Shown: positions 1-51,184 of the stretch, in pieces
How positions within the stretch are numbered: position 1 is the stretch's first letter
Layout of the letters: every line of letters begins with the position of its first letter
From: an uncultured Candidatus Saccharibacteria bacterium
GTDB lineage: Bacteria > Patescibacteriota > Minisyncoccia > Phycocordibacterales > UBA918
Assembly (NCBI GenBank): GCA_964643955.1
Contig: CAZXUO010000002.1
Location: 110,691 to 161,874, forward strand
Reading direction: 5' to 3'
DNA: 51,184 nt
The notes under the pieces: generated by a model
What the model was told of the DNA's origin: nothing
Databases searched by the model: none
Seen by the model: only the letters and a program-made list of their open reading frames with translations
Program-made: the position numbers and the translations under genes

Positions 1-1782
1 GTTGAGAAGGGCGTGGTGACGGAAGACATCGTGTACCTCAACGCGCACGAAGAAGAAAACCACACGATTGCGCATGCTGCCGTTGAAGTAGATGAAAAAG
101 GAAAGATCGTTCCTGACATGATTGAGGTCCGTCGCAATGGTGAGCCGCATGTTGTGAAGAAAAACGAAGTTGACTACATGGACATCGCGACAAACCAAGG
201 TTTTTCGGTTGCGACCTCAATGATTCCATTCCTCAACCACGACGACGCAAACCGCGCACTCATGGGTTCAAACATGCAGAAGCAGGCAACACCATGTCTC
301 GTACAGGAGGTGCCGCTTGTTGCAACAGGTATTGAAGAGCTCGCTGCACGCGACACGGGCCGCATCGTGATTGCAAAAGAAGCAGGTGAGGTCACAGCGG
401 TTGATGCAAAGCACATCATCGTGAAGGGCAAGGATGGAAAGTCGACGACGTACCCACTCACGGTTTTCCAAAAGACGAACGACTTCTCTGCGTTCTATCA
501 CCGACCACAGGTTTCGCTCGGTCAGATGGTAAAGCGCGGTGATCTTCTCGCTGACACTTCAAGTACCGACCAGGGACAGATCGCGGTTGGTCAGAATGCA
601 CTCGTCGCCTTCATGAGTTGGTCAGGTGCAAACTACGAAGACGCGATCATCATCTCTGAGCGTCTCGCAAAGCAGAGCAAGTTCTCAACCATTCACATGG
701 ATGAGCTCGAAGTCTCGGTGCGCGATACGAAGCTCGGACCTGAAGTTACGACACCCGACATTCCAAACGTATCAGAGCAGAAGCTCCGCAACCTCGATGA
801 GACCGGTATCATCCGCATCGGTGCAGAGGTACGTCCGGGCGATATTCTCGTCGGTAAGGTAACACCAAAAGGCGAGACACAGCTTACACCAGAAGAGCGT
901 CTCCTCCGCTCAATCTTCGGCGAGAAGGCAAAGGATGTAAAAGATACCTCACTTCGTCTTGAAGCAGGTAAGCGCGGTCGCATCATTGGTGTGAAAGTAT
1001 TTTCACGCGAGCAGGGTGACCAACTCGAGAGTGGTGTTATCAAGCGTATTCACATTACGATTGCGCAGGTCCGCAACGTCTCAGTCGGCGATAAGCTCGC
1101 GGGTCGTCACGGTAACAAGGGCGTGATCTCACGCATTCTTCCTGAAGAAGACATGCCATACACCGAAGATGGAAAGCCAATCGATATCATTCTCACACCA
1201 CTCGGCGTGCCGAGCCGTATGAACCTCGGACAGATTCTCGAGCTTCACCTCGGTATGGCTGCACACACACTCGGCTACCAGGCAATCGTTCCGCCATTTG
1301 CGGGCGCAACTGAAGAAGAGATTAAAGAAGAGCTCGTCAAAGCAGGACTTCCCGAAGACGGCAAGCTCTGGCTCCGTGATGGTCGCACCGGCGAGCAGTT
1401 TGGACAGAAGATCGCAGTCGGCTACATGTACATCTTGAAACTCCATCACATGGTGGAAGACAAGATTCACATGCGCTCAATTGGACCCTACTCGCTCATT
1501 ACGCAGCAGCCGCTCGGCGGAAAGGCGCAGGTCGGAGGTCAGCGTTTCGGAGAAATGGAAGTGTGGGCACTCCTCGGTTACGGCGCAGCATATACGCTCC
1601 GCGAGATGCTCACGATCAAGTCAGACGATATCGTTGGTCGTTCGGCCGCATTTGATGCGATTGTCCGTGGCGAACGCATTAGTCATCCGCACACACCCGC
1701 TTCGTTCAACGTGCTCGTTAATCAGCTCCGTGGTCTCGCACTCGATGTCGATCTCAGGCGAGAGGACGGTCGTCGCTTTTAG
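1..1782 (+). CDS. rpoB: RNA polymerase beta subunit, C-terminal part (5' end outside the window)
   Basis: ANRALMGSNMQKQA, GDKLAGRHGNKG and GGQRFGEMEVW motifs. Confidence 0.99.
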   Translation, partial: VEKGVVTEDIVYLNAHEEENHTIAHAAVEVDEKGKIVPDMIEVRRNGEPHVVKKNEVDYMDIATNQGFSVATSMIPFLNHDDANRALMGSNMQKQATPCLVQEVPLVATGIEELAARDTGRIVIAKEAGEVTAVDAKHIIVKGKDGKSTTYPLTVFQKTNDFSAFYHRPQVSLGQMVKRGDLLADTSSTDQGQIAVGQNALVAFMSWSGANYEDAIIISERLAKQSKFSTIHMDELEVSVRDTKLGPEVTTPDIPNVSEQKLRNLDETGIIRIGAEVRPGDILVGKVTPKGETQLTPEERLLRSIFGEKAKDVKDTSLRLEAGKRGRIIGVKVFSREQGDQLESGVIKRIHITIAQVRNVSVGDKLAGRHGNKGVISRILPEEDMPYTEDGKPIDIILTPLGVPSRMNLGQILELHLGMAAHTLGYQAIVPPFAGATEEEIKEELVKAGLPEDGKLWLRDGRTGEQFGQKIAVGYMYILKLHHMVEDKIHMRSIGPYSLITQQPLGGKAQVGGQRFGEMEVWALLGYGAAYTLREMLTIKSDDIVGRSAAFDAIVRGERISHPHTPASFNVLVNQLRGLALDVDLRREDGRRF

Positions 1783-1804
1783 TCTTCAACCATAATCATT
1801 ATTT

Positions 1805-5443
<3,639 letters not shown>

Positions 5444-5450
5444 AGAAAAC

Positions 5451-5614
5451 CACACACCGCTCTTCGAGAACAAGAATGCTGCGACACTGAGAAAACAATC
5501 TCGGCATCGCAACGAAAAACGAGAAACTCGCTTTGCTCAGACAGTCTCGTTTTTCTGCTTCGCCTCCTTGTTTTCTAGCGTGTCTTCACAATTGTTCTCT
5601 CAAAGCGGTGTGTG
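5451..5614. repeat. 164-nt imperfect rod-like inverted repeat (candidate structured ncRNA or dispersed palindromic element)
   Basis: Five nested stems: 5451-61/5604-14, 5466-73/5592-99, 5483-87/5580-84, 5490-98/5568-76, 5514-24/5545-55. Confidence 0.75.
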
Positions 5615-5649
5615 TTATCGACGGATAGGAAGAGATATACTCTCACTAT

Positions 5650-7377
5650 ATGGCTACTCCCGTTGAACAAATAAAGGAACGGCTCTCCATCATTGATGTG
5701 GTTGGTTCGTATGTGCAACTGCATAAAGCAGGCCGGCACTTTAAAGGGAAGTCACCGTTCACCAACGAAAAGACACCGTCGTTCTTTGTGTCGCCTGATC
5801 GAGGGATGTACTACTGCTTTTCTTCAGGGAAAGGCGGGGACATCTTTTCGTTCATTCAAGAAATGGAAGGCGTTGATTTCAAAGGTGCGCTCAAGATTCT
5901 CGCGGAGCGGGCGCACGTAGAACTCACGCCAGAAAATCCGCAGAAGCGGACTGAGCGTGAGACGCTCTACGCAATCATCGAAGCCGCAAACGTGTTTTTT
6001 GAGGAAAATCTTCGTGCGCATCCAGAGATCGGCGCGTACCTCAAGAAGCGCGGAGTCTCAGAGCAATCGATCGCAAAATGGCGCATCGGGTATGTGCCGG
6101 ACGAGTGGCGCACGTTGAAAGATCATCTCACCAAGAAAGGATTTAGTGATGAGATGCTCGTGCGCTCGGGACTTGTGAAGCGTTCTGAGGAAGGCAACTC
6201 ACTCTACGACGTCTTTCGCGGACGCGTGATGTTTCCGATCTGTGATCCGTCAGGGCGCGTACTTGCGTTTTCTGGCCGCACGATGTCGTCTGATCCCGCA
6301 CTTCCGAAGTACGTCAATTCTCCTGAGACTGAGCTGTATGAAAAGTCGCATACGCTCTTCGGGTATCATCTCGCAAAACAGAGTATCCGTACGCACAACT
6401 TTTCGCTCGTCGTCGAAGGACAATTCGATCTTGTACTCGCGCATCAGGCAGGATTTACCAACACCGTTGCGATCTCGGGTACGGCACTCTCTGAGCATCA
6501 TTGCGCGCTGCTCGAACGACTTTCAAAACGTGTGGTGCTCGCGCTCGATGCTGATCGCGCAGGAATCAATTCAGTGAAGCGTTCGGCACACATCATGCTT
6601 GCACGTGGTCTCGATGTAAAAGTTGCGGCACTTCCTGAGGGGAAAGATCCAGCGGACCTTGTTGCAGAAGATCCTGCGCTCCTTAAAAATGCGATTCGTA
6701 CAGCGACGACGGTGGTGGAGTTTTTGATCGGCGTGCTGAAGCGCACGTCGCGCGATGAGCGCTCATTTCGTCTCACAGTGCGCGACGAAGTATTGCCGTT
6801 TGTACTCCGTATTCCTGATCGAATTGATCGTGAATACTTTGAGCAAGTCGTGAGTGAGGCGCTCGGTACTACAAAAGACGCGGTGCACTTTGAAGTCGAG
6901 CGACTCGCACAAAGTACACCAATAGAAACCGCTGCAACGAATGACCGTGTTGACTCCGCACCTCGTCCGACTGCTTCGCGTTTTCGGACTGATGAACTGA
7001 CTCGATACATCTATAGTGTCAGTCTCTGGGTCGATACGCAGCCAGAGAAGGGTGGTGATGAGTTGCGCCGCGAACTCGAATCAGCAATTGGTGAAGATGC
7101 GTGGCGGACGCTCGCCGATATGTCGGAAGAAGAGAAGAATGGATTACTGTTTACTATTGAGCGAGAGAGCGAGACGTTGACGCTCGGTGCACTCCGTGCA
7201 CAGGCAGACGAATATTTGAGGGAGGTGCGGGTGAGGACATTGAAGCGCCGCCTCGGCGATGCGCGGGAAAAGCTTCGAGAGGCCGAGGCGGCGCATGACG
7301 ACGCGCTCATCGCGACCTACCTTGCAGAGTGTTCAGATATACAGAAGCGTTTAAGTACCGAAGGGGAGGCGCGCTAG
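5650..7377 (+). CDS. dnaG: DNA primase
   Basis: EKTPSF N-terminal domain, [22 protein letters not shown] and [14 protein letters not shown]. Confidence 0.98.
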
Positions 7378-7420
7378 ATTATTTACTCGTCTTGTGTATA
7401 GTAGGGATAATTATAATGCT

Positions 7421-8698
7421 ATGAAAAAGGCGACCAGAAAGAAGGTAGTTGCGAAGAAGAAAGTAGCTAAAAAAGTTTCAAAAGTGAAGCGTACAGCCTC
7501 AAAACAGGCTGTCAAAAAGGTCGCCAAAAAGACCCCGAAAAAGAAAGTAGCCAAAAAGGTGGTCAAGAAAACTGCCAAGAAAGCAGTAAAGAAAGTGGCG
7601 CCAAAGCCTATCGTCAAGAAGCGTGTCTCAAAGGGGGATGAGGCCAAAGCGGTAGAGCTTGTGGAGAAAGGCCGCGCGCGTGGCTACATCACATACGACG
7701 AAATTCTTCGTGCATTCCCAACAATCGAAAACAATGTCGACTTCTTGGACGAGCTCTATGAGCGTCTCTCGGTCGCATCAATCGACGTACTTGAGTCGGG
7801 CGGTATGCTTGGTGAGGATTTGAGCGAAGGACTTCTCGATAAGCGCAACATCTATCGTCGCAGCGACAATGGTTACGACTCTATTCAGATGTATCTCCGC
7901 GAAATCGGCCAGTACCCACTCCTCAATGCATCACAAGAACGAGAGCTTGCGAAGCGTATCCTTGATGGTGATGGAGAAGCACGTAATTTGCTTGCGCGCG
8001 CAAACCTCCGTCTCGTCGTTTCAATCGCAAAGAAATATGCAGGACGAAGTCCTGACCTCACACTTCTCGACCTTATTCAGGAGGGGAACCTCGGTCTCTT
8101 TAAGGCCGTTGATAAATTCGATTTCACGAAGGGCTTTAAGTTTTCAACGTACGCAACATGGTGGATTCGTCAGGCGATCACGCGTGCACTCGCGGACCAA
8201 TCACGCACCATCCGTATCCCCGTACACATGGTTGAGACAATGGCAAAATACAAGCAAGTCTCGCGCCGTCTTTCACAAGACCTCGGTCGCGATCCGATGC
8301 CTGAAGAGATTGCAACAGAAATGGGAATTGAGGTAGAGAAGGTATACCAGATTGAAAAGATTAGTCAGGATACCATTTCGCTTGAAATGCCGATTGGTGA
8401 CGATGATGATCGCTCACGTCTCTCGGACTTTATCTCAGACGATAAGATCATCTCACCTGATCAAGAAGTTGCGCACCGTATCCTCGCAGATCAGATGCAG
8501 GAGATTCTCGGTACGCTCTCAGAGAAGGAGCGAAAGATTCTTGAGATGCGCCACGGTCTACTCGATGGTACGTACCATACGCTCGAAGAGGTGGGTAAGG
8601 AGTTCGGTGTGACGCGTGAACGTATTCGCCAGATTGAAGCAAAGGCGCTCGAAAAGATTCGCCAGCACGAAAAAGCACGCCGCTTGAAGAGCTATTAA
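7421..8698 (+). CDS. rpoD: Primary sigma-70 factor with Lys/Ala/Val-rich N-terminal extension
   Basis: [34 protein letters not shown] and TRERIRQIE motifs; ATG at 7421 preferred over the track's GTG at 7394. Confidence 0.97.
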
Positions 8699-8705
8699 TA
8701 GAGCC

Positions 8706-8732
8706 AAAAAAGCCGCCTCGGGCGGCTTTTTT
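8706..8732. terminator. Intrinsic terminator after rpoD
   Basis: AAAAAA-GCCGCC-tcg-GGCGGC-TTTTTT. Confidence 0.9.
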
Positions 8733-8785
8733 GATATGCAAGATAAGGTCTTCCCATATACAGCGTCGGTGGTATACTCATTCTC

Positions 8786-9232
8786 GTGAAGCAGCAAGCA
8801 TCAAAGGATATCGTTGTTGCCGGGCTTATCACCGATACGCTCGGCCGCATCCTGATCGTAAAGCCTGACCATAAGGACGGGTGGATTTTCCCGGGTGGCT
8901 ACGTCGAGGTTGGTGAAGCACCAAGTAGCGCGTTTACGCGCGAAATGGCTGCGGAGCTCGGCGTTGAGGTCCCGGGACCTGTCAGACTTTTGAGCGTTGA
9001 CTACCGCGGTCTCAATGACGAGTACGTCATGTTTATCTTCGATGGGGGCACCTTCACTGACGATTTGATCGCCTCGATCAAACTTCCGCCGCAGTTACTC
9101 AAATTCCGGTTCGTATCAGTGGAGGAGGCGTCAACAATGCTTCGTGCCAACAGTGCGCGGCGACTTATGCCGACACTTGAGGCACGCAACAAAACAGGTA
9201 TTGCCTACCTAGAACATCAAGAGCTCCTGTAA
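8786..9232 (+). CDS. NUDIX hydrolase
   Basis: Nudix box GYVEVGEAPSSAFTREMAAELGV (one Glu replaced by Ala); TATACT 7 nt upstream of the GTG. Confidence 0.9.
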   Translation: MKQQASKDIVVAGLITDTLGRILIVKPDHKDGWIFPGGYVEVGEAPSSAFTREMAAELGVEVPGPVRLLSVDYRGLNDEYVMFIFDGGTFTDDLIASIKLPPQLLKFRFVSVEEASTMLRANSARRLMPTLEARNKTGIAYLEHQELL

Positions 9233-9259
9233 ACCGATTCGATAGTGATCGAATCAGTT
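9232..9259 (+). terminator. Hairpin after the NUDIX gene
   Basis: AACCGATTCGAT-agtg-ATCGAATCAGTT with one mismatch; T-rich tract about 8 nt downstream. Confidence 0.5.
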
Positions 9260-9340
9260 CGCGGGCGTTTTTGTTTCTGTGTTCTCCTGTAGGTTATCCA
9301 GTCGACTTATTATTCCTGTAGTTTTTATTGTCTATATATT

Positions 9341-10621
9341 ATGGTTCTCGCTATTATTGCAAGTCTGATTTTCGTGGCGGGTTATATCTTGATCACGCTT
9401 GAGCACTATTGGAAGGTAAATAAATCAATCACTGCGACAGCGCTTGCGGCGATTTTGTGGGGCATTATTGCGCTCGCTGGTCTTGATGTACACGCAATTG
9501 AGGGGGCACTCCATCTCATCTCTGCTGAGACATTCTCGCTCGTCGTGTTCCTTCTTGCGGCAATGACGTTGGTGGAAATCCTCGTTCACTACCGCTTCTT
9601 TGATCTTCTGCGGACAAAACTTTTTGCACTTGGATTAAAAGATACCGCCCAGCTCATACTTATCTCGACAATTGCTTTCTTCCTTTCAGCTATTATCGAC
9701 AACCTTACGACGACTATTGTGATGGTACAAATCGCACGTCGATTCTTTAAAGGACACAATTTGCTCGTGGCGGCGGGAGCAATCGTCGTTGCAGCAAATG
9801 CCGGCGGCGCATTCTCTCCAGTGGGTGACGTGACGACGATCATGATTTGGCTCGCAGGAAAGTTTACTGCGCTCGAGATTATTGCATGGGGATTCCTTCC
9901 CGCGCTCAGCATCTTCGTCGTGAGTATGTTCCTGTTTGTGCGACAGATGAAGCGCGACAGTGGTGACGAGGAAATGACGAAGCAGGAGGCAGTCTCACTC
10001 ACGCCATCTGAAAAGACGGTGATCACGCTCTCATTCGCTTCATTCATACTTCCGGTACTCGCGCACCTCGCTGGTTTGCCACCATTTATGGGTCTCTTGC
10101 TCGGCGTTGGTATCGTGGGACTTACGATTGGTTGGTTTGCAAATACCGCGCGTCATCGCGAGTCGCACCTCTCAATGGAGATTGAGCGTTTGCTCGGAAA
10201 ACTCGATATCACGAGCCTCCTATTCTTCATCGGTATTCTTTTCGCAGTTGGTGCGCTCAACTTCCTTGGAGTACTTGATTTTGTTTCGCACAATCTCTTT
10301 GGACCTGATCCTGCGATATCAAGACTTATTGCCGGTAGCGTACTGCTTGGCGTCTTCTCAGCGCTTGTCGACAACATCCCACTCACAGCTGCTGCGCTCG
10401 ACATCCTTCAGACAACGGACTCTCGCATTTGGGTACTTCTCGCACTCTGTGTCGGTACGGGTGGTTCTATGCTTGTGATTGGATCAGCGGCGGGCGTGGT
10501 AGCGATGGGTATGGTAAAGGATCTCAGCTTTAAGCAATTCCTCCGTATTGCCACGATTCCTGCTGCGGTTGGATATTTTGCAGGTATCTTCGTGTGGTAC
10601 ATCCAGTACCTCCTCTTTTAG
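9341..10621 (+). CDS. nhaD: Na+/H+ antiporter, NhaD/IT superfamily
   Basis: Multi-TM protein with IDNLTTT, ANAGGAFSPVGDVTT, DNIPL and GTGGSMLVIGSAAGV motifs. Confidence 0.85.
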   Translation: MVLAIIASLIFVAGYILITLEHYWKVNKSITATALAAILWGIIALAGLDVHAIEGALHLISAETFSLVVFLLAAMTLVEILVHYRFFDLLRTKLFALGLKDTAQLILISTIAFFLSAIIDNLTTTIVMVQIARRFFKGHNLLVAAGAIVVAANAGGAFSPVGDVTTIMIWLAGKFTALEIIAWGFLPALSIFVVSMFLFVRQMKRDSGDEEMTKQEAVSLTPSEKTVITLSFASFILPVLAHLAGLPPFMGLLLGVGIVGLTIGWFANTARHRESHLSMEIERLLGKLDITSLLFFIGILFAVGALNFLGVLDFVSHNLFGPDPAISRLIAGSVLLGVFSALVDNIPLTAAALDILQTTDSRIWVLLALCVGTGGSMLVIGSAAGVVAMGMVKDLSFKQFLRIATIPAAVGYFAGIFVWYIQYLLF

Positions 10622-10665
10622 TGGTTGCTGTCCAGTCGAAGGAGGTCCGCGTATAATGGATCTCT

Positions 10666-13600
10666 ATGGTGTCAGAAAATACGAGCATGTCCGCATTTAC
10701 GGAAGCCTACGCTCGGCTTAATGCTGCGCAGAAAAAAGCGGTTGATACGATCGAAGGGCCGGTGATGGTGATCGCGGGCCCAGGGACCGGCAAGACGCAG
10801 ATATTGGCACTCAGAATTGCCAATATCATACAGAAGACGGATACGAGTCCTTCAAGTATTCTCGCGCTCACGTTTACTGAGAGTGGAGTGGCGTCGATGC
10901 GTGCGCGGCTCGTATCGCTCATGGGGCAGGAAGGATACCGCGTGCGTATCCATACATTTCATGGATTCTGTAACGAGGTGATCAGAATGTATCCTGATCG
11001 ATTTCCCTCAATCATCGGGCGCGTCCCTTTGATAGAGCTTGATGCAATCCGTATCATTAAAACGATCATTGATGATACGCGCCCGAAGCTTTTGCGTCCG
11101 CACGGGAAGCCGGATTTTTATGTACGGGACATCATCGGCAAGATTTCAGAAACAAAGCGCGAGCACGTGACGCCGGACACGCTCCTCGAACGTGTTGCGG
11201 ATCGAAAAAAGATCATCGAAGGTGCTGATGATCTCTATCACACCAAAGGCGCTCACGTCGGCAAGATGAAGGGGCACTATATAAAAGAGCTCGCGTCACT
11301 TGAAAAAGCACTGGAGTTTGTTGAAGTGTATCGGCAGTATGAGACTGCGCTCGAGGCAAATGGTTTCTATGATTTTGATGACACGATTATTGCGGTCATT
11401 GAAGCACTTGCGCGCGACGAAGAACTCAAGCTCATGGTGCAAGAAGAGCACCAGTACATTCTTGCGGATGAGCACCAAGATGCCAATGGTAGTCAGAATG
11501 AGCTCCTCACGCTTTTGTCTGATTTTCATACGCAGCCCAATCTTTTTGTGGTAGGTGATGAGAAGCAGGCGATTTATCGATTTCAAGGGGCGTCACTTGA
11601 GAATTTCTTTTCGTTTACTCGGCAGTATCCGGGCGCGGTCGTCATACCGCTGTCTGATAACTACCGCTCGACGCAGAATATTCTTGATGCAGCGCATGCA
11701 CTCATTGAGCGATCAGGCGGTGATGCAACGATAGAGCGCGTACGTCTCTCTGCATGCGCATTACACGAAGCGGTTCCGGTTGCAGCGTTTTGTGCGCCCG
11801 AAGAAGACACGGAGCATGCGTATATCGCAGAGCGCGTCGCGGACTTGATCTCATGTGGTACAGCGCCGCATGAGATTGCAATACTCGTGCGGCGTAATGC
11901 AGATGTGGCGCCCGTTGCAGCTGCACTCGCACGACGTACGATCCCGTATCGAGCAACGGGCGATGATCCCGTACTCACACACCCTGTTATCCGCGGTTTC
12001 AGAAATTTCCTCGCCGCTGTTGCGGAGTTTGGTGACGATACAAAACTGTTTTCAGCTCTCACACTTCCGTATTCAGGTATCTCGACACTCGATGTGTATC
12101 GACTTTCGCACATACGAAGGAATGGCGAAGGATCGCTGGTTGCTGCGCTCGGTGACCGGCGAGCGCTCTCTGAAGCGGGGGTTGAGGATATTGACGCGTG
12201 TATTGCATTTAGAGCGGTACTTGAAGAGAGCACGCGAGCGCTCGCCGAGATGCCGCTTGCCGCTGCAGTCGAGCGTATGCTCTGGCGCTCTGGCTGTATG
12301 ACGTATGTACTTGCGCAACCTGACTCACTTTCTGTACTTGAGATACTGCGTACTTTTTTCAGATATGTCACGGCGCTTTCAGATGCACACGAAGGATACC
12401 GACTCCTTGATATCTTGCATGCGCTCGACGAGGCAGAGCTCTATCGGCTTGCACTCAAAGCGCCGACCGCGCGCTCAGCGCGCGCGGTCGCAATCATGAC
12501 CGCACATCGATCAAAAGGCATGGAGTTTGATCATGTATTTATTCCGCATGTGCATGATCGCGGGTGGGGTTCGAAGCGTTCGATCGATCGCATCGCATTA
12601 CCGCTTTTTGAAACGATAGAGGGTGGCGAAGAAGATGATGAGCGGCGACTTTTTTATGTGGCGATGACGCGCGCACGAAAGACGCTCACACTCTCGTATG
12701 CAGCACAGAGCCTTGATGGTACGCTCCAGATACCATCGCGTTTTCTTGAGGAATTAAAAGAAGGCGCCCATGCGACTGAAGAGATGATCGATGCGTCGGT
12801 ACCGTTTTTTGTTGCACCGACTGAAGGAGTGGTACAGACAGTGCTTAGTGATGAGGAGAAAAAATATTTGCGTGATCGACTAACGACGCAAGGTCTCTCG
12901 GTATCAGCACTTAATAATTATCTCGAGACTCCGTGGAAGTATTTCTTCATGAATCTCGTGCGTGTACCACAAGCGCGCGTCCCGCATCTGCTGTACGGAA
13001 GCGCGATCGATGAGGCACTCAAATGGTATACGAATGAGCGCGCATCAGAGCGCGCGCCTGAGGCAGAGGAGGTTATTCGCGTGTTTGTCCATGCACTCGG
13101 AAAACTTCCGATGGTGAAGAAGGATTTTGATACGTATCGCGCAAGGGGCGTTGAAGCACTGACCGGATATCACGCGCAGTATGCTGCAAGCTGGTACGCG
13201 CACGCAGAGAGCGCAGTCACCATCAAAGTACCGTTTGAAACAGGTATTCCCGATATGCCAACAATCATCCTTCGTGGTGAACTCGACAAAGTCGAGCATC
13301 TCTCAGACGGAGTGATTCGAGTAGTAGATTACAAGACGGGATCGCCAAAGACGCGTGGAGAAATAGAAGGAACGACCAAAACCTCAAATGGCAATCTCAA
13401 ACGCCAGCTCGTATTTTATAAATTGCTTGTGGAGCGTGATGAGGCACGAAGGTGGAGGACTGATGAGGGCGTCCTTGATTTTGTTGAGCCTGATAAAAAG
13501 GGGAAGTACCACCGAGAGGAATTTTCACTCACGAGCGATTCAGTCACCGAACTTGAAGTAGTCGTCCGAGATGCGCTTCGCGGAATCTACGATTTCACTT

Positions 13601-13689
13601 TTTGGGATACACCGTGCACGAAAGAAGACTGGAGCGCTGAGGGCGTTGCGCTCATCGAAGCGATCAAGAATAGGAAACCGAGCTACTGA
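10666..13689 (+). CDS. UvrD/PcrA-family SF1 helicase fused to a C-terminal PD-(D/E)XK nuclease
   Basis: AGPGTGKT, DEHQD, VGDEKQAIYRFQGA, HRSKGMEF, ERRLFYVAMTRA; C-terminal GELDKVE...VVDYKTG. Confidence 0.92.
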   Translation: MVSENTSMSAFTEAYARLNAAQKKAVDTIEGPVMVIAGPGTGKTQILALRIANIIQKTDTSPSSILALTFTESGVASMRARLVSLMGQEGYRVRIHTFHGFCNEVIRMYPDRFPSIIGRVPLIELDAIRIIKTIIDDTRPKLLRPHGKPDFYVRDIIGKISETKREHVTPDTLLERVADRKKIIEGADDLYHTKGAHVGKMKGHYIKELASLEKALEFVEVYRQYETALEANGFYDFDDTIIAVIEALARDEELKLMVQEEHQYILADEHQDANGSQNELLTLLSDFHTQPNLFVVGDEKQAIYRFQGASLENFFSFTRQYPGAVVIPLSDNYRSTQNILDAAHALIERSGGDATIERVRLSACALHEAVPVAAFCAPEEDTEHAYIAERVADLISCGTAPHEIAILVRRNADVAPVAAALARRTIPYRATGDDPVLTHPVIRGFRNFLAAVAEFGDDTKLFSALTLPYSGISTLDVYRLSHIRRNGEGSLVAALGDRRALSEAGVEDIDACIAFRAVLEESTRALAEMPLAAAVERMLWRSGCMTYVLAQPDSLSVLEILRTFFRYVTALSDAHEGYRLLDILHALDEAELYRLALKAPTARSARAVAIMTAHRSKGMEFDHVFIPHVHDRGWGSKRSIDRIALPLFETIEGGEEDDERRLFYVAMTRARKTLTLSYAAQSLDGTLQIPSRFLEELKEGAHATEEMIDASVPFFVAPTEGVVQTVLSDEEKKYLRDRLTTQGLSVSALNNYLETPWKYFFMNLVRVPQARVPHLLYGSAIDEALKWYTNERASERAPEAEEVIRVFVHALGKLPMVKKDFDTYRARGVEALTGYHAQYAASWYAHAESAVTIKVPFETGIPDMPTIILRGELDKVEHLSDGVIRVVDYKTGSPKTRGEIEGTTKTSNGNLKRQLVFYKLLVERDEARRWRTDEGVLDFVEPDKKGKYHREEFSLTSDSVTELEVVVRDALRGIYDFTFWDTPCTKEDWSAEGVALIEAIKNRKPSY

Positions 13690-14462
13690 GCTGCAGGTTG
13701 ATCAGGAACCTGTGAGACGAGATCAGCGATGATTGAATCCATACCAGCTTGTGTTGCGCCTGTTGAGTCAGTGAAATCTTCAAAGGGATATGCACCAGGG
13801 ACTTGATCGAGAATTTCGTTTCCAGCAATGATGAGCGTGTGTGGTGTACCTTGTCCTCCTGCTTTTTGCGCCTCAAGCACAGCCTGCGTTATTTTTTCAT
13901 CATACTTGCCGCTATTGAAGCAGAGTTCAAAGCGACTCTTGTCGACGCCTGCAGTCTCAGCAAATTCTGGAAGGCGCTTCATGTCGGTTGCTCCGATGTA
14001 GTTTTGGCCGTTGCGCGTCTCGATTGGCTTTTCTGAAAAGACGAGATCAGTAAATGACCAAAATGCAGGCGTACCACCAAGCTCCGCGACGCATTCAGCT
14101 GCGGTCGCGATCTTTGGTGCATTTGGGTGGAGCTGCTGGATTGGGAAATGACGGTAGACCCACGCGACTTTGCCGGTCGTTCCGTATTTCTCGATAATCT
14201 GCTTCATGGTCGTATGGAATTGGCCGCAGAATGGGCAGTCGTAGTCAGAATACTCAACGAGCATGATAGGAGCGTTTGGATTGCCACGAATGTAGTCGGT
14301 TGAATCAACAGGACGGAAATCAATTGCGGCAGCCTCGGGCTGTTCTTCGGTCGTGACCGCTGGCGCAGTATTTTTTCCATTGAGGTAGATTGCTCCTGCG
14401 ATGAGTGCAGCAGCAATCACGATAGCGCCGGGGATGATAAGAGGATTTTGTTTCGTAGGCAT
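13683..14462 (-). CDS. DsbA-family thiol-disulfide oxidoreductase, membrane anchored
   Basis: N-terminal TM, EYSDYDCPFC, YRHFP, cis-Pro motif GTP. Confidence 0.92.
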   Translation of the reverse strand: MPTKQNPLIIPGAIVIAAALIAGAIYLNGKNTAPAVTTEEQPEAAAIDFRPVDSTDYIRGNPNAPIMLVEYSDYDCPFCGQFHTTMKQIIEKYGTTGKVAWVYRHFPIQQLHPNAPKIATAAECVAELGGTPAFWSFTDLVFSEKPIETRNGQNYIGATDMKRLPEFAETAGVDKSRFELCFNSGKYDEKITQAVLEAQKAGGQGTPHTLIIAGNEILDQVPGAYPFEDFTDSTGATQAGMDSIIADLVSQVPDQPAAQ

Positions 14463-14572
14463 AAGGACTGATTACGCTGGTAGTATGCCGAGATTATATC
14501 ATGCGGCGCCGCGGCACGAATATGCTCCGAAATCGGCCTATACGCCTTCGTGATATACTCCCAATAATAGCC

Positions 14573-15382
14573 ATGAGTCTCATCACCGCATCAATTTTAG
14601 GCTTTGTACAGGGAGTCACGGAGTTTCTCCCGATTTCTTCGACGGGCCACCTCATCCTCGCGCGGTCATTTCTTGAGATCGTCGACAGTCATGCGCTCGC
14701 ATTTGATGCAGTCTTACAAATGGCGACCGTGTGCGCGGTCATTGTATATTTTTGGCGCGATTTGTGGACGCTCCTTCAGACATTTTTGCGGTACATCGGC
14801 AGGGCGCCCGTCAACACGCGTGATATTAATCTCGTATGGGCACTTATCATTGGTACCATCCCCGCGGTGGTCGTAGGGCTTTTGCTCGAAGATATGATGG
14901 AAGCGGCTTTCCGCTCGCCACTTCTTGTCGCTCTCGTACTTGTAGTAGGCTCTGGTCTTTTTGCGCTCGCTGAGCTTAGGTACACAAAACGCCCGATGCA
15001 AAAAGAAATTACCATCAAGACGGGTCTCCTTATTGGATTTTTTCAAACGCTTGCGCTTATCCCGGGTATGTCGCGCTCAGGCTCGACGATAGCAGGCGGT
15101 ATGCTGCTCGGACTCTCACGTGTAGAAGCAACACGCTTTGGATTCTTGCTCGCTATTCCCATTATTTTGGGTTCTGGCTTTAAAAAACTTTTTGAGCTCA
15201 TGACCGTGGGTGCGGGTGAGGTCGTATGGAGCGCACTTCTCGGTGGCGCACTCGTCGCATTTCTTGTTGGACTATGCGCGATTCATTTTATGATCAGGTT
15301 TGTGCGAACACACACACTCTGGCCATTTATTTGGTACCGACTCGCACTCGCGGCTTTTGTGGTCGTTGTGCTCTACTACTAG
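14573..15382 (+). CDS. uppP: Undecaprenyl-diphosphatase
   Basis: QGVTEFLPISSTGH and PGMSRSGST motifs; start moved to ATG 14573. Confidence 0.95.
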   Translation: MSLITASILGFVQGVTEFLPISSTGHLILARSFLEIVDSHALAFDAVLQMATVCAVIVYFWRDLWTLLQTFLRYIGRAPVNTRDINLVWALIIGTIPAVVVGLLLEDMMEAAFRSPLLVALVLVVGSGLFALAELRYTKRPMQKEITIKTGLLIGFFQTLALIPGMSRSGSTIAGGMLLGLSRVEATRFGFLLAIPIILGSGFKKLFELMTVGAGEVVWSALLGGALVAFLVGLCAIHFMIRFVRTHTLWPFIWYRLALAAFVVVVLYY

Positions 15383-15384
15383 TA

Positions 15385-15960
15385 TTAAAAAGGAAGGGTG
15401 TGCGTGAGCGCTGATCCTGCGTCATCACTCCATGAAGATGTGTCGATATCAATATCTCGTTTTCGGAGTCCTTCTTTGATGCGCACTTTTCCATTGTCGC
15501 GCGCATATTCAAAAAGTCGTTTCGTAATCTCAACGTCCTTCTGACAATATTTTTTGATGCGGTCGATATCACCTTGTTTCCACCACGCAATGGCTTGAAG
15601 CCCGTTGCCACTTTTTTTGGTGCCGAGTGTTGCTTCGGCGACTGAGTCGAGGCGCACGCGTTTGCCGAATGAATTTTTTATTGATTCGAGAAGGTCAATA
15701 CTGCGGATACTGAAGAGCGATCCCGGATAATATTTATCGAGGATCGGAATATCGAAGTGGTTTGAATTGTAGCCGACAATCGCGTCCGCGTGTTCAAAGA
15801 TAGGCCAGAGACGCTCGAGCTCTGTGTGTCCGACCGTTGTATATGCATCGGTGAGTGAGTCATAGACTGAGGCGACTGAGATGTCGAGCAGTGTTGGTTC
15901 ATTTTTCCCGACCTCCTCAAAGGTATTTTGTGTTTCAATATCAAAAACAACGTAGCGCAT
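15385..15960 (-). CDS. RNase H-like / DEDD 3'-5' exonuclease domain protein (YprB-like)
   Basis: FDIET, GYN..HFD and YCQKDV motifs. Confidence 0.8.
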   Translation of the reverse strand: MRYVVFDIETQNTFEEVGKNEPTLLDISVASVYDSLTDAYTTVGHTELERLWPIFEHADAIVGYNSNHFDIPILDKYYPGSLFSIRSIDLLESIKNSFGKRVRLDSVAEATLGTKKSGNGLQAIAWWKQGDIDRIKKYCQKDVEITKRLFEYARDNGKVRIKEGLRKRDIDIDTSSWSDDAGSALTHTLPF

Positions 15961-15971
15961 GAGTGTTGATG

Positions 15972-17201
15972 CTAGGCGATGCGCGCGATAATTTCTGCGA
16001 GTGTACCTTTTGTTTCTTCGCCAGTTGCCATCGTGCGGAGTGTGTAGGTGTTTGAAGCAACTTCGTCTTCACCGATCACGATTACGTATGGAGTCTTTCG
16101 TTTTGCGGCGCGTTCCATCAGGTCTTTGAGTTTTTTCTCAGAGAAATCGACCGCAACGCGGATGTTCTTTGCGCGGATTTCTTCACGCACCGTGAGTGCC
16201 TTTTCGATGAGCTCGCTTGAGGTCGGAAGGAGCATTACTTGTGGACCGTTGGTGAACATCGGGAGTAGGTTGTGGGTCGTGAGGAAGTCGCGCATCGTCA
16301 CATCTCCGAGACCAAATCCGATCGCAGGAATTGCTTCGCCGCCAAAGAGTGTCGTGAGGTTGTTGTAGCGACCACCGCCGAAGATCGAGCGGTTGTTTTC
16401 TTGCGACGTGTCGAAGATTTCAAAAACGATGCCGTCGTAGTAATCAAAGCCGCGGACGATTGATGGTTTGTATTCGACGTTTGTGATACCGAGCGCGGCA
16501 AGATGCGCGAGGCATGCAGTGAGTCGCTCGCTCTTTAATGCGTAAAGCTCTTCTTCGTTGAAGGGACGTCCGAGGATTTCGGAAGCCTCTTCGTTGAAGG
16601 TGTCGATCTTGTCTTTTCGATCGAGAAGCTTGTACATCTTATGTGTCTGCGCCTCAGAGAGTTTTTGTTCTGCGAAATAGGTGTTGAGGAGCTGGCGGTC
16701 GTTTACATAAATCACAAAATCTTTTTCTTCGGCACCGAAGGCTTTCAAGATGTTATAGGCGAGTGCAATAATCTCGGCGTCAGCGCCTGCATTGTCGACG
16801 CCAAAGATGTCGCAGTTGAGCTGCCAGTGTTCACGGAGGCGGCCACGCTGTGGGCGTTCGTAGCGGAAAAGGTTGGGGATTGAGTACCAGCGGAGTGGGA
16901 AGACGAGATTACGCCGTGCGCCTGCGACCATACGAGCAACGGTTGGGGTCATCTCGGGACGGAGGGTCACCTCGCGGTCGCCGCGGTCGGTAAACGTGTA
17001 GGTCTGCTCGTTGACGATCTCTTCGCCGGTTTTTGCGCGGTAGAGTTCTGCTGGTTCGAGGACTGAGGCATCGTATCGCTCAAAACCATATGACTCGGCG
17101 ACCTTTGACCATGTGTCAAAGATATAGCGTTCAACCGCCATGTCTTCAGGGTAGAAATCGCGGACGCCTTTATAAGGATCGGTTGAAAGTTTGTCGCTCA
17201 T
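15972..17201 (-). CDS. hisS: Histidyl-tRNA synthetase
   Basis: KGVRDFYP, LRPEMT, FRYERPQRGRLRE, RGFDYY, GGGRY; start moved to ATG 17201. Confidence 0.97.
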   Translation of the reverse strand: MSDKLSTDPYKGVRDFYPEDMAVERYIFDTWSKVAESYGFERYDASVLEPAELYRAKTGEEIVNEQTYTFTDRGDREVTLRPEMTPTVARMVAGARRNLVFPLRWYSIPNLFRYERPQRGRLREHWQLNCDIFGVDNAGADAEIIALAYNILKAFGAEEKDFVIYVNDRQLLNTYFAEQKLSEAQTHKMYKLLDRKDKIDTFNEEASEILGRPFNEEELYALKSERLTACLAHLAALGITNVEYKPSIVRGFDYYDGIVFEIFDTSQENNRSIFGGGRYNNLTTLFGGEAIPAIGFGLGDVTMRDFLTTHNLLPMFTNGPQVMLLPTSSELIEKALTVREEIRAKNIRVAVDFSEKKLKDLMERAAKRKTPYVIVIGEDEVASNTYTLRTMATGEETKGTLAEIIARIA

Positions 17202-17248
17202 TAGGGATGATTGTACGGGTAAGCGTGCGTGCTGACAAGGAAAAGCCC

Positions 17249-17890
17249 TTAGGGATATGGCTGCCAAATAGGCTCGAATTTTTCAGCTTCGTGGACGCGC
17301 ATCAGGAAGATCCACGCGCGCTCTATGAAGTGCGCTTCTTGGGGCGCGTTGTCATAGAAGACTTCAGCGAGGAGCCTCTCATAGAGCGCGCGTGGGCGGC
17401 CAAGTATCCGTGATCGGTGCACACCAAAATGCCCACCGCCGTACACTTCTTGTATGCCAGGATACTCGCCGATCATTTCTTTGCACCACGGTCCGTAGGT
17501 AAGGTCGGGATGACCGAGCGGCTTACTTTGCCACTCTCTGAGATTGAAATCAGGATGGGGAGCGCTCTCGCCCCATAGAGATGCGTTAGTCCAGTTTTTT
17601 GTATATCCGTATTTCTGCACGTCTTCGGCAAGCGTTGGAATATCAACATAGTGCTCAAATGGATTTCCTTGGAGAAAGACGACGTGCTCGGGTAAGTGGT
17701 CGTAGTGCTGCCCAATGAACCATAAAAAACTATGAGCTTCACGCCCGACGTTTGGAAGCGGGGTAACAGGATGTGGAAATGAATCGGGAAGTGTCTCGCC
17801 TTTATTTAAGATATGTACGTGAGATAAATCGTTCGTCCATGAAAGATCTTCGTTGTATCGAGCAACGACAAACGTGACTGACGGAAACAT
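17249..17890 (-). CDS. DUF3431-like protein (putative glycosyltransferase-related)
   Basis: VVARYNEDLSW, LPNVGREAHSFL..I..HYD.LP..VVFLQG.PF.H and ERAW motifs. Confidence 0.75.
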   Translation of the reverse strand: MFPSVTFVVARYNEDLSWTNDLSHVHILNKGETLPDSFPHPVTPLPNVGREAHSFLWFIGQHYDHLPEHVVFLQGNPFEHYVDIPTLAEDVQKYGYTKNWTNASLWGESAPHPDFNLREWQSKPLGHPDLTYGPWCKEMIGEYPGIQEVYGGGHFGVHRSRILGRPRALYERLLAEVFYDNAPQEAHFIERAWIFLMRVHEAEKFEPIWQPYP

Positions 17891-17902
17891 AGGTGCGACT
17901 TC

Positions 17903-18478
17903 TTAGGAATGTTCGATCGCAGATTTTATTGCTGCATGACGCTCGGAGAGGAGGTTGTCCGCTGATCGCAAGATGAGTGCTTTGACTTCTTCGGGATGCG
18001 GAATGCCCTTGATGATGAAATCAACTTCTTGGCCGGCGGTCTGCGTGCGGATGGTGCCAAAGCCGAGGAATGTCGCAACGAGGCCGTGTATCTCAATGTG
18101 GACATCTTGAAGGCGCTCGAGACGGAAGCTTGCGGTCGTGCGGCGGAAGAGGCCGAGCTGATTGACCGCGATGATGCGTCGATCAGTGATCGTCCAGACA
18201 TCGAGGTAGTAGTCGGTCCAGGTGTAAAAGAGAATCATCCAAATCACGAGGCCCCATGCAGAGAAGAGAAAGAGTGCGACGGCGTCGGTCTCGGGAAAGC
18301 GTTGTATGAAATCAGCGACAAAGCTCGTCTCATGGAAACCGAGATAGGCGACGAGTGGGATAAAAAATATGACGACAGGTATAAAGAGCTCAGCAAAGAG
18401 AATAAACCAATGCTTGCGCACGACCATGAGTATGTCCTCACCTTCTTCGAGATGTACGCGTTCAGGAAATGTTTGCAT
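17903..18478 (-). CDS. Membrane protein with bacterial PH (bPH_2) domain
   Basis: Two TMs, then W.ITDRRII...IQDV.....G....FLGFG.I..QTAG; start moved to ATG 18478. Confidence 0.75.
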   Translation of the reverse strand: MQTFPERVHLEEGEDILMVVRKHWFILFAELFIPVVIFFIPLVAYLGFHETSFVADFIQRFPETDAVALFLFSAWGLVIWMILFYTWTDYYLDVWTITDRRIIAVNQLGLFRRTTASFRLERLQDVHIEIHGLVATFLGFGTIRTQTAGQEVDFIIKGIPHPEEVKALILRSADNLLSERHAAIKSAIEHS

Positions 18479-18480
18479 AG

Positions 18481-18699
18481 TTAGAGAATAGTGATCAGTG
18501 CAGTCATCATACCGCCGAATGCGAGGAAGACGCCGCACAAATACATGTACGTTGCAGCTTTGTTGGTTGCCTTTTGTTCACCGTATGCGTTCCAGTGATA
18601 GATGACGAAACTTGAAAAGATGGTGGTTATAAGAAGTAGTACAAAAAATGAGAGGAGTGCAATCGCGTCGAAACTCAGTGCGGCGTTTTCCATTGTCAT
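18481..18699 (-). CDS. Small two-TM hypothetical protein
   Basis: Two hydrophobic helices; stop lies 2 nt from the next start. Confidence 0.7.
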   Translation of the reverse strand: MTMENAALSFDAIALLSFFVLLLITTIFSSFVIYHWNAYGEQKATNKAATYMYLCGVFLAFGGMMTALITIL

Positions 18700-18711
18700 T
18701 ATTGTGCCATA

Positions 18712-19479
18712 TTACGCAACTGCTGCGTGCTTGAGGCGGGTATAGCGCGGGACGCCGTACTGGTCGGTGTGGGTCTCGCATGAAATGTAGGGAAGTCGGG
18801 CAGCGATGCGATGGATTTCTTCTCGCTGCTCTGGCTCGTGCTCAATATAAAGGATGCCCGATGGTAGAAGATATGTAGGAGCGTCATTTAGAATCCGCTC
18901 TATGACCTCCATGCCGCCGATGCCGCCGAAGAGTGCTTCGTGTGGTTCGTGTTCAAGAACGCTCGCGTGCGTGTGTTCGCTCCGCGCCGGATCGATGTAG
19001 GGAGGGTTTGAGAGAATTGCGTCGTAGCGGGTATGTGCGGGGATTTCTGCAAAGAGATCGCCACCATATATATGTGTACGTGCTGTGTCGATTCCGTTTT
19101 GGGCGATGTTGTGCGTGATGTCGCCATGGTGGCGCGCGTTGATTTCGCAGAAATCAACGCGCGCCACCGGAAGCATTTTCAAAACCGCAACACCAATGCA
19201 TCCTGATCCTGCGCAGAGGTCGAGCATGTGTACATCTTTTTTAAGTGATTTCAATTCTTGAATTGCACGTTCTACCCAGTACTCCGTTTCGGCACGCGGA
19301 ATGAGTGGTCGCGAATCAAGCGAAATGGTCGTCTCAAGAAATGGTATGTGTCCAATGACATACGCGAGTGGCTCGCCGTTCCTAAGTCGGGCACAGTCTG
19401 CGCGATACGCGTCAGTTTCTATCCCGTTATATTTTTCTTTGAGGAGCCATAGGGCGTCACGGCTCGTATCTTCATGCAT
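18712..19479 (-). CDS. prmC: Release factor glutamine methyltransferase (HemK/PrmC)
   Basis: GEPLAYVIG, LIPRAETE, DLCAGSGCI, NPPY. Confidence 0.93.
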   Translation of the reverse strand: MHEDTSRDALWLLKEKYNGIETDAYRADCARLRNGEPLAYVIGHIPFLETTISLDSRPLIPRAETEYWVERAIQELKSLKKDVHMLDLCAGSGCIGVAVLKMLPVARVDFCEINARHHGDITHNIAQNGIDTARTHIYGGDLFAEIPAHTRYDAILSNPPYIDPARSEHTHASVLEHEPHEALFGGIGGMEVIERILNDAPTYLLPSGILYIEHEPEQREEIHRIAARLPYISCETHTDQYGVPRYTRLKHAAVA

Positions 19480-19514
19480 GAGGTGACTATACGCATTTCT
19501 CTTGGTACACTCAA

Positions 19515-20246
19515 GTGTCTATGGCAGATATGCTCGTTATTAAAGATCTCGTTAAGCAATACGGCGACAAGCGCGCGGTTGACGGTATTTCGCTTTCAGT
19601 TGCGCGCGGAAGTTTTTTTGGACTCCTTGGTCCCAATGGTGCAGGTAAATCTTCGACGATCGGCTGCATCACCGGTACTGCACGTATTACGTCGGGGACG
19701 ATCCTCGTTGATGGTCTTGATGTCGAGAAAGACTATAAGCTCGCACGTACGCGCGTCGGTATCTCACCACAGGAATTCAATGTCGACTTCTTTGGCGTGG
19801 TCTGGAGAATTCTTGATTACAATGCAGGATTTTTCGGCATGCGAAAAGAAGAGCGTCGAACTCGTGTTGAGACCGTCCTTGAGCAGTTTAAGCTCATGGA
19901 GCACAAGGATAAGAAGTTCAATGAACTTTCAGGTGGCCTCAAGCGCCGCGTGATGCTCGCGCGTGCGCTCGTCCACAATCCTGACCTCCTCATCCTCGAT
20001 GAGCCGACCGCGGGCGTTGACGTAGAACTTCGTCACGATCTCTGGCGCTATCTTCAGGAGCTCAATCGCGGTGGAAAAACGATCATCCTCACCTCACACT
20101 ATCTCGAAGAAGTTGAGTTACTCTGCGACGAAATTGCGATTATCAACCGTGGCAAGGTGGTCGCTGAGGGAACAAAGCAAGAGTTTATCAAAGACGGCAA
20201 GACGCTCGAACAGCGCTACTTGGAAATAACAAAAGAGGGATTCTAG
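19515..20246 (+). CDS. ABC transporter ATP-binding protein (YadG-like); ATG 19521 is an alternative start
   Basis: GPNGAGKS, LSGG, ILDEPT, TSH. Confidence 0.95.
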   Translation: MSMADMLVIKDLVKQYGDKRAVDGISLSVARGSFFGLLGPNGAGKSSTIGCITGTARITSGTILVDGLDVEKDYKLARTRVGISPQEFNVDFFGVVWRILDYNAGFFGMRKEERRTRVETVLEQFKLMEHKDKKFNELSGGLKRRVMLARALVHNPDLLILDEPTAGVDVELRHDLWRYLQELNRGGKTIILTSHYLEEVELLCDEIAIINRGKVVAEGTKQEFIKDGKTLEQRYLEITKEGF

Positions 20247-20247
20247 T

Positions 20248-21021
20248 ATGACTATGGGCATCAACTGGGTTGGTTTGTTTACATTCCTGCGCAAGGAAGT
20301 GCAGCGTGTGATGCGTGTTGCGGTTCAGACTATCTTTTCGCCGCTCATTTCGGCGACGCTCTATATATTTATTTTCGGACACGTGATCGGAAGTCGGATT
20401 GATCTCATTGCGGGCGTGCCGTACATCACGTTTGTATTTCCCGGTATCCTCATGATGAACATTATCGGCTCATCGTTTGAGCACACGGCAAGTTCGGTAT
20501 TTATGGGAAAGTTTCTCAAGAGCATTGAAGAGATGCTCGTGTCTCCGTTTTCATACATTGAGATGATTGTTGGTTTCGTGCTCTCTGCCGTCGTGCGTGC
20601 GACGATTGTTTCGCTCGGTATCCTCAGTATCGGTATTCTTTTTGGCGCAGTCGATCTCAACAACATCTGGCTCTTCCTTTTCTACTCGGTTGCGGTCTCG
20701 ACCATCTTTGCGCTCATCGGCATGATCATCGGTCTTTGGGCAAAAGGCTTCGAGCAATTTAGCCTGATCAACATTTTTATCATCATGCCGTTCTCGTTTC
20801 TCGGCGGCATTTTCTACTCGGTCTCAATGCTTCCTGAGAAGGCACAAATCATCGCGCACATCAATCCATTTTTCTATTTCATCGACGGCATTCGTCACGC
20901 GATGATTGGTTACAGCGAAGCAAACACACTCGTTGGTCTCGCGCTTATCTTCGGTCTCATCGCAGTACTTGGTACAACGGTGGTGTATCTTTTCAAGATT
21001 GGTTGGCGCATCCGCGCGTAG
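20248..21021 (+). CDS. ABC-2 type permease (YadH-like)
   Basis: About 6 TMs, FLGGIFY and NPFFYFIDGIR motifs; adjacent to the ATPase. Confidence 0.9.
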   Translation: MTMGINWVGLFTFLRKEVQRVMRVAVQTIFSPLISATLYIFIFGHVIGSRIDLIAGVPYITFVFPGILMMNIIGSSFEHTASSVFMGKFLKSIEEMLVSPFSYIEMIVGFVLSAVVRATIVSLGILSIGILFGAVDLNNIWLFLFYSVAVSTIFALIGMIIGLWAKGFEQFSLINIFIIMPFSFLGGIFYSVSMLPEKAQIIAHINPFFYFIDGIRHAMIGYSEANTLVGLALIFGLIAVLGTTVVYLFKIGWRIRA

Positions 21022-21084
21022 TGTCCACATTTTTTGTGTAATGCGCGTGCAAGTATGCGCACGTTGAGTGCTACACTATATGCG

Positions 21085-22107
21085 ATGGAATCACGCGAAT
21101 CAGTGCGCGCAATTGCTCGTGCACTTTTGACACGAGGAAAGGGAATACTCGCTGCAGACGAAAGTGTCTCAACTATGGACAAGCGGCTTGAGGCCGTGGG
21201 TGCGGGGACGACTCCTGAGATGCGCCGCGAATATCGCGAACTGCTTTTTACCGCGCCCGGCATCGAAGAGTTTCTCTCGGGCGTCATTATGTTTGATGAG
21301 TCGATCCGCTCATCGACCGAAGATGGCACAGCGTTTGCTGATCTTCTGACGGTACGCGGCGTCATCCCCGGAATCAAAGTAGATAAAGGCACCGTTCCTC
21401 TCCAGAATTTTCCCGGAGAGGTCGTCACTGAAGGTCTCGATGGACTCGCCGAGCGACTTGCTGAGTACTACAAAATGGGTGCACGCTTCACGAAGTGGCG
21501 CTCGGTCGTCACAATTGGAAAAGACATTCCGACTCCACAATGCCTTTCGGTAAATGCGGTCATGCTCGCGCGGTATGCGGCGCTCGTGCAGGAAGCTGGT
21601 ATGGTGCCGATTGTCGAGCCTGAGGTTATTCTCCATGGTGACCACTCGATCGAGCGAGCGCAGGAAGTGACTGCTGCGGCACTCAAAACGCTTTTCAATA
21701 CACTTACGGAATACAAAATCGACTTGCCGGGACTTATCTTGAAATCGAGTATGGTACTTGCGGGGGATGGTAATAAGTCGCAATCATCGCCTGAGGAGGT
21801 CGCCGATGCGACACTTCGGACTTTCAGGGACACCGTGCCTTCTGAGGTCGCTGGTATCGTCTTTCTCTCAGGTGGCCAGACCCCAGTGCGGGCAACAGAA
21901 AACCTGCAGGCAATTGCTGTACAGGGCGATCAGCCGTGGAGTATCACCTTTTCGTACTCAAGGGCCATTGAGGAGCCCGTTTTGGCCCTCTGGAAGGGCG
22001 ATAAGGCAAATACTGAGTCTGCTCAAAAGGCGCTCTATCACCGCCTCATGCTCAATGCGCGGGCCCAGACCGGGGATTATGAGCCGAGCTTGGAGAGGCA
22101 GGTTTGA
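21085..22107 (+). CDS. Fructose-bisphosphate aldolase class I
   Basis: GKGILAADES, GIKVDKG, GARFTKWR, PIVEPEV, FLSGGQ, FSYSRA; TACACT 7 nt before ATG 21085. Confidence 0.95.
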   Translation: MESRESVRAIARALLTRGKGILAADESVSTMDKRLEAVGAGTTPEMRREYRELLFTAPGIEEFLSGVIMFDESIRSSTEDGTAFADLLTVRGVIPGIKVDKGTVPLQNFPGEVVTEGLDGLAERLAEYYKMGARFTKWRSVVTIGKDIPTPQCLSVNAVMLARYAALVQEAGMVPIVEPEVILHGDHSIERAQEVTAAALKTLFNTLTEYKIDLPGLILKSSMVLAGDGNKSQSSPEEVADATLRTFRDTVPSEVAGIVFLSGGQTPVRATENLQAIAVQGDQPWSITFSYSRAIEEPVLALWKGDKANTESAQKALYHRLMLNARAQTGDYEPSLERQV

Positions 22108-22123
22108 GACTACGTTGGCATAT

Positions 22124-22156
22124 AAAAAATCGCCCCGATTGTCGGGGCGATTTTTT
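22124..22156. terminator. Bidirectional terminator between the convergent aldolase and rpmG genes
   Basis: AAAAAATCGCCCCGA-ttg-TCGGGGCGATTTTTT. Confidence 0.9.
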
Positions 22157-22328
22157 ACTTCTTTTCTTTGTAAACGGTGTGGGTGCGAGAGACCGGATTG
22201 AATTTCTTGAAAGAGAATTTGCGGTCAGCGAGCTTTCGCTTGTTCTTGGTCGTGTAGTAGACATGACCTTTGCCGACGCCTTGTGCGTCGCCTTCAGATA
22301 CAAGCTTGATGAGTCGGTCTTGTGACAT
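22155..22328 (-). CDS. rpmG: 50S ribosomal protein L33 (Cys-free type), 57 aa
   Basis: MSQDRLIKL...YYTTKNK...KKFNP...H..YKE; ATG at 22328. Confidence 0.93.
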
Positions 22329-22408
22329 AACGGGCCAATCGTACCAAATAGAGGGGTTTTCGTCAACGGGCTGTAGAAGCGCCTCTGATGCTCTGTTATG
22401 ATGAGGGA

Positions 22409-22765
22409 ATGCCATATATAAGCCACATTGAGCCATATCTTAAGCATATCGTTATCGGCCTCTCGGTCGCCCTCGTTGCGCTCGGTGCCTACCTTTTCCT
22501 CTTCCCTGATGCACCAGATTTTGTAGATCTTGCGGCTTATGAGGAGGCCCGAAAGACGGGTGAGCTTTCGCATACAGCGCCGCTCCTCCCTTCGTGCGCT
22601 ACGGATATCGATGTCATTGAACAAAGTGGGCAGGTGGAGGAGGTTTCGTTTTTGTGTGCGAGCGAGTCGATGCGGGCAGCCTTTGTGACCGACCTTCGTT
22701 CGCAGTTTGAGTGGGACGTCTCGGTCTTTGAGGAGGAAAAAGTGGTGTTGCGGCGAGCAGAGTAG
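22409..22765 (+). CDS. Hypothetical membrane-anchored protein
   Basis: N-terminal TM helix, two Cys, followed by a terminator. Confidence 0.7.
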
Positions 22766-22772
22766 TGGATAT

Positions 22773-22811
22773 GAAAATCGCCGCGTGGCCAAAGGCCACG
22801 CGGCGATTTTC
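22773..22811. terminator. Bidirectional terminator
   Basis: GAAAATCGCCGCGTGGCC-aaa-GGCCACGCGGCGATTTTC. Confidence 0.88.
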
Positions 22812-22819
22812 GCTACCAA

Positions 22820-23017
22820 CTAAGCGCGCTGTACGTTTGTTGCAGCTGGGCCCTTAGGACCATTTGCAATTTCAAACGTCACTGCGTCTCCCTCATTGAG
22901 CTCGTCGAATGTCGCACCGTTGACTTCGTTAGCGTGGAAGAAAATATCCTTCTCGCCAGTCTCTGGTGTGATGAATCCGTAGCCGTTTGGGTGCTTTCGG
23001 GCAATAGTGCCTTTCAT
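22820..23017 (-). CDS. Cold-shock protein
   Basis: RNP1 GYGFI, RNP2 DIFFH, GPKGPAATNV. Confidence 0.96.
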   Translation of the reverse strand: MKGTIARKHPNGYGFITPETGEKDIFFHANEVNGATFDELNEGDAVTFEIANGPKGPAATNVQRA

Positions 23018-23147
23018 CGCGTGTTTGACTTAATGTTCTTAAACCAAAACCTCTTCTCCACAAGACGACCATTTCCCTGGGCAAGCGTTTTGTTGCCACC
23101 ATATAACCACACTTCTGGCAAGAAAACAACTACTAGGGGAAAGGTGT

Positions 23148-23993
23148 TCATAACTTCCGGCGCCAGAACCCGACTCGAGGGAGGAGGGGCAGGTGCCAAT
23201 ATCTGCCCATTTTTGTGCGGTGAATCGAGAGCGCGAGGCCCTGCGAGCCGAGTTTTTCTCCGATCGCACCAGCAAGTGTGCGCATGTAGGCGCCGCTCGC
23301 GGAGGTACAGCGGATCCGGAGGATCATCGCGTGCTCGGCGTCGGGGATATTTGTAAAAATCTCTTTCCAGCGCGCGCGAATATCAGTGCGCCTAAAGTCA
23401 GCACCGAGCTTTTTGTTTTCGTCGGTCACTTCAGGTATTGATGAAATCTTTTCTTCAATACATTGTGCGAGTTCGTCTTTCGAGCGGGAGTATATATCGA
23501 TGAGCTTGAGTTTGTAGATCGTCGTGTCGACGGTCGGTATTTCTATTTCATTGAGACGCCCTTCGAGTGTCCACAGGAAGAGCGGTTTACCGTGTACCGT
23601 CTTTGATGAGTAGTGCGGGTAGGGGAGCTTATGAGTGCCGATGAGTGATGCCAGTACTGTTGTTATTTCTTTTTGTGTCGGGATATGCGCAGGAGCTCTA
23701 TGCTCGGCGAGTCCGAGCACGTCGCCGGTGTCTGATGCGTATGAAAGAAGTACTTCAAATTCATATTCTTTGTCGAGTGCGTGATATGAGGATTGTTTTT
23801 TGCACTCTTCTCCAATGAGGACAAGGAGTGCGCCTGAAGCGAGTGGGTCGAGGCGTCCGGCGTATGCCAGCGGGACATCGGTAGCGATGTTTGCGCGCGC
23901 GCGAAATGCCTCAACTGCTGCAAGCGGAGTTTCTCCAACCTGCTTCTCAAGAACGATATATTTTTCTGTAAATACGTGGGTGCTCGGCTTCAT
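23148..23993 (-). CDS. truB: tRNA pseudouridine-55 synthase (TruB family, no PUA domain)
   Basis: YAGRLDPLASG with catalytic Asp, KEYEF, PYPHYSS, GAYMRTLA; ATG 23993 or 23999. Confidence 0.85.
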   Translation of the reverse strand: MKPSTHVFTEKYIVLEKQVGETPLAAVEAFRARANIATDVPLAYAGRLDPLASGALLVLIGEECKKQSSYHALDKEYEFEVLLSYASDTGDVLGLAEHRAPAHIPTQKEITTVLASLIGTHKLPYPHYSSKTVHGKPLFLWTLEGRLNEIEIPTVDTTIYKLKLIDIYSRSKDELAQCIEEKISSIPEVTDENKKLGADFRRTDIRARWKEIFTNIPDAEHAMILRIRCTSASGAYMRTLAGAIGEKLGSQGLALSIHRTKMGRYWHLPLLPRVGFWRRKL

Positions 23994-24015
23994 GCGCATG
24001 TACTATACTACAGAT

Positions 24016-26661
24016 ATGATTCACGAATCTCGCTCGCTTTCGTATTGGTCGCGCGCTCCAGAAGAGGTTGCCGCCGCGCTCACCACCGATCTCGTACATG
24101 GGCTTACTGAGGACGAAGCGGCGCGACGGCTCACCACGCATGGGCCGAACGAATTTGAAAATACTGAGCGTAATACCAAGCTCCGCATTGTTGTGCGGCA
24201 GCTGATGAGTCCGCTCATTTTTATTTTGATAGCAGCGATGGGCGTCACGCTCTACCTTCATGAGTATTTTGATGCCGCGATCATCTTTGTTTCAATCGCA
24301 ATCAATACATTTCTGGGTTTCTATCAGGAAAATAAAGCAGAGAATGCAATTGCGCATTTGCGATCGTACATTCAGGTGCGCACGCGCGTCGTACGCGATG
24401 GGCGCGAGCACGAAGAAGATGCGCGCGATATTGTCTCGGGTGACCTCATCCACCTCACGCCCGGAAGTCGTGTGCCGGCAGACGCACGGCTTGTGTCGGT
24501 CAACGGATTGCGTGTCGACGAATCAATTCTCACCGGTGAGTCACTCCCGGTTGAAAAAAATATTGAGCCACTCGGCGAAGCGACGCCGGTGGTAGAGCGC
24601 ACCAACATGGTGTTTGGCGGCACGCTCGTCGCTGAGGGGACGGCGCTCGCGGTTGTCACGGCGACGGGCCTTGCTGCTGAGTTTGGTAAAATCGCAAAGC
24701 TCGTGGCGTCGACCGAGAGTGAACAGACTCCGATACAGAAAGCAGTCTCACGGCTCGCGTGGATTATTGCGGTCGGCATCACTGCGTTTGTGGTGTGGAT
24801 ATTTGTACTCGGCGTCTCGCGCGGAGAATCGGTCGCGGAGATGTTTCTTGTTTCAATCGCGGTTGCGGTCGGCGCGATTCCTGAAGCACTTCCGATTGGA
24901 CTTACGGCTATCCTCGCGGTCGGAGTCGAACGTCTCGCAAAGCGAAAGGGTGTAATGCGAAGTTTGACGGCAGCAGAGACACTCGGCTCGACGACCGTTG
25001 TGATGACCGACAAAACCGGCACACTCACGGAGGCAAACATGCAACTTGTTGATATCAAGACTACTGAAGAATTGATCAGAGATGGTGGTGCGGGTACTGC
25101 GCGCGGAGTATTTTCTCCCGCACACAAAGAAATGCTCGCCCTCGCCCTTTTGGGAAGTGACGTACTTATCGAAAATCCTGAAGATGCGGCTAGCGAATGG
25201 CGTATGAGTGGAAGTCCGCTCGAAACCAACATCGTGCGCGCGGCCGCGCTCCATGGCATTGATGTGCCGCACAAGCGCACCGAGCGACACTCGCAGCTTA
25301 TCTTGCCGTTTAATTCGACCAATAAATTTTCTGTCTCGAGCACTACGCAGAAAGTAGCAACAGCTGCGCTTGGAAAACACACCGGAGGTGCGTACGTGAT
25401 TCTCGGAGCGCCAGACGTTCTGCTTGAGCGCGCACATCTTACAAAAGATGCATATCAGGCGCTCCACGCCGCAGTACTTGAAGCGAGTGCTGAGGGGAAG
25501 CGACTACTCGGCATCGCGGTCAGTCCGGCGCACCACACGTTTTCGATTGATACGCTCGCTAAGCTTCAGTTTGTGGGCGTGCTCGCATTTTTTGATCCGG
25601 TACGAAAAGAGGTACCGGAGGCAGTGCGAAAGATCGAAGGGTATGGCGTGCGGGTTGTGATGGCGACGGGGGATTTGCGCGGTACAGCGATCGCGGTCGC
25701 GCGCTCAATCGGTTGGACAGTCGCCGACAACGAAGTGCTGACGGGCGATGATGTGCATGCACTTTCTGATGATGCACTCTCGGATGCGCTTGCGTATACA
25801 AAGATATTTGCGCGCGTGACGCCGCAGGATAAGCTCCGCATCGCGCAGCTTTTTCAAAAGCGCGGAGAGATCGTCGCGATGACGGGCGACGGGGTGAATG
25901 ATGCGCCGTCGCTCAAGGTTGTCGATATTGGTATCGCAGTTGGATCGGGAAGTGATGTGGCAAAAGGTGTTGCCGATCTCGTACTCCTCGATAACAATTT
26001 CAATACGATCGTCGCTGCAATCGAAGAAGGGAAGCGTGTGCTACGCAATATTCGAAAGACATTTGTGTACCTCATGTCCAACTCGCTCGATGAGGTTATT
26101 TTGATCGGCGGGTCGCTCCTCCTCGGCCTCTCGCTCCCGCTCACCGCCATACAGATTATTTGGGTCAACTTTTTTACAGGCGGTCTTCCGGCGATTGCCT
26201 TTGCGTTTGATAACGAAGGTGGCTCAAAGATGACGGGGCGCAATGGTGATCGAGCGATTCTCAATCGAGAGGTGAAGGTGCTCACGCTCGGAATCGGTAC
26301 GGTGTCTTCGCTGTTACTTTTTGGTTTGTATTGGGGACTCTTGCAGCTTCCGATTGCAGTTGAGACCGTGAAGACGTTTGTGTTTGTGTGTTTCGCCTCG
26401 TACATTCTCTTCATTGCATTTTCGTTTCGATCGCTTGAGAAATCTATTTTTGCGTACAATCCGTTCGGTAATAAGTTTCTCGTGGGCGGAGTATTTTTTG
26501 GCTTGGTATTGCTCGGTGCAACGATGTACGTGCCTGTCTTGCAGGAAGTATTTTCGACGACGGCCCTCCATCCGGTCTGGCTTTTCTTCCTCGCACTATG
26601 GATCATCTTCAATCTTCTGCTTGCTGAGCTTACGAAGTGGTTTTTCTATCGGCGGGTGTAG
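24016..26661 (+). CDS. Cation-transporting P-type ATPase (type II-like)
   Basis: TGES, IPEALP, DKTGTLT, TGD, GDGVNDAP; ATG 24016 has TATACT 6 nt upstream. Confidence 0.95.
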   Translation: MIHESRSLSYWSRAPEEVAAALTTDLVHGLTEDEAARRLTTHGPNEFENTERNTKLRIVVRQLMSPLIFILIAAMGVTLYLHEYFDAAIIFVSIAINTFLGFYQENKAENAIAHLRSYIQVRTRVVRDGREHEEDARDIVSGDLIHLTPGSRVPADARLVSVNGLRVDESILTGESLPVEKNIEPLGEATPVVERTNMVFGGTLVAEGTALAVVTATGLAAEFGKIAKLVASTESEQTPIQKAVSRLAWIIAVGITAFVVWIFVLGVSRGESVAEMFLVSIAVAVGAIPEALPIGLTAILAVGVERLAKRKGVMRSLTAAETLGSTTVVMTDKTGTLTEANMQLVDIKTTEELIRDGGAGTARGVFSPAHKEMLALALLGSDVLIENPEDAASEWRMSGSPLETNIVRAAALHGIDVPHKRTERHSQLILPFNSTNKFSVSSTTQKVATAALGKHTGGAYVILGAPDVLLERAHLTKDAYQALHAAVLEASAEGKRLLGIAVSPAHHTFSIDTLAKLQFVGVLAFFDPVRKEVPEAVRKIEGYGVRVVMATGDLRGTAIAVARSIGWTVADNEVLTGDDVHALSDDALSDALAYTKIFARVTPQDKLRIAQLFQKRGEIVAMTGDGVNDAPSLKVVDIGIAVGSGSDVAKGVADLVLLDNNFNTIVAAIEEGKRVLRNIRKTFVYLMSNSLDEVILIGGSLLLGLSLPLTAIQIIWVNFFTGGLPAIAFAFDNEGGSKMTGRNGDRAILNREVKVLTLGIGTVSSLLLFGLYWGLLQLPIAVETVKTFVFVCFASYILFIAFSFRSLEKSIFAYNPFGNKFLVGGVFFGLVLLGATMYVPVLQEVFSTTALHPVWLFFLALWIIFNLLLAELTKWFFYRRV

Positions 26662-26666
26662 GGATT

Positions 26667-26705
26667 AAAAAACCGCGCGCCCATTTCTGGGCGCGCGGTT
26701 TTTTT
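26667..26705. terminator. Bidirectional terminator
   Basis: A6-CCGCGCGCCCA-tttc-TGGGCGCGCGG-T7. Confidence 0.9.
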
Positions 26706-26716
26706 AAATCATCTTT

Positions 26717-27352
26717 CTACGAGCATCCGAGTGATGCGAGACACTGTGCGCGGTATGCTTCGGGTACCTGTGCGCAGGCTGCACACTGGTTTGCATCACC
26801 TTGCGCGCCGGCCCCCGCTTCCATTTGTGCACTCATATCGATATTGAGTCCTTCCATCATTGCATTCATGTCAGTGAAGGTGACGTTTGAGGGAAGTGAG
26901 AACATGCTCTCGTCTCCACTCCAGTTTTCGCATGAGTAGTCGACTTCGCGATCGATGTCGACTGCTTCAGTATTTGCATTTGTTGTCTCAACTTCGGTTG
27001 TTTGATCAAGTGACATCTTGAAGCCTTCTACAGTTTGATCAGTCCATACGTAGCTCGTGTTGTCGGATACGATCATGTGGCTTGCCATCGCTCCGGCTGA
27101 AGTCTCTGCATTAAAATCTCCGCGCATTTTTCCGTTCTTAATGTAGACCGTACCTGAAGTGTTGCCCATTTCTGTCGAGTCGGTGAACGTACACTTTTGC
27201 GGTGTCGTGAGCGCGAGCAGTGCTTTCATTGAGGTGCGTTGCGTAGCTGCTTCTGTCGGTGCGTCTGCAGTCTGCGTATTTTTTCCAAATGCGAACCATC
27301 CGATTGAACCGATAATAATCAAACCTACAACGATGTACATGATATTTTGCAT
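26717..27352 (-). CDS. Membrane-anchored extracytoplasmic hypothetical protein with C-terminal Cys motif
   Basis: N-terminal TM, beta-rich core, C-terminal CAAC...C....GC. Confidence 0.75.
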   Translation of the reverse strand: MQNIMYIVVGLIIIGSIGWFAFGKNTQTADAPTEAATQRTSMKALLALTTPQKCTFTDSTEMGNTSGTVYIKNGKMRGDFNAETSAGAMASHMIVSDNTSYVWTDQTVEGFKMSLDQTTEVETTNANTEAVDIDREVDYSCENWSGDESMFSLPSNVTFTDMNAMMEGLNIDMSAQMEAGAGAQGDANQCAACAQVPEAYRAQCLASLGCS

Positions 27353-27390
27353 ACAGACCAATGATACTCGCTTGGTGTAAAAAGAAAATA

Positions 27391-27434
27391 CCGGCCGGCA
27401 ATTGCGAGAGGTCTCTCTCGCAATTGCCGGCCGG
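27391..27434 (-). terminator. Perfect 20-bp inverted repeat / terminator
   Basis: CCGGCCGGCAATTGCGAGAG-gtct-CTCTCGCAATTGCCGGCCGG, followed by a T-rich tract on the minus strand. Confidence 0.8.
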
Positions 27435-27438
27435 CGTG

Positions 27439-27618
27439 CTACGCCACAGGGTGGCTAGTTTCGTCAGGCACATGTCGGTCGCTCCCGGGGCAGTTCCCGA
27501 GTGCCCGCTCAACGCCTTTGATGGGGCGGTGGTGTGAGGCTGCGATCAGTCGGCGCGGTTCGCGGAAGTCGGTGTAGACACTTACGGTCGCTCCGCAGAC
27601 GGGGCAGTTTTTCCTCAT
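27439..27618 (-). CDS. 59-aa putative Zn-binding microprotein (not in the ORF track)
   Basis: Hand translation MRKNCPVCGATVSVYTDFREPRRLIAASHHRPIKGVERALGNCPGSDRHVPDETSHPVA; SD AAGAGGT 4 nt upstream; terminator immediately downstream. Confidence 0.75.
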   Translation of the reverse strand: MRKNCPVCGATVSVYTDFREPRRLIAASHHRPIKGVERALGNCPGSDRHVPDETSHPVA

Positions 27619-27694
27619 ACAGACCTCTTTGGTTGCTCCGCGGAAATCATGACATATTTTTTATTGATGTAAATAGTCTGCTAGACTAAGGCAT

Positions 27695-28096
27695 ATGAGT
27701 CGGACGCTCGAGCGTTTTGTACGGTACACCTTTATTGGTGTTTCGACATTTCTGATAGATCTCGTCATACTCTTTGTCCTTGCGAGTATTTTTTCTATCA
27801 ATTATTTAGTCGCTGTTGGAGCTGGTTTTTTTCTCGCGGTCTCCCTTAACTATTTTTTAAGCAGAGAGTTTGCGTTTAAATATTCTGACCGGGGCGTGAT
27901 GAGCGGCTACGCGTACTTCTTAAAGTTCGCCTTCGTAGGCATGATGGTGACGATCACGGGCGTGGCTTTTTTGGTGACATATGCCGAAGTGCAATATTTG
28001 CTTGCGCGCGTCGTCGTGGCAGCGGCCGTTGGTATGGCAAATTATGCTGCAAATCTCTTTATCAATTTCAAAGTGGCAGGGAAGGACCTTCGGTAG
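27695..28096 (+). CDS. GtrA-family membrane protein
   Basis: RFVRYTFIG start, 4 TMs, NY motifs. Confidence 0.85.
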   Translation: MSRTLERFVRYTFIGVSTFLIDLVILFVLASIFSINYLVAVGAGFFLAVSLNYFLSREFAFKYSDRGVMSGYAYFLKFAFVGMMVTITGVAFLVTYAEVQYLLARVVVAAAVGMANYAANLFINFKVAGKDLR

Positions 28097-28119
28097 CTGC
28101 CTCTGGTATACTGGCTGTC

Positions 28120-28965
28120 ATGAAAAAAACGATTATTATCTACCACGCAGACTGTATTGACGGCACGACTGCAGCAGCAATTGCTTTGCGGAAATTTCCG
28201 GATGCACACTTTTTTCCACTCTCGCATTCACATACTGACGAAGCTGTGAAATCTATCTTGGACGTGGCACACGATGCAACAATTTTTATTCTCGATTGCG
28301 CACTTATCGTCGATGAGTTACTCGCTGCAGGACATAGTGTGACCGTACTTGATCACCACGAGACGGCGCGTGAGGAGATGCAGAAGCGCGCTGCTTCAGA
28401 GAGCAGGCTCACGTATATTTTTGACATCGAAAAGTCAGGTGCATCACTTGCGTGGACATATTTTTTCCCAGCCGAGCAGATGCCGCGTATGGTGCAGTAT
28501 GTTGAGGATGCCGATTTGTGGCGCTGGCAGTATGGGGACGCGGCGCGCGACACTATGAGCTATCTCTCAATGCTCCGCGATGATCCAGTTCGTATGCTCG
28601 ATGCGCTTACGACTGAAATCGATGTGATTATTGAAAAGGGGCATACACTTTCTGAATACGCAGATCGAGAAATACAAGAACAGGTTTCGATACTTCCCAA
28701 TGAGATGAAAATCGATGCGTATCGTGTACCTGCGTATAACATCACAGTCTATACATCAGCTTCGGGGAATATTCTTTCAGAGCAACAGGGAAGTGTCGTG
28801 GCGCTCTATACGATAAAAGGTCCGAATGTCCGCATAAGTTTTCGTTCAAAAGAGGGACAGACTCCGACGGCGCGCATGGTTGCAGAAATACTCGGCGGCG
28901 GCGGGCATGATCATGCGTCGGGAGCGAGTGTACCCTTTGCAGATTTTTTGAAGATGATTTCGTAA
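28120..28965 (+). CDS. DHH/DHHA1 phosphoesterase (nanoRNase-like)
   Basis: YHADCIDG, ILD, LDHH, SFRS, GGGGHDHASG. Confidence 0.92.
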   Translation: MKKTIIIYHADCIDGTTAAAIALRKFPDAHFFPLSHSHTDEAVKSILDVAHDATIFILDCALIVDELLAAGHSVTVLDHHETAREEMQKRAASESRLTYIFDIEKSGASLAWTYFFPAEQMPRMVQYVEDADLWRWQYGDAARDTMSYLSMLRDDPVRMLDALTTEIDVIIEKGHTLSEYADREIQEQVSILPNEMKIDAYRVPAYNITVYTSASGNILSEQQGSVVALYTIKGPNVRISFRSKEGQTPTARMVAEILGGGGHDHASGASVPFADFLKMIS

Positions 28966-29015
28966 ACAAAAAGAGACCTTTATTTATACTCGCGGTCTCT
29001 CTACGAGTGTGTGCG

Positions 29016-29321
29016 CTACGTCGCGTGTTTCGGATGTGCCCCCTTTTTCTTCACGCGCTGCTGTTTCGGGGCGTACTTCTTGAGGAAAGCGAGCGCCTGC
29101 TCGAACTCCGCCTCATCGAGCTCACCACAGAGCGAGGCGCGATTGCCGGCTCGCCGGAGGTAGAGCCCGTCGAGCTTATCGCCGAGGTAGAGCTTGTCCC
29201 TATACTCCGTGAGTGTGATCGTCGGGTCGGCCGGCTTCTTCTTCGCGAAGAACGCCGCCATCGTGCGTGCGACATCAACAAACCTCATGCCGCACGGTAG
29301 ATCGAATGTGAATGCCCCCAT
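29016..29321 (-). CDS. Hypothetical protein with basic C-terminus
   Basis: GGAGG SD 5 nt upstream; no recognised domain. Confidence 0.65.
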   Translation of the reverse strand: MGAFTFDLPCGMRFVDVARTMAAFFAKKKPADPTITLTEYRDKLYLGDKLDGLYLRRAGNRASLCGELDEAEFEQALAFLKKYAPKQQRVKKKGAHPKHAT

Positions 29322-29332
29322 CGTTTCCTCCC

Positions 29333-29662
29333 CTAGGCCTTTTTGGAAAGTCGTTCGGCTATCTCCTCGACGAGTGCGAGGTAGAAGCCGGGCCGGAGAC
29401 GCTGCTTATCAAAGTCAGCGTCAAACAGAATCCAGAGAAGCTCGGGATCCTCCCGACGCGCGTGCGCCAGTCGGTACACCTTCACATTGTCGGGCGAAGG
29501 TGTGCAGTTCTCGAGAATGTCGTTCCGCGCATCTCGTACCTTCCGGAGCAGGAACTCGAACGCGACTCCGTCGCGCTTGAGGTAGTGCCCGAGTTGGTGT
29601 AGAGCGTGAACGACCCGTTCGTGCTGCTTTTTCCTATCAAAACGAAGTAAGCGTGCCCCCAT
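29333..29662 (-). CDS. Hypothetical protein
   Basis: GAGGGGG SD before ATG 29662; stop abuts the SD of the next gene. Confidence 0.6.
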   Translation of the reverse strand: MGARLLRFDRKKQHERVVHALHQLGHYLKRDGVAFEFLLRKVRDARNDILENCTPSPDNVKVYRLAHARREDPELLWILFDADFDKQRLRPGFYLALVEEIAERLSKKA

Positions 29663-29728
29663 CAGATGCACCCCCTCGTGGTAGTCCGCATCTATTAGGC
29701 CTTGTGATTTGAGAAAAGTCAACAAATA

Positions 29729-30742
29729 TTAGCGGCCGCGGCCGTAGTATTTCTTCAGCATCTTTACGTGCTCTTCGTAAGTCTCAGTGCAGTGAAAACC
29801 GCCATCCTGATCATGGAAATAGAACATACACTCGGTCTTTTTTGGATTGAGCGCCGCGAGGACTGCAGCGACGCTTGGGTTTGAGATTGGTGCGGGCGGA
29901 AGACCTTTGTAGAGATAGGTGTTGTACGGAGAGTCGATGTATTTATCGCGTGAACGGACGACAGGCCACCAACCATTCCGCTCGTTGCCGCGTGCATACT
30001 GGAGTGTTGCGTCGATCTGGAGCTTCATGTCGATGAAGAGGCGATTCCACATGATGCCGGCGATGACACGCATCTCTTCTTTGTCGGCGGTCTCTCGTTC
30101 GATGAGTGATGCCATGATGATTGCGTCTTCAAATGGTACGCGTTCGCTTGTAGAAGTGCCGTATCGTTCAAGAATGGTTTGTTCAAAGCGGCGACTCATG
30201 AGTGTGGCGATTTCTTCTGGTGTTGCCTCACGATCGACGATGTAGGTGTCTGGTGCGAAGTGACCTTCTTCGAGCGTCGATACGTCGCTCATGCGCTCAA
30301 GGAAATCAGTACGCATTGCGGCGTCCCATCCGAGTACATCGCCAAACATATCAACGGCTTCTTCTTTGCGATAACCTGCGTATATTGGGACAAACTTCGG
30401 CGCATTTGAGCCGGCGATGAAGTTGTACCACTTGGTCTGCGCTATTGAATTGCCGATTGCTTCCATAAAGAGCTCTGCGAGGTTTGCCGCAGCGGGAAGC
30501 GCTTCATACTGGCTACTCAAAAATTCTTCCACCTCAGGATCTTCAATGATGATTTTTCGCTCAGGATCAACCGTGACAGGGAATGGTGGTGGCATCACGG
30601 CGACGGTGAAGTATTCGGTGATCTGGTCTTTGAGTAGCATCGTCGGCAGCGCCGTGAGGAACAGGCCAATAGCGATCAATACAGCACAGAGGACATAGAA
30701 TGTCCGTGAAAAATGAATTGGCTGCTTGAGGAAATTTCTCAT
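29729..30742 (-). CDS. mltG: Endolytic murein transglycosylase
   Basis: ASLIERE, NRL....KLQIDAT..Y, SPYNTY...GLPPAPISNP, FTETYEEH-like end. Confidence 0.93.
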   Translation of the reverse strand: MRNFLKQPIHFSRTFYVLCAVLIAIGLFLTALPTMLLKDQITEYFTVAVMPPPFPVTVDPERKIIIEDPEVEEFLSSQYEALPAAANLAELFMEAIGNSIAQTKWYNFIAGSNAPKFVPIYAGYRKEEAVDMFGDVLGWDAAMRTDFLERMSDVSTLEEGHFAPDTYIVDREATPEEIATLMSRRFEQTILERYGTSTSERVPFEDAIIMASLIERETADKEEMRVIAGIMWNRLFIDMKLQIDATLQYARGNERNGWWPVVRSRDKYIDSPYNTYLYKGLPPAPISNPSVAAVLAALNPKKTECMFYFHDQDGGFHCTETYEEHVKMLKKYYGRGR

Positions 30743-30748
30743 GAAATG

Positions 30749-31138
30749 CTAGCAGATGAGACAACCAAACAATATTGAGCCGAGACCTACTGCGATACCG
30801 ATGATGCCGATGATTGCTTCGTGTGGTCGGAGTGCCGCAATGATTGATCGCATGAAAGGGAAGCGCTGCAACTTGTCGCCATAGAGCAGAATACCCATGA
30901 GGATGGCGGGGATTGTCTGGGGGTAGCTTGCGCCGAGGGGTGCAAAAAAGAGATCGATTACGTTGAGGCGGATAAGGAAACCGGTGATACCGAGCACGAT
31001 CATAGCAAGACCGAGCGGCTCGCGGTATTTCATAATAGCGCGTTCAGCTTTTTCAATATGTTCTCCGCCAATCCATTCCTTGAGTTTTGGTGCACCGAGC
31101 GCAACACCTGAAACGATATTGAGTGTTTGAAGTATCAT
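30749..31138 (-). CDS. Small multi-TM hypothetical protein
   Basis: Hydrophobic helices from ATG 31138, with TATACT 6 nt upstream; the track's longer start is not supported. Confidence 0.7.
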   Translation of the reverse strand: MILQTLNIVSGVALGAPKLKEWIGGEHIEKAERAIMKYREPLGLAMIVLGITGFLIRLNVIDLFFAPLGASYPQTIPAILMGILLYGDKLQRFPFMRSIIAALRPHEAIIGIIGIAVGLGSILFGCLIC

Positions 31139-31206
31139 GCCTTGAGTATAGCGCTCGAGGTGCTTTGTGTGGGGAGCGTCGTGGGGAAATGATGAAGAAA
31201 TAGAAA

Positions 31207-31229
31207 GCCGCCCGAGAAGCTCGGGCGGC
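31207..31229 (-). terminator. GC hairpin terminator
   Basis: GCCGCCCGAG-aag-CTCGGGCGGC followed by TTT on the minus strand. Confidence 0.7.
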
Positions 31230-31251
31230 GGGTGCTGCGGAAAGAACGTGT

Positions 31252-31413
31252 TCAGAAGTCGTCCCCCGATTTCTTCCGAAGCATCGGATTGAAGTCCGGA
31301 TCTCCCCAGAACATGGGGTGATCGCCGCGCGTTGGGGGAGTCGGCAGAGAATCGACTTTGCCGGTTTCCTCGGAAAGCGTCTCGCTCTCCGTTTGTTCGG
31401 TGTTTGCGCCCAT
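31252..31413 (-). CDS. 53-aa acidic/Pro-rich microprotein
   Basis: AAGAGG SD before ATG 31413; TATACT at 31446-51; own hairpin downstream. Confidence 0.55.
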   Translation of the reverse strand: MGANTEQTESETLSEETGKVDSLPTPPTRGDHPMFWGDPDFNPMLRKKSGDDF

Positions 31414-31499
31414 GGAAGCCTCTTGGTGAATCTTGGACCCGACGCAGTATATAACCACACAAATGCCACTTTGGCTATGAATGTGGTGGGGTAACAGAA

Positions 31500-31523
31500 T
31501 GCGCCGCCCGAGAGGGCGGCGCA
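31500..31523 (-). terminator. GC hairpin after the receiver gene
   Basis: TGCGCCGCCC-gaga-GGGCGGCGCA. Confidence 0.7.
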
Positions 31524-31541
31524 GTGTGGGCAGAAGAACAA

Positions 31542-31907
31542 TCAGGGAACAGGCTCGTGTCGAAGGATCGTGGAGACAAGCGTACGAACCTCGCGCTTGT
31601 CTCTGTCGATCGAATGTGTGCATCCGGCCCTGATCATTTCCACGCGTAAGTCCGGATCAGAGGATGCGGCGATCATAGGGCCAGCATAGCCCATCATTCG
31701 TAGATCTCTGATGAGGTCGAGCGTCGTCCCGTTGGCCAAGTGGCCATCAAGGACGAAGATGTCGACTTGGTTTCGGTGCGCGAGGTACAGGTCGAGTGCA
31801 GCAGCGGATGTCTCCGCGATTAGGACCGTATATTCTCTCGAAAGACTCATTTGGTACATCTCGAGAATACTTTGAGTGTCGTCTACAGCAAGAATTGTCG
31901 GTTTCAT
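31542..31907 (-). CDS. Single-domain response regulator receiver (CheY-like)
   Basis: ILAVDD, FVLDG.L..G.T.DL, MIAASS. Confidence 0.85.
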   Translation of the reverse strand: MKPTILAVDDTQSILEMYQMSLSREYTVLIAETSAAALDLYLAHRNQVDIFVLDGHLANGTTLDLIRDLRMMGYAGPMIAASSDPDLRVEMIRAGCTHSIDRDKREVRTLVSTILRHEPVP

Positions 31908-31970
31908 TCTTTAGGTTCCCCTCAAGAGCTCGACGTCTTTTATAACATACTGGTTTTATATAAAAAACTA

Positions 31971-31991
31971 CCGCTTCCTTTCGGGAAGCGG
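31971..31991 (-). terminator. Intrinsic terminator
   Basis: CCGCTTCC-tttcg-GGAAGCGG, T-tract on the minus strand. Confidence 0.75.
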
Positions 31992-32001
31992 CGAGGTCGC
32001 G

Positions 32002-32190
32002 TCAGTGCGCGTACGGAATAGCGAAGTACGCGGCCGATGGCGGGGAAGTCAGGATGATGGCCGGGTTACCGACCTGCTTGCCGTCTTCGAGCACACGGAC
32101 GCGGATGCGTCCGTGTGAAAGGTACTCGAGGATTTCGATCGTCCGCTTCGGCCGCGCCTCGCGAGTGGTGCGCCATCTGAAGAATCTCAT
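32002..32190 (-). CDS. 62-aa hypothetical protein
   Basis: AGAGGAAGAGG SD; terminator directly downstream. Confidence 0.6.
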   Translation of the reverse strand: MRFFRWRTTREARPKRTIEILEYLSHGRIRVRVLEDGKQVGNPAIILTSPPSAAYFAIPYAH

Positions 32191-32220
32191 ATGCCTCTTC
32201 CTCTTTTTCGAAACGGGCGG

Positions 32221-32442
32221 CTAGGCGCGCCGCACAACACGGGGGTGAAATGATCCGCGTAATCCACGGATCTTGATGGCGTGGTCGACGGTAATCTCTG
32301 TGATTACGCCGCTTCCTCCATGTTCGAGTACGACCTGTACGCCGACCTTGAGCTGGCGCTTTTGGATAATCGTGAGACGTTCGTTCGACTTTCTCTTCTT
32401 GAAAATGGCAGGGCTGAGTCTGGCAGACTGCACGTTCCCCAT
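32221..32442 (-). CDS. Small basic protein with KOW/SH3-like motif
   Basis: LKVGVQVVLEHGGSGVITEI; GGGGAG SD 7 nt before ATG 32442 (alternative start 32481). Confidence 0.6.
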   Translation of the reverse strand: MGNVQSARLSPAIFKKRKSNERLTIIQKRQLKVGVQVVLEHGGSGVITEITVDHAIKIRGLRGSFHPRVVRRA

Positions 32443-32589
32443 GGTGGATCTCCCCAGAATTTCGTCGAGCTGCGATAGCATATGCTGTACGTCGCCCCCT
32501 TACTTTTTTCTGAAGATAATAATGCGACAAAATATCGAGCGCTGTCAATTTTTTGCAGGAGATGTCGTGAGAGGGTATATCATGGACAT

Positions 32590-33033
32590 ATGAAAAAGAT
32601 TTTGTTGGTTGGACTCCTTGTCGGAGTAATTGGCGTACTGCTCGTGATGTTTTTTCCGAGAAAGGATGTTGAGCTCGATGATGTTTCTCACGGTACGCCG
32701 TCGACGCCTATTGTTTTTGATTGGGACTTTGTGGAAGCTGAAACGCTAAACTCAGACGGTTTGCCACAGACCGAGGTCTATCTGTCCATTGCTGATGAAC
32801 GGAAATTGGTTGATGTGGTCGATGGAGGCTGTTCTGAAATACCTGATGAGAAATATGAATTAGATATTTCTACGACGGGAAAAGTGCAGTGCTACTACGG
32901 GGGTCTTGGCCGGCAGTATCGTATCGTAAAGGACGGAGATGCTTTTGCTGTTGAGCGAAAACTCTTTGAAGAGGCACTGCCTGACGTCGCGCCGCAAGAG
33001 CATGAGTGGGAAGTGGTGACTGTACTTGAGTAG
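32590..33033 (+). CDS. Membrane-anchored hypothetical protein
   Basis: MKKILLVG signal-anchor and two Cys. Confidence 0.75.
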   Translation: MKKILLVGLLVGVIGVLLVMFFPRKDVELDDVSHGTPSTPIVFDWDFVEAETLNSDGLPQTEVYLSIADERKLVDVVDGGCSEIPDEKYELDISTTGKVQCYYGGLGRQYRIVKDGDAFAVERKLFEEALPDVAPQEHEWEVVTVLE

Positions 33034-33058
33034 TCTTGAGTTCATATAAAAACAGAAT

Positions 33059-33088
33059 CGCCCGACAGGTCGGGCGACCTGTCGGGCG
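33059..33088. terminator. Nested inverted repeat between convergent genes
   Basis: CGCCCGACAGGTCG-gg-CGACCTGTCGGGCG. Confidence 0.7.
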
Positions 33089-33099
33089 TCGGTCAGTTT

Positions 33100-33459
33100 T
33101 CAGCTGACTTTATTGGTGATGCGGATTGCATCGAACTCACGTAAATCATCGTCTTGGCCAGACCAAGGGATGTAAGCGGTTTTGAGGCGGAGCGGATAGA
33201 CTTCGACCGTGAATCTTTGAGCGACCTCTGCCAGCTTCTGCCAGAGGGGATCACATGGCTTGATTATTGCCGCGGAGCCGTTCGCGAAATTGATGGTGAA
33301 GACTCCATCGTTGTCACCGTTTAGCCAAGCCGCATGCTCCTCGTGAGTGAGGACCCGCAGGGCACCGGTTCTGCACCAAACATGCCAGTTGTGTACATGA
33401 CCTCGTTCGGGCATGAACTTTCCCTCTTTATATACCCGATCTCCGATGAGAAATGACAT
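33100..33459 (-). CDS. Hypothetical protein
   Basis: G-rich SD; TTGACA-17-CATTGT upstream (33505-33533). Confidence 0.65.
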   Translation of the reverse strand: MSFLIGDRVYKEGKFMPERGHVHNWHVWCRTGALRVLTHEEHAAWLNGDNDGVFTINFANGSAAIIKPCDPLWQKLAEVAQRFTVEVYPLRLKTAYIPWSGQDDDLREFDAIRITNKVS

Positions 33460-33618
33460 CTATACCCCCGTTTCCATCTCATGTGAGTAGGAGCGCTGTA
33501 CGGTACAATGCGTCATATTCGATAATCTGTCAAGTTTTGAGCGTCGCGTGCTGGACGAGTTTCGAACCTTGGATAAGTCTTGAAAAGATTTACAGTATTT
33601 TGATTTGGAATTGAAAAG

Positions 33619-33660
33619 GCCGCCACATCGTGACGACCTTTTCGGTCGAGATGTGACGGC
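33619..33660 (-). terminator. Bulged hairpin terminator
   Basis: GCCGcCACATC...CGACC-tttt(c)-GGTCG..GATGTGaCGGC followed by TTTT on the minus strand. Confidence 0.65.
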
Positions 33661-33661
33661 T

Positions 33662-33991
33662 TCAGCTGATCAGTTGCCACCAACCGTAGATGATGGCAAA
33701 ACCTGCCGTTACCAGAACGAGGCCGACGGCGAGAAACATCCTGTCGAGATCTCTTCCCTGACTCGACATGTCCTCGGTGTTGGCTCGATAGAAGTTAGCC
33801 ATCGCCCAACCATCTCCACGGTCCAGCGATTCTTTGTAAATCTGATCAGCCAACTGCTTGTCAGCTTTTTTCTCTGCCTCGGACACAGGACGACCTACGC
33901 CAACCATGAGGCTGCCAAGAATCATCTTGACACCATAGTAGATGCAACCCACGCCAGAGGCCAGAAAAGTCAGAATGAACACATTCTTCAT
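33662..33991 (-). CDS. Two-TM hypothetical membrane protein
   Basis: GGAGGG SD, N- and C-terminal TMs, TTGACA at 34041-46. Confidence 0.7.
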   Translation of the reverse strand: MKNVFILTFLASGVGCIYYGVKMILGSLMVGVGRPVSEAEKKADKQLADQIYKESLDRGDGWAMANFYRANTEDMSSQGRDLDRMFLAVGLVLVTAGFAIIYGWWQLIS

Positions 33992-34084
33992 TTCGGGACC
34001 CTCCAGTTTTCAAATACCATGTACACTATTTATTGTGTATTGTCAAGTAATGCTCCGTGGGTAAGCAAAGCTTGCTCGGAAATG

Positions 34085-34105
34085 AAAAAGTCCCCAGAAG
34101 GGGAC
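34085..34105 (-). terminator. Terminator downstream of tRNA-Asn
   Basis: GTCCCC-agaa-GGGGAC with a T5 tail on the minus strand. Confidence 0.75.
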
Positions 34106-34164
34106 ATTTTCTTTTCACTCACTCGGCTCCGCGGGTAGGATTCGAACCTACGACCAATGCGTTA

Positions 34165-34742
34165 CTCGTGCTCCACTACTTTCGTAGGGTGAGGACTATA
34201 TCATCACCCTTTATGAGGGTGCGAGGCGCTTCCCATTTCAAACATTTGAAACAGTACTCCGTAAAGGATAGTCTCTGAACCTTTCCCAATTTGCATCGGG
34301 ACTTGGCTGCTGATTACCCTCGTCTGATTACGTTAGGGCTTCCAGCAATTCACCTCGTTTTCATTCCTAGGTTTCCCTAGGAAGCTGCGTAATGCCGCCA
34401 TGAATTTCTCTGTGACAGTTTGCACACACAAGAATGCATTTGTCTGCTTCGGCTTTAATCTTTTCCCACGATCTCGTGAGACCTTGCATCGCTAGTCCAA
34501 ATTCTTTCTTTGAACCATCGATATGGTGCAGATCAAATGCTCCAACGTACTTCTTGTAGCCGCATACCGTACAGGAACCCCCTTTATATTCAACGACCAT
34601 TTCCTTTAGCTTTTTTCTTCGCTTGGCAACGGCGTTGATGAGGTATTCTCGGCGGTCGGAATATGTTCTCTTTTCAATTCGCTTCTGTGGCATACCTAAT
34701 AAAGTATACCGCAGCAGTATTGTTGAATAAGAACATGAGTTC
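34165..34742 (-). mobile_element. Group I self-splicing intron (578 nt, IA-like) at anticodon position 35/36
   Basis: P AATTGCTGGAAG (34350-39), Q AATCAGCAGCC (34315-05), R GTTCAGAGACTA (34280-69), S GATATAGTCC (34202-193), P3 CGAGGTG/CGCCTCG, P7 GACTA/TAGTC, GAAA-capped P2 and P9, terminal G; upstream exon ends in U. Confidence 0.93.
34367..34693 (-). CDS. Intron-encoded HNH endonuclease (putative homing endonuclease), 108 aa
   Basis: CTVCG...DLHHID...CILVCANCHREIH; TATACT 9 nt before ATG 34693. Confidence 0.88.
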   Translation of the reverse strand: MPQKRIEKRTYSDRREYLINAVAKRRKKLKEMVVEYKGGSCTVCGYKKYVGAFDLHHIDGSKKEFGLAMQGLTRSWEKIKAEADKCILVCANCHREIHGGITQLPRET

Positions 34743-34777
34743 ACAGCGCACTGCTCTACCACTGAGCTACCGCGGAA

Positions 34778-34915
34778 TGGAGGAGGATTCTAAAAGTGTA
34801 CTTTTAGGATTTCTCCGAATGATGCGGTATGCGTATGCATACCGCGGAATGGTATCGTGTGCCTCGCGGTATGCGGATGCATACCGCGAGGCACATATCC
34901 GTCTTAAAACGGATA
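34778..34915. repeat. Cluster of four inverted repeats upstream of tRNA-Asn
   Basis: Two copies of GCGGTATGC-N4-GCATACCGC (34824-45, and inside a 17-bp stem at 34858-95), plus flanking hairpins. Confidence 0.75.
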
Positions 34916-34972
34916 GAGGCATTGTACCCGAAAAAAACCAGTGTTCAAGCGCCATGATATAATAGTGCTGAT

Positions 34973-35557
34973 ATGCGCGCTGCATATGCGATTCTCGGCC
35001 TCGCCTTCATCATTCTCTTTTTAGGAGGATATCTGCTCATACAGCGGGGCGAGGGGCCAGAAGATGTATACCGCGCACCTGAAATTCCTATGTTTACGCT
35101 CACGTCACCATCGTTTGTAGAAGGAGGTGCGATACCGATGCGGTATACGTGTGATGGGGCTGGTGTTCGACCGCCGCTCTCTATCGATGGAGCGCCTGCG
35201 GGGACGGTCTCTTTTGCACTCACGATGCACGATCCCGACATACCCCAGTCGGCAAAAGAGAGTCTGGGGGTTGAGGCATTTGATCATTGGGTACTCTTCA
35301 ATATTCCGGCAGAGACCTCAATGATACGTGAGGAGGGAGAGTTGCACGGTATCGAAGGGAAGAGTACGCGTGGAGAAGGATACGTCGGGCCATGTCCGCC
35401 TGACGGGGAACATCGGTATTTTTTCACGGTCTACGCGCTCGATACTATGTTGCCGCTCGATGCATCCGCGACTCGTGCAGATGTAGAAGCGGCGATCGAA
35501 GGACACGTACTCAAGAAGGCCGAGCTCATGGGAGTTTATACACGAACGAATCAATAA
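34973..35557 (+). CDS. YbhB/YbcL (PEBP family) protein with N-terminal TM
   Basis: RYTCDG, MHDPD, FDHWVLFNIP, GPCPP, HRYFFTVYALD. Confidence 0.92.
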   Translation: MRAAYAILGLAFIILFLGGYLLIQRGEGPEDVYRAPEIPMFTLTSPSFVEGGAIPMRYTCDGAGVRPPLSIDGAPAGTVSFALTMHDPDIPQSAKESLGVEAFDHWVLFNIPAETSMIREEGELHGIEGKSTRGEGYVGPCPPDGEHRYFFTVYALDTMLPLDASATRADVEAAIEGHVLKKAELMGVYTRTNQ

Positions 35558-35558
35558 T

Positions 35559-35840
35559 ATGCTCACACTTTACGTAAAGACCGGTTGTCCATTTTGCGCC
35601 ATGGTGCTCCACAAGCTCGATGAGCTCGCACTTCCGTTTGAAGAAAAAAATATTGCGGATGAAGGTGTGAGCGAGGAGCTTATCGCGCGCGGCGGCAAGC
35701 GACAAGCGCCGTATCTCGTTGATGCGGAATGTAATGTCGAGATGTATGAGTCTGCTGATATTGTGGAATATCTTGATAAACGTTTTGGAGAGGGTGGGGC
35801 AAAAGCGGATGGTGCTCCACAAGTCTGTCCGGTGGAGTAA
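35559..35840 (+). CDS. Glutaredoxin-like protein
   Basis: CPFC, GGKRQAPYLVD, MYESADIVEYL. Confidence 0.9.
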   Translation: MLTLYVKTGCPFCAMVLHKLDELALPFEEKNIADEGVSEELIARGGKRQAPYLVDAECNVEMYESADIVEYLDKRFGEGGAKADGAPQVCPVE

Positions 35841-35843
35841 TAT

Positions 35844-36068
35844 ATGTATGTACGCGCGCGAGTAGTTGCGGGTGCAAAGAAAGAGAAAGTTGAACGGGTG
35901 AGTGACGATCACTTTGACATTAGCGTACGAGAGCCGGCAGAACGCAATCTCGCCAATGGGCGCGTACGCGAAATCATTGCCGATGCGTGTGGTGTTTCAG
36001 TTTCGTCGGTGCGCATCGTCTCCGGCCATCATTCGCCGTCAAAGATTATGAGCGTTGATAATGGTTAA
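35844..36068 (+). CDS. DUF167 (YggU-like) protein
   Basis: V.EPAERNLAN...V.IVSGH.S..K. Confidence 0.85.
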   Translation: MYVRARVVAGAKKEKVERVSDDHFDISVREPAERNLANGRVREIIADACGVSVSSVRIVSGHHSPSKIMSVDNG

Positions 36069-36071
36069 CCT

Positions 36072-36446
36072 ATGAACACATTTCCACGCATTACACTGAA
36101 GACGACCAACTTTGAGTCTACTCCGCACATCGAGCGATTGCTTGATAAGCGGTTGGGGACGCTCGGAAAGTTTGTACCAGATTATGAAACTGCACGGACG
36201 TGTGACGTAGAGCTCGAACGACTGACTGGCCAACAGACAGGAAAGATATTTCGTGCAGAAGTGAATCTACAAGTCGGCGGAACGCTCTTTCGCGCGGAGG
36301 CGACGGCAGAGCGCATGGAAGATGCGATCGAACAAGCGAAGAACGAATTGAAATCAGAAATTATCCGGAAGACCGGGAAGCGCAAGAGTCTCTTTAAGCG
36401 GGGTGCGCAGCGCATCAAAGAAATGATGCGGTTTGGTGGGGAGTAG
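36072..36446 (+). CDS. Ribosome hibernation promoting factor / RaiA family
   Basis: TN...TP.I......RL..L, AEVNL, AEAT...M..AI pattern. Confidence 0.85.
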   Translation: MNTFPRITLKTTNFESTPHIERLLDKRLGTLGKFVPDYETARTCDVELERLTGQQTGKIFRAEVNLQVGGTLFRAEATAERMEDAIEQAKNELKSEIIRKTGKRKSLFKRGAQRIKEMMRFGGE

Positions 36447-36451
36447 GGTGT

Positions 36452-36494
36452 AGAAAAAAGCGCGGAGGGCCAGAGGCCCTCCGCGCTTTTTTCT
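36452..36494. terminator. Bidirectional terminator
   Basis: AGAAAAAAGCGCGGAGGGCC-aga-GGCCCTCCGCGCTTTTTTCT. Confidence 0.9.
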
Positions 36495-37359
36495 ATGTAT
36501 TTCCTCGAAGGAAATCTTCGTACGCCATTTCTTTTTTTCCTTCAGGAATGACACGCAGAAGCGTGAGTGATCCATCGTCTGCGATTTCTGCGTCGAGGAC
36601 TTTTACGCGCATCTTTTTTCCGTTGCGCTCATGGAAGAAATACGTGCCCGGCCAGCCCTCATACGCTCGGATCTTGAGAAGGTTTTGATAGGGATCAGCG
36701 GTGAGATCGAGCTCGCCCATTTCTTTGGTGATTTTTTCTGAGAAGGTTGCTTCGGCATCGTCTTGTGGTTCAGGTGTGACCTCGCCCGCAATCCATGCAG
36801 GAATAGTTTCTACAAGGAGTTCGCCGCCGGCGTGCGCCATGAGTTCTTCAAACATCGTTGCGCGTGGTGGCCAGTCTTCCGCTTCAAGCTCGATGCGCGC
36901 TTGTGCGAGTACCGGGCCATGATCGAGCTCCTCATCCATGAGCATGATCGAGATGCCCGTCGCGCGCGTATCAGTGAGGATCGCAGAGCGAATCGGACTT
37001 GCGCCGCGAAACTTCGACAAGAGCGACGGATGTACATTGAGCGTTCCGTATTTTGGAATATCGAGAATTGCCTTCGGAAGTATTTTGCCGTATGAGGCCA
37101 CAATAAAGAGATCCCATTCAGTATTTAAAAGTGGAGCAACCTCAGCATCATGCTTGAGCGATGCTGGCTGCAGTACCGCAATATTTTCTTTTTCTGCCCA
37201 GACCTTTGCGGGTGGTGGCGTGAGGACGAGGTTGCGACCTTGTGGCTCATCCGGCGTCGTGATGATGAGTGCCGGCGAGAGTCCTGCGCTTTTGAGTGCG
37301 TCAAGGATGGTGGTTGCAAAGACAGGAGTGCCAAAGAAAACGATAGTTGGTTTTTTCAT
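36493..37359 (-). CDS. fmt: Methionyl-tRNA formyltransferase
   Basis: FFGTP.FA, ASYGKIL, NVHPSLL..FRGASPI, LDHGP. Confidence 0.97.
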   Translation of the reverse strand: MKKPTIVFFGTPVFATTILDALKSAGLSPALIITTPDEPQGRNLVLTPPPAKVWAEKENIAVLQPASLKHDAEVAPLLNTEWDLFIVASYGKILPKAILDIPKYGTLNVHPSLLSKFRGASPIRSAILTDTRATGISIMLMDEELDHGPVLAQARIELEAEDWPPRATMFEELMAHAGGELLVETIPAWIAGEVTPEPQDDAEATFSEKITKEMGELDLTADPYQNLLKIRAYEGWPGTYFFHERNGKKMRVKVLDAEIADDGSLTLLRVIPEGKKEMAYEDFLRGNT

Positions 37360-37362
37360 ATA

Positions 37363-37902
37363 TTAGTTCTTCTCTGCGGTACGGAGCTTGTCGAGTTCTG
37401 CTTTGCTATAAATCTCGTCGGCGCGATCGACAAAGAGAATACCGTCGAGATGATCGACTTCGTGTTGGAATATTTGTGCGAGAAGTCCGGATGCGCCGCG
37501 CTCGTACTCGTTGCCGTTTTCGTCGTATGCGCGGAGTGTTGCGTGTGTCGAGCGTGTTACTTTGCCGTATTCGTCGGGCACCGAGAGGCAGCCTTCGCTT
37601 AAGAGTGTCTTCGTGCGTGAGAGCTTCATGATGCGCGGATTGATCGCGACGAGCGTCGGAAGGAGTTCTTCGTCCTCCTCACGTGTGGTGCTCGTATCCT
37701 CGACGAGGAATATACGAAGGGGTACGCCGATCTGTGGTGCGGCGATAGCGACGCCGGTAAAGCCTTCTGATTTATAGGAATGGAGGGCAGCACGCATATC
37801 TTTGAGCACCTTTTTTATAGGTGCGCTCGTGATGTCTTTTATCGGCACTTCCTCGGCAATAGCGTGGAGTGCGGCATGGGATTGGGGGACGAGTTTCGCC
37901 AT
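37363..37902 (-). CDS. def: Peptide deformylase
   Basis: GVAIAAPQIG, EGCLS, QHEVDHLDG. Confidence 0.97.
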   Translation of the reverse strand: MAKLVPQSHAALHAIAEEVPIKDITSAPIKKVLKDMRAALHSYKSEGFTGVAIAAPQIGVPLRIFLVEDTSTTREEDEELLPTLVAINPRIMKLSRTKTLLSEGCLSVPDEYGKVTRSTHATLRAYDENGNEYERGASGLLAQIFQHEVDHLDGILFVDRADEIYSKAELDKLRTAEKN

Positions 37903-37933
37903 CTGGATATACTACAGTCTTATATATGTTCGT

Positions 37934-39814
37934 CTAGGTGATGCGGTCGGGATTGATGGTGATGCGGATTGACGGCGGCAAGGAGCGGAGCGCGTCGACG
38001 AGCGAGTCTTCGGGCCAGAGCCCGCGGCGCTGCCGAATGAGACCGTAGCCGATTTTGTCTTCCGCCGCGGGCGCACCATACACCATGACGCCGAAACGTT
38101 CGAGTACTTCGACGACCTGCGTGCCGAGCGTGTCAGCCGCATCCTTTTTCCATGCGAGGTGAATGAACGTGCTGTAGGGAGGGTATAAAAATTCTTCACG
38201 CGCGGCGAGCTCATCGGTATAGAAATCCGCAGTCGCGCCTTTTTGTGCGTACCGGATGAGGTCGTCGTCTCCGGTACGTGTTTGTGCAAAGACATAGCCG
38301 ATGGTTTTTTCGCGGAGTGTAAGGAGGACGCCGAGCGCTTCTTCTTGCTGGCGCCACGAAGGAGTTGCGCGCAGTGCATCCATGTTGATCACGGCACTCA
38401 TGTCTATCGGAGTGTTGAGGTAGGGGAGTGCGAGTGCGGTGCCGAGAAGGATCGTCTGTTTGCGACTATAAAATTCATCACGGATGGTCTGCGCCTTTTT
38501 GTGCGTACTTGCAGTGTCGCTGTCGAGCACGAGTACATCTTCTTTGGGTACATGCTTGATGAGTTCGTCGTACATGTGTTGAATGCCGATGCCACGCTCG
38601 CGGAGTCGCCAGCTTCCGCAGTTGGCGCAGAGATCGCTCGCGCGTCGCTTGAAGCCCGAGACGCTCGAGACAAACCAGCGCTCTTCTTTTCCATTTCGTA
38701 CGGTGCGCATGAGCGCGAGTGGCGCGCCAGAATCAGGACAGCGAAGGATGGTTCCGCAGTCGACGCAGGCAACGAGCGGAGAAAGTCCGCGCCGTGCACT
38801 AAAGAGAAACGCGCGACCGTGCACGGCGCGGACTTTCTGTATGGTCGACAACAAAATATCTGAGAAGAGCACAAACGGTGTTTGTCCGTCAGGCTTTTCA
38901 TTCATCGCAATCGTCTTTAGAGTTCCCGGCAGCACGATGCGCTTCGGATGATCGTCGTGCGGCGATGCAAAATCATTTCGAAGCAGAAACTCGTCTTCGG
39001 TGCGGATGAGCGTGTCGGCAGAGATTACGTGTGCGCCGATGATCCGTGCGTGCGTGTCTATGGCGTGTCGAAAATCAAGGTAGGGGCGTATGCGACTGCG
39101 GTATGCAAACGAACGCGATCGGTCGAGTATAAACGTGCCGACATCATTTCTGTTCCAGAGTGCATGCTGCGGTGTTGTGACAATAAGCATGGGGTGGTCA
39201 TGCGTTGCCATTTTTTGGTACGCATTCCGAAGTGTCGTTACACTCATACCGCTGTAGGTGCGGACGGCGTGCTTTTCGATGCCCGCAGAAAGCTTTGGGA
39301 AGAGCTGCGCATTGTCTTCTGAGGTCGGCACAACAAGTACGACTGACTTTTTGCGTGCAAAGGATGCGCGGATGATGCTCTGGTAATTGAGGATGCGACC
39401 ATCGCTCGGTGCTTGGAGTACTTCGTAGTGGTATTCTTCAGGATCATTTGCTGCGCTCGTTTGTTCGCCGACTTCAATCGCACCATTGCGTATTTCGCTC
39501 GGGAGTAGTGCAAAGAGTACTGCACCTGCTTGTGCGGCATAATACTCGGCGAGTGTGTCCGCTGTTGTGATGAGTGATTCAGGAAGCGTGTAGATATGGT
39601 CTTGAACCGGAAGTTTGCGCAAAGAAAATGTTGCGCTCCGAAGCGCGGTCTTTGCAGCAGAGACGCCTTCGCATGAGAGGACGACTCCTTGGGTTTGTTG
39701 TTTGCGGAGGGGAATTTCAAGGAGTGTGCCGCGCGGATACGGGGTTTTTGAGAAGTATGAGAGGGCGCCGTGGTGCATACCGCGGCGCATCGGAATGACT
39801 TCGATGACGTACAT
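37934..39814 (-). CDS. priA: PriA-like primosomal protein with degenerate helicase motifs
   Basis: PriA-type N-terminus (YFS...G....IPLR), RRG..P...CxxCG region, C-terminal R....YPP; no GxGKT or DEEH. Confidence 0.8.
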   Translation of the reverse strand: MYVIEVIPMRRGMHHGALSYFSKTPYPRGTLLEIPLRKQQTQGVVLSCEGVSAAKTALRSATFSLRKLPVQDHIYTLPESLITTADTLAEYYAAQAGAVLFALLPSEIRNGAIEVGEQTSAANDPEEYHYEVLQAPSDGRILNYQSIIRASFARKKSVVLVVPTSEDNAQLFPKLSAGIEKHAVRTYSGMSVTTLRNAYQKMATHDHPMLIVTTPQHALWNRNDVGTFILDRSRSFAYRSRIRPYLDFRHAIDTHARIIGAHVISADTLIRTEDEFLLRNDFASPHDDHPKRIVLPGTLKTIAMNEKPDGQTPFVLFSDILLSTIQKVRAVHGRAFLFSARRGLSPLVACVDCGTILRCPDSGAPLALMRTVRNGKEERWFVSSVSGFKRRASDLCANCGSWRLRERGIGIQHMYDELIKHVPKEDVLVLDSDTASTHKKAQTIRDEFYSRKQTILLGTALALPYLNTPIDMSAVINMDALRATPSWRQQEEALGVLLTLREKTIGYVFAQTRTGDDDLIRYAQKGATADFYTDELAAREEFLYPPYSTFIHLAWKKDAADTLGTQVVEVLERFGVMVYGAPAAEDKIGYGLIRQRRGLWPEDSLVDALRSLPPSIRITINPDRIT

Positions 39815-39881
39815 GTGCCCCTAGTGTACCAAATGCGCCTTATTCGTTTGTCGGGGCTTTATTTCAGTGTAGAATGTGCGG

Positions 39882-41195
39882 GTGTCAAACAAGGATCTCT
39901 TTGTTGTTGAGGGGCTCGCCGGCGAGAAAAAACTCGAGGGAACTATCGCTGTAGCAGGTGCAAAAAATGAAGTCCTCAAAGTGATGGCCGCGTCAGCGAT
40001 TTTTGCTGATGATGTGTTTATTGAAAATGTTCCGGAGATTGAAGACGTCGCGCGTATGTGCGAGTTACTCGAAGATCTTGGCGCGACCGTTGAGAAGACT
40101 GGCGCGCATGCGCTCCGCATTAACACCGCTGCGCTTTCGGGCACTGAGCTCACGTCAGACATCGCCAAGCGCATGCGCGCCTCGGTCGTCCTCACCGGCC
40201 CACTCCTCGCACGTTTTGGAAAAGTTTCATTTCCGCATCCGGGCGGGTGTGTGATTGGCACACGACCGATCGATGTGTTTCTTGAAAGTTTTGAAAAGCT
40301 TGGTGCGACAATTACGACGACTGATACGAGCTATGAGATTTCTGCACCACAGAAGCTTCGCGGTGCTGACATTTTTATGAAAGTCGCGAGCGTCACGGCG
40401 ACCGAGACACTCATGATTGCAGCGACGCTCGCAACAGGTACGACGATGCTGAAGAATGCTGCAGTCGAGCCCGAGATCGTACACCTCGCAGAGTTTTTAA
40501 ATAGAAGTGGCGCGCGCATCTCAGGCGCCGGCACGCACACGATAACGATTGAAGGTACCGCTGAGCTTTTGCGAGCCGGCGGTACACCGCATACGGTCGT
40601 CCCCGATCGTATCGAGACCGCGAGCTTTATGATGCTTGGTGCGCTCGCGGCGCACGACCTTCGCATCGAGCGCTGCAACCCTGCGCACGTCGAGATCGTG
40701 ACGGCGCTCCTACGCGACGCTGGTGTGCCGATTACGCTTGAAAAGGACGCAATTGTTATTTCAGGAAATACAAAACCAAACAGTTCGTTTACCTCATTTA
40801 ATGTTCGCACGCACGAGTATCCCGGACTTGCGACCGACGTGCAGTCACCGCTCGTTGTCTTTCTTACGCAATCTTCAGGAGAGAGCATCGTCTTTGAAAC
40901 TATTTTTGAAAATCGTCTCGGCTGGACACAAGACCTCGTCCGTATGGGCGCGCACATCACGATGATGAATCCGCAGCAGATTATTGTGAAAGGCCCGACG
41001 CCGCTTCGCGGCAGGGAAGTTGAAGGTCCAGATCTCCGCGCCGGTCTCGCTTTTATTCTTGCTGCAATTGTCGCGCAGGGCACCTCGCGTATTCGCAACG
41101 CGTATTTCATTGACCGCGGCTACGAACACATCGAGACGCGCCTCTCAAATATCGGTGTTTCTATCACGCGCGCACCCGAAATTCTCGCCGAATAG
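39882..41195 (+). CDS. murA: UDP-N-acetylglucosamine enolpyruvyl transferase
   Basis: GAKN, MRAS, PGGCVIGTRP (active-site Cys kept), YPGLATD.Q, DLRAG, IDRGYE; GTG 39882 preferred. Confidence 0.97.
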   Translation: MSNKDLFVVEGLAGEKKLEGTIAVAGAKNEVLKVMAASAIFADDVFIENVPEIEDVARMCELLEDLGATVEKTGAHALRINTAALSGTELTSDIAKRMRASVVLTGPLLARFGKVSFPHPGGCVIGTRPIDVFLESFEKLGATITTTDTSYEISAPQKLRGADIFMKVASVTATETLMIAATLATGTTMLKNAAVEPEIVHLAEFLNRSGARISGAGTHTITIEGTAELLRAGGTPHTVVPDRIETASFMMLGALAAHDLRIERCNPAHVEIVTALLRDAGVPITLEKDAIVISGNTKPNSSFTSFNVRTHEYPGLATDVQSPLVVFLTQSSGESIVFETIFENRLGWTQDLVRMGAHITMMNPQQIIVKGPTPLRGREVEGPDLRAGLAFILAAIVAQGTSRIRNAYFIDRGYEHIETRLSNIGVSITRAPEILAE

Positions 41196-41228
41196 CACCC
41201 GAAAAAACGGTGGTATACTAGGGGCCTT

Positions 41229-42251
41229 ATGTCCCGTTTCTTCGGATTTTTCTCTCCAAAAGTAGGTATTGATTTAGGGACCACGAGCGTACTCGTATTT
41301 ATTCCCGGTCGCGGCATCGTACTCAATGAGCCATCCGTCGTTGCGATCTCCGAAGACAACAAGATCCTCGCGGTGGGGCAAGAGGCAAAAGAGATGATTG
41401 GCCGTACGCCAGAAAATATTCGTGCATATCGACCGATGAAAGACGGCGTGATCGCCGATTATCGTGTGACTGAGGCGATGCTTCGCTATTTCCTTCGCAA
41501 AGCGATGGGACGTTTTGTGATTTTTAAACCTGAGGTGATGGTCTCGGTGCCGACCGGTGTATCTTCGACCGAGCGCCGTGCGGTGGTGGAGGCTGCACTT
41601 CGTGCCGGCGCACGAAGTGCGTACGTCGTGAAGGAGTCTATCCTCGCCGCGATCGGCGCCGGCATTCCTATATATGAGCCGCGCGGACACATGATCGTTG
41701 ATATTGGTGGCGGTACGATCGACGTCGCGGTGATTTCGCTCGGCGGTATCGTCGCCGCAAACTCAGTGAAGTGCGCCGGCAATCGCATCGATGTTGCGAT
41801 CGCCGATTATGCAAAAAAGCACGCCAATATTTCTATTGGTGAAAAAATGGCAGAGGAAATAAAAATTACGATTGGGTCGGCGCTTCCGCTTGAAAAGGAA
41901 CTCACGATGCATGTGAAAGGACGCGACTCGGTCACTGGTCTGCCGCGCACGGTCGAGATGAAAAGCAACGACATCGTGACCGCGATTTCAAAAGAGCTTC
42001 GCGAGATGGTAAAAGCTATCAAAGATGTATTTCAAAATACGCCCCCTGAACTCGCTGCAGACATCATCGACCACGGCATCATCCTCACCGGAGGCACCTC
42101 ACAGCTGCGCAATTTTGCCGAGCTCGTCAGGCGGCGCACCGGCGTCAAAGCAAAAGTCGCAGAGAGCGCACTCTTTTGTGTTGCGCGCGGCACCGGCGTC
42201 GCCCTCGAACATCTCGACACCTACAAGCGCAGCATCATCACAAAAAGATAG
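41229..42251 (+). CDS. mreB: Rod shape-determining actin homolog
   Basis: IDLGT, PMKDGVIAD, VDIGGGT, LTGG. Confidence 0.97.
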   Translation: MSRFFGFFSPKVGIDLGTTSVLVFIPGRGIVLNEPSVVAISEDNKILAVGQEAKEMIGRTPENIRAYRPMKDGVIADYRVTEAMLRYFLRKAMGRFVIFKPEVMVSVPTGVSSTERRAVVEAALRAGARSAYVVKESILAAIGAGIPIYEPRGHMIVDIGGGTIDVAVISLGGIVAANSVKCAGNRIDVAIADYAKKHANISIGEKMAEEIKITIGSALPLEKELTMHVKGRDSVTGLPRTVEMKSNDIVTAISKELREMVKAIKDVFQNTPPELAADIIDHGIILTGGTSQLRNFAELVRRRTGVKAKVAESALFCVARGTGVALEHLDTYKRSIITKR

Positions 42252-42274
42252 TGATTTAAGTAACATTAATTCTT

Positions 42275-42796
42275 ATGGAAGAAGAGTACGAGCTTACATT
42301 TTTAGTTAGATCAGTTCCGGAGGACGTACTGACCTCGAGGAGTAGTGAAATTATAGATGTTTATATCCCAATTTCTGCAGCGCATCCAATAGTAAGGATT
42401 CGTAAGTCAGGAGGGAAATATGCAATTACGAAAAAGCAGCCGATAAATGAGGGTGATGCATCGCATCAAATTGAAAATACTATTCCGCTCACTGAAAAAG
42501 AATTTGACGCTTTGAATAAGGTGGAAGGTAAGCGTGTTCGTAAGATTCGTTACTACTATACCAAAGGTGAATTCGGATATGAGATAGATGTTTTTCAAGA
42601 TGAGCTGCTGGGTCTAGTGGTTGCAGATGTTGAATTTAATTCAAACGAAGAAAAAAGTAAATTTAATAAACCAGATTGGTTTCTTGCGGATGTAACGCAG
42701 GAGGATTTTATTGCTGGAGGAATGTTGTGCGGTAAATCATATGAGGATATTCAAGATCATCTTGATAGATTTCAGTATAAGCAAATAAAACTCTAG
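42275..42796 (+). CDS. CYTH-domain (triphosphate tunnel) protein, AT-rich
   Basis: EYEL, RIRK, K.RY, EIDVF...L.GL..ADVEF. Confidence 0.8.
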   Translation: MEEEYELTFLVRSVPEDVLTSRSSEIIDVYIPISAAHPIVRIRKSGGKYAITKKQPINEGDASHQIENTIPLTEKEFDALNKVEGKRVRKIRYYYTKGEFGYEIDVFQDELLGLVVADVEFNSNEEKSKFNKPDWFLADVTQEDFIAGGMLCGKSYEDIQDHLDRFQYKQIKL

Positions 42797-42853
42797 TTCA
42801 TACGTGGACATCTGTGGAGCGCGGGGGAGGGAAGCAAGATACAATAGAGCTCA

Positions 42854-45619
42854 ATGAATGAGCGAATACCGGAGGGGCAAAGATTTTCATCGCCCGAAGA
42901 AGAGATTGCGTATTTGCGTGGGCAGATAGCGGAGCGCGAGCGCGCATTGCGCGCGAGCGAGGCGCCGACGGCGGCGTATGAGCAGGCGGCCCGCGAGCAG
43001 ATCACGGCGTACGGGAAGACGCCTTCTGAGACGGTGCTCAATGATGACTACCGGCTCGCGGGCCATGAGTTCGCGAGCGCTGTGGAGCGTGCATCGACCG
43101 CAGGTGATCAGGTACATGAGATGCTCGAGCTCGCAGAGACGAAAGGACTTCATAACGCGCTCTCGGTACTCGAGAAGCTCAACAACGCATTCCTCACCGA
43201 CGAAGTACATCGTCTCCTCGTGAGCAACATTCGCAGCGGCATCACTATTTCTGATGTGAAAGAGGGAGGTCCGTACTGGAACGTGCTCCACATGACGCTC
43301 TTTGAGGTGACGCTCCCTGATACACAGAAAGAAGAAGGGCGTGAAGACGCGCTCAAAGGCCTCATCTCGTCGATGGAACAATTTTATGCAGGCATGCAGT
43401 CGATTTCGTCGACGAAGAAGCCACAACACTTCACACTTGAGATCGCTGTTTCAGATAAAAGTGATGACATCGTCTTTTATGCATCAGTACCGACCGAGTT
43501 TGTTGATCTCTTTGAAAAACAACTTCTCTCACTCTTTCCGCGCGCAGAGCTCCATGAGCAGCACAACGACTACAACATCTTTGTCGACGGCGGCGCATCG
43601 CTCATTGCGGTAGCAGAGCAAAGTAAATATTCGCTCTATCCAATCCGCAGCTACGAGACCTTTGATCGCGACCCGCTCCATGTGCTCTTGAATGCATTTT
43701 CTAAAATTGAACGAGAGGGAGGAGGTGCTGCGGTACAGGTCGTCTTTCGTCCGCAGACTGGTACCTATAGAAATGAATACGACGGCGTCATCAAGCGCAT
43801 TCGCGATGGAATGCCGGTAAAAAAGTCGATCAGTATGGCGTCCTTTAAGGGGCAGATGTTTGAATCCTTTAAAGAAATTATTTCGTCGACCGCAAAGAAA
43901 AAGGATGAACCAGAGAAACCGCCGGACATCGACAGTGAAGTACTCGAGCTTTTTGGAGAAAAGATTGCACGACCGATCATCGAGACCAACATCCGCATCG
44001 CCGTATCGGCAGGCACTGAAGCGCGGGCTAAGCAGATACTTGGTGATATTGAGGCAAGCTTCCATCAGTTTGAACACACGAAAGGAAATCGTATTTCGTT
44101 TCAGACGCTTTCGGGAAGCGCTGCAAAGAAAGCGCTGCGCGCGTATTCGTTTCGTGAGTATGTGCCAGCAGAGGTGGTGCCACTTTCGATCACTGAGCTT
44201 TCAACCCTCATTCATTTCCCTGTAGAGGATGTGCATTTTTCTCCGCAGTTTAAGCAGTCGCGCGCGCGTACTGCTGCTGCACCGATCGATCTTCCACGCG
44301 AGGGTACGCTCCTCGGCACTAACACGTATCGCACGAAAGAGACGCCGGTGTATATCACACCTGAAGATCGCCTTCGTCATTTCTACATCATCGGTCAGAC
44401 TGGTACCGGAAAGACAAACCTGATGAAGAACATGATTATTCAGGATATCGAAGCGGGCAACGGCGTCTGCCTCATCGATCCGCACGGCACCGATATCGTC
44501 GATGTACTTGCGGCAGTGCCGCCTGAGCGTGAAGAAGACGTGATTTATTTTGATCCTGCGTACACGGAGCGTTCGCTCGGCCTCAATATGCTCGAGTACG
44601 ACGAGACGCGGCCCGAGCAAAAAACCTTTGTGGTCAATGAGCTTTTCTCAATATTCCAAAAGCTCTATGGCGCAGTGCCAGAGAGTATGGGTCCGATGTT
44701 TGAGCAGTATTTCCGAAATGCGACGATGCTCGTACTTGAAGATCCGGCGAGCGGCTCGACATTGCTCGATATCTCGCGCGTACTTTCGGATACTGAGTAT
44801 CGCTATTTGAAACTTTCGCGTGCAAAGAATCCTGTCGTGCGCGAGTTCTGGGAAAATATTGCAACAAAAGCAGGTGGAGAAGCATCGCTCGAAAACATCG
44901 TGCCGTACATCACCTCGAAGTTTGATGTCTTCACTGCAAACGACTACATGCGACCGATCATCGGTCAGCAGACGTCGGCACTCAATTTCAGAAAGATTAT
45001 GGATGAGCGGAAAATATTGCTCGTCAATCTTTCGAAGGGGCGACTCGGCGATATCAATGCAAATCTTATCGGCATGATCGTCGTCGGAAAAATCCTCATG
45101 GCTGCGCTTTCGCGCGTCGACGACATCTCGCGTTCGCTTCCGCCGTTTTATCTCCACATGGACGAGTTCCAAAACATCACAACCGATTCCATCACGGCGA
45201 TTCTCTCAGAAGCGCGCAAATATAAGCTGGGGCTTACGGTTGCGCACCAGTACATCGCGCAGCTTGAAGAAAATATCCGTGATGCAGTCTTCGGAAATGT
45301 TGGTTCGCTTGCGGCCTTTCGTGTTGGTCCTGAAGATGCGGAGTTTCTCTCACAGCAATTCGCACCGACCTTTTCTGCGCACGATTTGATGAATATTGAA
45401 AATCATAATGCGTACATTCGCGCGCTCGCAAATGGTACGCCGACCAAGCCGTTCAATATCCATACGCTCGCGCCGCGTCCGGTCGATGTACCAGCGGTGC
45501 AGGAGCGCATCAAGCGTCTTTATGAGCGCTATGGAAGGCCGCGTGCAGAAGTAGAAGCGGAGATTTCTGCGCGCTATCAACGGCCGGTTGTTCCGAGTGG
45601 CGATGCGCCGATGATATAG
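42854..45619 (+). CDS. VirD4/TraD/HerA-like ATPase (T4CP-like)
   Basis: HFYIIGQTGTGKT, IDPHG, MDEFQN, SEARKY.L.L..AHQY..QL. Confidence 0.88.
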   Translation: MNERIPEGQRFSSPEEEIAYLRGQIAERERALRASEAPTAAYEQAAREQITAYGKTPSETVLNDDYRLAGHEFASAVERASTAGDQVHEMLELAETKGLHNALSVLEKLNNAFLTDEVHRLLVSNIRSGITISDVKEGGPYWNVLHMTLFEVTLPDTQKEEGREDALKGLISSMEQFYAGMQSISSTKKPQHFTLEIAVSDKSDDIVFYASVPTEFVDLFEKQLLSLFPRAELHEQHNDYNIFVDGGASLIAVAEQSKYSLYPIRSYETFDRDPLHVLLNAFSKIEREGGGAAVQVVFRPQTGTYRNEYDGVIKRIRDGMPVKKSISMASFKGQMFESFKEIISSTAKKKDEPEKPPDIDSEVLELFGEKIARPIIETNIRIAVSAGTEARAKQILGDIEASFHQFEHTKGNRISFQTLSGSAAKKALRAYSFREYVPAEVVPLSITELSTLIHFPVEDVHFSPQFKQSRARTAAAPIDLPREGTLLGTNTYRTKETPVYITPEDRLRHFYIIGQTGTGKTNLMKNMIIQDIEAGNGVCLIDPHGTDIVDVLAAVPPEREEDVIYFDPAYTERSLGLNMLEYDETRPEQKTFVVNELFSIFQKLYGAVPESMGPMFEQYFRNATMLVLEDPASGSTLLDISRVLSDTEYRYLKLSRAKNPVVREFWENIATKAGGEASLENIVPYITSKFDVFTANDYMRPIIGQQTSALNFRKIMDERKILLVNLSKGRLGDINANLIGMIVVGKILMAALSRVDDISRSLPPFYLHMDEFQNITTDSITAILSEARKYKLGLTVAHQYIAQLEENIRDAVFGNVGSLAAFRVGPEDAEFLSQQFAPTFSAHDLMNIENHNAYIRALANGTPTKPFNIHTLAPRPVDVPAVQERIKRLYERYGRPRAEVEAEISARYQRPVVPSGDAPMI

Positions 45620-45630
45620 TACACATAACG

Positions 45631-46272
45631 ATGTCTATTGATTCTTTAAAAACTACAGATGTTCTTCGTAAGGAGGGAATGTCAACGGGTGAAGCTGCAC
45701 CCCGTCGCTTTACGTGGGAAAAATTGTTTGATTCTGCATCTGAGCGTCTTGAGCTCGTGAAGCGTGTCCGTGCCGCTGACACTGAAGGGAAGATCATTAC
45801 GCAAGTACAAGACATGCTGCTTGCGATCGCACGGAAAGAAAAAGTTGATTTTGATACGTTTAAGGATCTGGTTGCATCTGTTGGTGTTGAAGTTGAAATG
45901 CATGAAGATCTTGCTGAAGAAAAAAAAGAGACCGCTGAAGCGATGACGACTCCAGAAGTTGCATTATCAGAAACACCTCCTGAGCAAAAGACTGTGGCGC
46001 CTGAGGTGCTCGGCACTCCTCGTCCCGCACCTGTCTTTGGTGAAGAGGCTCCGAAAAAAGCGCCTGCACAAGAACCCCTGATAGAGACACCGGTCGTTAC
46101 TCAGACTGAGACAAAAGAAGAACCTCAAGCTCCGGCGATTGACGTTGATCCTGCAAGAGAGATGGTTGATGATACACCTGAGAATGTCATAAAATTTGTG
46201 AGAGGATTGTATCCTAATTTGAGTAACCAGGAATATGATGAAATTGTTAATGCATACATGAAGGTGAAATAA
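45631..46272 (+). CDS. Acidic low-complexity hypothetical protein
   Basis: Glu/Pro/Thr-rich linker between two helical segments. Confidence 0.75.
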   Translation: MSIDSLKTTDVLRKEGMSTGEAAPRRFTWEKLFDSASERLELVKRVRAADTEGKIITQVQDMLLAIARKEKVDFDTFKDLVASVGVEVEMHEDLAEEKKETAEAMTTPEVALSETPPEQKTVAPEVLGTPRPAPVFGEEAPKKAPAQEPLIETPVVTQTETKEEPQAPAIDVDPAREMVDDTPENVIKFVRGLYPNLSNQEYDEIVNAYMKVK

Positions 46273-46278
46273 CGCATC

Positions 46279-47829
46279 ATGGCTACGCAAACGATACAAA
46301 AACCAAAAGATGAAATTGTCGCAAAATTGCGCGAAGTTCATGATCGTCTCAAGGCTGAGGGGAAGATTGGTGTTGTGGCGGAAGTCGCGCCTCTGCCAGC
46401 TGCTGTAGAATCTTCAATGGCTTCGACTGACTCGATGTCACTTGAAGATATTCGTGCAGATATTGTTTTGATAAAAGAAAAAGTTGGTTTTCAGCGCTAC
46501 ATGCAGGCGCTTACGAGTATTGATGCGCGCGATCAAGAATACATCGCAGCGCTCAATGATCTCAGTTCGATGAAGCCGACCGATGATATGTCGGAAATTC
46601 GTGCAAAATATGCACGCTTTCGTACAGCAGCCGATGCGATCTTTGCACCAGCGGTGGATGAGAAAAAAGAAGAGCCCGCACCGATGGTGAATGAGGCAGA
46701 GGCGCCAGTGGCTGAGGTTGTTGCAGATACTGCAGTGCCTCCTGTATTAGAGATGCCTGTGGTTGCAGGCGAGCCTACGCCGATTGTCGCGGAGGCACCC
46801 GCTGAAGTTGTAGAGCCTATGCCAGAAGCTCCTGTCGCACCTCAGGCTGCATCAATCAGCACTTCAATGGCGCAGCCGCTTGTACTCGACGTTGATGGAA
46901 ATATTGCGGGTGATAAAAAGGCTGACGAAGCAACAAAAGTAGTACTTTTTAATACTCCGGTTGTTGAAGAAAAGGCAGAGATGGCAGCGCCAGCAGCTTC
47001 GGGTGAAAAGACAGCACTCCAAAAAGCTGCAGAAGCATTGATGGCAGAGACGACTGCGCCGGCGCCCGCAGAGGCTGCGCCCGAAACGCCAGCCGTACCT
47101 GAGGTGCCGGTAGCTGCGCCGATAGTGGAGGCTCCGCCTGTGGTTGAGCCGCCTGCCGCAATACCAGTAATGCCGACGCCTACCGCTCCAACGGCAGGCG
47201 GCATGGATCAGTATCGTGAGCCTATCGATGACGAACCAAAGATGGGTATTCTTCCGACGCCGCCTGCTCCGCGCGTCGTCAATGATACGTACCGCGAAGC
47301 GATCGACGCCATTGCAGAAGAAGAAGTGCCGTTGCCGACACTTCCTGAGATTCCTCCACCTCCGCCGCCTGCACCTCCGGAAGCGCCGATTTCAGAACAG
47401 ATGGGCTTTGGAGGCACTCCGCCGCCCGCTCCCGATCTACCGCCGCTTCCGCCGATGCCTGAGACCGGTGCGGCACCACAGACGATGGTGCAAGAAGCGC
47501 AGACGATTATGGCGCAGAGCGATCTCTCAATGCGTCCTGAAGTCACTCAAGGCCTCGAGCAGCTTCTTTCTGAGTGGGACATCTTTGCGTCAAGTGGATT
47601 TCTTGGTTTTGGTTCAGGTGGCGTCGAGCATCCTATCTATAAGAAGATTCGAGGTATTCCGGTCGCTGCAGTGATGTCGGGACGATGGGATGGTTCAAAT
47701 GAAAAAGTGATTCAGAATATTAAGATGTACATGGATGGCTGGCGAAAGGAGCGCGGTGTTGAAGCACTCCCCGAGGAAAAGTTTGAAAATTACCTCCGCC
47801 GCGTCGTGTCGCGTATTCTTCAGGGCTAG
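46279..47829 (+). CDS. Pro/Ala/Glu-rich protein with globular-looking N- and C-terminal domains
   Basis: Helical N-terminus, about 300-aa P/A/E linker, C-terminal LLSEW.IF..SG...G.EHP.Y...GW. Confidence 0.8.
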   Translation: MATQTIQKPKDEIVAKLREVHDRLKAEGKIGVVAEVAPLPAAVESSMASTDSMSLEDIRADIVLIKEKVGFQRYMQALTSIDARDQEYIAALNDLSSMKPTDDMSEIRAKYARFRTAADAIFAPAVDEKKEEPAPMVNEAEAPVAEVVADTAVPPVLEMPVVAGEPTPIVAEAPAEVVEPMPEAPVAPQAASISTSMAQPLVLDVDGNIAGDKKADEATKVVLFNTPVVEEKAEMAAPAASGEKTALQKAAEALMAETTAPAPAEAAPETPAVPEVPVAAPIVEAPPVVEPPAAIPVMPTPTAPTAGGMDQYREPIDDEPKMGILPTPPAPRVVNDTYREAIDAIAEEEVPLPTLPEIPPPPPPAPPEAPISEQMGFGGTPPPAPDLPPLPPMPETGAAPQTMVQEAQTIMAQSDLSMRPEVTQGLEQLLSEWDIFASSGFLGFGSGGVEHPIYKKIRGIPVAAVMSGRWDGSNEKVIQNIKMYMDGWRKERGVEALPEEKFENYLRRVVSRILQG

Positions 47830-47839
47830 AAAAGGTCTG

Positions 47840-47873
47840 AAAAAAGCATACCGCAACCATGGTATGCTTTTTT
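47840..47873 (+). terminator. Terminator whose right arm contains a TATGCT -10-like box for the next gene
   Basis: AAAAAAGCATACC-N8-GGTATGCTTTTTT; ATG 47877 lies 8 nt after TATGCT. Confidence 0.7.
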
Positions 47874-47876
47874 CGT

Positions 47877-48500
47877 ATGCATCATCACGCACTACTTCTT
47901 GTCGGCGACTACGAGGCGTGTCTTGCCGAGATTCCTGAGGCTGATCGCACGGGTGCTGATGCCGAGCGCATCGTCACCGACACACTCGGCATCGATGAAG
48001 CGCGCGCACTTTCAGTGCGCGCCGCGTCTCGTCCGGTCGAACACACCAAGCGTACGTTTATTATTGCCTGCGCACAGATTACGACTGAGGCACAAAACGC
48101 ACTCCTGAAGACATTCGAAGATCCGCCGAAGACTGCGCAATTTTATCTCATTGTGCCGCGACTCTCCGTACTTTTGCCGACGCTTCGATCGCGCCTCCAG
48201 CTCGCGTTTGCCTCTGAGGATGCTGCGATGTCCGACACGGTGAAGAAATTCCTTCGTGCATCGTATGCGGATCGCCTTGAGCAGATCGCTGCGCTGCATA
48301 AAGCAAAAGACGCGGCAGGCATGCGCGCGCTCATTGAAGATGTCGAGCGAACGGTCGCCGCTGCGCCGTCGCCGAAAAAAGCAGCCTATCTTGAAGACGT
48401 TGCGCTCGTCTCGCAGTATGCAGAAATACGAGGAGCGTCTCACAAGATGTTGCTCGAGCATCTCGCATTATCGGTCCCGTCGCCATTTGCATCTCGGTAG
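47877..48500 (+). CDS. holB: Minimal DNA polymerase III delta'-like clamp-loader subunit
   Basis: IDEAR, T.EAQNALLKTFEDPP, LPTLRSR; lacks P-loop and Zn module. Confidence 0.8.
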   Translation: MHHHALLLVGDYEACLAEIPEADRTGADAERIVTDTLGIDEARALSVRAASRPVEHTKRTFIIACAQITTEAQNALLKTFEDPPKTAQFYLIVPRLSVLLPTLRSRLQLAFASEDAAMSDTVKKFLRASYADRLEQIAALHKAKDAAGMRALIEDVERTVAAAPSPKKAAYLEDVALVSQYAEIRGASHKMLLEHLALSVPSPFASR

Positions 48501-48524
48501 GGGCGCAGCTACAATGAAATTGTT

Positions 48525-49076
48525 ATGGCATATGCATTTACGTCGTTTGACGCACGGGCACAAGAAGTAGTGGAATGGCTCACCAAGGAGTTTTCGGGTA
48601 TTCGAACCGGACGCGCGACGCCGGCACTTCTCGATAGTATTCAGGTAGAGTCATACGGCGCGCGCGTCCCTATCCAGCAAGTCGGCTCGGTTGGCGTTGA
48701 AGATCCACGCACGCTCCGCATTTCTCCATGGGACGGCAGTATGGTGAAGGTGATTGAGAAAGCGATCACGGATGCAAACTTCGGCGTCTCGGTCGCTTCT
48801 GATGACCGCGGCGTACGCGTGATTTTCCCTGAGCTCACCGGCGAACGTCGTATACAGCTCATCAAGCTCGCGAAAGCACGCCTTGAGGATGCGCGCATTT
48901 CACTCCGAAAGAATCGCGATGAAACGCTCAAGGATGTTGAGCGAAAGACAAAAGAGAGCGAGATCACGGAAGATGAACGTTTTCGTATTAAAGAAGAATT
49001 ACAAAAGCGCATCGACAAGCTCAACGCGACCCTCGACTCGATGCTTGAAAAAAAGGAAGCTGAAATAAATCAATAA
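48525..49076 (+). CDS. frr: Ribosome recycling factor
   Basis: IRTGRATP.LLD.I.VESYG, PELTGERR, KKEAEI. Confidence 0.97.
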   Translation: MAYAFTSFDARAQEVVEWLTKEFSGIRTGRATPALLDSIQVESYGARVPIQQVGSVGVEDPRTLRISPWDGSMVKVIEKAITDANFGVSVASDDRGVRVIFPELTGERRIQLIKLAKARLEDARISLRKNRDETLKDVERKTKESEITEDERFRIKEELQKRIDKLNATLDSMLEKKEAEINQ

Positions 49077-49084
49077 TTCACCAC

Positions 49085-50176
49085 ATGGCCATTCTTATAT
49101 TTGCAGTCGTTCTTTTCTTGCTCGTGCTCGTACATGAGTTTGGACACTTTATTACCGCAAAGAAGACTGGTATGCGTGTGGATGAGTTTGGCATTGGATT
49201 CCCGCCAAAGCTTTTTGGATTCCGAAGCGGCGAGACGGAATACACCTTCAATGCATTGCCGATTGGTGGTTTCGTAAAGATTTATGGAGAGGATGCGATC
49301 GAAGCTGAAGGGAAGGGAGATTTTTCACGATCGTTTTCTGGGAAATCAAAATGGGCGCAAGCGCTCGTACTCGTCGCGGGCGTTGCGATGAATGTGTTGT
49401 TCGCGTGGTTTCTTTTTGCCCTTGCGCTCGGTATCGGCACGCCAACTGCCGTTCTACCGGACGATGCGAGCGACGCAGCGAAGCTCCATGTGATTGGCGT
49501 GATTGCCGAAAGTCCTGCAGCGGCAGCTGGCGTGCCAACCGGCGCAGAGGTCATCTCGCTCAGAACTTCAGGTGAGACGTACACGCCGCGCACGCCTGAA
49601 GAATTTCGTATGTTTGTAGACGATGCGAGCGGCGCAGAGGTAGTACTGACGTATGCATATAAAGGAGAGACGTCAGAAGCTGCGCTCACGCCGTCTTCTG
49701 ATGTACTTGTAGATTCGCCTGAACAGAAGGCCATCGGTGTGTCACTTGGCCTCATTGAGACAGAAGGGATGCCGATACATCGTGCAATCGCTGAGGGTTT
49801 TATGCTGACAGTCACGAGTACGCGCGACATCGTGGTCGGTATCAGTACGCTCATCGGTGACGCACTCATGTGGAAGGCAGATCTCTCAAATGTCGCGGGA
49901 CCAGTCGGTATCGTCGGGCTTGTAGATGACGCGTCGGCAATCGGCCTTACGACCGTTCTTATGTTTATGGCGTTCATCTCGCTCAACCTTGCTGTCATCA
50001 ATCTCTTGCCATTTCCTGCGCTCGATGGCGGACGGCTTCTCTTTGTGATTATCGAAGCACTCAAAGGCTCTCCGATACCGACGCGCATTGCGTACTACGC
50101 AAATGCGACGGGCTTTATTTTGCTCATGATGCTTATGGTCGCGATTACCTTTAACGACATCATTCGGATTACGTAA
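49085..50176 (+). CDS. rseP: RIP metalloprotease RseP (M50 family) with PDZ domain
   Basis: HEFGH, GGFVKI, NLLPFPALDGG. Confidence 0.95.
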   Translation: MAILIFAVVLFLLVLVHEFGHFITAKKTGMRVDEFGIGFPPKLFGFRSGETEYTFNALPIGGFVKIYGEDAIEAEGKGDFSRSFSGKSKWAQALVLVAGVAMNVLFAWFLFALALGIGTPTAVLPDDASDAAKLHVIGVIAESPAAAAGVPTGAEVISLRTSGETYTPRTPEEFRMFVDDASGAEVVLTYAYKGETSEAALTPSSDVLVDSPEQKAIGVSLGLIETEGMPIHRAIAEGFMLTVTSTRDIVVGISTLIGDALMWKADLSNVAGPVGIVGLVDDASAIGLTTVLMFMAFISLNLAVINLLPFPALDGGRLLFVIIEALKGSPIPTRIAYYANATGFILLMMLMVAITFNDIIRIT

Positions 50177-50235
50177 TTGCATTTTTCGGAAAATATCTTA
50201 CTGTACGAGCGGATCAATTCTGAAAGGAGACGGAG

Positions 50236-50538
50236 ATGTCTAAGCCAAGATTACTTGCGGGAGCTAAGGTGAACGATCGTCACTCGACCATTACCTCTGA
50301 AGGAGAGATCGTGGTTCAGGCAGCTCAGTCACTGTCTGAGGTCACAAAAATCGTGATTGGCATTATTCTTCCAAAGGCGCGGAGTCGCTCGCCGCGAATC
50401 AACTTCACGAGGATTCCCGCAGGGCTCAAGCTCCTTGTGCGGGGGACGACCGCGACGCAGCAGTTTTTTGTCTACACCAATAATCCCGATGGAGTAGAAC
50501 GAGCCATCGCGGATGCGTGGAGTAGAAAGAGGCGCTAG
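50236..50538 (+). CDS. DUF2103-like small basic protein
   Basis: HST motif and G.KL..RG....Q.F...T pattern; AAAGGAG SD. Confidence 0.55.
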   Translation: MSKPRLLAGAKVNDRHSTITSEGEIVVQAAQSLSEVTKIVIGIILPKARSRSPRINFTRIPAGLKLLVRGTTATQQFFVYTNNPDGVERAIADAWSRKRR

Positions 50539-50557
50539 CAAAAATTGCTAGCGCCTC
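50529..50557 (+). terminator. Hairpin after the DUF2103-like gene
   Basis: GAGGCGCTAGCAA-aaa-TTGCTAGCGCCTC. Confidence 0.7.
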
Positions 50558-50610
50558 ATTTGGTTTGCTTTTTTGACCATAGGGATATTTGGCCGTACAA
50601 TGCCTTTGTT

Positions 50611-51184
50611 ATGCGTCAATCTCAACTTTTTACAAAGACCCGCAAAGAGGCTCCAAAAGATGAAGTTTCAAAAAATGCTCAGCTATTGATTCGGGCTGGT
50701 TTTGTGCACAAGGAAATGGCGGGTGTCTACACGTATTTACCACTCGGTTTGCGTGTTTTAAAGAAAATCGAGCACATCATTCGTGAAGAAATGAATGGTA
50801 TTGGCGCACAAGAGCTTTTCATGCCGTCGCTTCAGGACCCGAATCTCTGGAAGCAGACTGGTCGATGGAGTGATGAGGTGGTGGAAGTGTGGTTTAAATC
50901 AGAACTTCGTGCGGGTGGCGAAGTGGGATTTGCGTGGACGCACGAGGAGACAATCACGCAGCTCATGAAGCAGTTTGTGCGCTCATATAAAGATGTGCCG
51001 CTCTTTGCGTACCACATACAAAATAAATTCCGCAACGAGGTGCGCGCAAAGAGCGGCATTATGCGTACGCGAGAATTTTTTATGAAGGATCTCTATTCCT
51101 TCACACGTACTCAAGAAGAACATGATGCGTTTTATGCAGCGTGCGCAGATGCGTACATGCGTATTTTCAATCGCGTTGGTATTG
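50611..51184 (+). CDS. proS: Prolyl-tRNA synthetase, N-terminal part (runs off the window)
   Basis: MRQSQLF.KT, LLIRAG, GVYTYLPLG.RV..KI..IIREEM, THEE, KFRNE.R. Confidence 0.95.
   Translation, partial: MRQSQLFTKTRKEAPKDEVSKNAQLLIRAGFVHKEMAGVYTYLPLGLRVLKKIEHIIREEMNGIGAQELFMPSLQDPNLWKQTGRWSDEVVEVWFKSELRAGGEVGFAWTHEETITQLMKQFVRSYKDVPLFAYHIQNKFRNEVRAKSGIMRTREFFMKDLYSFTRTQEEHDAFYAACADAYMRIFNRVGI

Follow-up and report, generated by a model that had tools for sequence, protein, structure and literature searches.

Phage morons, which Juhala, Hendrix and colleagues reportedly described in 2000, are said to be autonomous promoter-gene-terminator units inserted between prophage genes. The locus presented here lies in a tiny CPR/Parcubacteria genome, in a window of 51,184 nt (the whole stretch of DNA that was analysed), and shares several of these traits. 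Its units hold their own promoter and intrinsic terminator, stand between unrelated genes, deviate in composition, vary in presence between close relatives, and encode mostly small proteins of unknown function. Unlike morons, they are found in a cellular chromosome among housekeeping-type genes, with no prophage and no phage families nearby, and their host ribosome lacks the anti-Shine-Dalgarno (anti-SD) sequence that their ribosome-binding sites imply.

A second related concept is that of the tRNA-linked "additive" flexible genomic islands, said to have been put forward by Rodriguez-Valera and colleagues. As in those islands, the array is located 3' of a tRNA gene, its content varies between strains, and integrase-bearing elements occupy the same tRNA gene in congeners. 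In contrast, this genome shows neither integrase nor att repeat, native genes are interleaved with the units, and turnover proceeds by microhomology deletion and allele replacement. Integron arrays also consist of rows of small, mostly orphan, co-oriented genes with cassette differences from strain to strain, but their cassettes typically lack promoters and depend on a common Pc promoter. An integron cassette array was considered and rejected, as no IntI recombinase turned up when array ORFs and a set of flanking ORFs were checked against Pfam, the unit ends share no attC-type repeats, and a separate -35/-10 or -10 element and terminator belong to every unit.

With regard to translation, the ribosomes of Bacteroidia are SD-blind, with an anti-SD that is present but sequestered, and the SD is kept on a few genes such as rpsU. 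The host genome resembles Bacteroidia in that two initiation modes coexist and the SD is confined to a minority of genes; it differs in that the anti-SD has been lost by mutation and the SD-led minority consists of accessory genes, not a regulatory core. The same coexistence recalls the GeneMarkS-2 genome classes, for which the relevant parts of the source describe leaderless and SD genes together with "atypical" genes (PMC6028130). Loss of CCUCC has been published for a subgroup of Parcubacteria (Tsurumaki, Saito, Tomita, Kanai 2022, RNA 28:1041; PMC9297842), and the sections of that article bearing on the anti-SD state that it is kept in about half of Parcubacteria. The organism studied here resembles this subgroup, since CCUCC is absent from its 16S tail and from every tail of the order that was examined. 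However, those sections report the rRNA loss alone, whereas a GGAGG-led accessory class is seen here; a term search of the article retrieved neither a retained class of this kind nor the word "leaderless".

Five minus-strand transcription units carrying six small genes, autonomous in their promoter/ORF/terminator organisation as far as the sequence tells, were recognised at positions 31207-34046 (Table 1), with mltG, DHH, fmt and def as neighbours. Each would comprise its own promoter, a leader of 15-70 nt, a GGAGG-like box 3-10 nt 5' of the ATG and a strong hairpin terminator. We consider it likely that the array represents the rapidly changing accessory portion of a flexible region at tRNA-Asn, made of moron-like cassettes whose SD box may still be a working signal. 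All six ORFs of the initial annotation are present at the starts it gave, and another gene caller returned the same set on an identical Logan contig. Its picture of a run of minus-strand units holds for the five units and six genes but not for their continuity: a native-style plus-strand gene (32590-33033) is interposed, and the hairpin at 33059-33088 is common to convergent genes. This plus-strand gene, which lacks an SD but has native-like codon use and a -10-like box 8 nt 5' of the ATG, falls outside the cassette class.

Table 1. Coordinates of the tRNA-Asn array and neighbouring features in the window.
Feature	Position	Strand	Details
tRNA-Asn(GUU)	34127..34776	-	exons read from sequence; split after position 34
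Group I intron in tRNA-Asn	34165-34742	-	578 nt; Rfam RF00028, 87.9 bits
HNH ORF in group I intron	34367-34690		weak HNH match
Terminator hairpin 3' of tRNA-Asn	34090..34105	-	-16.8 kcal/mol
Unit 1	33615..34046	-	TTGACA 34041-34046; GGAGG(G) 34000-34004, 8 nt 5' of ATG
Unit 1 ORF	33662-33991	-	109 aa, two hydrophobic segments
Unit 1 compound hairpin	33615-33660	-	-28.3 kcal/mol
Unit 2	33059..33533	-	TTGACA 33528-33533; GGGGG 33465-33469
Unit 2 ORF	33100-33459	-	119 aa
Unit 2 hairpin	33059-33088		-30 kcal/mol; common to convergent plus-strand gene
Native-style gene inside array	32590-33033	+	147 aa, N-terminal membrane anchor or signal
Unit 3, two genes	31970..32548	-	TTGACA 32543-32548, 18 nt gap, CATTAT 32519-32524
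Unit 3 first ORF	32221-32442	-	73 aa; GGGGAG 32450-32455 upstream
Unit 3 second ORF	32002-32190	-	62 aa; purine box AAGAGGAAGAGG 32194-32204 upstream
Unit 3 hairpin	31970-31992	-	terminator
Unit 4	31500..31947	-	TGTTATAAA -10 at 31939-31947; GAGGGG 31918-31923
Unit 4 ORF	31542-31907	-	121 aa, stand-alone CheY-type receiver
Unit 4 hairpin	31500-31523	-	-23.5 kcal/mol
Unit 5	31207..31451	-	TATACT -10 at 31446-31451; AAGAGG 31419-31424
Unit 5 ORF	31252-31413	-	53 aa
Unit 5 hairpin	31207-31229	-	-22 kcal/mol
Membrane protein, native-style flank	30749-31138	-	129 aa; TATACT 6 nt before ATG, leaderless type
MltG/YceG paralog, native-style flank	29729-30742	-	
SD-led small gene	29333-29662	-	GAGGGGG box; beyond the initially annotated span
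SD-led small gene	29016-29321	-	GGGGAGGAAAC box; beyond the initially annotated span

The SD-like sites, perfect TTGACA copies and closing GC hairpins originally noticed in the array were all recovered. Duplex energies of the six boxes with the canonical anti-SD, in order from 34000 to 31419, are -9.8, -9.9, -8.4, -6.0, -8.4 and -5.8 kcal/mol; all six starts thus reach -5.8 kcal/mol and four reach -8.4, whereas energies of -8 and -6 are attained by only 2.5% and 8%, respectively, of random ATGs in this genome. The five closing hairpins are strong folds (-16 to -30 kcal/mol, z -2.7 to -7), and four of them are also predicted as terminators. TTGACA is scarce genome-wide (139 observed vs 341 expected), with 52 of the 139 copies in the non-coding 15% of the genome. 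Of the three array copies, only that at 32548 has a good -10 partner (CATTAT), the other two having poor ones, and by our own estimate three copies within 1.5 kb are not by themselves significant genome-wide. These promoter data, and the fact that loose SD-like definitions match 8-15% of random ATGs, are what could be expected if boxes and ORFs were non-functional and starts had been picked for a G-rich run upstream. This reading is very improbable, since it is contradicted by the duplex energies, by the homology that backs start 33459, by purifying selection on the ORFs, by the persistence of boxes in diverged alleles and by the order-wide contrast of 137 units against 7 described below.

The array genes are real and subject to purifying selection: of the six frames, the annotated one scores best in every unit, and dN/dS ranges from 0.08 to 0.31 (0.08-0.21 for the 62-aa gene, 0.08 for the receiver gene). 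They are lineage-restricted, being small membrane or soluble ORFans plus one CheY-like receiver. The 109-aa protein of Unit 1 matched only itself among 5.8e9 proteins. For the Unit 2 protein, homologs are absent from 400 genomes of the class, and 5.8 billion proteins include a single one, with 51% identity; the alignment favours the long start at 33459, and the homolog forms a stand-alone promoter/AGGAGG/ORF/terminator unit in another genome and a different genomic context. Contrary to the original description of six orphans, the Unit 4 product matches Response_reg (PF00072, E 2.9e-7, 31.1 bits vs a cut-off of 30.2), and NCBIfam receiver models match too. Judging from its residues, it qualifies as a CheY-like receiver, with an acidic pocket and phospho-acceptor represented by DD at residues 9-10 and an LD motif near residue 53; neither an output domain nor a partner kinase lies nearby. 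In composition, the six genes pooled score 0.089 LLR per codon (genome 0.22±0.07) and have a GC3 of 0.635 (genome 0.52±0.08). This agrees with the whole genome, in which genes with an SD score lower for native codons (P = 1.5e-5) and are richer in GC3 (P = 5e-5), and in which, among promoter-proximal genes, 24% of the codon-atypical but 4% of the native ones have an SD (Fisher P = 0.002).

The contrast drawn initially with leaderless core genes was confirmed. The genome is mostly leaderless: its 494 long genes lack an SD signal (11.9% vs 14.6% at random ATGs), 30% of them have a TAnnnT box ending 4-9 nt 5' of the start (5.6% of random ATGs), and 77% have a pyrimidine at -1. The 16S tail (GGAUUAAUUCCAAUU) has AUUCC in place of CCUCC, and therefore full SD pairing is impossible; pairing with this native tail reaches -4 to -7 kcal/mol in all but one of the six units. 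CCUCC is missing from all 24 distinct tails examined in the order, and it does not occur within 200 nt downstream in 23 of them, the remaining one having a single copy 178 nt downstream. Many members of the order have UUUCA tails, whose complementarity is still lower than that of AUUCC. Canonical SD initiation is consequently represented by only one of its two parts, as judged at the sequence level: a purine box 4-10 nt 5' of the start is present in the array and CCUCC is absent from the 16S 3' end, which makes the different grammar of the array more paradoxical than first assumed.

The mismatch between canonical boxes and the cell's own 16S tail is the sole support for the proposal, already raised in the initial annotation, that the cassettes are expressed by a different machinery, such as a phage system or, if the cell is an episymbiont, ribosomes of its host that read GGAGG. 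This is scarcely credible, even less so than chance. The promoters are of the clade's sigma-70 type and the terminators are native-like, no phage DNA matches the array, PHROG matches are restricted to the receiver domain and a marginal one (E 0.009) for the 33100-33459 ORF, the surroundings of the array show no sign of secretion or DNA transfer, and the class is order-wide. In 101 genomes of the order, units with a TTGACA promoter, leader, GGAGG and ATG number 137, against 7 for GGTGG, and GGAGH units number 165; reversed controls give 1-6. At least 56 of the 101 genomes contain such units, one of them with 36 strict ones. This second gene class extends across genome and order, and the array is its densest local instance.

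The box consensus, (A/G)GGAGG in the array and AAGGAG(G) order-wide, fits canonical CCUCCUU better than the native tail, in which an A stands opposite the fifth G of the box. This fit could mean that boxes and TTGACA are baggage of a mobile pool (phages, integrative elements, other Parcubacteria) cycling through CCUCC hosts, the boxes being idle here and translation SD-independent. Such an origin is possible, though less likely than the preferred reading. It would agree with the ORFan content, the foreign codon usage, the GC of up to 0.69, the role of tRNA-Asn as an integration hotspot in congeners, the retention of the anti-SD in about half of Parcubacteria (in the sections cited above, PMC9297842), and the perfect AGGAGG carried by the sole distant homolog in a different genome. 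On the other hand, the class is widespread in an order in which no examined tail has CCUCC, protein and genome searches found no donor homologs anywhere, and in vertically inherited units (dS 0.3-0.46) the SD cores are intact while flanking leader bases have changed, with a joint probability of about 0.02 by our rough estimate. In our preferred reading, the GGAGG box may still serve as a selected start signal for leadered mRNAs.

Comparison with related strains bears out the view that the units are accessory, foreign-looking and exchanged one by one, a view to which the rarity of the Unit 2 gene and the SD of codon-atypical genes also contribute. At one inter-unit junction, two independent assemblies (L062 and L063) carry 2361 nt more, made up of four promoter/SD/ORF/terminator cassettes whose GC is up to 0.69; this insert is absent from two others (L061 and L045) and from the window, where the junction at 32191-32220 seems to be the deletion scar of the four cassettes. 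The SD originally assigned to the gene starting at 32190 stands as a purine box, but this box is the leftover left arm of a terminator that is whole in a related strain. In Unit 5, leader and ORF are swapped in related strains for a 54-aa allele with 28% identity, between flanks that are 95-100% identical. Array cassettes combine presence/absence between collinear relatives with deviant composition (GC 0.51-0.69 vs 0.50 for the genome). Along the locus dS is a mosaic of 0.02, 0.28, 0.46 and saturated values, native neighbours showing 0.17-0.36; the flanking membrane protein and MltG are 97.7% and 98.5% identical to those of a related strain. Divergence is patchy within the receiver gene, so that recombination tracts do not always follow unit borders. 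The SD-led genes at 29333 and 32190 and the receiver gene have dS values like those of native neighbours, indicating residents rather than fresh imports. On the points fixed beforehand as speaking against this view, the units proved not to be syntenic across the clade, the SD not to be common in core genes, and the ORFs to be under purifying selection.

The array does lie downstream of tRNA-Asn, as first described, 3' of the end of a tRNA gene that is split by a group I intron; for this reason ARAGORN called no tRNA at the locus. The tRNA gene is intronless in congeners G002 and G004, where large-serine-recombinase elements abut it. No integrase or mobility gene was detected at the locus (ORFs of 26-36.5 kb listed; Pfam on array and tested flanking ORFs, no recombinase), no serine recombinase in this genome, no shared attC-like repeat at 26000-36500, and no repeat of at least 12 nt of the tRNA-Asn 3' half in the window. 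The hairpin ends, compared for shared boundaries, belong to no common repeat family and are unrelated GC stems followed by T-runs. Two marks of a tRNA-targeting integrative element, an integrase at the tRNA-proximal end and a direct repeat of the tRNA 3' end at the distal border, are therefore absent here, while the integrase is present in the two congeners. The link to integrative elements is thus circumstantial, and nothing was found that would be dedicated to moving single cassettes.

The position directly 3' of tRNA-Asn, the serine-recombinase elements at the same tRNA gene in congeners and the uniformly atypical composition could also point to the remains of one prophage or integrative element that lost integrase and att sites, its units not being separately exchangeable. 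This is rather unlikely, as native-style genes (32590-33033, 30749-31138 and mltG) stand among the cassettes, neighbouring units differ in dS by a factor of about 20 or more, one unit is allele-swapped, and cassette blocks are gained and lost within the array. In addition, the congener elements have neither genes in common with the array nor SD boxes, and no phage families are seen.

In the preferred reading of moron-like cassettes with a working SD box, the cell's own sigma-70-type RNA polymerase would transcribe each cassette separately from a promoter 25-70 nt 5' of the start codon, compared with about 7 nt in native genes, so that the mRNA would have a leader. This leader would bear the GGAGG-type box at canonical spacing, and transcription would stop at the cassette's own intrinsic terminator. 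Near-identical strains already differ in content from unit to unit, through deletion or insertion at inter-unit junctions and through allele replacement, in which recombination takes place in conserved spacers that hold promoters and terminators. The long-term source was likely integrative elements targeting tRNA-Asn, by analogy with the two congeners. The simplest route for reading the box may be residual in-register 4-bp GGAG:UUCC pairing with one G-U. A more tentative extension is that, throughout this anti-SD-less order, GGAG(G) leaders are a selected signal, read by wobble with the degenerate tail or by a reader other than the 16S 3' end, forming a separate translation channel for quickly exchanged monocistronic accessory genes. 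If so, the array would be a natural test bed, an allelic series that keeps the box while all else changes.

The locus offers a strain-resolved case of the way in which ultra-small CPR genomes keep a flexible pool of stand-alone cassettes, whose insertion, loss or exchange leaves the operons around them intact. For translation initiation it heightens a paradox. Ribosomes throughout the order lack CCUCC and core genes have no leader, and still there are hundreds of accessory genes with GGAG(G) at the canonical distance from the start, a frequency about 20-fold above that of a one-base control. Two outcomes are conceivable. In one, SD initiation withstands much more loss of the anti-SD than assumed so far, or the box has another reader; in the other, SD-reading donors supply genes to these lineages on a massive scale. 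The combination of SD and leader marks the accessory genome in these organisms and should inform CPR gene callers.

SD-led genes are weakly enriched near tRNAs genome-wide (P about 0.07). Elsewhere in the window, the SD-like sites previously reported at 27618, 29662 and 50236 are present, and the genes at 29333-29662 and 29016-29321, with dN/dS of 0.04 and 0.31, have intact SD cores and are both kept in a related strain.

The initial annotation described an array of five units with six small minus-strand ORFs downstream of a tRNA-Asn gene in genome G000 (883 kb, 30 contigs; the window is C2:110691-161874), and this observation as a whole is confirmed, including the start of every ORF. The same gene set is predicted by a gene caller on a Logan contig 100% identical to the window, and the annotated frame is the best-scoring of six for all six ORFs. 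Each ORF is preceded, at a spacing of 3-10 nt, by the claimed Shine-Dalgarno (SD)-like box (GGAGG, GGGGG, GGGGAG, AAGAGGAAGAGG, GAGGGG and AAGAGG). The duplex energy of these boxes with a canonical anti-SD ranges from -5.8 to -9.9 kcal/mol; among random ATGs of the genome, -6 kcal/mol is reached by 8% and -8 kcal/mol by 2.5%. The folding energies of all five GC hairpins proposed to end the units are -16 to -30 kcal/mol, well past those of shuffled controls, and four of the hairpins are also called as terminators, while the three perfect TTGACA copies are found in the spacers between units. Units 4 and 5 hold -10 boxes in place of TTGACA (TGTTATAAA and TATACT, whose ends lie ~31 and ~32 nt upstream of the ATG, respectively). 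The orphan status has to be withdrawn for the ORF at 31907, whose 121-aa product is a stand-alone CheY-type receiver according to Pfam and NCBIfam. An exact 14-nt repeat occurs twice in the array, with a chance expectation roughly estimated at ~0.2 matches per 10 kb.

Coordinates of the array, its surroundings and related features in other sequences
Feature	Sequence	Position (strand)	Remarks
Array	window	31207-34046 (-)	five units, six ORFs
109-aa ORF	window	start 33991 (-)	
119-aa ORF	window	start 33459 (-)	
73-aa ORF	window	start 32442 (-)	
73/86-aa protein match	window	32221-32481 (-)	
62-aa ORF	window	start 32190 (-)	
121-aa receiver	window	start 31907 (-)	unit 4
53-aa ORF	window	start 31413 (-)	unit 5
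Plus-strand gene	window	32590-33033 (+)	inside array
Repeat GGATCTCCCCAGAA	window	31298-31311	inside 53-aa ORF
Repeat GGATCTCCCCAGAA	window	32446-32459	across SD box of 73-aa gene
tRNA-Asn(GUU)	window	34127-34776 (-)	578-nt group I intron after position 34, with HNH ORF
Segment with microprotein unit and GtrA-like gene	window	27392-28102	
59-aa CxxC microprotein unit	window	27439-27618	SD-led, in segment
GtrA-like gene	window	27695-28096	in segment
Hairpin GYGCCTCAATTGAGCRC	G000:C2	~770-800	~65-85 nt downstream of 16S end
Second fmt copy	G000:C25	974-1792	
Small cluster	G000:C1	171-172 kb	
Small cluster	G000:C5	12.7-15.3 kb	
Small cluster	G000:C1	9.5-10.5 kb	
Promoter module	L062	300-354	
Promoter module	L062	1405-1460	
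Large serine recombinase	L105 (G002:C14)	4979-6577	cargo: AAA_25 ATPase
Large serine recombinase	L106 (G004:C8)	8447-9985	cargo: type III R-M system and HTH_17 gene

The rest of the genome follows other rules. No SD signal is detected in the 494 long genes of G000 (11.9% vs 14.6% at random ATGs), and 30% of them have a TAnnnT box whose end lies 4-9 nt ahead of the start codon, compared to 5.6% of random ATGs. The upstream words most enriched are TATAAT and TATACT variants, and a pyrimidine occupies position -1 in 77% of the long genes. The lack of an SD signal, the start-proximal TAnnnT and the pyrimidine at -1 together constitute a signature of leaderless transcription. The 16S rRNA encoded on the same contig as the window ends in GGAUUAAUUCCAAUU instead of GGAUCACCUCCUUA, and each of the 24 distinct 16S ends recovered in the family and order has the same tail or a more degenerate one. 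A displaced anti-SD, searched for as CCUCC in the 200 nt that follow the 16S gene, is absent in 23 of these 24 ends. For a subgroup of Parcubacteria, loss of the anti-SD has been published (PMC9297842). What is unusual here is the presence of canonical SD boxes alongside an anti-SD-less ribosome, a coexistence on which our literature search found no paper. The sole anti-SD-like word near the 16S gene is a CCUCA in a palindromic hairpin, which lies at the same place in most 16S loci of the family (L001-L007, L015-L019 and L028) and is conserved within the family and beyond it.

Judged from the sequence of the tail, canonical SD pairing is excluded in G000. The most economical mechanism would be a residual GGAG:UUCC pairing, in which the family tail AUUCC would pair with GGAG by four in-register pairs, one of them G-U; against the native tail, the energies computed for the boxes of five of the six units are -4 to -7 kcal/mol. 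This residual pairing is consistent with the constraint that the boxes seem to be under: their cores have stayed the same or improved in all homologous pairs compared, with changes in the leader bases beside them. Against it, the box consensus is closer to CCUCC(UU) than to the native tail, and many members of the order have UUUCA tails. The main rival explanation is that the boxes are kept up by a mobile pool whose hosts also include anti-SD-bearing ones. Outside the array, the secD box is found only in G000 and its nearest relative, the rest of the family being leaderless there, and the box state of pyrF homologs is mixed. The suggestion that the units are expressed by another machinery is not supported.

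Composition also sets the cassette genes apart. When pooled, the six array genes score 0.089 LLR per codon with a GC3 of 0.635 (genome 0.22+-0.07 and 0.52+-0.08), and the interleaved leaderless genes (a 129-aa membrane protein, mltG and the plus-strand gene) have a native-like composition, the last of these with native codon use and a -10 box close to its start. Genome-wide, genes with strong canonical boxes have a lower native-codon score (P = 1.5e-5) and a higher GC3 (P = 5e-5), and among promoter-proximal genes the box precedes 24% of the codon-atypical ones vs 4% of the native ones. A genome-wide test of whether SD-led ORFs lie near tRNAs gives a P of only about 0.07, and no claim is based on it.

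Homologs are scarce. Among 5.8 billion proteins, the 109-aa protein matches only itself, and the 119-aa protein has a single homolog (51% identity), and no homolog among 400 genomes of the class. This distant homolog, whose alignment confirms the long start at 33459, is also a stand-alone unit, composed of GGTATAAAT, a ~34-nt leader, AGGAGG, 7 nt, ATG and, after the gene, a hairpin. It is encoded on a 42%-GC contig, where one neighbour is gyrB (54% identical to that of G000) and the other, by eye from its translation, is presumably a phenylalanyl-tRNA synthetase subunit. The 73/86-aa protein has remote repeat-protein matches and nothing closer; it possibly represents a repeat domain that stands alone. 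These weak HMMER matches (E 5e-7 to 9e-5) are to a unit that occurs in several copies within very large proteins (395-2955 aa). Searches with Pfam, NCBIfam, PHROGs and PADLOC gave no function beyond the receiver domain, and a PDB sequence search gave no match; the AlphaFold model of the 119-aa protein (pLDDT 45) is too poor for a structure search. The hunt for a donor gave neither a phage DNA match nor paralogs within G000.

The key result is a comparison with a close relative represented by three contigs, in which MltG and the membrane protein are 98.5% and 97.7% identical to those of the window. The samples of runs SRR12762303 and SRR11088486 contain these strains. L061 was reached via an 88% homolog of the receiver, and L062 and L063, which originate from two NCBI metagenome assemblies and are 99.9% identical to each other, via a 54-aa neighbour on L061. 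Both L062 and L063 carry a 2361-nt insert, placed precisely where the 73-aa gene stops and the box of the 62-aa gene begins, that is absent from the window, L061 and a further sequence, L045. This insert consists of four further cassettes (114, 155, 188 and 120 aa; GC 0.51-0.69), each led by an AT-rich TTGACA promoter and carrying, on a short leader, the box AGGAGG, GGAGAG, GGAG or GGGGG. Hairpins of their own (-25 to -45 kcal/mol) close the first three, while the fourth continues without a break into the 62-aa gene's box. Searches of IMG/VR and GTDB genomes found no relatives of the 188-aa gene. Two of the four share a promoter module of ~58 nt, 84% identical (CATAAT..GAAATACTTGACAAAAT), which suggests that such modules are reused or serve as recombination handles. 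The hairpin at the left edge of the insert (-37.7 kcal/mol in L062) is the terminator of the 73-aa gene, of which the window keeps the left arm alone; there this arm also serves the 62-aa gene as its 'SD'. The survival of this arm makes a deletion at a GAGGAA microhomology the simplest account of the window state.

Divergence along the locus is a mosaic: the 73-aa gene has a dS of 0.02, the 62-aa gene 0.19-0.28, the receiver 0.46-0.77 and the native neighbours 0.17-0.36, and the 53-aa gene is saturated. The product of the 53-aa gene is 28% identical to its counterpart in the relatives, and the promoter and terminator flanks are 95-100% identical. The dN/dS ratio is 0.02-0.08 for native genes and 0.04-0.32 for cassette genes (0.08-0.31 once the near-identical 73-aa gene, with its dS of 0.02, is set aside), and these low ratios indicate that the cassette genes are under purifying selection and translated. 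The proposal of portable promoter-SD-ORF-terminator cassettes is supported as regards unit-wise presence/absence and allele swapping at a tRNA-linked hotspot. In none of the 14 family genomes and 14 metagenome loci examined does the ortholog of the mltG paralog have a neighbour in common with the window, these relatives being too distant to inform. The contigs of the closest genome, G003, end exactly at the tRNA-Asn and at the start of the DHH gene. The segment with the microprotein unit and the GtrA-like gene is absent from G003, where the flanking genes are ~70 nt apart. Many of the short contigs of G000 (C7-C30) have 38-46% GC vs 50% in the main contigs, and may represent bin contamination or a second replicon; the second fmt copy is just 35% identical to that of the window.

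Regarding the route of entry, the tRNA-Asn gene is split by its intron and was therefore missed by ARAGORN; the same gene is intronless in the congeners G002 and G004, where the end of a large serine recombinase gene overlaps its 3' side. Both recombinases hold Resolvase, Recombinase and Zn_ribbon_recom domains but are unrelated, at only 29% identity to each other, and their loci are integrative elements of CPR bacteria. The occurrence of differing recombinases at this tRNA in two species indicates a recurrent integration site in the genus. G000 lacks such a recombinase, any att repeat and any gene in common with these elements, att-type repeats or repeats common to cassette ends were not found at the locus, and the link between the array and an integrative element is positional only. 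Phage morons and additive tRNA-linked flexible islands are the closest known analogues of the array. Its assignment to an integron, a prophage or a classical genomic island fails on defining features.

The array belongs to a wider class. The composite pattern (TTGACA, 15-19 nt, nAnnnT, leader, SD-like box, start, ORF) is found 15 times in G000 vs 1-6 times for control hexamers, and its density in a 216-kb sample of family relatives is similar. G000 also has other small clusters, examples of which are in the table. When 101 genomes of the order were searched, a strict pattern (TTGACA-N17-TANNNT-N12-42-GGAGG-N4-9-ATG) gave 137 matches in 56 genomes, with a single match for the reversed-pattern control; when the box was varied, GGTGG gave 7 matches (control 0) and GGAGH 165 (control 6). 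All seven hit-rich genomes with a recovered 16S end are without CCUCC. One order relative, G442 (1.1 Mb, anti-SD-less, tail GGAACAAUUUCAUUUU), holds 36 strict TTGACA/leader/GGAG(N)/ATG units, far above any other sampled genome.

Follow-up and report, generated by a model that had tools for sequence, protein, structure and literature searches.

Can a tRNA gene whose anticodon is interrupted by several hundred nucleotides of inserted sequence be the gene on which a bacterium relies to decode asparagine? The question is raised by a 51,184-nt stretch of DNA, referred to here as the window, which belongs to contig CAZXUO010000002.1 of assembly GCA_964643955.1 from an uncultured Candidatus Saccharibacteria bacterium (Patescibacteriota, UBA918). 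A preliminary description of the locus had proposed a tRNA-Asn(GUU) gene split inside the anticodon by a group I intron, and did not include the 108-aa HNH reading frame that fills most of the insert. From the analysis presented below we conclude with high confidence that the tRNA-Asn(GUU) gene is functional and carries a mobile group I intron between U35 and U36.

Anatomy of the Interrupted tRNA-Asn Gene

The gene lies on the minus strand, and its parts and flanking signals are as follows.

34921 to 34948, minus strand: promoter-like site of the tRNA-Asn unit (TTGAAC-16-TACAAT), from a consensus scan; conserved in G003, an intronless genome of the same genus
34743 to 34776, minus strand: tRNA-Asn exon 1 (positions 1-35, ending C32 U33 G34 U35), from the sequence and ARAGORN
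34165 to 34742, minus strand: group I intron of 578 nt, from G+1 to the terminal omega-G, from Rfam RF00028 and homologous introns at the same site in 68 loci
34127 to 34164, minus strand: tRNA-Asn exon 2 (U36 to discriminator G73), from the sequence and ARAGORN
34090 to 34105, minus strand: intrinsic-terminator-like hairpin and T-run, 22 nt past the tRNA 3' end, from a sequence scan

Exon 1 reads TCCGCGGTAGCTCAGTGGTAGAGCAGTGCGCTGT (34776-34743), with the 3' end ...GCGCUGU, and has the same letters as the 5' part of the uninterrupted tRNA-Asn gene in two genomes of the same genus, G001 and G003. The intron runs G...GAG (34742-34165) and is followed by exon 2, TAACGCATTGGTCGTAGGTTCGAATCCTACCCGCGGAG (34164-34127), which opens with UAACGC; the CCA end is only partly encoded at the 3' end of the tRNA, where the next letters are CCG. 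Joined, the exons give a 72-nt RNA that ARAGORN folds as tRNA-Asn(gtt), the anticodon stem containing a single G.U pair, and the coordinates first proposed for the exons, the intron and the tRNA proved exact. The assignment of the insert to group I is borne out by the Rfam model RF00028 (Intron_gpI), which matches 34412-34173 of the minus strand over the whole core (model positions 1-253) with 87.9 bits (E = 3.6e-21), the gathering score being 50. In 68 other independent assemblies a tRNA-Asn gene is split at the same phosphodiester bond, and the acceptor and anticodon stems formed there from exon to exon are complementary at 10-12 of 12 pairs despite their different sequences; the match to a group I intron in tRNA-Asn is therefore not a chance one.

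The TTGAAC-16-TACAAT block is the probable promoter of the tRNA-Asn unit. Two hairpins occupy the leader. The first (34894-34859, minus strand), whose 16-bp stem pairs perfectly (GTGCCTCGCGGTATGC-ATCC-GCATACCGCGAGGCAC), is missing in the intronless G003, and the second (34845-34824, minus strand) is common to the window and G003. Overlapping this second hairpin, at 34852-34840, 13 nt of the tRNA start are repeated (CCATTCCGCGGTA), and G003 has this copy too. Both of these features are therefore unlinked to the intron, and we rejected the suggestion that insertion of the intron or of the endonuclease had left the 13-nt repeat (34852-34840 and 34780-34768) and the hairpins of the leader behind as scars, given that the intronless G003 has the repeat and the second hairpin.

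Splice Site and Guide Sequence

The position of the splice site was examined through the pairing of the exons with the internal guide sequence.

34384 to 34392, minus strand: internal guide sequence, from the sequence; guide conserved, +1 pair covarying

The guide GCAGC (34388-34384) pairs with GCUGU of exon 1, which gives a U-1.G wobble at U35, and is invariant in all 32 aligned cores. The guide C at 34389 pairs with intron G+1, and this +1 pair covaries: it is formed in 54 of 66 distinct introns by six types of pair (G-C in 27, A-U in 13 and C-G in 8, together with U-A, U.G and G.U). A P10 pairing of UUA (34392-34390) with UAA of exon 2 can also be drawn and would agree with splicing at U35/U36; the UUA is present in the window but in only 11 of 66 relatives. 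The uninterrupted allele of G001 and G003 reads ...GCGCTGT followed directly by TAACGCATTGG... and is identical to the joined exons, in a comparison that covers the tRNA up to nucleotide 52, where both contigs stop. Taken together, the wobble at U-1 in P1, the covarying +1 pair and the uninterrupted allele place the splice site between U35 and U36, so that the insertion between anticodon positions 35 and 36 proposed earlier stands on both P1 and the intronless allele. The boundaries, CU GU/UAA, fit the intron class Asn.4Ug: they fall after the fourth nucleotide of the anticodon loop, with U at -1 and G at omega.

A second placement of the same 578-nt intron, 2 nt further upstream, would make the gene a tRNA-Thr(AGU), with exon 1 ending ...GCGCU and exon 2 starting AGUAAC. 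Its boundaries (34745 and 34167) likewise follow a U and end in G, so that this rule alone cannot choose between the two placements, and it is the shifted one that ARAGORN reports in intron mode, as tRNA-Thr(agt) i(33,578), with the intron 2 nt too far upstream. After the shift, however, U-1 would face the A of GCAGC and the conserved U.G wobble would be lost. The tRNA body has U1-A72 and G73, which are identity features of tRNA-Asn, the uninterrupted alleles of the same genus read CTGTTAA, and threonine is already served in this genome by Thr(UGU), Thr(CGU) and Thr(GGU), whereas there is no other Asn tRNA. The geometry of P1, the identity features of the tRNA and the intronless allele led us to reject the tRNA-Thr reading as extremely unlikely. 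The chance that the locus is a chimera, the insert having been joined into the tRNA gene by the assembler, is negligible: the locus is interior to a 162-kb contig, the same junctions recur in the 68 independent assemblies, which come from many projects, and the intron carries a guide complementary to its own exon.

Structure and Subgroup of the Ribozyme

For the ribozyme, 32 distinct cores from relatives were aligned from the guide sequence to the terminal G. RNAalifold recovered P2, P3, P4, P5, P6/P6a, P7.2, P8 and P9 from this alignment, with compensatory change in 30 of 42 pairs. The full structure, including the P7 pseudoknot and P7.1, was then written out, and its pairs were counted across the 32 cores. 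Standard pairs are found in 86.4% of cells, as opposed to 34-44% with the partners slid by 1-3 columns, and 39 of 61 pairs show compensatory change; the observed values were reached in 0 of 500 shuffles. P6 and P7 are invariant across the cores and thus uninformative for covariation. Every core position that is invariant in the family is retained in the window intron, whose elements, all on the minus strand, are the following.

34731 to 34742, minus strand: P1 extension hairpin (GAAC-UCAU-GUUC) at the intron 5' end, from the sequence; equivalents in L004, L011 and L012
34364 to 34383, minus strand: P2 hairpin of 8 bp with a GAAA loop, containing the ORF stop codon; compensatory changes in 8 of 8 pairs
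34222 to 34357, minus strand: core from P3 to P3'; covariation of P3, P4, P5, P5a and P6a
34357-34351 with 34228-34222, minus strand: P3; covaries
34347-34342 with 34313-34308, minus strand: P4; covaries
34339-34336 with 34319-34316, minus strand: P5, with a 3-bp P5a inside its loop; both covary
34307-34305 with 34281-34279, minus strand: P6, with a 4-bp P6a inside; P6 invariant, P6a covaries
34273-34269, minus strand: P7 5' strand; invariant
34268-34266 with 34260-34258, minus strand: P7.1; kept in the 25 cores that have letters there
34254-34247 with 34240-34233, minus strand: P7.2; compensatory change in 7 of 7 scored pairs
34221-34216 with 34210-34205, minus strand: P8, followed by J8/7; from Rfam and the core alignment
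34198-34194, minus strand: P7 3' strand; from Rfam and the core alignment
34187-34176, minus strand: P9 with a GAAA loop; from Rfam and the core alignment
34165, minus strand: omega-G; a terminal G in all 68 same-site introns

The short P5 that had been noted from the sequence amounts to 4 bp plus the 3-bp P5a. P9 contains a C.U mismatch in the window intron, and the 3' tail of the intron is ...GAG, as against the usual ...GUG in related introns. Extra hairpins before P3', described earlier as IA-like, are indeed present: P7.1 and P7.2 fill 34268-34233, between P7 and P3', and P7.2 covaries. IC3 introns have no helices in this region, and the window intron departs from them here; judged by the P7.1/P7.2 hairpins, the sole IA feature assessed, it appears IA-like and not classical IC3. 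In the alignment of Williams (10.1101/2020.01.27.920355), the P7-P3' region is empty in the IC3 rows, and helices are present there in the Asn.4Ug, Lys.2Ug, Phe.2Ug, Leu.1Ug and tmRNA rows. Among the relatives, the introns of L005, L014 and L021 have a 60-75-nt insertion between the P4 strands (A1 columns 46-116), which may be an extra peripheral domain; all other cores pass directly from UUG to CUGG at that position.

An HNH Endonuclease Reading Frame in the P1 Loop

Between the hairpin at the 5' end of the intron and the guide sequence, and thus in the loop of P1, the intron holds an open reading frame preceded by a promoter-like element.

34367 to 34693, minus strand: HNH homing-endonuclease ORF of 108 aa in the P1 loop, from ATG at 34693 to TAG at 34369-34367; PHROG 2255
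34703 to 34708, minus strand: -10-like box TATACT, 9 nt 5' of the HNH start codon, from the sequence; recurs in relatives

The ORF matches PHROG 2255 ("HNH endonuclease") with an E value of 1.2e-29. Its score against the Pfam HNH family is 18.9 bits, under the cut-off of 21.4, and a PDB sequence search with the protein returned nothing significant. All 31 residues that are invariant in an alignment of 14 relatives are retained, including the CxxC, HH and CxNCHxExH motifs, and the invariant HNH motif residues (C41, C44, H56, H57, C90, N92, C93, H94 and H98) make up a His-Me finger motif (HH...N...H) with paired CxxC zinc ligands.

The reading frame and the ribozyme share sequence. The last codons of the ORF, ACG CAG CUU CCU (T-Q-L-P), serve at once as guide and as the 5' side of P2, and the stop codon lies within the 3' strand of P2. 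A C-terminal TQLP or TQPP is retained in the intronic relatives of the HNH protein and not in the free-standing ones, a pattern that fits a double constraint on those bases. At the other end of the gene, 58 of the 78 distinct loci have an in-frame -10-like hexamer, most often TGGTATACT, at a distance of 6-12 nt (mode 9) from the start codon; the hexamer is TATACT in 37 of these 58, and TG is found at the extended -10 position in 39. The box is present in intronic and free-standing copies alike, and its recurrence suggests that the HNH gene has its own promoter and a near-leaderless mRNA.

Distribution and Mobility of the Intron

A homologous intron is present at the same site in 20 of 61 relatives, and many of the others have an uninterrupted gene. 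The introns in the loci fetched from relatives range from 236 to 625 nt, most of them being ORF-less and about 250 nt long. All four genomes of the same genus are without the intron. One of them, G003, matches the window at 79.5% identity over 1.5 kb upstream and shares its leader and promoter-like block. Given that the congeners lack the intron and that G003 shares the leader, the intron would seem to be a recent gain in this species, or else to have been lost in all four congeners. The contigs of G001 and G003 that carry the uninterrupted gene (G001:C80 and G003:C46; L105 and L106) both end exactly at tRNA-Asn nucleotide 52, right before the T-loop. These ends are likely an assembly break at sequence common to other tRNAs, and strain heterogeneity at the locus in these two genomes is possible.

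To survey the phylum, we searched 401 evenly drawn genomes with the pattern P7'-P9-G/UAA followed by the tRNA 3' half. The pattern matched in 67 of the 401, about 63 of which look genuine by eye, and a reversed control pattern gave about 22. The intron thus appears to be common in the phylum, at roughly one in six of the sampled genomes. A few genomes have two matches, namely G186 (C7 and C10), G255 (C1 and C11) and G246; those of G186 are identical to each other, and each lies at a contig end.

The Only tRNA-Asn Gene Found in the Genome

The assembled genome amounts to 883 kb in 30 contigs, with a completeness of 96% and a contamination of 0.2%. ARAGORN finds 37 tRNAs for 19 amino acids in it, and asparagine is the one missing. 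A search of this 96%-complete assembly for a second tRNA-Asn with ARAGORN, blastn-short and an anticodon-arm regular expression found none, in keeping with the earlier supposition that the interrupted copy might be the only one, and the closed 1.1-Mb genome of a relative (G024, one contig) has an interrupted copy alone. Since there is no other tRNA-Asn in a 96%-complete genome, asparagine decoding should depend, and very probably does depend, on splicing of the intron.

In its default mode ARAGORN reports no tRNA anywhere in the window, and the expectation that standard finders would miss the gene holds for ARAGORN, the one finder run. Its intron mode reports a second "tRNA-Asn" on contig C20, which we discarded as a false positive on account of its mismatched stems, its long extra arm and the 38.5% GC of the contig. 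The element in question (G000:C20:5560-5631) is tRNA-like, and lies at the end of that 38.5% GC contig (the window has 51% GC). Its acceptor-like stem (GGGGCGT/ACGCTCC) has 7 bp and its T-arm is canonical, but normal D and anticodon arms are lacking; it may be foreign DNA. The same genome has a second group I intron, within the 23S rRNA gene (G000:C6:38500-38779; L002 1424-1780), which scores 45 bits on RF00028, slightly below the gathering score.

Proposed Mechanism and Alternative Explanations

In the mechanism that we propose, the unit would be transcribed from the promoter about 145 nt upstream and would end at the terminator hairpin. The intron would fold as a ribozyme with P1-P10, GNRA loops on P2 and P9, and the extra P7.1 and P7.2, and pairing of the guide GCAGC with GCUGU of exon 1 would hold U35 in the U.G wobble. 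Free guanosine would attack 3' of U35, the terminal G (34165) would enter the G-binding site, and ligation of the exons to CUGU^UAA would yield the sole tRNA-Asn of the cell. Transcription of the HNH gene in the P1 loop would probably start from a -10 box of its own and give a near-leaderless mRNA, and the HNH protein, by analogy with other intron-encoded HNH enzymes, would cut or nick intronless tRNA-Asn DNA, with repair from the intron-bearing copy leading to spread of the intron (homing). The presence/absence polymorphism within the genus and the strict association of the HNH family with tRNA-Asn lend indirect support to the expectation that the HNH protein should act in homing. In this scheme the anatomy of the locus, its covariation, the polymorphism for presence or absence and the want of a second gene are observed, and splicing and the activities of promoter and endonuclease are inferred.

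One alternative is that the interrupted gene is a disabled relic and that asparagine codons are read by another tRNA-Asn in the unassembled ~4%. Strictly speaking, an assembly in 30 contigs that is 96% complete leaves room for such a gene, and the G001 and G003 contigs break inside tRNA-Asn, so this region can drop out of assemblies. A relic would nevertheless not be expected to retain all of the family-invariant core positions, or exons identical to the intact gene of a relative; the closed G024 has the interrupted copy alone, and an arrangement shared by about 63 of 401 genomes of the phylum is unexpected for a dead gene. We regard this alternative as very improbable. It is also conceivable that the intron is real and that its splicing in the cell needs a protein helper, either the HNH protein as a maturase or a host chaperone. 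Dependence on proteins in the living cell is known for many group I introns, P9 is imperfect in this one, and the 3' end of the ORF overlaps the guide and P2, so that translation and folding compete. Most relatives, however, have an intron of about 250 nt that shares this core and has no ORF, which rules out the HNH protein as a general cofactor. Maturases are known among LAGLIDADG proteins and, to our knowledge, not among HNH proteins. The need for a helper is thus improbable in our estimation, and self-splicing from the only tRNA-Asn gene found remains the reading that we prefer.

The HNH Gene as a Possible Separate Cassette

The HNH protein has 265 relatives in a collection of species-representative genomes, the best 80 of which are 56-81% identical to it. 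The labels of these genomes are mostly those of Patescibacteria (among them Lloyd-, Zambryskii-, Kaiser-, Woese-, Roizman-, Curtiss-, Berkel-, Doudna- and Gracilibacteria, and Saccharibacteria); a few are labeled Gammaproteobacteria, Pseudomonadales or Limisphaerales, and here we suspect errors of binning or naming. Among the loci of the best 80 of the 265, 73 have the HNH gene within or next to a tRNA-Asn that is split at 35/36, 2 have it next to an intronless tRNA-Asn, and for the last 5 no tRNA-Asn could be placed in its vicinity. About 59 of the 73 HNH genes are intronic, and about 14 are free-standing beside an ORF-less intron. The free-standing genes are found upstream of a tRNA-Asn with an ORF-less 35/36 intron in L023, L024, L025, L028, L037, L046, L057, L072, L081, L082 and L090, and downstream of one in L030, L035 and L015/L083. 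They are on the same strand as the adjoining intron-bearing tRNA-Asn, and this layout would be expected if an endonuclease and an intron were spreading together unfused.

At L036 (1313-1384) and L075 (1816-1887) an intronless tRNA-Asn stands beside a free-standing HNH gene. If the HNH enzyme cuts intronless tRNA-Asn, self-cutting would follow at these two loci unless the enzyme is inactive or its site is different. Decayed copies of the exons were sought near the free-standing genes, and only two short remnants were found. The one in L075 lies upstream of the HNH gene and consists of 13 nt from the D-arm/anticodon stem; in L035, 11 nt of the tRNA 3' end recur on the downstream side of the gene. 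Two remnants were too little to build on.

The ribozymes at the 35/36 site are themselves varied. By the 5' strand of P7 there are at least three flavors of core, UCAGAGACUA (that of the window intron), GUAGAGACUA and GCAGAGACUA, with a median spacing of the P7 strands, where both could be located, of 82, 54 and 67 nt, respectively; P7.1 and P7.2 are established for the UCAGAGACUA cores only. Close relatives of the HNH gene occupy the P1 loop in all three flavors. On a tree of the HNH proteins built from 94 columns, which is poorly resolved and has 7 starred branches, the intronic or free-standing state needs 12 changes and the core flavor 13, both counts being rough. One well-supported clade mixes the free-standing L025, L028 and L037 with the intronic L026 and L027, and the window HNH protein is placed next to it. 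From these patterns we tentatively suggest, at somewhat less than an even chance, that the HNH gene is an autonomous cassette, consisting solely of the -10 box and the near-leaderless ORF, that targets the anticodon-arm DNA of tRNA-Asn and moves independently of the ribozyme.

Discussion

The suspicion that the 35/36 site might not be new was well founded. Williams (bioRxiv 2020, 10.1101/2020.01.27.920355) extended the four classical settings of tRNA introns to 21 and lists among them a class Asn.4Ug, with the seed sequence Pam37.Asn.4Ug. This class has the same tRNA, the same 35/36 site, the U at -1 and the terminal G of the window intron. Its seed, like the window intron, has helices between P7 and P3', and shows local P7-P9 sequence similarity to cores of the window-intron family. 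The seed is an ORF-less intron of 276 nt and is closest to an L070-type variant (Saccharibacteria / Saccharimonadales labels), not to the window intron; Asn.4Ug is catalogued only in that preprint, with no description of the HNH gene. A 2025 preprint by Nakagawa et al. concerns, by its title, a novel group I insertion site in tRNA genes of Patescibacteria, and so shares, as far as the title tells, both phylum and subject with the present intron. Lui et al. (2021) remarked that, in their circularised metagenome-assembled genomes, the detection of some tRNAs was hampered by group I introns. Our literature search found no peer-reviewed description of the tRNA-Asn 35/36 intron class. The tRNA-Asn intron element is already catalogued and common in the phylum, and the present locus is a good fresh example of it, not a discovery; the part with the most remaining potential is the HNH gene behaving as a separate cassette.

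The classical IC3 tRNA introns are those of cyanobacterial tRNA-Leu(UAA) and tRNA-fMet, Azoarcus tRNA-Ile(CAU) and alpha-proteobacterial tRNA-Arg(CCU). The window intron resembles them in its anticodon-loop location, in its small core with P2 and GNRA loops on P2 and P9, in the U.G at the splice site, and in the reliance of the sole gene of an essential tRNA on splicing. It differs from them in that it interrupts another tRNA at another bond, has the P7.1/P7.2 that IC3 introns are without, and encodes an HNH protein; the endonuclease encoded by the Synechocystis fMet intron is of another kind. A likeness for the HNH gene is found in phages, where free-standing homing endonucleases and ORF-less introns are said, in work attributed to Bonocora and Shub and to Zeng et al. 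2009, to act together in "collaborative homing", and a path has reportedly been proposed by which endonuclease genes invade introns. Here too, close relatives of one HNH protein are found both within introns and free-standing beside a tRNA-Asn with an ORF-less intron at the same site. The phage cases concern protein-coding genes, whereas the presumed target here is a cellular tRNA gene.

For the organism, the entire supply of tRNA-Asn would have to go through a ribozyme reaction, as it does for classical cyanobacterial tRNA-Leu. Genomes of such Patescibacteria seem to be without tRNA-Asn when ARAGORN is used, which can distort inferences about completeness and codon usage. Beyond a clean and recent gain the locus itself adds little, but the four congeners without the intron, one of them with identical exons and the same leader, provide a convenient natural pair for a homing assay. 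If the HNH gene is indeed a cassette that moves on its own, the HNH family would preserve living intermediates in the merger of an endonuclease gene with a self-splicing intron into a single mobile element, and any intron at 35/36 would amount to "immunity", in that it breaks the enzyme's own target. With the same cassette in several types of ribozyme as well as free-standing, the family offers a tidy system in which to study the association of endonucleases with introns.
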